NCBI GenBank assembly: GCA_042217585.1
Contig: JBDGSJ010000021.1
Span: 1 to 36,852, forward strand
Origin: Candidatus Nanohaloarchaea archaeon
Lineage (GTDB): Archaea; Nanohalarchaeota; Nanosalinia; Nanosalinales; Nanosalinaceae
Reading direction: 5' to 3'
Length of the DNA stretch: 36,852 bases
Part shown: one piece after another, positions 1 to 36,852 of the stretch
Layout: the number at the start of each line of letters is the position of its first letter
How positions within the stretch are numbered: position 1 is the stretch's first letter
Position numbers and translations under genes: made by a program
The notes under the pieces: generated by a model
The model's input: the letters and a program-made list of their open reading frames with translations, nothing else
Databases searched by the model: none
Told to the model about the DNA's origin: nothing

Positions 1-53
1 TGCTCGTCGGGCTCATAACCCGGAGGTCCGTGGTTCAAATCCACGCCCCGCTA
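1..53 (+). tRNA. tRNA-Met(CAT), probably initiator; 5' part outside window
   Basis: Anticodon arm CGGG-CTCATAA-CCCG with CAT at 14-16 and three consecutive G-C pairs. T arm CGTGG-TTCAAAT-CCACG. Acceptor 3' strand CCCCGCT plus discriminator A, implying the A1-U72 pair of archaeal initiators. No encoded CCA. Confidence 0.93.
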
Positions 54-91
54 AGAGACCCTATTTCTGTACTGGCCCTGAAAGGACCAAG

Positions 92-102
92 AGTTTTAAG
101 CT
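92..102 (+). promoter_or_regulatory. TATA-box promoter element AGTTTTAAGCT
   Basis: The identical 11-mer recurs at 642-652. Both copies start exactly 31 nt before a start codon (ATG 123, TTG 673) and follow purine-rich BRE-like sequence. Confidence 0.7.
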
Positions 103-122
103 CAGGACCACATTGTATTCCT

Positions 123-200
123 ATGTCTCCGGAAGCGACTACGGCTGAGATTATCTCGACCGGAGACATGACTATCTCGACTATTATGCCGACCCATTAA
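123..200 (+). CDS. putative 25-aa Thr/Ile-rich small peptide MSPEATTAEIISTGDMTISTIMPTH
   Basis: ATG 123 to TAA 198-200, at the same promoter spacing as the gene at 673. Too short for the ORF track. Confidence 0.45.
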   Translation: MSPEATTAEIISTGDMTISTIMPTH

Positions 201-210
201 CGGGGTCGGC
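188..210 (+). terminator. GC-rich hairpin GCCGACCC-ATTAACG-GGGTCGGC followed by CTTGAGTTTTCT; terminator/attenuator-like
   Basis: Perfect 8-bp stem with the small-ORF stop codon in its loop and a short T tract downstream. Confidence 0.4.
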
Positions 211-311
211 CTTGAGTTTTCTCCAAGAGGTTGATCCTTCTATGCTCGCTACACAGACCTACGGCTTCTGCAACCGTTTCAAAAACCTGGGAACAGAGAA
301 GGTGGTATCCG

Positions 312-635
312 GTGCAGGAAGAGGTCCTTGAGGAGAGGTCCCGGGAGCGAGAGGTCTGGGACTACTCCGCGGACGGTCTTCTCGGTTTTCCCGCAGGGGA
401 AGAGGAGGTGGACCGCCTTTTCGAGGAGTACAGGGAAAGTGAGGTCCGCGTGGATGAGAAGGACGTCGCCGGCCTCGAATACTATGACGCGGTCCTTGAC
501 GGCGACTCAGTCAGGGCCATCGTCGGCGACAGCGCCACGGTTTACCTGAACTCGGAGGACCCTTCAGAGGAGATCCTTGAACCTTTCTACGAGGTCCTGG
601 GAGTCGAGGAAGAGGAGGTGTACGACCTGATGTAG
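312..635 (+). CDS. hypothetical acidic protein (~107 aa)
   Basis: The acidic coding-like part of ORF 231..635 begins at GTG 312, preceded by SD-like GAAGGTGG. Confidence 0.7.
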   Translation: MQEEVLEERSREREVWDYSADGLLGFPAGEEEVDRLFEEYRESEVRVDEKDVAGLEYYDAVLDGDSVRAIVGDSATVYLNSEDPSEEILEPFYEVLGVEEEEVYDLM

Positions 636-641
636 GAAAAC

Positions 642-652
642 AGTTTTAAGCT
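642..652 (+). promoter_or_regulatory. TATA-box promoter element AGTTTTAAGCT
   Basis: 31 nt upstream of TTG 673; preceded by GGAAAAC (BRE-like). Confidence 0.7.
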
Positions 653-672
653 GGTCCTTCAAGTTTTCAACG

Positions 673-1137
673 TTGATATCCGTAACTCACCTGATATTTG
701 GACTTGCAGTAGCCTACATACTCGATAGGCGTGTCGCTACAGCCATGATATTCTCTGTAGCCCCTGATTTCGACATAACTTTCAGTTTCATGTACCCGTT
801 CACCCACAGGGGCATAACACACACCTTTCTCGCCGCGGGCGTCTTCACTCTGCTGACTTACGTCTACACAGAGGACCGCGTTTCCGCGGAGAGCTGTGCG
901 CTCGGGTATCTTTCCCATCTCGGACTGGACCTTCTGACCCTCTCGGGGATGCATCTTCTCTTCCCGTTTCAGGGCTCTTTCTCGCTCGGGATGAGTTCTG
1001 CGTACAGTCTGAAGGCAAATACTGCGATTATAGCGCTGTCGGGCGGGGCGATGGCCGCGAAGAAGCACAGGGAGGTATTTGCACCAGTCCTCGAGGAACT
1101 GTACGGGTCGTTCAGTGCGGTCTCAGGCCACCACTAA
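673..1137 (+). CDS. membrane-bound metal-dependent hydrolase (YdjM/DUF457-like)
   Basis: Motifs TH, APDFD, HRGITHT and SHLGLD with hydrophobic helices. Confidence 0.85.
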   Translation: MISVTHLIFGLAVAYILDRRVATAMIFSVAPDFDITFSFMYPFTHRGITHTFLAAGVFTLLTYVYTEDRVSAESCALGYLSHLGLDLLTLSGMHLLFPFQGSFSLGMSSAYSLKANTAIIALSGGAMAAKKHREVFAPVLEELYGSFSAVSGHH

Positions 1138-1208
1138 GTTAAATAAGATTTGAGTGTAATCTGGATTCAGGGGATTTCAGAGAGGGGAGTGATGAAGGAG
1201 GATAACTG

Positions 1209-1523
1209 ATGAAGAAAACAGGCACCGTCCTGATACAGGTCATGCAGGAGATCTCCCGCATGAACGACAGGACCGCCGCAGAGATCAAGGTGAACAGGAA
1301 CATCTGTAACGCGAGGAAGTTCGAGAGCCTTTTCAGGCAGTTCATCAAGGGCACGGTCCTGGAGAGGATGAGCCTGAGGTTCTCGGAGATGCAGCCCCGG
1401 GCTTCGTGCATATGCGGATATGAGGAAGATATAAGCAGGGACCACAGCGGATACATCCAGTGCCCGGACTGCGGGAAGTTCGCCGAGGTGAAGGATACCT
1501 CCTACCGGATAGAGAACTCCTGA
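1209..1523 (+). CDS. HypA/HybF-like zinc-finger protein lacking the N-terminal MHE Ni-binding motif
   Basis: FIKGTVLERMSLRFSEMQPRASCICG...QCPDCG follows the HypA C-terminal pattern. SD GAAGGAGG upstream. Confidence 0.6.
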   Translation: MKKTGTVLIQVMQEISRMNDRTAAEIKVNRNICNARKFESLFRQFIKGTVLERMSLRFSEMQPRASCICGYEEDISRDHSGYIQCPDCGKFAEVKDTSYRIENS

Positions 1524-1559
1524 AAAGGTAAAGAGCCGGACCACGATTCCTGAGCAGAA

Positions 1560-1667
1560 GCCGGGGTAGCCAAGTCAGGCCAAAGGCGACGGACTCAAGA
1601 CCTCCCCTCCGGAGGTGTAGAGATCCGTTCCCGCAGGGGTTCATGGGTTCAAATCCTATCCCCGGCA
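1560..1667 (+). tRNA. tRNA-Leu(CAA) with 23-nt intron (about 1600-1622)
   Basis: Acceptor GCCGGGG/CCCCGGC+A. Anticodon stem ACGGA/TCCGT with CT-CAA-G. Long variable arm CCC-GCA-GGG. T arm ATGGG-TTCAAAT-CCTAT. Intron hairpin ACCTCC/GGAGGT. Confidence 0.92.
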
Positions 1668-1781
1668 TCAAACCCTGATCCTGGCGATGAAGGAACCGCA
1701 GAGCAGTTTCGAATCAGACCTCCGGCAAGCCTTCTGAAGAAGAATTCGACGGGCATCTTACCCGGGAAAACCTTGTCCGGT

Positions 1782-2147
1782 TCAGCGCCGGCCGTCCAGT
1801 TCTGTGAGCTCCTTCTGGAGCTTCTCCAGCTCACTGTGCAGCTCGCTGATCGAGTTGTCTATCTCGATGTCCTGGCCCTCCTGCTGGTCGATGTCAAGGT
1901 CCTGTTTCGGCTGACTTTCGTCCTCGATCTCGGGAAGCCTCTCGCCCACGTCCGCCATCTTGGCGTTGAGAGATGATATATCCTCGTCGATAGCGTCGAG
2001 CGTCTGCCGCTTCAGATCTCTAATCTGGTCCATTATCTCGATGGCTTCCTGGATGTTGTCCATCACCTGCTCTATGGTCTCCAGGTCGTCGAGCAGAACT
2101 TTGTGGCCGCTCAGCCTGACGTAAAGCTGGTTGTCTTCAGAGGGCAT
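1782..2147 (-). CDS. hypothetical coiled-coil protein
   Basis: Acidic heptad-rich 121-aa ORF with a TATA-like TTTTTAAT about 25-30 nt upstream on the minus strand. Confidence 0.8.
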   Translation of the reverse strand: MPSEDNQLYVRLSGHKVLLDDLETIEQVMDNIQEAIEIMDQIRDLKRQTLDAIDEDISSLNAKMADVGERLPEIEDESQPKQDLDIDQQEGQDIEIDNSISELHSELEKLQKELTELDGRR

Positions 2148-2206
2148 ATGTAGAGATTCTTTTTGCCGTTATTAAAAATAACCTGTGGGGAGGTGGAAAA
2201 GCAGCA

Positions 2207-2276
2207 GGCGTCAGAGGTGTTCAGCTGTCATCATCCCGGTTTCCCGGCTCAGACGATGTCGTTCCTCATCATCGCC
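2207..2276 (-). ncRNA. archaeal C/D-box 2'-O-methylation guide sRNA
   Basis: Minus strand reads GGCG-ATGATGA(C)-GGAACGACATCGT-CTGA(D')-GCCGGGAAACCGGG-ATGATGA(C')-CAGCTGAACACCT-CTGA(D)-CGCC. All four boxes are perfect, both guides are 13 nt, and there is a 4-bp terminal stem plus an internal hairpin. Confidence 0.92.
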
Positions 2277-2284
2277 CCTTGATC

Positions 2285-2788
2285 CTACTCGGTGTAACGT
2301 CCCGAGTAACCCTCTGTCTCGTTTACCCTCCGGAATATTATATGGTTGACCCGGGCGTTCTCCTTGATCTCGATGCCGTCCGGGTTCTCGACCACCAGCA
2401 TGAAGCTGGACCTCCCGCGGAAGCCCGCGTCCCAGACACCGTTCTCTATGGACGCCCCCATCCTCAGCAACGAGGACCTCGGGAACGCCAGCGCGATCAT
2501 ATCCTCCGGGAGGTCCACGGTCTCGTTGGTCACGACCTTGTACGCGCCCGGCTCAAGCTTCCACCAGCCGTAATCGTCCTCCGGGTCCTTCTTCTCCGGC
2601 TCTATGGGTTCGCTGTCTGGTATCTCCCGTTCCGAGTTGGAGAAATCCAGCTTCCCCGGACCCTGGAACTCGTGTATCTCGCCGGCGGTCAGGTCGAAGC
2701 CGTTCGGCGTCAGCTGGGTTTCAAGGTGTGGATAGTCCTCGATAAGGCCGTTCTCGATGGCCTCCCTGAGTTCTTCGCGGTTCAGCAT
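2285..2788 (-). CDS. dut: archaeal trimeric dUTPase (dCTP deaminase/dUTPase superfamily)
   Basis: Motifs PNGFDLT, PRSSLLRMG, GVWDAGFRGR and C-terminal EGYSGRY. Confidence 0.85.
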   Translation of the reverse strand: MLNREELREAIENGLIEDYPHLETQLTPNGFDLTAGEIHEFQGPGKLDFSNSEREIPDSEPIEPEKKDPEDDYGWWKLEPGAYKVVTNETVDLPEDMIALAFPRSSLLRMGASIENGVWDAGFRGRSSFMLVVENPDGIEIKENARVNHIIFRRVNETEGYSGRYTE

Positions 2789-2853
2789 GCGTACAGTTAA
2801 GGGTCTCGAGCACTAAAAACTGTTCAGAGACCCCGGAAGAATTAAAAAGGGCA

Positions 2854-2873
2854 AACGTAATACAACGTAATAC
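2854..2873 (+). repeat. perfect 10-bp tandem repeat AACGTAATAC x2, operator-like
   Basis: Lies between TATA-like ATTAAAAA (2841-2848) and ATG 2876. Confidence 0.6.
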
Positions 2874-2875
2874 GA

Positions 2876-3913
2876 ATGGTCCGCATGGTAGACCTTGAGC
2901 ACGAGAACATAGTGACCGGGGGAGAACAGGGACTTCTTGAATGGCCGCACGAGCCCGACGAGAACGGGCTGTATCCAGCCACGCTGAACGATGAGAACGA
3001 CGACATGCAGCACTACTGGATACGGGACAACTACTTCATCTACCGTGCGATCGGGGACGAGAGGATACCGGAGGCTTTCGCCGAGATAGTGGACCGCCAC
3101 GGCGAGAAGATAGACGCCGCGCTGGAGGGCGACACAGTTCCCGCAGAGGACCCCCTCCACATCAAGTACGGAAGGGACCTGGAGGAGGTCAACGATGAAT
3201 GGGGACACTTCCAGATAGATTCGTACGCCCAGATGCTCGAAGTTCTGGCGGAGAACGACTACATGGACCGCGCCGGAAAGGTCCACGACTACATCTCCGA
3301 GATAGACCGCTTCCACTGGGACGAGGGACCCTGGGAGAACGACCACCGCGAGGAATACGCCTACTCCCACGCACAGGTGGCAAAGGCGCTGCAGACCTAC
3401 TCCGAGAAAGGAGGAAACGTCCCGCAGGAGCAGATAGATTTCCACGTCGAGAAGGTCCACGAACTCGCCCCTCAGGAAGACCTCCACGACCTCCTTATAC
3501 TTTACGACGAACCTGATTTCGTGGACGAGGAGCTAAGGGACGAGATACTGATGTCAGTGGAACCGCTGGTCGGTCCTCACGGCGTGAAACGGTTCCGGGG
3601 AGATCGCTGGAGCGGCATCCACCACTACGAGGAGGACAGGGAAGAACCGCAGTGGAACTTCGGCCACCTCCTGATGTACCAGGTTACCGGTGAGGACCGG
3701 TACCTGAAACGGCAGAGACAGATCAGGGAGGAGCACGGCGGGATACCCGAAAGCATGGAGGACCACGGCGGCGAGTACAGAGGTAACGTGAACACGCCGC
3801 TGCTCTGGGCGGAGGCCCTCTACTTCGAGGCGGAGAGGGACCACGCCGCGGAGCAGGCCGATTTCATGGACCGCCAGTCGGAGCTGCCCGACGTTCCCGG
3901 GGAGGCGTTCTGA
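2876..3913 (+). CDS. GH15-like six-hairpin glycosidase (glucoamylase/trehalase-related)
   Basis: Motifs YWIRDN, HFQIDS, DEGPWE (acid Glu region), GVKRF.GD and GIPE...NTPLLWAEA (base Glu region). No signal peptide. Confidence 0.75.
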   Translation: MVRMVDLEHENIVTGGEQGLLEWPHEPDENGLYPATLNDENDDMQHYWIRDNYFIYRAIGDERIPEAFAEIVDRHGEKIDAALEGDTVPAEDPLHIKYGRDLEEVNDEWGHFQIDSYAQMLEVLAENDYMDRAGKVHDYISEIDRFHWDEGPWENDHREEYAYSHAQVAKALQTYSEKGGNVPQEQIDFHVEKVHELAPQEDLHDLLILYDEPDFVDEELRDEILMSVEPLVGPHGVKRFRGDRWSGIHHYEEDREEPQWNFGHLLMYQVTGEDRYLKRQRQIREEHGGIPESMEDHGGEYRGNVNTPLLWAEALYFEAERDHAAEQADFMDRQSELPDVPGEAF

Positions 3914-3964
3914 GCGGCTCAGAAATAAAAGAGTGGGAGCCGAACAGTTGTTTGGCTGAAAACC

Positions 3965-5275
3965 ATGATGGAAAGAACCTACACCCACGACATCACCCCG
4001 GAGGACGACGGCGAGGAAGTCGCTGTCGCGGGGTGGGCCCACGAGATACGAGACCTCGGGGGCATCACGTTCGTCATCCTGCGCGACCGAAAAGGCCAGA
4101 TACAGGTAACATTCAAGGAGGACGAGAATAACGAGCTCTTCGATAATGCGCAGGACATAGGCAAGGAGGACGTTATACAGGTAAAGGGTGTAGTCGAGGA
4201 GAACGACCAGGCGCCCGGCGACCGGGAGATACAGCCCTCAGAACTTGAAATAATCGGAGAAGCGGAATCTCCCCTGCCGATGGACATCTCCAAGGACATC
4301 GACACCGACCTGTCCACCAGGCTGGACAACCGGTTCATGGACCTCAGGAAGCCGGAGATCCACGCCATCTTCTCCCTCAGGAGCAAGGCCCTCGAGGCCA
4401 TGGAGGAATGGTTCGAGGAAGAGGACTACATCAACATCCAGACACCGATAATCTCGAAGGAGGGCGCCGAGGGAGGAGCAGACCTCTTCCCCGTGATCTA
4501 CTACGACGAGGAGGCATTCCTCTCACAGAGCCCCCAGCTCTACAAGCAGATGCTGATGGCCGCAGGGTTCGACAAGGTCTACGAGACCGGGACCGCGTTC
4601 CGCGCCGAGGACTTCGCCACCTCCCGCCACGTCTCCGAGATCTCCATGTTCGACGTCGAACTAGCCTTCATAGACGACCACCACGACGTCATGGACGTGC
4701 AGGAGGAAAGCCTCAGGTACACCCTGAGAAAAGTCAGGGAGCGGGCCGCAGACGAACTCGACACCCTCGGAGTCGACCTGGAGGTCCCCGAAGACGACTT
4801 CCCGAGGATAAAGTTCCAGGAAGCCCGCCGCATCCTCAGAGAGGAGTACGACCACGTACCGGACGACGACAACGACCTGGACACAAAGGGCGAGAAACTC
4901 CTGGGAGAACACTTCGAGGAGAAGGGACACCCCGCCTTCTTCGTAGTAGGATTCCCCGACGAAAAATTCTACTACATGCAGGACGTGGAAGGCGACGACA
5001 TCGCCTCAAGAAAGTTCGACCTGATCTACAAGGGACAGGAACTCACCTCCGGGGGACAGAGAGAACACGACATGGACACCCTGATGGAATCACTTCGGGA
5101 AGAAGGCGCGGACCCGGAGGACTTCGAATTCTACCTCGAAGCCTTCAAATTCGGCATGCCACCCCACGGAGGCTACGGCCTCGGGATCGACCGGATGATC
5201 CAGAAGATAGCCGAACTCGACAACATAAAAGAAGCGATCCTGTTCCCGAGGGACCCCAACAGGCTGGAACCATAG
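3965..5275 (+). CDS. aspS: aspartate--tRNA(Asp/Asn) ligase, archaeal type, probably non-discriminating
   Basis: OB fold [12 protein letters not shown], motif 2 FRAE..TSRH..E and motif 3 [14 protein letters not shown]. His in GWAH and Pro in QAPG are the non-discriminating-type residues. Confidence 0.96.
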
Positions 5276-5339
5276 TCATCCACTCCACATTTCGGCTTTC
5301 CCCTTTCCTTTTAATCTTGGCACGAGTATGGTTTGTTAG

Positions 5340-7877
5340 ATGCCAGAGGCCATGCAGAAGGAGGAAGAGCAGGATTACACGGGTTCGGAGACCCGTATCA
5401 ACAAGGTGACGTGCAGGGGTTTCAAGTCGTTCCAGCAGAAGACGGCGATCCCGTTTTTTGAGGGTCTGACGGCGATCGTCGGGGAGAACGGGACTGGCAA
5501 GTCGAATGTCCTGGATGCCATAAGTTTTGTTTTCGGGAGGAGGTCTTCGAAGCTGAGGGCTGAGAAGCTGGAGCAGCTGATCTTCAACGGCCCTGAGGAC
5601 CGGAAGCCGGCTGACTACGCCCATGTTACCATCTACCTGGATAACTCCTCCGGGCTGTTCGACGAGTTCCTGGATGATGAGGAAGAGGCGGATGAGGTCA
5701 CTGTGGGGAGGAAGATAACGAGGGCTGGTTCTTCGATGTACAAGTTCCAGGGGACGAACTGCAAGAGGTCCCTGATCGATGAGATAATGGAGAAGGCGAA
5801 CATCGACCCCGAGGGCTACCATTTCGTCCGGCAGGGCAAGGTGACGGAGATAGTGGAGCAGAACGACGTTGAGAGGAGGAAGGTGATAGATGATCTCTCC
5901 GGCGTCAGGGAGTTCGACGAGAAGAAGGAGGAGGCGATGGAGGAGCTTGAAGAGGTGGAGGACCGGCTGAACGAGCAGGAGATAAAGCTTGAGCAGAAGA
6001 AGGACTACCTCGAGGACCTGAAGGAGCAGAAGGAGCTGGCGCTGAAGTACCGGGAGCTTGAGGAGCGGAAGGAGAAGCTCCAGGCTTCGATACTTGAGGT
6101 CCGGAAACGGGCGCTCTCCAACAGGCTGGCGAACATCAATACCGATACCTCGGAGAAACGTGAAAGGATCGAGGAGCTTGAAGAGGAGCTGGAGGAGATA
6201 GATGAGAGGATAGAGGAGAAGCAGGACCGTATCGAGGAGATAGAGGAGCAGGAGTCGGCGAACACGGATATCGAGCACCTGGAGAACAGGATCGATAAGA
6301 AGGAGGGCAAGATAGAGAACAAGAGGGAGAAGATAAAGGACCTCGAGGAGACGATAGAGGAGCTGGAGAAGATGCAGAAGAACCGGAACACCGGTTCAAG
6401 GGCCGTGGACGCGGTCCTCTCCATGGACAACAGCAAGGTGGAGGGGATGTTCCAGGACCTGATCTCGGTGGAGGACCGTTTCGCCGTTGCCATAGATACA
6501 GCGGCCGGCGGCCACATGAACGACGTCGTGGTGCAGGACAAGCAGACCGCTGTCGACTGCATAAACTACCTGAAGAGGGAGAACATCGGCAGGGCGCGGT
6601 TCCTGCCCCTCGACAAGATCAAGGACCGGTCCAAGAGCGCGAAGGCGAAGATGGCGAAAAAGAAGAAGGGAGTGATCGGTTTCGCCGCGGACCTGGTCGA
6701 CAACGACCAGGGATACGACAAGGCGGTCCGGCACGTCTTCAGCGATACGCTGATCGCGGAGGACCTTGACTCTGTGAAGGATATCGACGGTATCAGGGTT
6801 GTCACACTTGACGGGGACGTGATGTCCCGCGGCGGTTCGATGAGCGGTGGAAAGAAGAAAAAGAAGAGGAAGAAGAGCAGCGGGGCTTCATCGGACCGTC
6901 TGGATCCTGACAAGAAGAGGAAGGAGAAGGAGGAGCTCGAGGACGAGATAGAGGACCTCCAGAAGGACGTGGCGGAGCTGAAGCAGATGAAGGAGAGGAA
7001 AGAGGAGGATTCGGAGTCGGACGATGAGCTCAGGGAGGAGAAGAAGAACCTGAGGGATGAGCTCAGTGATCTCCGGGATGAGAGGCAGGAGAAGTACAGC
7101 GAGAAGCAGAAGCTGGAGACCAAGGTGGACGAGGTCGGCCAGAAGAAGGCGAACCTGAAGGCTGAGCTGGAGAACGTCAAGGAGGACCTGGAGGAGTACG
7201 ATTTCGACGAGGACGAGCTCGTGGGCCTGGATTCGACGCCCGAGGAGCTGAAGAAAAAGAAGAGGAAGGTGATCAACAAGCAGAACTCGATGGGTCCGGT
7301 GAACATGCGCGCCATCGACGAGTACAAGGAGAAGAAGGAGGAGTACGACGAGTTCGAGGAGAAGGTATCGGAGGTCCGGCAGGAGAAGCTGGAGATAGAG
7401 GACATGATAGAGGAGATAGAGCAGAACAAGCGGGAGCAGTTCATGGAGGTCTTCGAGGAGATAAACAGGAACTTCTCCGAGATATTCGAGAAGCTTTTCG
7501 ACGGGGGAGAGGCGGAGCTGGTCCTGGAGGACGACGACATCGAGAAGGGACTGAAGATCAGGGCCGCTCCTCCGGACAAGGACCCTCACATCATAGATGC
7601 GCTCTCCGGCGGGGAGAAGACGTTGACGGCTATCGCGTTCGTCTTCGCGATCCTTGAGTACGAGGAGTCGCCTTTTTACATCATGGACGAGATCGATGCG
7701 GCGCTGGACGACACGAACTCCAAGAAGCTGAGCGAGCTCCTGAAGGAGTACGCGGAGGGCAACCAGTTCATCGTGATCTCCCACAACGATATCACGGTCC
7801 GGCACGCCGAGCGCGCCTACGGCGTCTCGATGAGGAAGGGCGTGACCAAGATGCGGAGCATCGAACTGGAGGAATAG
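5340..7877 (+). CDS. smc: SMC ATPase with short coiled-coil arms (845 aa)
   Basis: Walker A GENGTGKSN, Q-loop VRQG, hinge GRARFLPL...VTLDGD..GGSMSGG, signature LSGGEK, Walker B YIMDEIDAALD and ISH switch. Confidence 0.95.
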   Translation: MPEAMQKEEEQDYTGSETRINKVTCRGFKSFQQKTAIPFFEGLTAIVGENGTGKSNVLDAISFVFGRRSSKLRAEKLEQLIFNGPEDRKPADYAHVTIYLDNSSGLFDEFLDDEEEADEVTVGRKITRAGSSMYKFQGTNCKRSLIDEIMEKANIDPEGYHFVRQGKVTEIVEQNDVERRKVIDDLSGVREFDEKKEEAMEELEEVEDRLNEQEIKLEQKKDYLEDLKEQKELALKYRELEERKEKLQASILEVRKRALSNRLANINTDTSEKRERIEELEEELEEIDERIEEKQDRIEEIEEQESANTDIEHLENRIDKKEGKIENKREKIKDLEETIEELEKMQKNRNTGSRAVDAVLSMDNSKVEGMFQDLISVEDRFAVAIDTAAGGHMNDVVVQDKQTAVDCINYLKRENIGRARFLPLDKIKDRSKSAKAKMAKKKKGVIGFAADLVDNDQGYDKAVRHVFSDTLIAEDLDSVKDIDGIRVVTLDGDVMSRGGSMSGGKKKKKRKKSSGASSDRLDPDKKRKEKEELEDEIEDLQKDVAELKQMKERKEEDSESDDELREEKKNLRDELSDLRDERQEKYSEKQKLETKVDEVGQKKANLKAELENVKEDLEEYDFDEDELVGLDSTPEELKKKKRKVINKQNSMGPVNMRAIDEYKEKKEEYDEFEEKVSEVRQEKLEIEDMIEEIEQNKREQFMEVFEEINRNFSEIFEKLFDGGEAELVLEDDDIEKGLKIRAAPPDKDPHIIDALSGGEKTLTAIAFVFAILEYEESPFYIMDEIDAALDDTNSKKLSELLKEYAEGNQFIVISHNDITVRHAERAYGVSMRKGVTKMRSIELEE

Positions 7878-7954
7878 GCGGACCGCACCTGTTAAAAGCC
7901 TGAAGCCCCCATTCACGGTGTAAGGGGGTTGAGGGGGGTCGACCGTGGAGTTTT

Positions 7955-8665
7955 ATGGACCGATACGACATCCAGATGCTGGCAGAGCAGCCCTGGGAGG
8001 AGACTCTTGAGGCACTGACCGCGGACATGGACCCCGAGGACATCGATCTGATGGTTCTCACGGAGCGGTACAGGAAGTACATCGACGAGATGCAGGAATA
8101 CGATCTCAGGGTTCCCGCGAAGGCGATACGTGTATGTTCGGCGCTCCTGAAGATGAAGGCGATGACACTGTACTACGAGGAGGAACAGCAGGAAGAGGAG
8201 CCGGACGAGATTGAGGAGATGGAAGAGGTCGAGGAAGATGAGGACGAGATGCCGGACCTGGACATGGGACCTGAACTTGACATGCCGGTGAAGGCGAAGC
8301 CCCGTCGCAGGGTCGCGCTGAAGGACCTGAAGGAGTCACTGGAGGACGCCATGGAGATAAAGGAGCGCAGGGAGGAGAGACAGGAGATGCGTGAGGAGAT
8401 AGACCAGGCGTTCGAGATAGAGGAAGAGGATCTGACCCAGAAGCTGGACAGTCTCTTCGACCGTATCAAGGGACTGGTCTCCCGGGAGACGAGGGAAGAG
8501 GTCGAGTTCGAGAAGCTGATAGAGTCCGATGATAACGAGGAGAAGATCGAGAAGTTCAAACACATACTGACCCTTGAGAACGACGAGAAGGTCGAGGTAA
8601 TACAGGAGGAGTTCCTCGGCCAGCTACACGTAAAACCTGACCATGAAGCGGAGACCGTGAACTGA
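7955..8665 (+). CDS. scpA: kleisin ScpA
   Basis: MDPEDIDL..LT.RY...ALLKMKA N-terminal motif and C-terminal QEEFLG; directly downstream of smc. Confidence 0.9.
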   Translation: MDRYDIQMLAEQPWEETLEALTADMDPEDIDLMVLTERYRKYIDEMQEYDLRVPAKAIRVCSALLKMKAMTLYYEEEQQEEEPDEIEEMEEVEEDEDEMPDLDMGPELDMPVKAKPRRRVALKDLKESLEDAMEIKERREERQEMREEIDQAFEIEEEDLTQKLDSLFDRIKGLVSRETREEVEFEKLIESDDNEEKIEKFKHILTLENDEKVEVIQEEFLGQLHVKPDHEAETVN

Positions 8666-8666
8666 G

Positions 8667-9203
8667 ATGGAAGAGAAGAAGGCAAGACTCGAGGCCGCAC
8701 TTTACCTGTCGGATGAACCGATCGACCGGGAGGAGATAGCGGACGTCCTGGACCTGGGTAGCATGGGCTACGTCGACATGCTGATAGAGGAGTTCGAGGA
8801 GGACCTTGAGGCGGAGAACCGTGGGATGGAGCTGGTGGAGACCGGGGACGGCTACGAGCTGAAGGTGAAGAGGGACCATCTCGACCACGTCGAGCACCTG
8901 GCGCCGCACCAGGACCTGAACGAGGGACAGCTCCGGACCCTCTCGCTGATCGCGTACAACGCGCCGGTGGAGCAGACCGACATCGTGGATATAAGGGGTA
9001 ACAGGACCTACCAGCACGTGAAGGAGCTGGTGGACCGCGGGTTCATCTCGAAGGAGAAGGACGGCAGGACCGCGATACTTGACACGACCGACTTCTTCCT
9101 TGACTACTTTGATATCGACTCGCTGGAGGAGTTCCGGCGGCAGTTCGAGAACGAGCAGAAGGGCAGAGAGGGAGAGCAGCAGGGGATGGAGATGTACGAG
9201 TGA
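8667..9203 (+). CDS. scpB: kite subunit ScpB
   Basis: Motifs LEAALY, LRTLSLIAY..PV.Q..I..IRG and TTDFFLDYF. Confidence 0.93.
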   Translation: MEEKKARLEAALYLSDEPIDREEIADVLDLGSMGYVDMLIEEFEEDLEAENRGMELVETGDGYELKVKRDHLDHVEHLAPHQDLNEGQLRTLSLIAYNAPVEQTDIVDIRGNRTYQHVKELVDRGFISKEKDGRTAILDTTDFFLDYFDIDSLEEFRRQFENEQKGREGEQQGMEMYE

Positions 9204-9240
9204 CCGGACCGGTTTAAACTTTCGCTGACAAACCCGGGTT

Positions 9241-11127
9241 ATGGAGCTCACCAGCCTTGACCTCTCGCTGCTGATGGATGAGTTCGGCGAACTGGAGGAG
9301 GGACACATACAGAAGGTCTACCAGCGGGAAAAGGAGCTCACGCTGGAGGTCTACATCCACGGAGAGGGCAAGAAGAGGCTGGTGATAGGCACGGACCGCG
9401 CCTTCCTCTCGAAGTACAAGCGCGACAACCCGACGCGCCCGCCGGGGTTCTGCATGGAGCTGAGGAAGCATCTCTCTCGCGTCGATTCGATACACCAGGA
9501 GGGCTTCGACCGGGTCCTGGAGATAGAGAGCGGCGACACAAGGCTCGTATGTGAGCTGTTCGGCAAGGGCAACTTCATACTGGTCAAGGACGGGAAAGTG
9601 ATAGGCGCTCTCAGACAGGAGGAATGGTCCAACAGGAAGATAGAGGTCGGCGAACCCTACCAGTATCCCGAGCCGGCGGAGGACCCCCGCGAGCTCGACG
9701 ACTTCTTCGAGGCGATGGATGAGGGCGAGGTGGTCCGGAGGATAGCATCCGATCTCAGCCTCGGCGGGACCTACGCCGAGGAGGTCTGCGCCCGGGCGGA
9801 CGTCGACAAGAACACGGAGATAGAGGACCTGAACGGGGACGAAAGGGAAAGGCTGAGGGAGAAGATAGGCGAGGTCCTGGAACCCGAGATGAGTCCGAGG
9901 CTGTACGTGGACGAGGGTCCGGAGCGTGCCGCACCCTTCAGGCTGGAGAAGTACGCGGACCACGAGTACGAGGAGTTCGACAGTTTCTCAGAGGCCCTGG
10001 ACAACTACTACTACCGGAGGAAGCAGAGGAAGCACGAGAGAAAGCGAAGGGAGGCCTACGAGGAGAAGAAGAGCGGGCTGGAGAAACAGAAGGAGCAGCA
10101 GGAGAGAAAGATGAATGGACTGGAGAAGTCCGCGGAGCAGAACAGGGAGAGAGCGGAGAAGATATACGAGAACTACCAGATGCTGCAGAAGGTCAAGGAC
10201 CAGGTCTCGAAGGGGATAAGTGAGAACGGCTGGGACCGGGCTGAGGAGAAGATAGAGGAGTCGGATACCGGGCTCTCCGAGAAGGTGAACTCGCTGAACG
10301 AGCAGGAGAACTTCGTATCGGTCTCTGTGGACGGCGACAACCTGAAGATATACCTGGACCGGGACCTGGAGGCGACCGCCTCCTACTACTACGACAGGGC
10401 GAAGGAATCCGAATCAAAGATGGAGAACGTGGAGGAGGCTTTAGAGGAGACGGAGAGACAGCTTGAGGAGCTTGAAGAGGAGGAAGTGGACGTGGAAGAA
10501 GTGATGGAGGACAAGACCGAGAAGAGGAAGAAGAAATGGTTCGAGAAGTACCGCTGGTTCTACTCCTCGGGCGGACACCTGGTCCTGGCGGGGAGGGACC
10601 AGCAGACCAACGACATGCTGGTCAGCAAGCACATGGAGAGCGACGACCTCTACTTCCACGCTGACTTCGACGGCGCACCCTCAGTCGTGCTGAAGGACGG
10701 ACAGGAAGCCGGCGAGGAGGACCGGAGAGAGGCCGCGAAGGCCGCAGTCACATTCGCGAAGACCTGGAAGGCCGGGATCGGTGCGGACGACGTCTACTAC
10801 GTGGACCCGGAGCAGGTCACCGAGGAGCCGGAGAGCGGGGAGTACCTGGAGAAGGGATCGTTCGTGATAAGAGGTGACCGGGAGTACATCAGGAACGTCT
10901 CCGTGGAGGCTGCGGTCGGACCCTACGAGATAGAGGACGGGAAGTTCGTGCCTGTCTGCGGGCCTGTCAGCGCCGTGGAGAGCAACTGCGAGGGATACGT
11001 GGAGCTGAGGCCGGGGAACACCAAGAAGTCGGAGCTCGCGAAGCAGATCCGATCCCGTTTCGACCAGGACCTGGACCTCGACTACGTGATAAGGTCGCTT
11101 CCGCCGGGGAAGTCGGAGATAGAGTAG
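9241..11127 (+). CDS. rqcH: ribosome quality control Rqc2/RqcH (NFACT/FbpA family)
   Basis: Motifs FCMELRKHL, FDRV, ELFGKGN, WFEKYRWF, GRDQQTND, FHAD..GAP and PESGEYL.KGSF.IRG. TATA TTTAAA at 9213-9218. Confidence 0.93.
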   Translation: MELTSLDLSLLMDEFGELEEGHIQKVYQREKELTLEVYIHGEGKKRLVIGTDRAFLSKYKRDNPTRPPGFCMELRKHLSRVDSIHQEGFDRVLEIESGDTRLVCELFGKGNFILVKDGKVIGALRQEEWSNRKIEVGEPYQYPEPAEDPRELDDFFEAMDEGEVVRRIASDLSLGGTYAEEVCARADVDKNTEIEDLNGDERERLREKIGEVLEPEMSPRLYVDEGPERAAPFRLEKYADHEYEEFDSFSEALDNYYYRRKQRKHERKRREAYEEKKSGLEKQKEQQERKMNGLEKSAEQNRERAEKIYENYQMLQKVKDQVSKGISENGWDRAEEKIEESDTGLSEKVNSLNEQENFVSVSVDGDNLKIYLDRDLEATASYYYDRAKESESKMENVEEALEETERQLEELEEEEVDVEEVMEDKTEKRKKKWFEKYRWFYSSGGHLVLAGRDQQTNDMLVSKHMESDDLYFHADFDGAPSVVLKDGQEAGEEDRREAAKAAVTFAKTWKAGIGADDVYYVDPEQVTEEPESGEYLEKGSFVIRGDREYIRNVSVEAAVGPYEIEDGKFVPVCGPVSAVESNCEGYVELRPGNTKKSELAKQIRSRFDQDLDLDYVIRSLPPGKSEIE

Positions 11128-12726
11128 TCAACCGAGTTTCTCCAGCCGGTCCTCTATCGACGGGTGAAGCCTTGCAAGGCTGTAGAGCCTTCCCGCGGAC
11201 CGTTTCATGTCGTTCGCGTCCGCGAGCTTCTCAAGCGCAGACCTCGTGACCTCTTCACCCTTGATCTCTGCGGCGTGGCGGTCCGCCTCGTACTCCAGCT
11301 TCTGGGATATGAAGCCCTGGACCCCGAGGAAGTAAAACGCCAGCACTGCCATAATAAGCCCCATGAAGCCGTAGAAGCCGGCCACATCCATCACCGGTGA
11401 CACGAGGGATGTCCGGGTCACCAGCGCCATCCACGCCCCGAAGAAGACGAATCCCGCACCTCCCTTGATCCAGAGGTGATGTCTCTCGAGGTGTCCGAGC
11501 TCGTGGGCAAGGACCGCCTCGATCTCGTCCCGCGAGAAGTTGTCCAGCAGGTAGTCGGTGATGAAGACGTAGTTGAAGCCGGGAACCGTGCCGGCGACGA
11601 CGGCGTTGGCGTTCTTCATCCCGCGGGCCTCTATGGTCCTTATGTCCCGGAGCTCAAGTCCCTGCGCCCCGCAGAACTCCTCGAGCTCTTCCCTGATCTC
11701 TCCCTCCGTGGACCGGCTGGACTGGAAGACCATCATCAGGTAGGGGCTGAGAGCCATCACCCCGAGTATGAACGCCCCGAACGCCACCAGCAGCACGGGG
11801 AGGCTGGAGGCAAATCCGGCGGGAAGGTTGACGACAAGGAACTGCCAGCCCGCCACGGGAACCAGCACCAGCCCCATTCCAGCGAGGAACTTCTTCACTC
11901 CGCCCTTCCTCGAGGTATCGAGGTCTCTTATCCTCTTCAGGCTGGGGTAAATGCCGAGGAACGCCGAGCCGCCCGCCCCGAGGACCGGAACCAGTATCGC
12001 CCCCATTATACCGACCAGCGCCAGGTTTATCCCCGAGACCGGGAGGACGGAGGAGAAGACCATCCTCGAGACCAGCACCATGCCTGACTCGAAGACCACC
12101 GGAAGCAAAAGGACCATCAGCGGGCTTATTCCGAATATGGCCGCCCTGTTCAGCCTGTGGACCTTCTCCTCCTTTTCAAGTTCCATCTTTTCGACCCTCC
12201 GGGCGTAGTACCTGAAAGCCGTGAAGGGAAGGACCAGGAGAGCGAGGAGAGAGACCGCGGAAAGACCGGCCGTGGAGCCGGGAACCCTGTACTCCAGGCT
12301 TCCTGACAGCTTTTTCACCCTGTAACGGTCCTGGAGGAAGTCCCCTCCCGTCCTCTCCACAGGACCCCTGACCGCGGCGGAGCTGTCGTAGGAGACCGTG
12401 AAGTTCTCGGCCCGGGAGATGTTGAGCGGAGCCAGCCTCTCGAGGTCTACGGACCGGGAGAGAAGACCTGTCCTCTCACCCATCGATACCGAGTACTTCA
12501 GCTGTTTCACTCCTCCCTCGGTCTTCGCGGTCCTCAGTTCCGGCTCCAGTTCTCCGCGGGAGATCTCTTTCTCCAGCGCCGAGGCGTTTACCGGCGGCTC
12601 GAGGTAGTACTTGACGTAGTCGTTACTGCCCGGGTTGTCTATCAGGTGGACCTCGCCCGCGGGCGCGGACATCACCGGAACTGAAAGGATCAGAAACAGC
12701 AGGGAAACCAGGAACAGCTTCCTCAT
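11128..12726 (-). CDS. M48 family (HtpX/Ste24-like) membrane zinc metalloprotease with extra N-terminal extracellular domain
   Basis: Signal peptide, multiple TM helices, NA...G, AHELGH, EYEAD and HPSIEDRL. Confidence 0.88.
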   Translation of the reverse strand: MRKLFLVSLLFLILSVPVMSAPAGEVHLIDNPGSNDYVKYYLEPPVNASALEKEISRGELEPELRTAKTEGGVKQLKYSVSMGERTGLLSRSVDLERLAPLNISRAENFTVSYDSSAAVRGPVERTGGDFLQDRYRVKKLSGSLEYRVPGSTAGLSAVSLLALLVLPFTAFRYYARRVEKMELEKEEKVHRLNRAAIFGISPLMVLLLPVVFESGMVLVSRMVFSSVLPVSGINLALVGIMGAILVPVLGAGGSAFLGIYPSLKRIRDLDTSRKGGVKKFLAGMGLVLVPVAGWQFLVVNLPAGFASSLPVLLVAFGAFILGVMALSPYLMMVFQSSRSTEGEIREELEEFCGAQGLELRDIRTIEARGMKNANAVVAGTVPGFNYVFITDYLLDNFSRDEIEAVLAHELGHLERHHLWIKGGAGFVFFGAWMALVTRTSLVSPVMDVAGFYGFMGLIMAVLAFYFLGVQGFISQKLEYEADRHAAEIKGEEVTRSALEKLADANDMKRSAGRLYSLARLHPSIEDRLEKLG

Positions 12727-12758
12727 GGCGGATGACCTATCTTCAACGATTAAAAGTT

Positions 12759-13142
12759 TCAGCCGTCCAGCTCGCGGACCTTCTGCTTTACCTCGTGGAA
12801 CTCCTCGAACGGCTTCACGCCGGGCTTTATCGGGTCCTCGATCCCCCAGACATCCACGTCCTCCACACCGAACTCGTCCTCCAGGTATTCCCTGTGCCTC
12901 TCCGTCATCACCACGACCCGGTCCGCCTCTTCCAGCGCTCTCTCCGATACCTGGTCCGGCTCCGGCTTCACGAACCGCTCCGCGTCCTCGCCGGCGAGAA
13001 GCTCCCTCGCGTTCTCCGCGACGTGGTCGACCGCGTCGGTCCCCGCGGATTCGACCTCGAGGTCCGGGTGATACTTCCGGGTCAGTGCCTCCGCCACCGG
13101 ACTCCTGAAGCTATTGCCGGTGCAGACGTAAAGTATCCTCAT
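12759..13142 (-). CDS. low-molecular-weight protein-tyrosine phosphatase / ArsC family protein (127 aa)
   Basis: True start MRILYVCTGNSFRS (CX5R loop), plus SAG, ADRVVVM and W.IEDP. Confidence 0.88.
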   Translation of the reverse strand: MRILYVCTGNSFRSPVAEALTRKYHPDLEVESAGTDAVDHVAENARELLAGEDAERFVKPEPDQVSERALEEADRVVVMTERHREYLEDEFGVEDVDVWGIEDPIKPGVKPFEEFHEVKQKVRELDG

Positions 13143-13200
13143 GGAAGGTGTTTTCCAACGACTTCTTATCTTTTTATGGGAGAGGACACACAGATTCAAC

Positions 13201-14568
13201 ATGTCGGAGCGACTCGGCTTCAGGGAGGTCCTGGCGATGGGGATTGGAGGAGTGGTCGGGGGAGGCATCTTCGCGGTTCTGGGAGTAGCGGCCCGGATAG
13301 CGGGAAACGCTGCTTTCATATCCTACTTCCTCTCGGGACTGATCGCTCTGGCTTCGGGTTACTCTTACGTCAGGATGACCTCTCACCTGGAGGAGGACGG
13401 CGGCTCCTTCACTTTCCTGGAACACTACGTCTCCAACAAGAACATTGCCGGGATGGTCAGCTGGGTGCTGATAGTCGGATACATCGGAACGATGGCTATG
13501 TACGCTTATGCCTTCGGCTCTTTCTCGGCAAGGATGCTTGGAATAGGGGCTCACACCGTGGTCCGCGGACTGATCTCGATCGGGATACTCGGGCTCTTCG
13601 TGGGCGTGAATCTTATCGGGGTGCAGAAGACCGGTGAATCAGAGGACCTGCTGGTCTACGGCAAGGTCGCTATACTACTGCTTTTCGGAGGCGCAGGTCT
13701 CTGGGCCCTGCTTTCGGGTCCCGGACCAGGCCTTCTGCCGGGAGGCCTCTTCAACAGGGGTCCTGTCTCCCCGATCGTTGGTATAGGTACGATATTCGTC
13801 TCCTTCCAGGGCTGGGAGCTTCTCACCTACGAGTACTCCGAGATGGAGGGAGGGACGGAGACCCTGAAGAGAGGTGTTATGTGGACGATCGGCATATCAA
13901 CCCTGCTCTACGTGATGACCGCCATCTTGACGACATCGCTCGTTCCTACGCCGATGATAATCAAGCACAAGGAGACGGTACTGGCTTTCGCGGCGGCAAA
14001 GATATTCAAAAGCCATATAATGAGGGATCTGGCAGGAATCCTAGTTTCGGTCGCGGCCCTGTTCTCCACAGCCTCCGCCATCAACGCTACGCTTTTCGGA
14101 ACCGCCAGGTTCACACACAAGATGGCGACGGAGAACGAGCTCCCCGAATTATTCTCTTTCAGGAACAAGAAGGACATACCTTCCCGTAGCCTGATTATAA
14201 TAGGACTGATAACCGCGCTTTTCACCTATCTCGGAACCCTGGAAGGTATCACGACCTTCGCATCTCTCTCCTTCGTTATGATATTTGGAACGGTGAACTA
14301 CGTCTGCCTTAGGGATCCTGATGTGGATGTAAACGGCATAGTGCCGCTGACCGGGTTGCTGGGCACCGCCTCGGTCCTCATCCTTGAGGTCTGGCATCTC
14401 TGGACCACCGAGTTCCACATGCTCGTTTTCATAACAGGGATATTCGGGGTCCTTTTCCTGCTCGAGTTCCTGTACTTCGAAAGGGAGGAGATCGAGGAAG
14501 AGGTCGCGACGGAGGTCCAGAAAGTCGAGGAGGAAGTCGAGGAAGAGCTCGGCGAAGAGGACCAATAA
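13201..14568 (+). CDS. APC-family amino acid permease
   Basis: Start MSERLG at 13201. Motifs GGVVGGGIF, SFQGWE and SAINATLFGTAR; about 12 TM helices. Confidence 0.9.
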   Translation: MSERLGFREVLAMGIGGVVGGGIFAVLGVAARIAGNAAFISYFLSGLIALASGYSYVRMTSHLEEDGGSFTFLEHYVSNKNIAGMVSWVLIVGYIGTMAMYAYAFGSFSARMLGIGAHTVVRGLISIGILGLFVGVNLIGVQKTGESEDLLVYGKVAILLLFGGAGLWALLSGPGPGLLPGGLFNRGPVSPIVGIGTIFVSFQGWELLTYEYSEMEGGTETLKRGVMWTIGISTLLYVMTAILTTSLVPTPMIIKHKETVLAFAAAKIFKSHIMRDLAGILVSVAALFSTASAINATLFGTARFTHKMATENELPELFSFRNKKDIPSRSLIIIGLITALFTYLGTLEGITTFASLSFVMIFGTVNYVCLRDPDVDVNGIVPLTGLLGTASVLILEVWHLWTTEFHMLVFITGIFGVLFLLEFLYFEREEIEEEVATEVQKVEEEVEEELGEEDQ

Positions 14569-14603
14569 AAGCATTAGACCCCAGGACAAAACTGTAGGTC
14601 CAT

Positions 14604-14676
14604 GGCGGGGTGGTGTAGTGGACCATCATCGTACCCCGGGGCGGTACGGACCTGGGTTCAAATCCCAGCCCTGCCA
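14604..14676 (+). tRNA. tRNA-Pro(GGG) with C at position 33
   Basis: Acceptor GGCGGGG/CCCTGCC+A. Anticodon stem GTACC/GGTAC with loop CC-GGG-GC. T arm CTGGG-TTCAAAT-CCCAG. Confidence 0.85.
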
Positions 14677-14677
14677 C

Positions 14678-15757
14678 TTATTCCTTTTTCAGGGAGCTGA
14701 CGGTTGACCTGAACGTCTCCGCCGGAACCCTGTTCATGTAGACGCCGTGGCCCCCATCCCGTTCAGATCTCTCGTAGAAGAACCAGGCCGAACCGTTGAA
14801 CAGCTCCACGGACATGTACCTCAGGGCCCCTGACCCCGCGGACGACCTGATGGCCTCGCCGGGGTCCGACCCCACGAAGACCTTCCCGTTTCTCAGGAAG
14901 CCGTACCGAGATCTCTCCTGAGTGACGTGGAAGATGGAGGGCCTCCAGTCGTAGAAGACAAGCTGACTGCCGTTCACATCCAGGATCGAATCGAGCCGTG
15001 GAGCCCTGCCTGAACCAGGTCCGAAACTGATCTCTCGGAGGTACTCTGGTCCGCTGTCGCCGGTCCTGTAGACCAGAGTCGCCTGTTCCGTGAAGCTTGA
15101 TGAAGAGGCATGAACGTACAGTTTCCCGTCGTGAAGGACCGGGTCCTTGTAATGAGTGAAACCTGTATCGAATCGAAGTCTCCGGGCTTCAGAGGGCTGG
15201 AAACCGGAGATACTGGATGAGGTCATCTTCATTATCTCCCAGCGACCGCTGGAACCGTTCTGGTAGCTCAGGTAAAGCACGTAACCCCCGTCCCTCTTTC
15301 CGATCGCCGCTCCCTCTATCGATAGCGCCCCTATCTCCTCTTTATGTACGGTCCAGATGGTCTCCATCCGGGAACCCAGCTGTATGATGGACCCCCTGAA
15401 ACCTCTCCTCTCCGGTCCCCGGGACCGGGTGTACAGGTAGATACCCTCACCTCTGACAGCCAGGGATGAAGGGCTTCCCACCCAGTTCCCGGTCCCGCCC
15501 CTGGCTGACCTCAGGCGGACCGCCCTCTCAGGATCGAAGAACGGGTTCGCCGCCTCAACCCTATCAGTGAACGCGCCGTATAGGACCCTTCCCGCCGCCC
15601 TCACCCGTGTCTCCACCTGGTTCCTGAATCCGTTGAACCCTGTGCTGTAAAGGCGATCAGATACCTCGCCAAGGACCTCCCACGGACCGACCCCTGCGAG
15701 CGAGACACCTGAGAGAACCACGGAAAGGACCAGGAGAGCACTCAGACCTTTTCTCAA
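14678..15757 (-). CDS. secreted or membrane-anchored beta-propeller glycoside-hydrolase-like protein (GH32/43/130-type fold)
   Basis: N-terminal signal/TM segment; blade-like motifs WVGSPS, SIEGAAI and HYKDPVL. Confidence 0.5.
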   Translation of the reverse strand: MRKGLSALLVLSVVLSGVSLAGVGPWEVLGEVSDRLYSTGFNGFRNQVETRVRAAGRVLYGAFTDRVEAANPFFDPERAVRLRSARGGTGNWVGSPSSLAVRGEGIYLYTRSRGPERRGFRGSIIQLGSRMETIWTVHKEEIGALSIEGAAIGKRDGGYVLYLSYQNGSSGRWEIMKMTSSSISGFQPSEARRLRFDTGFTHYKDPVLHDGKLYVHASSSSFTEQATLVYRTGDSGPEYLREISFGPGSGRAPRLDSILDVNGSQLVFYDWRPSIFHVTQERSRYGFLRNGKVFVGSDPGEAIRSSAGSGALRYMSVELFNGSAWFFYERSERDGGHGVYMNRVPAETFRSTVSSLKKE

Positions 15758-15908
15758 TATTATAGGACCTCCGTAACTCTCTATAGCCTTTTAATCTTTT
15801 CAGTTTGAGGTCCGGTGGCGATCTGGATCGACAGCCAGGTGATATCTCCGGGACCTGAATAGCCGTGTTAACTTTTAATACAGGCGCCGGTTTAATTTGT
15901 AAACAGTG

Positions 15909-16991
15909 ATGGATCCGGGAGAGGTATCTGATCACACAGTGAAGGAAGTGAAGGAGAAGGTAAAAGGCGGAGATATCAGCGCTGAAGCGGCGCTGGATGC
16001 CGAGAGGTCTGGCAAGGAACGGAAAACGCTCACAGGATGGCTTGAAAAAAGGGCTGAAGACGGAGAAACAGTTTCACAAGAACAGGAGGATTCAGATACT
16101 ATGGACGATTCAAAGAAGGAAAAGATGAGGGAAAAAGCGGAGGAAATCGAGTCATCGATCGAAGAAGTAACCTCGTCTTTCGAAACACTTTCATCCGTCT
16201 CCTCACAGATGGCGGAGAGAAGCGAGAAGCAGGCAGAAAACCTGGATGAACTTAAGTCAGGTATAAACGAGATATCAGCTTCTGCAGAGCAGATAGCGAA
16301 CAACTCGGAGGACGCCGCCGACTCAATATCCAACATAAACAGGTTCTCCCAGCAGGCAGGCCAGTCAGCCGAGGAAGGGATGAGCAAGATGGAGGAGATG
16401 GAAGAGACAGTCTCCGAGGCCCGGAGCTCGGTTGAGGAATTGACGGAGAAAAGCAAGAACATAAGGGAGATAACGAAGACTATAAACGATATCGCGGAGA
16501 AGACCGACCTCCTGGCACTGAACGCCTCCATCGAGGCCGCAAGGGCCGGTGAGCAGGGACGCGGATTCGCCGTCGTCGCCGACGAGGTCAAGCAGCTCGC
16601 GGAGAACACCTCGAACTCCACAGAGGACATATCGAACATGGTCGAGGACATGGAGAACAGCATAGACGACGTGAGCGAGAAGATCGGCCAGACCGAGGAT
16701 ATACTGGAGAACAGCTCGGGCGTTATCAGGTCAGCTCTAACGGCTCTCGAGGAGATATCCGACGAGATATCCAACCTTTCCTCCGAGATGCAGGAGATAT
16801 CCGCCGCGGCCCAGCAGCAGTCCTCCAGCACCATGGACATCGGGGAGACCGCCGAACAGGTCTCTTCAGCCGCAGAAGAGCTCTCAGCAGGCATACAGGA
16901 GGTCACATCCACCGTCGAGGAGGAAAGCACCAAGATAGAGAAAGTCGAAGAAGACATCAAGGAGACGCGTGAAATCCTTGAGGACACGTAG
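15909..16991 (+). CDS. soluble methyl-accepting chemotaxis protein with no TM, HAMP or recognisable sensor domain
   Basis: Hairpin tip [38 protein letters not shown]. Methylation-type sites [18 protein letters not shown] and QEVTST. Confidence 0.93.
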
Positions 16992-17004
16992 AGGCGTGTA
17001 AAAA

Positions 17005-17580
17005 ATGCAAGGAGAGGAGGAAGAAGAATCGCTGGCCGATACCACCCAGATATTCGTGTTTGAACTGGCCGGGGAGGAGTACGCGCTGGAGATAGAGAGA
17101 GCCAAGGAAGTTATCAAGGCCGACGAGAAGAAGATAAACCCTGTTCCCAACGTACCAGACTACATACGCGGGATAACGAACATCAGGGGCCAGGTAGTCC
17201 CTGTGATAGATCTAGAACCGCGTTTCGACCTGAAAGAGAACGAGAGCAAGTTTATAGTCGTGATAGAGGTGAACGATGCCAGCGCGGGTATGCTGGTGGA
17301 TGATGTCAAGGAAGTCCTGGACGTGAAGAAGGACCGTATAAAGGATTCTCCGTCGATACTGGAGGAGGAGATACACGCGGACTACATAAAGGGAGTCGCG
17401 GTCCTTGATGAGCGCCTGATAATCATACTGGATCTCGAGAACGGACTCGGCGAGGAGGAAGCGATGAAGATAAATGAGATAGGGGAGAAGATGGGAGAGG
17501 ACGAAGACGAGGAGGATGAAGAGGAACTGACCCAGGAAGAGATACGGAAAAAGGCCAAGGAAAGAGTTAAGGAGAGCTGA
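17005..17580 (+). CDS. cheW: chemotaxis coupling protein CheW with acidic C-terminal tail
   Basis: Motifs FELAGEEYAL, VPNVPDYIRGITNIRGQVVPVIDL and GMLVDDV. Confidence 0.95.
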   Translation: MQGEEEEESLADTTQIFVFELAGEEYALEIERAKEVIKADEKKINPVPNVPDYIRGITNIRGQVVPVIDLEPRFDLKENESKFIVVIEVNDASAGMLVDDVKEVLDVKKDRIKDSPSILEEEIHADYIKGVAVLDERLIIILDLENGLGEEEAMKINEIGEKMGEDEDEEDEEELTQEEIRKKAKERVKES

Positions 17581-17943
17581 TCACTCCATATCCAGCACGT
17601 CCTTGATGGTGGCCTTGACATCATCGTTCTCGAAGGGCTTCTCGACGAACTCCTCGGCGCCCAGATCCATCGCCTCGTCGACCATCTCCTGCTGACCGAC
17701 TGCCGAAATCATTATGACCGTGGCGTCGCTCTCCATCTCCTTTATCTGCTTGAGGGCCTCTATCCCTCCCATCTCCTCCATGACGATGTCCAGGAGGACT
17801 ATGTCCGGTCTGCTGTCCCTGTACTTCTCGACTGCCTGCTCGCCGTTCTCCGCTTCCTTTATCTCGTCGAAGCCGAGGTCCTCCAGGATGTTGACCAGTA
17901 TCTTCCTCATGAAGGAGGAGTCTTCAGTTACGAGTGCTTTCAT
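17581..17943 (-). CDS. cheY: chemotaxis response regulator CheY
   Basis: Single receiver domain with ED..FMR, LLDIVM (phospho-Asp), MISAVGQ and KPF. Confidence 0.92.
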   Translation of the reverse strand: MKALVTEDSSFMRKILVNILEDLGFDEIKEAENGEQAVEKYRDSRPDIVLLDIVMEEMGGIEALKQIKEMESDATVIMISAVGQQEMVDEAMDLGAEEFVEKPFENDDVKATIKDVLDME

Positions 17944-18305
17944 TCTTCCTCACCCAGTATTTCCTCAATTTTAGGTATAAGCTTTTCCTTGGTTATCGGC
18001 TTCTGGACGTAACCCTTCGCCCCTATCTCCTTTGTCTCATCTATCGTGTCCTGCTCCCTCACGATCGAGACGACTATCACGTCCGCGTCTCTCTCCTCAA
18101 GCTCCTTCAAGACCTCTATACCATCCATATCAGGAAGCCTGAGGTCCAGCAACACGAGATCCGGCTCTTCCTCGTCGTACTTCTCGATACCTTCCTCTCC
18201 CTCGCCGGTCTCGATTATATCGTCGTATCCCTCATCCTTCAAAAGCTTGATTATGGCCTTTCTCTCAAATATCGAATCCTCTATCGAAAGTATTGTCGGG
18301 CCCAT
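17940..18305 (-). CDS. second single-domain response regulator (CheY-like, 121 aa)
   Basis: Start MGPTILSIEDS at 18305; LLDLRLPDMDG, VVS and KP. Stop overlaps the cheY start by 4 nt. Confidence 0.88.
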   Translation of the reverse strand: MGPTILSIEDSIFERKAIIKLLKDEGYDDIIETGEGEEGIEKYDEEEPDLVLLDLRLPDMDGIEVLKELEERDADVIVVSIVREQDTIDETKEIGAKGYVQKPITKEKLIPKIEEILGEEE

Positions 18306-18473
18306 AGCTCCAAGTAGACAGGCTTTTTTTAAAACGTTTATGAGTTCCCTGGAAGCCGGTACGCCGGGACGCGACATGGATATCTCCCCCGTGCGCGGAC
18401 CGACCGCATGGCTTTTATATGATAGATCAACTAACGGTATTAAGGAAAAGGTCCCGGAGGAGCACAATCAAAA

Positions 18474-19079
18474 ATGAAGAATTCTAAACTTACAGAACTT
18501 CAGAGGGACGGAATCAGCGAGATAGGGAATATAGGTGCTGGAAGAGTAGCTACCCGTCTCTCGGACATAACAGGGAAACGGGTCAACCTGAGCGTCCCTC
18601 AGGTGGACATAATCCCTCCTTCCGCGACCGAGAACATAACCGAACTGGCGGAGAACCCTCACTCGCCGATCGTGAGCGTCTTCTCACCTCTGAAGGGTAT
18701 AGGGGGAGGTATCGTCCTTAGCTTCCAGAAGAAGGAGTACTCGCAGTTCCTGAACCTGCTTGAGGAAGATGAGGATGGCAGCAACGACAACCTCCTTGAG
18801 ATAGGCGAGGAGACTGCGGACATATACCTTGATTCCATGGAGCAGTTCCTGGAGCTTAACGTCGATACCGAGGAACCTGACCTGATCTTCCTTCCGCTCG
18901 AGGGCCTTTTCAAGAACATCGTGGCCGAGATAGGCTCAGAAAGCGAGGAAGAATCCGATATACTCGTCGTCAAGACAGTCATGGAGATAGAGGACGTGGT
19001 GAAGGGCGAGATAACGATGATAATAGAGATAGAGGAGACCGACAGGATAATAGACGCGCTTGAAAAGCGTATGGGCTAG
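18474..19079 (+). CDS. cheC: CheC-family CheY-P phosphatase; first active site intact, second degenerate
   Basis: DGISEIGNIGAG matches D/S-x3-E-x2-N. The second site LLEIGEE lacks the Asn. Confidence 0.85.
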   Translation: MKNSKLTELQRDGISEIGNIGAGRVATRLSDITGKRVNLSVPQVDIIPPSATENITELAENPHSPIVSVFSPLKGIGGGIVLSFQKKEYSQFLNLLEEDEDGSNDNLLEIGEETADIYLDSMEQFLELNVDTEEPDLIFLPLEGLFKNIVAEIGSESEEESDILVVKTVMEIEDVVKGEITMIIEIEETDRIIDALEKRMG

Positions 19080-19540
19080 AAGATCTCTGTAGCCTCGAAG
19101 GGCTTCCTGACCACGACCTTTCCGGACCTGCAGTTCAGCCATATCGATCTCCCTGTGTCACCGCCCACTTCCTGTACTCTCAGGTCTATATCCATCCTCT
19201 TCAGTATCTTGCGGACCGACTCCACGTTCTTATCGCCCACGTTGATGGTCTCCGAAACGACATGCGCCCCACCGAATATCTTTGCGATAAGGTCCTCCGG
19301 GCCAGAGCCCTCCTCTCTTATCTCATCCATCAGGTCATGGATTATGTTCTCGGCGTACTTATCAGAGTCCTCATCCTCTCCCTCGGGAAGCATGACATGG
19401 GCAAGCCCTCCCAGCTCCCGGTCCTCATCGTAGAGACAGACCGCGACACAGCTCCCGAGACCCTGGGCGCTGAGCACATCACCATCTTTCCCGACCCTGT
19501 ACTCCCCCATCTTGACCTCTATCTGTCTCTTCCGGTCCAC
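19076..19540 (-). CDS. cheD: chemoreceptor glutamine deamidase CheD
   Basis: GLGSCVAVCLYD...GGLAHVMLP (catalytic Cys/His), AKIFGGA and VGG..GR. Confidence 0.95.
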   Translation of the reverse strand: MDRKRQIEVKMGEYRVGKDGDVLSAQGLGSCVAVCLYDEDRELGGLAHVMLPEGEDEDSDKYAENIIHDLMDEIREEGSGPEDLIAKIFGGAHVVSETINVGDKNVESVRKILKRMDIDLRVQEVGGDTGRSIWLNCRSGKVVVRKPFEATEIF

Positions 19541-20178
19541 TACTGATCTACCTCTATCCTGTCCAGTATCAAGTCATACTTGCCGGGTTCGAATATCAGC
19601 ATGAAGAAGGCCTTTGTCTCCTTCTGCAGGGAGAAGTTGGTCTCGAACACCAGGACCTCATCTTCCTCCTCCGCGACCTCGAGGAGGTACTCATCCATTA
19701 TCGCACCCAGCAGGTCGGTCCCCTGCTGTGGCACGCCTTCGACGAGCTTCAGGTCCACGTACTCGGTTATCGCCGCGAGGCAGCTCCCCGCCAGTATGTT
19801 GCCGGTCTCGCTGAGCGAGGACCTCTGCATCTCACTCAGTTCTTCCCCTTCAACCTCCTGACTGGTGAGGTCCTCGGCGAGCTGTTTGGCAGATTCCCAG
19901 TCCAGAGAGAGAAGTAGGTGGCCCAGTTTCGTCTCATCATCGCCTTCGTGGTTCTTGACGCTCACCTTGATCGCCACCACGGTCACCGGCTGAGAGTAGC
20001 CTCCCAGGAGGTCCGGAACATCCTTTATCCTGTGACTCCTGATGTTCGGGAACGTTACCTCCACCTTTTCATCAGTCAGTTCGGAAAGAGATTTTGAAGC
20101 GTTTCCCGCGCCCACGTGAGCTATCTCCCTAAGCGCGTCCAGTTTCTCCTCGCTCAGATCCATATTCTCAATCACCAA
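19540..20178 (-). CDS. cheC: CheC-family CheY-P phosphatase; first site N-to-H, second intact
   Basis: DALREIAHVGAG and SSLSETGNILAG. Start may be ATG 20163. Confidence 0.88.
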   Translation of the reverse strand: MVIENMDLSEEKLDALREIAHVGAGNASKSLSELTDEKVEVTFPNIRSHRIKDVPDLLGGYSQPVTVVAIKVSVKNHEGDDETKLGHLLLSLDWESAKQLAEDLTSQEVEGEELSEMQRSSLSETGNILAGSCLAAITEYVDLKLVEGVPQQGTDLLGAIMDEYLLEVAEEEDEVLVFETNFSLQKETKAFFMLIFEPGKYDLILDRIEVDQ

Positions 20179-21748
20179 GTAATGAACTTATCTCGACTAT
20201 TATCGTTGGGTTTCCATCCGCAAGTATCGAGGCACCCGCCACCCCCTTGGGTTCGAGTATATCCAGGTCCTTGATGACGAGATCCTGGACGTTCGTGATC
20301 CGGTCCACGACCAGTCCTGCTCTCTCGTTTCCTTTCTGAACCACGACCGCGTTTATCTGGTCCCTATCCCTGCCCGCATCGGCGACGTCGAACCGGTCCT
20401 CCAGCATGATCAGCGGTATCTCCTCCTCCTGGAATACGAAGACCTCCTCTTCCTCAAGGCTCTTTATATCTTCCTTACCGAGCGAAACCGCCTTGATTAT
20501 GTTGTTTATCGGTATACCGAACCTCTGATTCCCTACCTGGACCAGGAAGCAACGGACTATAGCCAGTGAGAGCGGGACCTGCATCTTTATCGTCGTCCCG
20601 TGGTCCAGCTCAGTCTCTATATCGTAGGTGCCCTGAAGCTTCTCTGCGGTCTTCTTCACTACGTTCAGGCCTACACCCCTTCCCGATACCTGTGTTACCT
20701 CGTCGGTCGTCGAGAAGGAGGGCTGGAAGAGGAGGTCCAGCGTCTCCTCCCTCGAAAGTTCCTTCTTCTCCTCCTCGTCTATCACTCCTTTCTCGACCGC
20801 TTTATCCCTGACATCCCTGGGGTTTATACCTCTTCCATCGTCCTCTACGGCTATTATCACCTCGTTACCTTTCCTCTCTGCGCTCAGCTTGATACTGCCC
20901 TCGGGATCCTTCCCTTTATCCTCCCTCTCCTCCGGGCTCTCGATCCCGTGGTCCACGGCGTTCCTTATCATGTGGAGGATCGGTTCCCCTATCTCGTCAA
21001 GTATGGTCCTGTCCAGTCTCAGGTCCTCACCCTCTATCTCGAAGTTGACCTGTTTGTCCATGTCACTGGCGATATCCCGGACCGCTCTCGGGAACCGGTC
21101 GAACACCTGCGAAGCCGGTATCATACGTGCCTGGGATGCCTCGTGCTGTATGTCCTCGCCGAGACGTTTCAGCGTGTTCATCGCCGATTCCACGTCATCG
21201 GACTCGAAAGGAGTCAGCAGCTTCCTCAGCCTCTTCTCGACGATCATCAGCTCGCCGAGAGAGTTCATGATCTTGTCAAGCCGCTCTATATCCACCTGGA
21301 CCCTCTGAATCTCCTCGAACTCCTCCGGGCTCTCCGCCACGGAGTCGGAGGACATCTCCTCAAGTTCCTCCCCCTTCTGTGCGTGTTCAAGGTTCTCCAG
21401 AAGGTCAGAGATATCGCGGTCCGGCTCCTCGACGTTTTCCCCGGCGTACTCCACCATCTCCTCTAGGGTGTCTATCGAGTTGAAAAGAAGGTCGAAAAGT
21501 TCATCATCCGGCTCTATATCTCCCTCCTGCAGGGCGTTAAATACATCCTCCATGGAGTGCGAGAGCTCGGCTATCTTCTCGAACTCCATGGTCCTCGAGG
21601 ACCCCTTCAGGGTGTGAGCCGAACGAAAAAGCTCGTTGAGCGCCTCCTCATCCCCAGATTCCTCGAAATCGAGCATACTCTCGTTCATGTTGTCGAGCAT
21701 GTCATTCGCTTCGTCCATGTAGTCGTCGAGAAATTCTTCTTTTTCCAT
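20168..21748 (-). CDS. cheA: chemotaxis histidine kinase CheA lacking the P2 (CheY-binding) domain
   Basis: HPt LFRSAHTLKG, short linker, dimerisation domain VQVDIERLD, HMIRNAVDHG, DDGRG, SGRGVGL and C-terminal CheW-like domain; 526 aa. Confidence 0.96.
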   Translation of the reverse strand: MEKEEFLDDYMDEANDMLDNMNESMLDFEESGDEEALNELFRSAHTLKGSSRTMEFEKIAELSHSMEDVFNALQEGDIEPDDELFDLLFNSIDTLEEMVEYAGENVEEPDRDISDLLENLEHAQKGEELEEMSSDSVAESPEEFEEIQRVQVDIERLDKIMNSLGELMIVEKRLRKLLTPFESDDVESAMNTLKRLGEDIQHEASQARMIPASQVFDRFPRAVRDIASDMDKQVNFEIEGEDLRLDRTILDEIGEPILHMIRNAVDHGIESPEEREDKGKDPEGSIKLSAERKGNEVIIAVEDDGRGINPRDVRDKAVEKGVIDEEEKKELSREETLDLLFQPSFSTTDEVTQVSGRGVGLNVVKKTAEKLQGTYDIETELDHGTTIKMQVPLSLAIVRCFLVQVGNQRFGIPINNIIKAVSLGKEDIKSLEEEEVFVFQEEEIPLIMLEDRFDVADAGRDRDQINAVVVQKGNERAGLVVDRITNVQDLVIKDLDILEPKGVAGASILADGNPTIIVEISSLLGD

Positions 21749-21754
21749 GACAGA

Positions 21755-22738
21755 TCAGGTCAGCTCCATTATCTTTTCGGGTATTTTCTCAAGGGGTACC
21801 ACGTAATCGGCATCTCCCTGCCTAATTACTTGTTGCCCCATCCCGAATATTAAACTTGTATCCCGGTCCTGAACTATAATTTTTCCCCCTGCCGAGCTCA
21901 GGAAACGGGTCCCGACAGCCCCGTCCCGGCCCATACCGGAGAGTATCACTCCAACAGCGTTCGTACCGAACACCTCGGCCACGGACCTGAACGTGGCATT
22001 CACAGAGGCTATATCCTCCGAATCGCTTTCCTCCTCTACAAGGAAGAACTCCTCTCCCCTCCTCTCGACCTTCATGTCCTTCTCCGAGCGGGATATCCAC
22101 ACCTGCCCCGGTCCAAGCCTCTCCGAGTCAGAACATAACCTCACATCGAGTTCCGAAAGGCTGTCCAGCCGATTCGCGAACAGCTCGACCATCGGACCTG
22201 ACATGTGCTGGACCACGAGCACAGGAACCTCGAGATCGCCGGGAAGGTTCTTCAGTATGAACTCTATCTCCGGTGGTCCGCCCGTCGATGCCCCTATGAC
22301 GACTACCTGCTGGGAGAAATCCGGAGATTCTTTCTCCTTCCTGATCCGTGATTCCACCTGCTCCTTTACCCGGGCTCCGCCAACGGCCCTGAGGAGAGCT
22401 CTCTTGTCTTCAGCAGAATCCTCAGGCGTTATAAAATCTACAGCCCCGTATGAGAACGCCTTGACGGCCTCCCTTCTTTCCACATCCGCATCATCCAGTA
22501 TCATAACCGTCGGGATTTTTTTCAGGTCCATAACCTCCTCCAGAACGTCAAGACCAGACATCTGACCAAAATTAACTCCAAGCAGAAGAACATCGATATC
22601 TCGATTCTTCAGAGCCTCAAATACATCCGTGGGACGATGGAAAACCCCTACTACCTCTATATCATCTTCCTGACCGATCTCTCTGCTGATCTGGCGCCTT
22701 CTTTCGAATTCAGGATGCGCTATCGCTACCTTGAGCAT
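21755..22738 (-). CDS. cheB: CheB methylesterase with pseudo-receiver domain
   Basis: Catalytic GASTGG, VQHM and SGMGRDG are intact. The receiver reads VAIAHP (no DD) and VLLLGV (phospho-Asp replaced by Gly). Confidence 0.92.
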   Translation of the reverse strand: MLKVAIAHPEFERRRQISREIGQEDDIEVVGVFHRPTDVFEALKNRDIDVLLLGVNFGQMSGLDVLEEVMDLKKIPTVMILDDADVERREAVKAFSYGAVDFITPEDSAEDKRALLRAVGGARVKEQVESRIRKEKESPDFSQQVVVIGASTGGPPEIEFILKNLPGDLEVPVLVVQHMSGPMVELFANRLDSLSELDVRLCSDSERLGPGQVWISRSEKDMKVERRGEEFFLVEEESDSEDIASVNATFRSVAEVFGTNAVGVILSGMGRDGAVGTRFLSSAGGKIIVQDRDTSLIFGMGQQVIRQGDADYVVPLEKIPEKIMELT

Positions 22739-22901
22739 GTTTTTAGTTCTACCAGAGAGTGATTTAAATCTGAGACAGATCTCTGAACACGTTCACGGAT
22801 CCAATATAGTCCTTAGATGACCCAGAAACCGGCTCATGTAGCCAGAAAATGGTAGCATTTTTAAACAAGTTCTCTTTAGAGTAAAACAGGGTTTCTTACC
22901 C

Positions 22902-24272
22902 ATGGAAATTAAGACGAAGATAGCAGGATCCCTTCTCGCTCTGGTAGTAGTGACAGGCCTTCTACTGGGCACGCTGGGAGTAACCGCCCTACAGAACGCA
23001 GAGAGAAAGGCCACGAACACTGCCCAGAAAGAGGTCCGGCAGATCACAGAATCCAGGCTGACCGCTGTAAGAGACGCCAAGGTCAACAAGTACAACCAGA
23101 TGCTCGGGGAAGTCGAGCACGACGCCAAGGCAGCGGCGCACTGGATACAGTACCGTTACGACGGTCTGCCGTCGGACGAAGCCTTCCACTACCAGAACGA
23201 GTCCAAGGACACCGCTAAGATCGGTTTCTACGTGCCGCCGAACAACACCTACGGCGTGCGGCACGCACCCGGCCAGCAGGATGAACTCACTAAGCTGTCC
23301 TATGTCGGACACTACCTGCGCGGAGTAGTCAAGAACTCCGACCTGGTGACTTTCGGCTACCACTGGTCCGAGAGAGTCAACAGCCAGGCAACGGTGGTCT
23401 ACGAGACCAACATCTCAGGAACTCTCTGGGCCGGTCCAGGACCACAGGACAACGTGAAGCTGATCGGGGTCAACAGGCCTTATTACGAACAGGCCAAGGC
23501 CAAGGACCACGGAGTATGGGTCCGGCCCTACGTTGACGCCAACACAGGACAGCTGACGACGACTTACGCGGAGCCGGTATACGCTTCGCCTGAAGAGGAA
23601 GAGTTCGTCGGCGTCGTGGGGCTTGACGTCCTTTTCTCGACACTCCAGAACGATCTCCTGTCACTTGACGGCATGCCTGAGGGAAGCTTCGGTTTCCTTC
23701 TAGACTCCACAGGCAAGCCGGTCGTTTACCCGGGAGTAAGCGGCAAGGACGACCAGAAGAAGACGAGATATGGGGAGAGAACTCTCAACACGACGGACCT
23801 GACCACTGCTGAGGACGCGGACATCAGGTCCATCGCGAACTCGATGGTGAACGGAGAGACCGGAATCAGCGAAGCGACATTCCAGAACAGGACCTATCTG
23901 GTCGCCTACGCGCCCCTCAAGAACTCCACGGGCGGATGGTCCGTGGCTCTCGCAGTGCCGAAGAGCGAAGTTACCCAGCCCGTCAGGAACATCGGATCAG
24001 AGATAGGCTCGGTACTCCAGAGGACGCAGAGACAGATGATCACGGGCGGAATCCTCGCCGTGGTCCTGGCAGGAATCGTCGGCTTCTACGTCTCACGCAG
24101 GATAACATCGCCGATTGAGGAACTCACCGAGGAAGCGAACGAGATAGCGAGAGGTAATTTCGTGGACGTCGACGTTGACACGGACGACGAAGTCGGGGAA
24201 CTCGCTGACGCTATCAGAGGCATGGTCAAGAGCCTCAAGCAGATGGCCGGAGAGGAAAGCGGGTCCGAATGA
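22902..24272 (+). CDS. membrane sensor TM-dCache-TM-HAMP with no output domain
   Basis: Two TM helices. Cache motifs RPYY...PYVDANTG...GVVGLDV and AYAPL...WSV. HAMP ITSPIEEL...IARG...DEVGELADAI..M ends about 8 aa before the stop. Confidence 0.9.
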   Translation: MEIKTKIAGSLLALVVVTGLLLGTLGVTALQNAERKATNTAQKEVRQITESRLTAVRDAKVNKYNQMLGEVEHDAKAAAHWIQYRYDGLPSDEAFHYQNESKDTAKIGFYVPPNNTYGVRHAPGQQDELTKLSYVGHYLRGVVKNSDLVTFGYHWSERVNSQATVVYETNISGTLWAGPGPQDNVKLIGVNRPYYEQAKAKDHGVWVRPYVDANTGQLTTTYAEPVYASPEEEEFVGVVGLDVLFSTLQNDLLSLDGMPEGSFGFLLDSTGKPVVYPGVSGKDDQKKTRYGERTLNTTDLTTAEDADIRSIANSMVNGETGISEATFQNRTYLVAYAPLKNSTGGWSVALAVPKSEVTQPVRNIGSEIGSVLQRTQRQMITGGILAVVLAGIVGFYVSRRITSPIEELTEEANEIARGNFVDVDVDTDDEVGELADAIRGMVKSLKQMAGEESGSE

Positions 24273-24389
24273 CCACCACGCCGCACAGATTCCTTTTTTT
24301 ATTATTTTATGAAAAACCTCTATATTGGACTTTTCTGGCACTCCAGAGGATTTTTAAATAGCAAAGCGGTCAATCTTGCTCACAGGAAA

Positions 24390-24683
24390 ATGGTTCTCTA
24401 CAGGGATGTTATAGAGGCGGCGATAGACAAGTTTGTGGACGTTCAGGGCGAAAAAGCGAAGGACGTGGCTGGTGGTATAGAGGGACTGGAGGTCAGGGAC
24501 GACGGTAGCGTGACAAAGATAAACGGCAACAAGAAGGAGATATTCAACGAACTCCTGGACGAATACGTCGAGATGGGAGGACCGGTGGCCACGCTCCTCA
24601 TAAAGAACGGTGTCGAGGACCAGACGGGCAAATCCACGGAGGAGATCGCCACGGAACTGGATCTGCCGGAGAGATTACTCTAG
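24390..24683 (+). CDS. small helical protein (97 aa), possibly a stand-alone STAC-like signalling domain
   Basis: ATG 24390 lies 30 nt after TTTTTAAATA. Two helix-Gly-helix units, FVDVQGEKAKDVA and YVEMGGPVATLLI. Family call is from recalled pattern only. Confidence 0.6.
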   Translation: MVLYRDVIEAAIDKFVDVQGEKAKDVAGGIEGLEVRDDGSVTKINGNKKEIFNELLDEYVEMGGPVATLLIKNGVEDQTGKSTEEIATELDLPERLL

Positions 24684-25244
24684 ATCACCAGACCTCAGAT
24701 CCTCCTTGAACTCCTCTCTCAATCCGTCATCTGCCACATCCACGTCCATTCGATATCCCTGGCCCCTTTCCTCTATCCTTGCGGAGAAATCCTCGGAGTC
24801 AAAGTAGTATGGATTGAACCTTAACATAACGAGGGAGTAAATCTTTTCCTCGACCTTGCGGAAGGATTTCAGGGCGCTGGCGGCCAGCGGCCTGATGAGG
24901 CCTCTCGAGGCCTCCCGGACCTCGTCCGATGGCTTCTCCATCCTTTTGACCTTCTCACCTGCCTCCCTGGCTTTCCTGCCTGCATCCTCGATGTCCTTCC
25001 GGACACCATCGCTTTCCTCCTCCACCTCGTTCGGGTCCAGCTTGGCCTCCTCGACCGTTTTTTCCCTTACATCGGCCTCCGACCCCTCCTCTCTCGGACG
25101 CCACTCCTCGTACTTCTGTATCTTGTCATCATCGACTCCGGATTCCTCAAAACTCCTCTGGACCTTCCGCGCGAAATCAGCTATATCCTTCCAGCTCCCC
25201 CTCATGCTGACCCCGGAGTTGGTCTCCTCGGGACCGTCTCCCAT
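24675..25244 (-). CDS. conserved halophilic-archaeal protein (DUF5828-like)
   Basis: EET.SGV..RG.W...EEWRP...DV.EKT.E.A...PYYFD pattern. Start ATG 25244 follows TTTTATAT on the minus strand. Confidence 0.7.
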   Translation of the reverse strand: MGDGPEETNSGVSMRGSWKDIADFARKVQRSFEESGVDDDKIQKYEEWRPREEGSEADVREKTVEEAKLDPNEVEEESDGVRKDIEDAGRKAREAGEKVKRMEKPSDEVREASRGLIRPLAASALKSFRKVEEKIYSLVMLRFNPYYFDSEDFSARIEERGQGYRMDVDVADDGLREEFKEDLRSGDLE

Positions 25245-25278
25245 AAGACCTAAAGGACACTGGCGGGCATATAAAAGG

Positions 25279-25869
25279 TCACCTGTCGCCGAGGATCCTG
25301 AGACACTCCTCGAAGACCTCTTCGACGGTCCCTGAGGCATCCACCATCTCTATATCTTCCTCCAGCCTCTCTCCGAGTTCCCTGTAGCTGACAGCGACCT
25401 TCTCCTGGAAATCCAGGTCCTCGAATATATTGCCGTCCTCTCCGCGGTCCCTGACCCTTCTCATGCCCGTCCTGGCCCTCACATTGAGAAAGACAGTGAT
25501 GTCCGGCTTTATCGCCTCCGAGTTGAGTTCCCTGACCCAGTCTCTTTCAGCGCCGAGAAGAGGCTGGTAGACAAGGCTGGAGTGGTAATACCTGTCGCAG
25601 ACCACCGTCTCCCCGTCCCTGAGCCGGGGCAGGATCTCCTCCTCAAGGTGGACCATCCGGTCAGCGGCGAAAGCCAGGGCTATCGACTCCGCGGAGCTCT
25701 CCCCCTCTGATATCATCTTATCTACTTTCCGGCCTATCTCGCCAGAAGTGGGCTCGGCGGTCCAGTACGCATCAAGTTCCTCTGCAGTCCTCCTCGACTG
25801 CGTTGTCGTTCCGGAGCCGTCCGGACCCTCGAAAACGATGAAACGGCCGGGAAACTCTTCCTCTCTCAC
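25279..25869 (-). CDS. tmk: thymidylate (dTMP) kinase
   Basis: Motifs FIVFEGPDGSGTTTQ, EPT, FAADR, VVCDRYYHSSLVYQ and PDIT. Confidence 0.95.
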   Translation of the reverse strand: MREEEFPGRFIVFEGPDGSGTTTQSRRTAEELDAYWTAEPTSGEIGRKVDKMISEGESSAESIALAFAADRMVHLEEEILPRLRDGETVVCDRYYHSSLVYQPLLGAERDWVRELNSEAIKPDITVFLNVRARTGMRRVRDRGEDGNIFEDLDFQEKVAVSYRELGERLEEDIEMVDASGTVEEVFEECLRILGDR

Positions 25870-25896
25870 ACGGATGTTTTCGCCCCGAACTTCATA

Positions 25897-26097
25897 TCAG
25901 TTTGTGAGCGCATCCCATATCTGCCAGAGATATACCAGGGGCAGGATAACAGGTGCGAGAGGACCCAGCAGAGCTATACCTATACCCAGGGAGCTACCTG
26001 CGATAGCCCAGACTATCACGGCCTTCAGGAGGTCCCGGTTGAGCAGCTGGCCGAGACCGGGGATAATCGCCGACGCTATAGCTGCTATCACACCCAT
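25897..26097 (-). CDS. small membrane protein (66 aa)
   Basis: AAIASAIIPGLGQL motif typical of TM2-like small membrane proteins; ends W.IWDA. Confidence 0.75.
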   Translation of the reverse strand: MGVIAAIASAIIPGLGQLLNRDLLKAVIVWAIAGSSLGIGIALLGPLAPVILPLVYLWQIWDALTN

Positions 26098-26175
26098 AGA
26101 TGAGGTGTGGAGTTCGCAGGACTTAATTCCTTCCCCGGCGAAAGATTATTGGCTCGGGTCCACGAAACCTTGGTC

Positions 26176-27435
26176 ATGAGGAACAGGGACCTGGAAGACG
26201 CGGACCCTGAAGTCCATGAAGCCCTCAAAAAAGAGGTGGAGAGGCAGGAGAGCGAGTCCCTCGAGATGATAGCCTCCGAGAACTTCGTCCCGAGACAGGT
26301 GCTCCAGGCGCAGGGCTCAGTCCTGACGAACAAGTACGCCGAGGGCTACCCCGGCAACCGTTACTACGCGGGCTGCGAGCACCACGACACGGTGGAGGAG
26401 CTGGCGAGGGAGCGGGCCTGCGAGATATTCGACGCGGACCACGCCAACGTCCAGCCCCACTCGGGCTCACAGGCGAACTTCGCCGCCTACTTCTCGGTGC
26501 TTGAAGCCGGAGACAGGGTGCTGGGACCGGTCCTGAGCCACGGAGGACATCTGACGCACGGCCACCACGTGAACTTCTCGGGCGAGCTTTTCGACTTCGA
26601 CACTTACTCCATCGACAGGGAGACCGGGAGGTTCGAGCGCGGGGAGATCATCGAGGCGGCGGAGGAACACGACCCGGAGATGATAGTCTGCGGGTACTCC
26701 GCCTATCCCCGGGAGATAGATTTCTCTGCTTTCCGGGAGGCGGCGGACCGCGTCGACGCATACCTGATGTGCGACATAGCCCACATCTCGGGTCTCGTCG
26801 CCGCGGGCGAACACCCCTCTCCGTTTCCCGAGTGCGATATAGTGACCACGACCACCCACAAGTCGATACGGGGTGCGAGAGGCGGGATGATAATGTGCCG
26901 GGAGGAACTGGCTGACGACGTGGACAGCGCGGTCTTCCCGTTCACGCAGGGAGGACCCCTGATGCACCAGATCGCGGGCAAGGCAGTCTGCTTCGGCGAG
27001 GCGATGAAACCGGAGTTCCGGGAGTACGCCGCACAGGTTAAGAAGAACGCCCGGGCTCTCGCGGGATCCCTGAGGGAGAACGACGTACGGCTGGTCTCCG
27101 GCGGGACCGACAACCACCTCGTCCTTGCGGACCTCAGGGATGAAGATGTGACGGGCAGAGAGGCCGAGAGGGCGCTGGAGGAGTCAGGGATAATCGTCAA
27201 CAAGAACATGGTCCCCTACGACCCCGAAGGTCCGAAGGTGACGTCGGGCATACGTGTAGGGACCCCGGCGCTGACGACCCGGGGGATGGAGGAGGACCAC
27301 CTCCGGGAGATAGGCAGGATGATAGCGAAGGTGATCAGGGATCCCTCATCCGGGGTGAAGTCGGAGGTCCGCGAGAGGGCGGAGGAGATGCTGGAGGAGC
27401 ACCCGCTCTACAGGGGCTCTGAGGTCGATTACTGA
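26176..27435 (+). CDS. glyA: serine hydroxymethyltransferase
   Basis: Motifs LEMIASEN, NKYAEGYPG.RYY, NVQPHSGSQAN, HGGHLTHG, TTTHK (PLP Lys) and SGIRVGTPA. Start ATG 26176. Confidence 0.97.
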   Translation: MRNRDLEDADPEVHEALKKEVERQESESLEMIASENFVPRQVLQAQGSVLTNKYAEGYPGNRYYAGCEHHDTVEELARERACEIFDADHANVQPHSGSQANFAAYFSVLEAGDRVLGPVLSHGGHLTHGHHVNFSGELFDFDTYSIDRETGRFERGEIIEAAEEHDPEMIVCGYSAYPREIDFSAFREAADRVDAYLMCDIAHISGLVAAGEHPSPFPECDIVTTTTHKSIRGARGGMIMCREELADDVDSAVFPFTQGGPLMHQIAGKAVCFGEAMKPEFREYAAQVKKNARALAGSLRENDVRLVSGGTDNHLVLADLRDEDVTGREAERALEESGIIVNKNMVPYDPEGPKVTSGIRVGTPALTTRGMEEDHLREIGRMIAKVIRDPSSGVKSEVRERAEEMLEEHPLYRGSEVDY

Positions 27436-27491
27436 GCCACGGGTTAAACTGAAATACTGTCGTCGAGAAGGTCTTTCCGGAGGGGAGTCAG

Positions 27492-28586
27492 ATGGAACAG
27501 TACCAGAGACTGGTAAGGAACATACTCGAAAACGCGAACTACCGTCCCAACAGGACATCCGCGGACACGCTGTCGACCTTCTCGCAGTCGTACACGATCG
27601 ACCTCTCGGAGGGATTCCCTCTCCTCACGACGAAGGACCTCTCCGGCTACAGGTGGAACTCGCTGATACACGAGCTCCTCTGGTACTTCTCCGGCGAGGA
27701 ACACATCAGGAACCTCAGGGAGGAGACGAAGATATGGGACGCCTGGGCGGACGACGAGGGAAAGCTTCCGACCGCCTACGGCCGTTTCTGGAGGCGCTAC
27801 CCCGTACCGGACCGGGAGTCCCGGCTGGACGGCGAGTGGTGGCCCGTGGACGACGAATGGGTGGAGAAAGCCGCCAAAAAATACGATCTGACGGAAGAAG
27901 AGATAAGGGAAGGGTTCGACCGATGGATAGAGGAGGAAGAGGACGGCAGGAAAGTGTTCGACCAGATAAAGTACGTCATCGACACATTAAACGGGAAACA
28001 TCCGTATAGAGGACCTGAAAGCCGGCGGCTCGTGGTGAACGCGTGGCATCCGGCGAACGCCGCGGTCTCAAAGCTTCCGCCCTGCCACTACAGCTTCGTC
28101 TTCAACGTCCAGAACGGGAAGCTCAACACCCACCTGACGCAGCGGTCCGGCGACACCGCCCTTGGAATACCTTTCAACATCGCCGCCTACGCTCTGATAA
28201 CCAAGATAGTCGCGAAGCAGACAGAGTTCGAGCCCGGAAAGTTCTCACACACCATAGTGGACTCCCACATCTACTGCGGGAGGAACGAGCGGGGCGGATG
28301 GTACGAGGAAAACGTCGAAGAGCTCAGTGAACGGGTCAGAGGCGTCTCCAGCCGCGAGGAGTTCCTCGAGGTCCGCGACTGGATACAGGAGAACGCGCCT
28401 GAGGAGAGAGATGGCGAGGAGCGGTACGACCACGTACCCGGCCTCCTGAAGCAGCTCTCCCGGGAGCCGGGAGAGAGACCGGAGATGGAGCTGCCGGAGA
28501 AGAGCATAGACGAACTGGAGTACGGGGACTTCGAGCTGAAAGGTTACGAACCCCACCCAGGGATAAAGTTCGAAGTGGCGGAGTGA
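27492..28586 (+). CDS. thyA: thymidylate synthase ThyA with insertions
   Basis: Motifs GFPLLTTK, ELLW, IWDAWA, SRRLVVNAW, LPPCH, QRSGD..LGIPFN and DSHIY. Confidence 0.96.
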   Translation: MEQYQRLVRNILENANYRPNRTSADTLSTFSQSYTIDLSEGFPLLTTKDLSGYRWNSLIHELLWYFSGEEHIRNLREETKIWDAWADDEGKLPTAYGRFWRRYPVPDRESRLDGEWWPVDDEWVEKAAKKYDLTEEEIREGFDRWIEEEEDGRKVFDQIKYVIDTLNGKHPYRGPESRRLVVNAWHPANAAVSKLPPCHYSFVFNVQNGKLNTHLTQRSGDTALGIPFNIAAYALITKIVAKQTEFEPGKFSHTIVDSHIYCGRNERGGWYEENVEELSERVRGVSSREEFLEVRDWIQENAPEERDGEERYDHVPGLLKQLSREPGERPEMELPEKSIDELEYGDFELKGYEPHPGIKFEVAE

Positions 28587-29755
28587 TGGGATACAGAGAG
28601 GCCGTGGAGGAGCTGACCTCGAGAGGCTCGGACCGGAAGGAACCGGCGCTGGAGAACACGAAAAAGGCTCTGGAGGAACTCGGAAGGCCTGACCGCGAGA
28701 CAGAGATCATCCTCGTGGGAGGGACGAACGGGAAGGGATCGGTCTCCGGGATGATATACGAGATGCTGAGGAGCCAGGGAAATTCAGCAGGGCTTTTCAG
28801 GTCCCCACACCTCGTGGACCTGAGGGAGAGGGTGGAGAAAGACGGGGAGATGATAGGCCGGGAGGAGTTCATGGAGCTCTACCAGAGGATCGGATCGCTG
28901 GAGCCGGAGCTCAGCTTCTTCGAGTTCATGACTGTCCTCGCGTACAGATTTTTCCGGGACACGGACTACGCCGTCATGGAGGTCGGCATGGGTGGAAGAC
29001 TGGATGCGACGAACGCCGCAGAGCCCGAGATCGCGGTCATAACCAACGTGGAGCTCGAGCACAGGAAATACCTCGGCAGGACCCGGGAGAAGATAGCGGA
29101 CGAGATAGCAGGGATAACGCCGGAGGACGGCGTCCTCGTGACCGACGTGGAGCTGGAAAACGTGATCGATGAGGCCGAGAGGAATGGTACAGCCATTCTA
29201 CGCCCCGAAAAATCCGGGACAGAAGGGGAAGACCACATCGTGGGGGAGGAGAGGTTCGATATACCTCTCAGAGGGTCCTTCCAGTCCGCCAACCTTGCTG
29301 ACGCCCTGAAAGCCGTGGAGGCGCTGGGGGAGAGACCTGACGACGTCGAAGGATCGCTCTCGGGCATATCATGTCCGGGCAGGATGGAGGTGGTGGACCG
29401 GGACCCTCTCTACATCCACGACGGGGCGCACAACCCTCACGCCCTGCGGGAAGTGATCTCCGACTACCCTGAGGGTTTCGCGGCGGTCTTCAGCGCCTTG
29501 GAGTCGAAGGAAGTCGACAGGATGGTGGAGGTGCTGGAGGAGAAGGCCGAGGTCCTCTACCTGACTGAGTCGGACGTGGACTGGTGCATGAACCCGGATG
29601 AGATACAGGAGCTCTGCTCCGTGCGGTCGGAGGTGGTGAGGGATCCCGGAGAAGCTGTAAGGACTGCTCGAGACCGGGGACTCCCTGTCGTGGTGACGGG
29701 CTCCCTGTACCTGGTGGGGGCGGTGAGGTCCAGGTCTATGAACGACCGTAACTGA
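28583..29755 (+). CDS. folC: folylpolyglutamate synthase / dihydrofolate synthase
   Basis: Motifs VGGTNGKGS, SPHL...RER, EVGMGGRLDATN, PGRME, DGAHN and TGSLYLVG. Confidence 0.95.
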   Translation: MMGYREAVEELTSRGSDRKEPALENTKKALEELGRPDRETEIILVGGTNGKGSVSGMIYEMLRSQGNSAGLFRSPHLVDLRERVEKDGEMIGREEFMELYQRIGSLEPELSFFEFMTVLAYRFFRDTDYAVMEVGMGGRLDATNAAEPEIAVITNVELEHRKYLGRTREKIADEIAGITPEDGVLVTDVELENVIDEAERNGTAILRPEKSGTEGEDHIVGEERFDIPLRGSFQSANLADALKAVEALGERPDDVEGSLSGISCPGRMEVVDRDPLYIHDGAHNPHALREVISDYPEGFAAVFSALESKEVDRMVEVLEEKAEVLYLTESDVDWCMNPDEIQELCSVRSEVVRDPGEAVRTARDRGLPVVVTGSLYLVGAVRSRSMNDRN

Positions 29756-29783
29756 TTAACTGTTGGGAACCGGGACCTCACCC

Positions 29784-30491
29784 ATGAGCTGGGAGGAGAA
29801 GTACTACGAGGACATACTCCCGGAGATTCAGCGTTACGCGGAAGAGGAAGCCTCCTCCTTCACCAGCAGGGACATATCGGAGAGGCTTGAAGGTTACAGC
29901 TCTTCCGAGGTCGGGAAGACCCTGAAGTACGTGGTCGAGAACGACCTGACGGACCACGTCCTGATGACCGGCAACCATCCCAAGAGCTGGGAGGCGGTCC
30001 TTCTGGACGGAAAGGCCTGGGAGCTGGCGGAGTACGGGATGGATGTCGAGCCGGCGGAACCCCAGGAGGAAGACGTGGAGGAGGAAGAGAAAAAGTTCTC
30101 GCCGCCGGAGGAGATAAGATGGATGTCCTCGAGGATCAGGGATTCGGGACTGGAGCCGGGTCTGGCGGAGCTGAGCGAGCCGGAGTACGGACGGCTCCGC
30201 AGGAATATCGGCGACGTGTACCCCGCGCTGGAGGAGGTCCGTGAAAGCGACTCACTCTTCGGGGCGGGGGACCTGGATGACCGCGTCGAGGGAGTGAGAC
30301 CGGCGGAGATCGGACTTGTGCTCTCGGGGCTGGAGTCAGCCGGTCTGCTGGAGAGCTACGGTGACAGGAACCTCTACCGGCCGGATTCCGTCGACATGGA
30401 CCGTATAGACAGTTTCATGGAGGTCCTCGAGAGGGCGGACTCCCTGGAGGAAATCGAAGGATACTTGGATGGCACCGGGGAAAACAACTGA
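29784..30491 (+). CDS. hypothetical protein with two winged-helix-like repeats
   Basis: FTSRDISERLEGYSSSEVGKTLKYV and FGAGDLDDRVEGVRPAEIGLVLSGL. Start ATG 29784. Confidence 0.65.
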   Translation: MSWEEKYYEDILPEIQRYAEEEASSFTSRDISERLEGYSSSEVGKTLKYVVENDLTDHVLMTGNHPKSWEAVLLDGKAWELAEYGMDVEPAEPQEEDVEEEEKKFSPPEEIRWMSSRIRDSGLEPGLAELSEPEYGRLRRNIGDVYPALEEVRESDSLFGAGDLDDRVEGVRPAEIGLVLSGLESAGLLESYGDRNLYRPDSVDMDRIDSFMEVLERADSLEEIEGYLDGTGENN

Positions 30492-30492
30492 C

Positions 30493-30972
30493 ATGGAGAA
30501 GGTCATCATCGCGGCGCTGGACGAGGACCGGGTCATCGGGAAGGACGGCGACGTGCCCTGGCACTACCCGGAGGACGTCAAGCATTTCAGGGAGACGACG
30601 ATGGGGAGCCCGGTCGTGATGGGAAGGAAGACCTACGAGTCCCTGCCGGAGGACTACAGACCTCTACCGGGCAGGACCAACATAGTACTGACGCGGTCCG
30701 GAAAGGATTACGGGGAGGAGACCAGGAAGGCCGGAAGCCTCGAGGAGGCCTGGGAGGAGGCGGAAAAGACCGGGGAAGACACGGTATACATAATCGGAGG
30801 AGAATCAGTCTACAGGCAGACCCTGGAACAGGCGGACAGGATGGTCCTGACCGAGATACCCGGGGAACACGACGGCGACACCTACTTCCCGGACTGGGAC
30901 GGGGAGGACTGGCGCGAGACCTCGAGGGATGATATCGGGGACCTCTCCATCGTGGAGTACACCCGCGTCTGA
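30493..30972 (+). CDS. folA: dihydrofolate reductase
   Basis: Motifs IIAALDEDRVIG..G.VPW, D..HF...T, VMGRKTYES, PLPGRTNIVLTR, IIGGE and GDTYFP. Confidence 0.96.
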   Translation: MEKVIIAALDEDRVIGKDGDVPWHYPEDVKHFRETTMGSPVVMGRKTYESLPEDYRPLPGRTNIVLTRSGKDYGEETRKAGSLEEAWEEAEKTGEDTVYIIGGESVYRQTLEQADRMVLTEIPGEHDGDTYFPDWDGEDWRETSRDDIGDLSIVEYTRV

Positions 30973-31047
30973 GGACCCCTGCACGTTTCTCTACCCCTGT
31001 CTTACCCCATCGTTTATGTAGTTCTCACGAGTAATGTTATCTCTGGC

Positions 31048-31632
31048 ATGTCTGAATCATTCGATCCGAACGCAGAGTACGGGCAGGCCTGCAGGGAGCT
31101 TTACGCTCTCCAGGACGAATCACTGAAGACACAGAGGATCCTGCGGCATTTCGAAGACATATCAGACCACGGAGAAGTGGAAAACGAAGAATACGCAGAG
31201 CTGATGGACGAGCACGCAGAGAAAGCGCGGGAGGAGGCGAACGAACAGATCGAAAGGTTCCTGGACCAGGCGGAGACCTTCTACGATCAGGTCTCAGGAC
31301 TGGTGAGCTACCTGAGCATCGAGGAGAACGATCCGGAGGACCCCGAGTACAGGCACTGGGCGGATGTCAGCTCGAGACTTGACGAGATGGACCGGGGCGT
31401 GGAGGTCGATGTGAAGAGCTTCGACTACGAACCCGGGAAGGAAGACGAACTGGGCGAGGAACAGCTGGCGCACGGAACCCAGTGGCTCGTCCACCAGTAC
31501 GAGAACGTGAGAGAGACGGTCGAGGAGCACTACGAGCCGATGCTGGACGAAGAGATGCCGTCGCTGGTAGAAGGCATGGAGGATATAGAGAGGGATAAAG
31601 GTGAGCAGCTCCTTCAGGGCGCTGCCCGTTAA
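31048..31632 (+). CDS. hypothetical acidic helical protein
   Basis: 194-aa ORF with typical codon usage, TTTATG promoter-like element upstream and a T-tract downstream. Confidence 0.8.
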   Translation: MSESFDPNAEYGQACRELYALQDESLKTQRILRHFEDISDHGEVENEEYAELMDEHAEKAREEANEQIERFLDQAETFYDQVSGLVSYLSIEENDPEDPEYRHWADVSSRLDEMDRGVEVDVKSFDYEPGKEDELGEEQLAHGTQWLVHQYENVRETVEEHYEPMLDEEMPSLVEGMEDIERDKGEQLLQGAAR

Positions 31633-31636
31633 CCAC

Positions 31637-31652
31637 CCTCTTTCTTTTTTCT
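31637..31652 (+). terminator. oligo-pyrimidine/T-tract archaeal terminator
   Basis: CTCTTTCTTTTTTCT immediately after the stop at 31632. Confidence 0.55.
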
Positions 31653-31706
31653 CCGGGGAGCCCGACAAACAACCCATTTAAACAGGAATCACGGTTTTAG
31701 AGTATA

Positions 31707-34700
31707 ATGGGTCCTGGCTACAAAGGGCTGAAATCAGGCAAGGTCCTGGCGATCCTGGCGCTCGCAGTCGCACTTACCGGTCCGGGCGCAGCATGGTGGA
31801 ACAGCGAATGGACCTACAGGAAGCCTTTCTCGGTGTCCAATCCCACGGGGAACGACGTAACGAACTTTCCCGCGAACGTGACCCTTAACACGAAACAGCT
31901 GATAGACAACGGGAAGATCCAGAGTGACTGCGGGGACCTCAGGATAGTGGAGGGCGACCCAGGAAAAGTGCTGAAGTATAACGTGACTGACTGCAACACC
32001 ACGGACACCACGGTGTTCTTCTCCGTGGACGTGGCACCGGGCTCGACGAACCAGGACCTCTACATCTACTACGGCAATCCTTCAGCCTCGGAGGCCGAGC
32101 AGGACGTCCCAACCCGCATCATCAACGGCAACGGCGAGTCAGGAAGCATGGCCTACTGGTGCTCTAACAGGGAGTCATCGGCTCCGCAGGGCCTGGACAG
32201 CTTTTACTCCGGGACCGCCTGCGACGGGAAAAACCAGAGCGACAGCGCCCAATGGGAAAGCGATTATACCGGTTACGACAGGATCGTGAACTCGGCGACC
32301 GGCGACTGGATGACGGGACCTGTCACCGGCGGACCGACGGTCAGCGAGGGAGAGGACGACTCCGTGCTTGACGCCTCAGATACTAACACGCCGGGCTACA
32401 ACGCCTTCCTTGCCTACTCGGGCAACGCCTCCGGCATCGGGCTGAAAGGAGTGAAGGTCCCGGGCGGGGTCCAGGCACACGCCTGGTTCCACGTCCAGTG
32501 GCAGAGCATGGACGCCGACCACTGCTCAGACAACATCTGGGTCGGCACGCGGAACGAGACAGGCTGCGGCGGCGCTGAGAGAGTCGACGCGGGATGGTTC
32601 ATCGGCGACGGCAACAGCGGTCCGTCGGGGGACATGCTGTGGAGACATCTTCTTCAGGGGGACACTGTCTCGAAAGGCGAATGGCTCACGAACTCGACCG
32701 TGGACCCTCAGGCAGGAGAATGGGTCTACCCGTTCGCGATGACCACCCACGGAGGAGGAGCGGACGACTCGCTGGTCCAGATAGACGACTTCTACTGGAG
32801 TGATTCCTCCGGAAGCCCTGTCAACCTTCCTACCTCCAAAAAACCCGAGGAATCGTACTCCGCGATCAAGAAGGTCAGGACCTACAGGAACGGGAAGCCG
32901 AGGTCCTTCTTCGCGCCGAACAGTACCGCGAACATCAGGATAAACGCGAGCTTCAGCCAGAAGCCCTCTCTAGGAATCATAGACTCAGGGGGAGACCTCG
33001 TGGTGAACGGCGTGAAAGCCGCGAACCGGTCCGGTCTCTTCACCTACAACTTCACGGTCCAGGGGGACCGCGGATGGTACGATGTAGGTCTCCAGAGACT
33101 CAAGTTCCACTGGTTGACGGATTCGAATATGGCATGGAGGGATGGGAACCGGACCAACGTCACCGTCCTGAACGGGAACCTGACGATATTCAACCGGGAC
33201 GGACCGATCCGGTCCGACGGCTCTACCTGGAAGACCATGAAACTGGCCCAGAGCTTCACAAACCCTGTGGTGTTCGCGACCGTGAACACCGCGGATTCAG
33301 GGGATGGACCGAACCTGGCGAAGGTCAGGAACGTGACGAAGAGGAGCTTCGAGGTGAAGTTCTGCGAGCACGACGGGACCGACGGGGGATGCGAGAGCCA
33401 CCAGAAAGAGGATGTCGGCTGGTTCATAGGGGAGCTCAGCGACCTCGACTCTATAACCGGGATAGAAGCCGGCAAGACCACTCTCGGCACCAGCTCGGAC
33501 AGTTCAGGGGAAGCGAAGTCGATAAGCTTCCAGGAGAGCTTCAGCAGCGACGCGATAGTGATCGCGGAGCAGCAGACCTACAACCATCCGGGAGAGTCCA
33601 TCGTTCAGGTCCCGACCACAGGGACAGGAAGCTTCAGCATGTACCTGTGTGACCACGCGGGGACCAGTGATAGCTGCGAGAGCCACGGAACGGAGACCGT
33701 TGCCTGGATGGCGATAGATCCAGGCGCCTCACTTCCCTCCTTCTTCGAGGCCGGGAAGACATCGACGATTAAAGACTCAGGGTTTAAGCAGCAGAGCCTC
33801 TCCAAGTTCAGCGAGCCGCCGATGGTTCTGGCCACGATAAACACCAACAACGGGGGACAGGAAGCCAAATCCGCCCGGGTGAAAAGTGTTACTGCCAGCA
33901 GCGCTGACGTAGGATACTGCGAGCACGATGGAGGCGACACATGTGACACCCATTCCGGAGAAAGGATCGGCTGGCTGGCGGTGAAGGGCGGCACCAGAGG
34001 GAACCTGAAAAACGGGGAGTACGAGTCAGAGATCTTCAGTGCGGGGAGAACGGTCTACTGGACCAACTCGACCGTGAAGGACCATGTGCCTGCGCAGACC
34101 GGCTACAACCTGACCTATGCGACGAACACCTCGGGAAGCTGGAAGTACTATGAGAACGTGACCGATGTCCCGGCCTCGAGGTTCCTGAAGTTCAACATCT
34201 CGATGCGTGGGAACGGGACGACCGCGCCGGAGATCGACTCCATCAGCGTGGAGTACAACGGTCCGGAGGATTACAGCCTCATCAGGGAGAACGTCTTCTA
34301 CAGGTCGGAGAGATGGAAAGGCAACTTCACGGACGGCGACGGGAACAAGTACTCGTTCAGGAGGAACCTGACGGTCACCGAGCCAGGGATATCGGACCGC
34401 TGGTTCGCCCCTGTCAGGATGGAGCTGAACTTCACTTTCTCGCCTTCCAGAGGATCTATCCGGGTGGTGGCGTGGAACGGGAGCAGGATGCTGGAGATCC
34501 CCTCACAGCTCTACGACGTGAACATGTCGGGGGGCGCAGTCCAGGACGCAAGCATCGCGATGATGGCGAGTTTCAACAGGAGCGAGGAAAGGACCTTCTA
34601 CGTGATGTCGGCAAGAGCCAGCTACCCGAAGAGCTACAGCGGGCTCAATAATACGGATAACGGGCCTGATGAGGCTGTGGGTAACAAGTACTACACTGCG

Positions 34701-36852
34701 TTCTTCAACGGTTCGATGGGATGGCTCATGAGAGATGTCTACGACCGGATGGGGAGGGGTAAAAGCCTCTCGGGAGTCGAGCCCATGGACCGTTACCCCC
34801 AGGTCGACGTCCCGTCCGGTCTTGAGGCCGACACGAAGAAAGCGAGGATAGATTCGACGGCGCAACTGAACGTCACCGAGGGACCGATCATGACCCGTCT
34901 CTCCGTCGCCGGCGGTCTGGACGGCTCCAGCAGTTACCCGTACAGCATCACATGCCGTGCCTACGCAGCGAACCCCTACATGGTCTGCGAGAAGAACCTG
35001 ACCTCTAAAGTCACTGAGGACTGGCAGGACCTCTACTTCAACGGCCTGGTCTTCGAAGACGGGATCTTCCCCTGGATGGCGTACGACACAGGGTCCAGCA
35101 TCACGACCCGGACGTTAGGTCCCGGAGACGGAACGGATACCGACAACCTGGCTCCGGGATCGGACTGGTTCGCTTTCTACGACAACGAGACGGGTAACGC
35201 CGTCGCAGAACTGGTCCTGAACAGAAGCATGGACGTAAAGGGCTCCCCGAAGTACAGGATCGCGGACGCGGATGCCAGCGACTTCTACCAGTACGAGGTC
35301 ATAACCGGTACAGAGAGCGTATCGGCGGGCTCAAGTTTCTACACACGGACCGCGAGGATGACCTACAACGGAAAGAGAGGATGGAAACCCGTCAACAGGA
35401 CCTACAGACTGCTCAACAACCCTCTGAGTGTTTCAAAAGGTGTGGAGACAACAAACGACGTCTCAGCTGCGAACTACAGCCGTAAAGGCAACGTTTCCAG
35501 TTCTGATCAGGAGAACGCGACGGTTTACAGTTACTGGACCGATGATACCTTCCTCTCGACCGCCTCGATAGAAATCACCGGGAACGGGATTTCAGGCCAA
35601 AACACGACCCTTTACAGCTCCTCGATCACCATCAGGGACGGGGGAGATTACGTGAACCAGAGCTGGATCAATGCCACTATCGACGCCCGGGGCCTGAACG
35701 CAGGTCCTGTCTACGCTAACATCACCGTCACGGATGTCTCGGGGAAGAAGAACCACAGTTTCATCTCCTTCCGTGTAGGCGACAGCACAGCGCCAGCTTT
35801 CAACTCTATCAGGACCGATCCATCGAACAAGAGATACCTGGACCCCGATGTAGAGGTGGACGTGACCGCGAACATCACGGAGTACTCCAACGTCTCCAGC
35901 GCGGACCTTTTCTACAGGCGGTGGAACGCCTCCGGCTGGAACGTGACCGCGATGGAGAACACATCGATCAGCAAGTTCAACTTCAGCTACAACGGGAGCT
36001 TCACGCCGAGGGAGGGGTCCATCTACCAGTACAGGGTCCAGACAAACGACACCGAGGGGAACCTGCGGAACAGTAGCGTGAGCAATCTCTCAGTCTTCCT
36101 GGACCACACTTGGAGGCTTGAAACCAATATCTCAAACCAGACCGCCAGTTTCGAGGAACGCGTCACTGTCGGGAACATCACACTGGTGAACACCGGCGAC
36201 TTCGACAAGACTTTCAGCCTTGACGCAGGAGTGTTCAACTCCCGGACCTGGGTCAATGGGACGCAGCTGCCGACAGAGATCAAGGTTAAGTCAGGTCAAT
36301 CGATATTGCTCCAGGTGAACGCCTCGACCCGGGACGCGGCCAGTCCGGAGGGCGCGGACAGTTTCAACCTCACCGTCTCCAACAGTTCGGCGAACCCTAA
36401 TCTCAGTTATACCACTTTCCAGGTGATAACAAGTACCGGAGGTCCCTTCCTCTACACGGAGTTCGACCAGTACAATTCGACCGTCACCCTGGGCGATACC
36501 GGCCTGAACATCTCGGCCACTACAGTGAACAAGGGGAACAAGGCCGCGCAGCTGGCAAACCTTACATTCGAACTTCCCTCCGGCTGGAGCTTCAGCCAGG
36601 AAGCAGCCCAGGTCTCATCCTCCGAGACACTGGATGTCGGTGAAAGCCTGAGATTCGGCACGAACGTCGACGTGGGTCCGAACGCCGCCACGGGAAACGT
36701 CAACCTGACCGCAGTAGCACGGAGCGTCAACGATACAAGGAAGGTCACAGTGACCGTCAACGTCCAGGCTCCCGACACCGGCGACGGTGATACCGGCGGC
36801 GGTGGAGGAGGCGGGTTCTTCGGTGGAGGAGGCGGAGGCGGCGGACCACCTA
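31707..36852 (+). CDS. giant secreted surface glycoprotein/adhesin (>1715 aa, runs off window): DUF2341-like domains, three H-type-lectin-like repeats, Ig-like domains, poly-Gly linker
   Basis: ATG 31707 follows TTTAAA (31677-31682). Signal peptide KVLAILALAVALTGPGAA, then WWNSEWTYRKP...DCGDLR...YIYYGNP. I translated continuously to about 34740 and spot-checked later lines without finding a stop; the same frame reads GGGGGGGFFGGGGGGGGPP at the window end. Very dense N-x-S/T sequons. Confidence 0.9.
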   Translation, partial: MGPGYKGLKSGKVLAILALAVALTGPGAAWWNSEWTYRKPFSVSNPTGNDVTNFPANVTLNTKQLIDNGKIQSDCGDLRIVEGDPGKVLKYNVTDCNTTDTTVFFSVDVAPGSTNQDLYIYYGNPSASEAEQDVPTRIINGNGESGSMAYWCSNRESSAPQGLDSFYSGTACDGKNQSDSAQWESDYTGYDRIVNSATGDWMTGPVTGGPTVSEGEDDSVLDASDTNTPGYNAFLAYSGNASGIGLKGVKVPGGVQAHAWFHVQWQSMDADHCSDNIWVGTRNETGCGGAERVDAGWFIGDGNSGPSGDMLWRHLLQGDTVSKGEWLTNSTVDPQAGEWVYPFAMTTHGGGADDSLVQIDDFYWSDSSGSPVNLPTSKKPEESYSAIKKVRTYRNGKPRSFFAPNSTANIRINASFSQKPSLGIIDSGGDLVVNGVKAANRSGLFTYNFTVQGDRGWYDVGLQRLKFHWLTDSNMAWRDGNRTNVTVLNGNLTIFNRDGPIRSDGSTWKTMKLAQSFTNPVVFATVNTADSGDGPNLAKVRNVTKRSFEVKFCEHDGTDGGCESHQKEDVGWFIGELSDLDSITGIEAGKTTLGTSSDSSGEAKSISFQESFSSDAIVIAEQQTYNHPGESIVQVPTTGTGSFSMYLCDHAGTSDSCESHGTETVAWMAIDPGASLPSFFEAGKTSTIKDSGFKQQSLSKFSEPPMVLATINTNNGGQEAKSARVKSVTASSADVGYCEHDGGDTCDTHSGERIGWLAVKGGTRGNLKNGEYESEIFSAGRTVYWTNSTVKDHVPAQTGYNLTYATNTSGSWKYYENVTDVPASRFLKFNISMRGNGTTAPEIDSISVEYNGPEDYSLIRENVFYRSERWKGNFTDGDGNKYSFRRNLTVTEPGISDRWFAPVRMELNFTFSPSRGSIRVVAWNGSRMLEIPSQLYDVNMSGGAVQDASIAMMASFNRSEERTFYVMSARASYPKSYSGLNNTDNGPDEAVGNKYYTAFFNGSMGWLMRDVYDRMGRGKSLSGVEPMDRYPQVDVPSGLEADTKKARIDSTAQLNVTEGPIMTRLSVAGGLDGSSSYPYSITCRAYAANPYMVCEKNLTSKVTEDWQDLYFNGLVFEDGIFPWMAYDTGSSITTRTLGPGDGTDTDNLAPGSDWFAFYDNETGNAVAELVLNRSMDVKGSPKYRIADADASDFYQYEVITGTESVSAGSSFYTRTARMTYNGKRGWKPVNRTYRLLNNPLSVSKGVETTNDVSAANYSRKGNVSSSDQENATVYSYWTDDTFLSTASIEITGNGISGQNTTLYSSSITIRDGGDYVNQSWINATIDARGLNAGPVYANITVTDVSGKKNHSFISFRVGDSTAPAFNSIRTDPSNKRYLDPDVEVDVTANITEYSNVSSADLFYRRWNASGWNVTAMENTSISKFNFSYNGSFTPREGSIYQYRVQTNDTEGNLRNSSVSNLSVFLDHTWRLETNISNQTASFEERVTVGNITLVNTGDFDKTFSLDAGVFNSRTWVNGTQLPTEIKVKSGQSILLQVNASTRDAASPEGADSFNLTVSNSSANPNLSYTTFQVITSTGGPFLYTEFDQYNSTVTLGDTGLNISATTVNKGNKAAQLANLTFELPSGWSFSQEAAQVSSSETLDVGESLRFGTNVDVGPNAATGNVNLTAVARSVNDTRKVTVTVNVQAPDTGDGDTGGGGGGGFFGGGGGGGGPP

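What the first reader, a model, noticed from the sequence alone, without database searches (positions are those of the whole stretch)
5340..9203. Natural mini-SMC: coiled-coil arms about half the canonical length, with intact ScpA and ScpB
Seen: 845 aa with all head and hinge motifs. Head-to-hinge spans about aa 187-354 and hinge-to-head about aa 500-651, so both arms are symmetrically 150-165 aa. Known: prokaryotic Smc is usually about 1150-1200 aa with arms near 300 aa, arm length is constrained to discrete periodic values, and many archaea lack ScpB. Inference: a functional, much smaller condensin ring suited to a tiny cell and genome, informative for loop-extrusion models.
Basis: partly seen in the sequence, partly recalled or inferred. 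Interest (0 to 1): 0.7.

Follow-up and report, generated by a model that had tools for sequence, protein, structure and literature searches.

The report
Half-armed SMC condensin, archaea to bacteria
This is a real, intact chromosome-folding SMC motor whose coiled-coil arms are half the usual length; that build is the normal state of several tiny-archaea lineages and was handed on to one bacterial phylum, so it is a natural test of how short an SMC arm can be and still work.

Summary
Confirmed. Window 5340-7877 is an intact archaeal-type Smc (845 aa) of a nanohaloarchaeon, followed by scpA and scpB. On the scale of Burmann 2017 its arm is 173 aa against 344 in B. subtilis (about 25 nm). The hinge-proximal half is missing; head, neck and joint are kept. 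It is no misassembly. No full-length form turned up among matching Nanohaloarchaeota (62 of 70 genomes match) or Aenigmatarchaeota (91 of 91), and Undinarchaeota relatives are equally short. The bacterial phylum Bipolaricaulota carries the same smc-scpA-scpB operon as its only hinge-bearing Smc (93 of 121 genomes); its Smc groups with Nanohaloarchaeota (100/99). The length class was glimpsed in 2017 as a possible minor mode (3 of 3337 sequences, unnamed), and engineered B. subtilis arms of 136-174 aa gave almost no growth. Loop extrusion and ScpB binding are inferred, not shown. 'Suited to a tiny genome' is weak, because Woesearchaeota keep long arms. This scan found the same short Smc before in Aenigmatarchaeota and Undinarchaeota; the bacterial transfer did not appear in those notes or in my paper searches. 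New variant of a known kind; interest 0.55.

The parts
5340..7877 (+). smc, 845 aa, archaeal-type Smc with 173-aa arms
   Evidence: (TIGR02168 605.8 vs cut-off 567.35; TIGR02169 691.8 vs 729.4)
5394..5906 (+). N-terminal half of the ABC ATPase head (aa 19-189; Walker A, Q-loop). Some relatives carry an intein in Walker A; this gene does not
5907..6380 (+). N-terminal arm strand (aa 190-347, 158 aa); helices 190-305 and 310-345 in the model
6342..6374 (+). approximate point (aa 335-345) where about 175 hinge-proximal residues of the canonical N-strand are missing
   Evidence: profile mapping, (offset jumps from -13 to +162; mid-arm z only 2.5-3.4)
6381..6878 (+). SMC hinge (aa 348-513) with glycine-rich motif and a lysine-rich exit (aa 505-512)
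6879..7439 (+). C-terminal arm strand (aa 514-700, 188 aa); helices 523-555, 562-618, 634-650, 658-720
6912..6944 (+). approximate point (aa 525-535) where about 165-170 hinge-proximal residues of the canonical C-strand are missing
   Evidence: offset jumps from +166 to +326..337
7194..7310 (+). Smc joint (aa 619-657), retained
   Evidence: 5XEI head+joint, TM 0.68 by target; z 6.5-7.2
7440..7862 (+). C-terminal half of the head (aa 701-841; signature, Walker B, D-loop, H-loop)
7955..8665 (+). scpA, kleisin, 236 aa, archaeal type with an acidic middle region of about 45 aa (my count from the alignments)
   Evidence: best solved match T. onnurineus ScpA 6IVH, E 3.5e-10
8667..9203 (+). scpB, kite protein, 178 aa, starting one base after the scpA stop
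   Evidence: (TIGR00281 128.6 vs cut-off 89.2)

Best explanation
The three genes encode the organism's ordinary chromosome-organising condensin. An Smc homodimer is joined at the hinge, closed by ScpA between the neck of one head and the cap of the other, and probably assisted by ScpB. SHOWN: intact head, joint and hinge; arms of 173 aa made by loss of the hinge-proximal half; fixed across whole phyla; single copy. INFERRED from B. subtilis and Thermococcus work: ATP binding engages the heads and opens the arms, hydrolysis re-zips them and moves a captured DNA segment into the kleisin compartment, so the complex translocates and extrudes loops. The shortening (171 aa) is close to two super-helical periods (1.9 periods of 91 aa), which keeps hinge and head in the same rotational phase; this is why this length, and not an intermediate one, was tolerated. 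INFERRED consequence: arms of about 25 nm give smaller steps (about 70 bp of DNA per arm length against about 145) and, by the segment-capture model, work against higher DNA tension. Loading needs no ParB. History: the deletion predates the split of Aenigmatarchaeota and Nanohaloarchaeota; Undinarchaeota have the same deletion by shared descent or convergence (unresolved); the whole operon passed from this archaeal stock into Bipolaricaulota bacteria.
For: Motifs. AlphaFold2 model with 70 aligned sequences, mean pLDDT 81.7, canonical element order; fold match to Pyrococcus head+joint 5XEI. Arm length is very tight: 169.5-183.5 in 120 of 120 closest proteins (median 173), 170.5-177 in 29 of 30 Aenigmatarchaeota loci (1 truncated), 172-174 in 24 of 25 Undinarchaeota-type proteins (1 partial), 169-180 in 13 of 13 Bipolaricaulota loci. 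Among 145 measurable of the best 150 cluster representatives none lies at 183-231 or 244-305 (a sample biased towards the query). Same part of the arm is missing in Nanohaloarchaeota, Aenigmatarchaeota and Undinarchaeota. dN/dS well below 1 in arms and core. One smc per genome in 8 of 8 single-contig nanohaloarchaea and one SMC hinge in each of 93 matching Bipolaricaulota genomes. Bacterial rpoB over cut-off on the same contig as the operon in G165 and G166. Head+hinge-only trees join Nanohaloarchaeota and Bipolaricaulota at 100/99 under two models; a clade with three other bacterial Smc is rejected, p 0.0006. [quoted passage not shown] TIGR00180 ParB not found in 5 of 5 genomes searched.
Against: No activity, structure or expression was measured. 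Engineered B. subtilis arms of 136-174 aa gave zero colony area in 34 of 39 constructs and at most 0.09 in the other 5, against up to 2.4 near wild-type length: correct phase alone does not make this length work in that host. The window protein misses the TIGR02169 cut-off (691.8 vs 729.4). A half turn of DNA inside so small a compartment costs about 10 kT against 5 kT (rough estimate). Six archaeal ScpA-ScpB pairs did not bind in vitro, even from adjacent genes (PMC7055376), and this ScpA is of that type. Archaeal smc deletions have little phenotype, so conservation need not mean motor activity. 28 of 121 Bipolaricaulota genomes gave no SMC hinge. Mid-arm mapping is weak (z 2.5-3.4). The exact donor is unsure: nesting inside Nanohaloarchaeota falls to 88/96 under the mixture model and is not seen with ScpB; the bacterial outgroup itself attaches inside the short group, a likely long-branch effect.
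Confidence: 0.7

Rival explanations
1. The complex is a real ATPase ring that loads on and holds or bridges DNA but does not extrude loops processively, because the compartment is too small to capture a DNA segment.
For: No B. subtilis construct of this length supports growth; out-of-tune mini-Smc load and hydrolyse ATP but do not move; about twice the bending cost; published simulations went only from 50 to 40 nm.
Against: A static clamp gives no reason for arm length to sit within a few residues of a periodic value in four phyla; the joint and all motifs are kept.
Confidence: 0.18
2. The short arm is a by-product of streamlining in small host-dependent cells: the largest tolerated deletion was fixed once and has no special mechanical meaning. 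(Compatible with the best explanation; it concerns why, not how.)
For: The archaeal carriers have genomes of about 0.4-1.9 Mb; about 240-aa arms arose separately inside the Woesearchaeota group and beside P0210, showing repeated shrinking in DPANN.
Against: Woesearchaeota- and Altiarchaeota-named proteins keep 329-342-aa arms; Bipolaricaulota of up to 2.9 Mb hold the short form as their only hinge-bearing Smc. I did not test genome size against arm length statistically.
Confidence: 0.3
3. It belongs to another short SMC-like family (Rad50/SbcC, RecN, Sph/ASRP, MksB, hinge-less Smc) and works in repair or defence.
For: Length (845 aa) is like Rad50 (about 880); weak NCBIfam hits to Rad50, ASRP and RecN.
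Against: Those hits score 46-116 bits against cut-offs of 300-1087; SMC models score 606-692. A true SMC hinge is present and the sequence shows no CXXC hook. scpA and scpB follow directly. The 75 MksB in Burmann Table S4 have arms of 240-345.
Confidence: 0.02
4. Misassembly collapsed repetitive coiled-coil DNA.
For: The arms are E/K-rich, with many degenerate repeats of 60-80% identity; the read-laying tool skipped 6849-6947 as a repeat.
Against: The longer repeat pairs are only 60-77% alike; a second sample's contig has the same 99-base spacing across the skipped stretch; the same length recurs in hundreds of independent assemblies and in closed genomes.
Confidence: 0.01

Closest known systems
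Canonical prokaryotic Smc-ScpAB: B. subtilis Smc; Pyrococcus/Thermococcus Smc (TIGR02169/TIGR02168; PDB 5XEI, 5XNS, 4I99, 6IVH)
   Same: ABC head with all motifs, neck, joint, SMC hinge, kleisin ScpA, kite ScpB; best sequence and near-best fold matches
   Different: Arm 173 aa (about 25 nm) against 344 (49 nm); hinge-proximal half absent; no ParB found
The 'possible minor mode at 163 aa' of natural Smc arms (Burmann et al. 2017, PMC5344682, Table S4)
   Same: Same length class. Row GI 339756830 (head 574-725, hinge 883-1045, head 1232-1372, arm 173) falls exactly on the domain edges of the intein-bearing 1377-aa nanohaloarchaeal Smc (P0104; L034 has the same offsets)
   Different: There it rests on 3 of 3337 rows, with no organisms named in the parts I read and no discussion; here it is the fixed state of three archaeal phyla and one bacterial phylum
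Engineered Mini-Smc of B. subtilis (same paper)
   Same: Same design: hinge grafted on a shortened head-proximal arm
   Different: Engineered arms worked only at 253-267 aa and above; 136-174 aa gave almost no growth
Smc5/6 and short MksB (arms about 272 and 240-247 aa)
   Same: Naturally shortened arms
   Different: One period longer; different subfamilies and partners
Archaeal-type smc transferred to cyanobacteria (PMC12787533) and to Aquifex (recalled; P0244 groups with archaeal Smc)
   Same: Precedent for archaeon-to-bacterium transfer of smc
   Different: Those are full-length; here a half-armed smc moved with scpA and scpB from a DPANN stock
Hinge-less Smc of marine Actinobacteria (PMC12153180)
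   Same: Natural, shortened Smc variant
   Different: Those lack the hinge; this one keeps it

Membership tests
Canonical prokaryotic Smc | Split ABC head with Walker A, Q-loop, signature, Walker B/D-loop, H-loop | tested here: met
   invariant or nearly invariant in 70 aligned short Smc
Canonical prokaryotic Smc | Central SMC hinge with glycine-rich dimer motif | tested here: met
   PF06470 101.7 bits vs 22.5; motif at aa 492
Canonical prokaryotic Smc | Antiparallel coiled-coil arm with head-proximal joint | tested here: met
   joint defined in PMC5526789
Canonical prokaryotic Smc | Curated family score | tested here: inconclusive
   TIGR02168 passed (605.8 vs 567.35), TIGR02169 missed (691.8 vs 729.4) with about 320 profile positions absent; the Aenigmatarchaeota and Undinarchaeota relatives pass both, the Bipolaricaulis protein passes neither
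Canonical prokaryotic Smc | Arm length in one of the allowed periodic classes (major 238, 341, 515; possible minor 163, 423) | tested here: met
   173 aa, the minor class, not the main 341 class
Smc-ScpAB complex | Kleisin ScpA with N-helical domain and C-terminal winged helix encoded with smc | tested here: met
Smc-ScpAB complex | ScpB gene present and co-inherited | tested here: met
   scpB downstream in 39 of 42 nanohaloarchaeal loci with scpA and 16 of 16 Bipolaricaulota loci; 50 of 51 Aenigmatarchaeota genomes
Smc-ScpAB complex | Bacterial-type ScpB-binding middle segment of ScpA (61-72 aa, hydrophobic) | tested here: not met
   about 45 aa, acidic, archaeal type; so 'archaeal Smc-ScpA(B)' rather than bacterial type
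Smc-ScpAB complex | ATP hydrolysis, DNA entrapment, loop extrusion, physical ScpA-ScpB binding | not testable with these tools
   needs biochemistry
Rad50/SbcC | CXXC zinc hook instead of a hinge; Mre11 partner | tested here: not met
   hinge present, no CXXC in the sequence; scores 24-74 vs cut-offs 700-1087
ASRP/Sph, RecN | Curated family score | tested here: not met
   115.7 vs 300 and 46.5 vs 407.85
MksB/MukB | Muk-type head and hinge; arms of 240 aa or more | tested here: not met
   no such family among the best 25 of 43 NCBIfam hits shown; arm range
SMC5/6-related archaeal SMC (Yoshinaga and Inagaki 2021) | Grouping with Smc5/6 in trees; Nse-like partners | not tested
   none was in my trees; the paper found none in DPANN; partners here are ScpA/ScpB type

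The most novel reading that the evidence does not exclude
A condensin with arms of about 25 nm, two periods short and dead as an engineered B. subtilis protein, is the sole, ParB-independent loop extruder of three DPANN phyla and, after whole-operon transfer, of a bacterial phylum. Its ring is too small for easy capture of relaxed DNA, so it would move by markedly smaller steps, at higher stall tension, or on protein-bent DNA. It would set the lower bound on SMC motor size and tell segment-capture, inchworm and elbow-folding models apart. If Undinarchaeota reached the same 172-174 aa separately, that is natural convergence on the third tuned window.
Probability: 0.3. Interest if true: 0.8.

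Novelty: new variant of a known kind. Interest (0 to 1): 0.55.

Why it matters
How SMC motors step along DNA is open, and models differ in what arm length should do. The segment-capture model predicts that shorter coils shift stalling to higher force (PMC6649773), while simulations have tried only 50 against 40 nm. Engineering could not make a working Smc below 253 aa. Nature offers one at 173 aa, conserved over whole phyla, and the Bipolaricaulota copies come from bacteria and are less acidic than the halophile proteins, so they should be easier to purify and to test in B. subtilis (inference). The operon is also a marker of an old DPANN-to-bacteria transfer. The score is held down because the length class was glimpsed in 2017, function is not shown, and this scan has met the short form before.

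Tried and rejected
Second smc in the own assembly: none by tblastn of three domains or by profile (only weak C-head hits to two other ATPase frames); the assembly is 89.7% complete.

Complex prediction of ScpA with two ScpB: no verdict (0.26 and 0.28, mark 0.32); not used as evidence.

Sequencing runs: no RNA holder listed; runs X3 and X4 hold only small shares and were not used.

First idea that the paired helix break at aa 305-310 / 555-562 is the deletion scar: rejected; it maps onto a break also present in long archaeal Smc, about 35 residues from the graft.

One origin for all short forms: not rejected (AU p 0.43, LG+G4) but not recovered either; Undinarchaeota lie outside the 99/99 branch holding the other short forms. 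The 77-row careful tree did not finish (quick tree only), so I used 37 and 34 of those rows. The ScpB tree had no bacterial-type ScpB.

Four genomes of the Bipolaricaulota sample without the short Smc were checked for any SMC hinge: none found.

Other DPANN phyla (Micrarchaeota, Iainarchaeota, Nanoarchaeales, Pacearchaeales) and Korarchaeota could not be surveyed by genome; most long representatives had no name. The other two short rows of Burmann Table S4 (GI 735013947, 501265882) were not identified.

Paper searches that gave no description of this short class or of the bacterial transfer. Subscription papers (e.g. Cobbe and Heck 2004, Soppa 2001, Waldman 2015) are not in the library; Burmann mmc5.pdf, the figures, and supplements of bioRxiv preprints were not visible and could hold length data.
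Full report
Observation. The window is contig C14 of a 980-kb, 89.7% complete assembly; its closest named relatives are Nanohaloarchaeota at 65-80% protein identity. ORF 5340-7877 is an 845-aa Smc with SMC_N and SMC_hinge domains, followed by scpA (7955-8665) and scpB (8667-9203). All ATPase and hinge motifs are intact. The AlphaFold2 model (70 sequences, mean pLDDT 81.7, pTM 0.49) gives head, helices 190-305 and 310-345, hinge, helices 523-555 and 562-618, the joint, and the neck helix 658-720; it matches the Pyrococcus head-plus-joint structure 5XEI.

Arm length on the published scale. Burmann et al. [quoted passage not shown] The prokaryotic sheet is sorted by length in both parts I read; it ends with 209, 193, 173, 160 and 159, so 3 of 3337 rows lie below 190. 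The 173 row has a head ending at residue 725; its boundaries fall exactly on the domain edges of the 1377-aa intein-bearing nanohaloarchaeal Smc P0104, which is 92% identical to the frame in L034. The link of that GI number to this group is my inference from coordinates. Mapped to the window protein, the boundaries give strands of 158 and 188 aa, mean 173, against 344 for B. subtilis: about 24.6 nm if scaled from 49 nm. In their truncation screen growth returned only at 253-267 aa; of 39 constructs at 136-174 aa, 34 gave zero colony area and 5 at most 0.09. One 91-aa period below the viable window is 162-176, which holds 173.

Not an artefact. 62 of 70 genomes of the phylum match. By my count of the table 46 give one uninterrupted match of about 2.5 kb, 3 have frames of 1391-1393 aa with an insertion at Walker A, 13 are truncated or split, and 8 have no match; 8 of 8 single-contig genomes have one match. 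Cultured Nanohalobium constans and Nanohalococcus occultus proteins are 848 and 845 aa. A contig from a second sample of the same study spans 5279-7328 with unchanged spacing. Arm dN/dS is 0.02-0.20 in the 7 pairs with usable dS, of 28 coding sequences. No second smc was found in the assembly.

What is missing. Sliding 25-residue profile windows of 111 short against 66 long archaeal Smc keeps one diagonal from the head to about aa 344, then jumps by about 175 into the hinge; on the C-strand it jumps by 165-170 just after the hinge. The mid-arm signal is weak (z 2.5-3.4) but consistent, and NCBIfam stretches agree (20-348 on 2-327; 526-843 on 852-1181). Undinarchaeota (23 sequences) and Aenigmatarchaeota (33) lack the same part. 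This is the design of the engineered mini-Smc.

Distribution. All 91 of 91 sampled genomes of the phylum of G070 (record titled Aenigmatarchaeota) match: by my count 80 with one frame of 795-878 aa, 1 with a longer open frame but a 2.4-kb match, 5 intein-like, 5 cut by contig ends, none full-length. Aenigmatarchaeota, Caliditerrarchaeota and Nanohaloarchaeota form one clade (bioRxiv 10.1101/2025.08.05.668663, passages). P0148, named Ca. Naiadarchaeales (Undinarchaeota), and its nearest relatives have arms of 172-174 in 24 of 25. Named Woesearchaeota (1142, 1166 aa) and Altiarchaeota (1119 aa) are long. So small DPANN cells do not need short arms.

Transfer to bacteria. Locus L042 came from a record titled Ca. 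Acetothermia (= Bipolaricaulota). In that phylum 19 of 26 genomes matched the short protein, and 93 of 121 have exactly one SMC hinge, 28 none. Of the 93 frames, 87 are 823-1044 codons stop to stop, 5 are under 800 and probably cut, and the one of 1250 proved short. Bacterial rpoB passes its cut-off in 4 of 4 of these genomes, in G165 and G166 on the same contig as the operon; neighbours are bacterial housekeeping genes. Named database relatives include Ca. Bipolaricaulis anaerobius (821 aa), B. sibiricus (822) and Bipolaricaulota sp. J31 (829). scpA and scpB follow smc in 16 of 16 loci. Trees on head and hinge only (403 columns, 37 rows) join Nanohaloarchaeota and Bipolaricaulota at 100/99 under LG+G4 and under C20; a clade with three other bacterial Smc is rejected (p 0.0006), as is holding the archaeal short forms together without Bipolaricaulota (p 3e-10). 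Nesting inside Nanohaloarchaeota is less sure (AU p 0.034 for their monophyly; 88/96; not seen for ScpB), and several Bipolaricaulota rows have odd composition. The direction archaeon to bacterium rests on the wider archaeal spread and the archaeal-type ScpA. ParB (TIGR00180) was not found in G000 or in 4 of 4 Bipolaricaulota genomes, while it rang in 8 of 14 controls.

ScpB. It is present in 50 of 51 Aenigmatarchaeota genomes and downstream of smc-scpA in 39 of 42 nanohaloarchaeal loci that show scpA, of 47 examined, with some duplicates and several cut by contig ends. ScpA is closest to T. onnurineus ScpA and has a short acidic middle. Jeon 2020 (PMC7055376, passages) found no binding in six archaeal pairs and both genes in 160 of 640 species; Yamaura 2025 (PMC11840125, passages) found smc, scpA and scpB in one pathway in T. 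kodakarensis. Co-transfer and retention favour a role, but binding is open.

Mechanism. The most likely reading (0.7) is a working condensin that keeps hinge-to-head phase by dropping about two periods and extrudes loops with smaller steps. Marko 2019 (PMC6649773, passages) predicts stalling at higher force for shorter coils; Nomidis 2022 (10.1101/2021.03.15.435506, passages) saw little change from 50 to 40 nm. A crude estimate doubles the bending cost of a captured half turn, 10 against 5 kT, which keeps the non-extruding clamp rival alive (0.18).

Novelty. It works like, and by the features I could test is, a canonical archaeal Smc; the arm class is the variant. Other papers seen as passages only: PMC8665677, 10.1101/2024.01.07.573240, PMC5526789, PMC12153180, PMC12787533; none of those passages discusses it. 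Nine searches found no description of the class or of the transfer. Earlier notes of this scan report the same short Smc in Aenigmatarchaeota and Undinarchaeota and the same 2017 hint; I had reached those points. Word searches of the notes for Bipolaricaulota with SMC gave none holding both words, though one note mentions 'a few other lineages' without names. Verdict: new variant of a known kind, interest 0.55; most novel reading probability 0.3, interest 0.8.

Noticed in passing
L001:3207-7379, L025, L034; P0070, P0078, P0081, P0129, P0133, P0218, P0231, P0266 and others: An intein-like insertion of about 540 aa with a LAGLIDADG domain sits right after the Walker A lysine of Smc in many short relatives and also in long ones (18 of 20 proteins over 1250 aa with a Walker A match). 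One paper search gave nothing on it.
   Followed up: partly
window 6852-6875 (aa 505-512) and aa 437-443: Lysine-rich patches in and just after the hinge, kept in nanohaloarchaeal relatives despite otherwise acidic arms; candidate DNA contact.
   Followed up: no
P0247 (838 aa, unnamed): A short Smc whose hinge region aligns poorly and lacks the glycine-rich motif; possibly a degenerate or lost hinge.
   Followed up: no
P0147, P0151, P0167, P0174, P0188 and others; P0181, P0226, P0168: Further arm classes among DPANN-like Smc: a group at 306-317 aa, off the published modes, and forms of 232-243 aa that arose separately inside long-armed groups.
   Followed up: partly
28 of 121 genomes in the phylum of G071 (e.g. 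G167, G171, G174, G176): No SMC hinge found; either incomplete or a sub-lineage without Smc.
   Followed up: partly
P0308-P0311: Undinarchaeales Smc of 890-908 aa have the same 173-aa arm, so about 70 extra residues lie outside the arms.
   Followed up: no
L009; cluster of P0125: Likely mislabelled records: L009 is titled Colwellia polaris but carries a 72% identical nanohaloarchaeal smc operon; a member of the P0125 cluster is named Heimdallarchaeota but P0125 groups with a Bipolaricaulis-like protein.
   Followed up: no
L015:299-806; L031:4898-7489: L015 has a 169-codon copy of the smc 5' end just before the full gene; in L031 smc is split by a frameshift. Assembly or sequencing errors are likely.
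   Followed up: no
window 15906-24272: A chemotaxis cluster (MCP signal domain, CheW, two CheC-like, CheA, CheB, and a dCache-HAMP protein without a signalling domain) in a nanohaloarchaeon.
   Followed up: no
window 26107-30972: One-carbon cluster: SHMT, thymidylate synthase, FolC-like ligase, dihydrofolate reductase.
   Followed up: no
window 31707-36851: Open frame of more than 1715 aa running off the contig, with DUF2341 and NEW3 domains; probably a large surface protein.
   Followed up: no
window 3965-5275 and 9241-11127: The operon lies between a class II aminoacyl-tRNA synthetase (Asp type) and an NFACT/Rqc2 gene.
   Followed up: no

Follow-up and report, generated by a model that had tools for sequence, protein, structure and literature searches.

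The che cluster of a nanohaloarchaeal contig (Candidatus Nanohaloarchaea archaeon, GCA_042217585.1, JBDGSJ010000021.1; the whole 36,852-nt stretch is hereafter called the window) is bracketed by a chemoreceptor (MCP) that lacks a membrane anchor and a membrane receptor that ends at its HAMP domain (Table 1). This raises the question whether the two are complementary halves of one receptor acting directly in trans, as a sequence-only reading of this DNA had proposed, or separate proteins with partners of their own.

Table 1. Features at the che locus, in window coordinates.
Feature	Position	Strand	Basis and remarks
Soluble chemoreceptor (MCP), 360 aa	15909..16991	+	PF00015; helical module at the N-terminus, then an acidic linker and a nearly full-length methylation/signalling hairpin
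MCP N-terminal module, ~50 residues, acidic three-helix	15909..16058	+	no match to a Pfam family
cheW	17005..17580	+	PF01584
cheY (first)	17581..17943	-	PF00072
cheY (second)	17940..18305	-	PF00072; start set at Met before receiver domain (translation)
cheC (first)	18474..19079	+	PF04509
cheD	19076..19540	-	PF03975
cheC/cheX-like (second)	19540..20178	-	PF13690, PF04509
cheA	20168..21748	-	Hpt, dimerisation, HATPase and CheW domains
cheB	21755..22738	-	esterase motifs retained
TM-dCache_1-TM-HAMP receptor, ends at HAMP, Af1503-like architecture	22902..24272	+	Pfam; divergent from cheB, with a 163-bp gap between them
97-aa two-hairpin helical protein (X), candidate divergent STAC-like adaptor	24390..24683	+	start by alignment with 11 paralogues/orthologues

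Integrity and layout of the locus

The MCP and receptor genes are real and intact. Single contigs from two runs, both of which may be source samples, cover positions 16568-24571 and 16568-25500 with 2 differing letters and no gaps each, spanning the stop codon of the receptor gene, and the sole change inside that gene is at the third position of an Ala codon. Receptor orthologues (31% identity) stop at the same point past HAMP, and an identical start Met was found in all seven aligned MCPs, in agreement with the earlier description of both as clean ORFs free of a frameshift scar. The assembly (~1 Mb, 89.7% complete) is split into 38 contigs, which speaks for an assembly error, or a recent truncation, of a full-length receptor; the gap-free run contigs and the shared ends and starts argue against it, and we regard it as extremely improbable. 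The MCP and receptor genes are separated by 5.9 kb, a distance that takes in several transcription units and four genes on the opposite strand, and thus are not an operon pair.

The chemoreceptor is soluble and has a conserved N-terminal module

The signalling domain of the MCP (residues 152-321, E 8e-45 in a Pfam search) has a conserved tip, and no transmembrane stretch was detected (best 19-residue hydropathy 0.56), which places the protein among the soluble MCPs. Residues 72-357 align with the hairpin of a solved Thermotoga-type receptor, with the tip at 214/215, and hence the bundle starts approximately where a HAMP domain would join, as had been read from the sequence. The same reading called the protein bare, which is correct insofar as a Pfam family search of the protein gave no HAMP or sensor family, but overlooks residues 1-50, a folded helical module according to the Atlas structures. 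This module is kept in 7/7 MCPs, the window's protein included (the six orthologues, from a set of 70 genomes of the phylum, show 51-57% identity), and is also present on five other, unrelated proteins of the window's genome; DUF8129-like models were among its weak structural neighbours. A family search of the genome identified no second MCP. In word-indexed protein searches, no longer MCP was among the matches listed, which is weak evidence, and the MCP alignment used as query gave only unrelated MCPs (27-49%) among the matches listed.

The receptor belongs to a family that ends at HAMP

A domain search agreed with the layout proposed earlier, TM-dCache-TM-HAMP with a stop soon after HAMP (residues 397-447); nine residues follow, where about eight had been counted. 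With its sensor between two TM helices and HAMP as the only cytosolic part, this sole HAMP protein of the genome falls into the Af1503-like class. The orthologues, run contigs and family tree indicate that the end at HAMP is conserved among homologues and not a lesion: no more than 35 residues follow HAMP in 28 of the best 150 homologues and in 15 of the top 20, and the receptor groups with six other HAMP-ending, halophile-type proteins (support 98; branch supports from FastTree). Within that tree it is a long branch, and its share of acidic residues (D+E 0.13) is below that of its neighbours (0.18-0.29). Enzyme outputs are fused in 87 of the best 150 relatives (63 SpoIIE, 23 histidine kinase and 1 cyclase). 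An MCP domain occurs in 1 of the best 150, a 1665-aa protein at rank 95. Since ending at HAMP is a family trait and the fused relatives are chiefly phosphatases and kinases, the dCache-HAMP gene is, judged by its sequence relatives, not a broken chemoreceptor.

Four receptor orthologues were identified among the 70 genomes, all on contigs other than that of the che cluster and among non-che genes, and tblastn with seven che proteins detected no che genes near the HAMP-ending relatives at these four orthologue loci and 19 metagenome loci. A word-indexed protein search with the receptor gave three matches among those listed, and a single-protein query scan of genome contigs gave two distant loci.

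Receptor and soluble MCP share genomes, not loci

All five receptor-bearing genomes, from three genera, also have the soluble MCP, and the receptor was found in none of the other 63 genomes (genus-level Fisher p about 8e-4, with kin not independent); it is missing from two of the seven genomes with a soluble MCP, which are 71% and 81% complete. Each of the seven encodes one or more membrane HAMP proteins that carry no enzyme domain. For these counts, MCP matches in G026 and G039, which are fragments, were left out of the che systems, and a HAMP match in G023, which runs off a contig end and appears to be foreign, was excluded as a control. Occurrence of the orthologues independently of che genes, which would tell against a split receptor, was therefore observed in gene neighbourhood (4/4 on non-che loci), but not across genomes (5/5 with the soluble MCP). 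Given this co-occurrence, receptor and MCP may be functionally linked, most plausibly via the 24390 protein, to which the sequence-only reading had already pointed.

If the receptor were split, its HAMP dimer would dock directly on the soluble MCP bundle. The co-occurrence, the start of the bundle near the normal HAMP junction, and the presence of a single MCP and a single HAMP protein in the genome would all fit, but the top of the MCP is taken by the conserved 50-residue module and linker, and neither the ancestry of the receptor, whose fused relatives are not MCPs, nor the gene order in the other four genomes supports halves acting directly in trans. The soluble-MCP genomes without a receptor, and the STAC-like gene adjoining the same HAMP-ending family in bacteria, count further against it, as does the retention of HAMP on the signalling chain in bipartite receptors as described for CetA (PMC2628428). 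A direct split receptor is thus improbable. A complex prediction with two HAMP fragments (375-456) and two MCP chains, X not included, scored 0.00 and is uninformative either way. The CetA/CetB system, as outlined in PMC2628428 and PMC12442639, resembles the window's pair in having sensing and signalling on separate chains. There, however, a small soluble PAS sensor binds a membrane MCP that retains its HAMP, whereas here the MCP has neither membrane anchor nor HAMP and the proposed break falls between HAMP and bundle. Furthermore, the CetA and CetB genes are co-transcribed, while the window's MCP and receptor genes are not adjacent, lie in separate units, and are on different contigs in the four relatives.

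A small helical protein as candidate adaptor

The HAMP domain of Af1503 is a standard model of transmembrane signalling. Af1502 (STAC) is the stand-alone partner of this HAMP-terminated receptor of Archaeoglobus fulgidus, and HAMP-ending receptors are described as paired with proteins of 60-90 aa in which an LGPx(x)A motif occurs (PMC4834066). STAC is a four-helix bundle built from two alpha-hairpins, and the motif falls between helices 1 and 2. Of the known systems compared, this is the closest to the window's receptor, and the earlier comparison with Af1503 was well chosen: at both loci the receptor crosses the membrane twice and has no cytosolic part besides HAMP, and its gene precedes that of a small helical protein with two hairpins. 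The window differs in its dCache_1 sensor and in having che genes as neighbours, not transporters as at Af1503 (PMC4834066).

The gene for X starts 117 bp downstream of the receptor stop, behind a T-rich tract, and is not translationally coupled to the receptor, unlike Af1502. It belongs to a family without a Pfam entry, with nine members in the window's genome (eight paralogues of X). The model of X (pLDDT 92) has two hairpins plus a beta-hairpin, placed between the helical hairpins and absent from Af1502, and a fifth helix. The family consensus has LG..xA at the first turn without the Pro of the STAC motif, and G-P/S/x-x-A at the second hairpin. Af1502 ranked 28th for the model (Z 4.2, rmsd 3.3, 63 aligned), and Foldseek gave no match at E 0.001. 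The CARD and H-NOX matches (Z 5-6) were not trusted.

Among the bacterial HAMP-ending relatives, 9/19 loci have an adjacent same-strand gene for a small helical domain (0/61 for more distant relatives), and the model of this partner had Af1502 as its top match among 48,161 chains (Z 7.7, rmsd 2.8, 68 of 68 aligned), a Z value that, for a small helical bundle, falls short of what the tool treats as reliable in helical folds. Neither the sequence profile of X nor that of the bacterial partner retrieved Af1502, and X and the partner are linked by hhalign with 39% probability (E 3e-4). The assignment of X itself as STAC, from its sequence and model, is accordingly weak, which stands against pairing it with the receptor. 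A small helical gene follows the receptor in the window's genome and in G042, and is missing beside the orthologues in three genomes of one genus, which also does not favour such a pairing. The G042 gene, the HAMP-fused domain of G006 and G031 and the bacterial partner look alike by eye; hhalign gave no support for kinship among them (probabilities of 3% or less).

Given the small domain matching Af1502 beside the bacterial HAMP-ending relatives, the 22902 and 24390 proteins most likely form a receptor and adaptor of the Af1503/Af1502 type. We tentatively favour, as the best overall explanation, that MCP and receptor are two old, separate proteins, and that the receptor works with a STAC-like adaptor whose targets are not necessarily chemotactic. 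The position of the pair next to cheB may reflect a tendency of signalling genes in this lineage to collect there. A looser alternative is that the receptor gene and X have nothing to do with each other and simply came to lie next to cheB, with the MCP responding solely by way of its N-terminal module or of feedback from CheC/CheD. The receptor adjoins che genes in only one of five genomes, its long branch and low acidity set it apart, and X may have its own promoter in the 117-bp gap; but the family is recurrently paired with small helical genes, and receptor and MCP recur together across genomes, so that absence of any link also seems quite unlikely.

A che system with no CheF or archaellin found

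Archaeal chemotaxis systems of the F1 type comprise CheA, CheW, CheY, CheB, CheC, CheD and CheR, with the CheF adaptor and the archaellum as output. Pfam searches found the first six in the window. The receiver domain of CheB appears by eye to lack its phospho-accepting Asp. Family searches and tblastn found no CheR in the window's genome (89.7% complete), and strong CheR matches were confined to G038 and G041 among the 70 genomes. CheF was found in 0/70 and archaellin above cut-off in 0/70 (18 weak pilin-like matches), and ArlD/E were not found in the window's genome. The output of this che system must therefore be something else, a point of relevance to host finding by these symbionts. A scan for sigma-70 promoters gave nothing above chance, with a model unsuited to archaea. 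The cheAWCDBY set listed without cheR for small, halophilic DPANN genomes of sediment Nanohaloarchaeota in PMC9765267 is the same as that of the window, and the window's genome appears to fit this group in its size, acidity and habitat; receptor architecture, the missing CheF and archaellin, and the small adaptor family are outside the discussion there, as far as that source is available to us.

Genes of the X family occur in 9/9 genomes with a che cluster and in 13/61 without, including six copies in one che-free, single-contig genome (98% complete), and have FIST, V4R and small membrane genes as neighbours. Five of the seven soluble-MCP genomes have an X gene no more than 5 kb from che genes (0.4 expected; 3/4 genera, p about 0.002, by a chance model that ignores the general clustering of signalling genes), compared with 0/2 genomes with ordinary membrane MCPs. 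As the che-adjacent copies are different paralogues, recruitment of X to che loci has recurred.

These data would also fit a relay from receptor through X to the sensor-less MCP, in which the X paralogues would do the same for FIST, V4R and small membrane sensors, so that one MCP reads many enzyme-free sensors. The distribution of X, its repeated recruitment, the FIST genes in or beside the che cluster of G042 and G054, and the enzyme-free HAMP proteins of all soluble-MCP genomes speak for it. A precedent is TDE2496 of Treponema denticola, reported as an MCP that has neither membrane nor sensing modules, can regulate CheA and needs a separate sensor, ODP (10.1101/2020.03.11.986844), from which the window's MCP differs in having no coupled ODP-type partner, in being the genome's only MCP and in carrying an N-terminal module. 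On the other side, G006 and G031, which lack an MCP, have X and also HAMP proteins fused to a small domain, so that X has a che-free job; X is not near che in G035 and G042; and signalling genes cluster for general reasons. We consider the relay rather unlikely, though more probable than a direct split receptor. Its wider form is somewhat less likely again: sediment-type nanohaloarchaea would have one soluble MCP hub fed by diffusible STAC-like adaptors from dCache-HAMP, FIST, V4R and small membrane sensors, without CheF or archaellum (and here without CheR), the probable output being the steering of type IV pili to hosts. If true, this hub would be the first defined output for Af1503/STAC modules.

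Proposed signalling route

In the favoured reading of two separate proteins, an outside ligand would bind the dCache domain. The best solved-structure match of this domain is PctA (E 1e-8), an example of the dCache_1AA amino-acid sensors (PMC8915833). The equivalents of R126, Y144 and D173 are retained (R192, Y210 and D242), but Y121 is replaced by Leu (L187; Phe in the orthologues) and W128 by Tyr (Y194; Trp in the orthologues). The dCache_1AA motif, as given in PMC8915833, is thus incomplete in the window receptor (3/5 residues, vs 4/5 in the four phylum orthologues), and the ligand is probably an amino acid or amine. Binding would shift the HAMP dimer through the transmembrane helices, and the conserved last helix of HAMP would bind or release a small STAC-like adaptor, X or one of its eight paralogues, which may be a common relay for several enzyme-free sensors (FIST, V4R and small membrane proteins). 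Adaptor targets could be, for example, KaiC-like ATPases or transport proteins. The MCP would scaffold CheA and CheW as a conserved soluble receptor tuned from the cytoplasm, its state set in this genome by CheD, CheC and CheB, not CheR.

Single-protein queries found no other kinase, phosphatase or cyclase in the window's genome, which makes CheA the obvious first candidate for an enzyme output; this and the 5/5 co-occurrence run against the favoured reading. As this 1-Mb genome has a single MCP and a single HAMP protein, and the queries turned up no further kinase, the targets of Af1503/STAC modules are testable here with few soluble proteins.

Integrity and distribution of the receptor and the soluble MCP

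The source genome (G000; 980 kb in 38 contigs, 89.7% complete, the window being contig C14) encodes acidic proteins and belongs to a phylum represented here by 70 small genomes. Its sole HAMP match lies in the receptor, which ends just past this domain as the sequence-only reading had described, its sole MCP match is the soluble MCP, and between the two genes are cheW, two cheY, two cheC, cheD, cheA and cheB (Pfam). The receptor ORF had also been read as intact, and this was borne out by single contigs spanning the che cluster and the receptor stop without gaps in two runs of one study, runs which may themselves be the source of the assembly. Window DNA was present in salt-lake metagenome runs. 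Genome size, acidic proteins and habitat suggest membership of Nanohaloarchaeota. The accessible text of one study reports cheAWCDBY from sediment families of Nanohaloarchaeota (PMC9765267), and that of a survey of 352 archaeal genomes records no che genes in DPANN (PMC9680633).

Features of the window and of related loci (C, contigs of G000; L, fetched loci; G, genomes of the phylum set)
Feature	Position	Remarks
MCP	15909-16991	MCPsignal (Pfam)
Receptor	22902-24272	dCache_1 + HAMP, HAMP at 397-447 of 456 (Pfam)
X	24390-24683	97 aa, helical
CheB	21755-22738	Receiver domain apparently with Gly for the phospho-accepting Asp, by eye likewise in G003, G022 and G035
SMC, ScpA, ScpB	5340-9203	SMC short (845 aa)
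359-aa protein	14678-15757	Signal-like N-terminus, no Pfam family; divergent from MCP gene; no counterpart in che loci of relatives
DUF5828	24675-25340	Adjoins che region; adjoins cheY in G049
Thymidylate/folate cluster	25279-30972	tmk, glyA, thyA, Mur-ligase-type folC, unknown gene, DHFR; notable for a reduced genome
Probable large surface protein	31707-36851	ORF >1700 aa, DUF2341 + NEW3 domains, runs off contig
Ribosomal-type module bearers	C26:10591-11037, C3:17660-18793, C1:6551-7024	Acidic linker and MCP-type N-terminal module (45-50 aa) at end
Acidic 711-aa protein	C6:17850-20015 (L184:5851-7983)	MCP N-terminal module; immediately 5′ of pilus-type ATPase
X operon	C2:1210-3429 (L167)	X, two small membrane proteins, protein with X-like repeats around roadblock domain
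HAMP-PAS operons, G054 and G042	L055:6151-9919, L059:2214-5828	Membrane HAMP-PAS protein without enzyme domain, KaiC-like ATPase, V4R-type protein
che region, G035	L050:8882-17998	Second soluble MCP (442 aa); hydrogenase and maturation genes (by eye) beside che cluster

Full-length orthologues of the soluble MCP (51–57% identity) were found in G035, G038, G041, G042, G049 and G054, and full-length receptor orthologues only in G038, G041, G049 and G042; G003 and G022 share the che gene set but have ordinary membrane MCPs. Co-occurrence of the two proteins, which had been suggested as a check, was therefore seen, with the soluble MCP in 5/5 receptor genomes and the receptor in 5/7 soluble-MCP genomes and 0/63 others, within three genera whose members are kin and not independent.

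The MCP, previously described as a bare hairpin, indeed has no hydrophobic stretch, with its tip at residues 214/215 and residues 72–357 alignable with a solved receptor hairpin, but it is not bare: an N-terminal module of 50 residues aligned in all 7 orthologues, and therefore the top of the MCP bundle is not free. Its C-terminal arm retains methylation-type sites. The N-terminal module, for which the Atlas lists an eS24 cluster, is also present on five other proteins of this genome, three of which are presumably ribosomal (S24e, S3 and L31e). On the 711-aa protein it might connect the che array with pili, although ribosomal proteins bear the module too.

Ancestry of the receptor

A receptor profile of 7 sequences was searched against 1.84 billion representatives, and the best 150 relatives were classified (69 additionally scanned with Pfam). 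Of these, 28, counting the window's own, ended ≤35 residues from HAMP, a few lower-ranked ones perhaps being contig-end fragments, and 7 had short tails; the others were 63 SpoIIE proteins, 23 histidine kinases, 16 GAF-containing proteins, 1 cyclase, 1 MCP, 5 of other kinds and 6 without HAMP. The best 20 included 15 HAMP-ending proteins, 4 kinases and 0 MCPs. A search for fused relatives had been suggested as a check on the split-receptor reading, and the single MCP among the best 150 speaks against that reading. A FastTree phylogeny of 93 rows (rows without HAMP or with <240 profile positions dropped; SpoIIE at most 22, kinases 16, GAF 8) placed the receptor with 6 further HAMP-ending proteins (support 98), three of which carry a composition-bias flag, and contained a second group of 14 HAMP-ending proteins, mostly zinc-ribbon-bearing (support 98). 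Together, the class distribution and the tree grouping indicate a HAMP end that is old, stable and not MCP-derived.

The receptor orthologues of all four relatives lie on a contig other than that of the che cluster, where in three of them, all of one genus, an HD-domain gene lies on one side and SRP54-region genes on the other (assigned by eye), and in G042 a small helical gene follows 3′. The two proteins had been proposed to be halves of one receptor acting directly in trans, with HAMP docking on the MCP; we consider this unlikely because the N-terminal module of the MCP occupies the top of its bundle, the receptor's ancestry is not MCP, its orthologues are unlinked to che genes in 4/4 relatives, and CetA-type receptors retain HAMP in the accessible text of two papers (PMC2628428, PMC12442639).

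Gene context of HAMP-ending relatives

A metagenome scan with five proteins of the second group yielded 80 loci, of which the 19 closest were inspected and 18 confirmed as HAMP-ending. MCP, CheW, CheA, CheB, CheD and both CheC gave no tblastn match in these 19 loci (131 kb, many of them short) or in the receptor loci of the four relatives, and blastp in the 19 detected a single generic kinase and two receiver domains. In 9/19 loci, each of them among the 11 whose upstream sequence reaches 1 kb, a neighbouring gene on the same strand encodes a small helical domain at its C-terminus; these nine amount to about six independent contexts. The domain profile was built from five of the nine and then found the other four, and the gene was absent from the remaining 61 loci (0/61; 662 kb). 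Out of 48,161 chains, the domain model (pLDDT 90.5) was matched best by Af1502, the stand-alone STAC protein of Archaeoglobus fulgidus (Z 7.7, rmsd 2.8, 68/68; next 6.7), a Z lower than the tool treats as reliable for helical bundles, though in line with prior knowledge: Af1503-like receptors, with HAMP as sole cytosolic part, are described in the accessible text of PMC4834066 as often coupled to STAC proteins of 60–90 aa with an LGPx(x)A motif.

The X family and the proposed signalling route

X, encoded 3′ of the receptor, has no Pfam family, and its Atlas neighbours are unnamed small proteins, most often from Saccharimonadota and related bacteria. Its model shows a beta-hairpin joining two helical hairpins; since Af1502 ranks 28th (Z 4.2) and the profile match to the small helical domain of the bacterial loci is weak (39%, E 3e-4), "STAC-like" is only a lead. 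The family occurs in 22/70 genomes (9/9 with a che cluster, 13/61 without), with 9 members in G000. In the loci fetched, X genes neighbour those of FIST proteins, V4R proteins and membrane proteins of small size, while one copy carries a fused roadblock domain, these partners being sensors or switches without enzyme.

A ligand, probably an amino acid or amine, would bind the receptor, of which R192, Y210 and D242 agree with the PctA motif while two motif positions differ, and shift its HAMP, which would then act on a small helical adaptor. For this adaptor, a non-che switch or transporter is the target that we tentatively propose, at nearly an even chance. Single-protein queries detected four KaiC-like and four FIST proteins in G000, and no other kinase, phosphatase or cyclase. 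That the adaptor acts on the soluble MCP is less likely. An X gene lies ≤5 kb from che genes in 5/7 soluble-MCP genomes, where random placement would give 0.4 (3/4 genera, p about 0.002), and in 0/2 membrane-MCP genomes (G003, G022); these che-adjacent copies form no clade among 24 rows. The accessible literature on TDE2496/ODP provides a precedent for an MCP that lacks a sensor and is served by another protein. A che-specific role of X is at odds with G006, a single-contig genome (98% complete) that lacks any MCP but encodes 6 copies of X and a HAMP protein to which a small domain is fused. A hub-and-spoke chemosensory design is unlikely.

We regard the architecture, integrity, family and context of receptor and MCP as established, and each part is of a known kind: a soluble MCP, an Af1503-class receptor, a STAC-like partner and nanohaloarchaeal che genes. 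Our search of accessible paper text, mostly from outside subscription journals, turned up no description of the X family, of its link to che genes or of a dCache receptor of the Af1503 class from DPANN.

CheR was not found in G000 at 89.7% completeness, yet the esterase motifs of CheB are intact; among the 70 genomes CheR was convincing only in G038 and G041. Neither CheF nor an archaellin over cut-off was detected in any of the 70 genomes (both 0/70), and four secretion/pilus-type ATPases scored over cut-off in G000.
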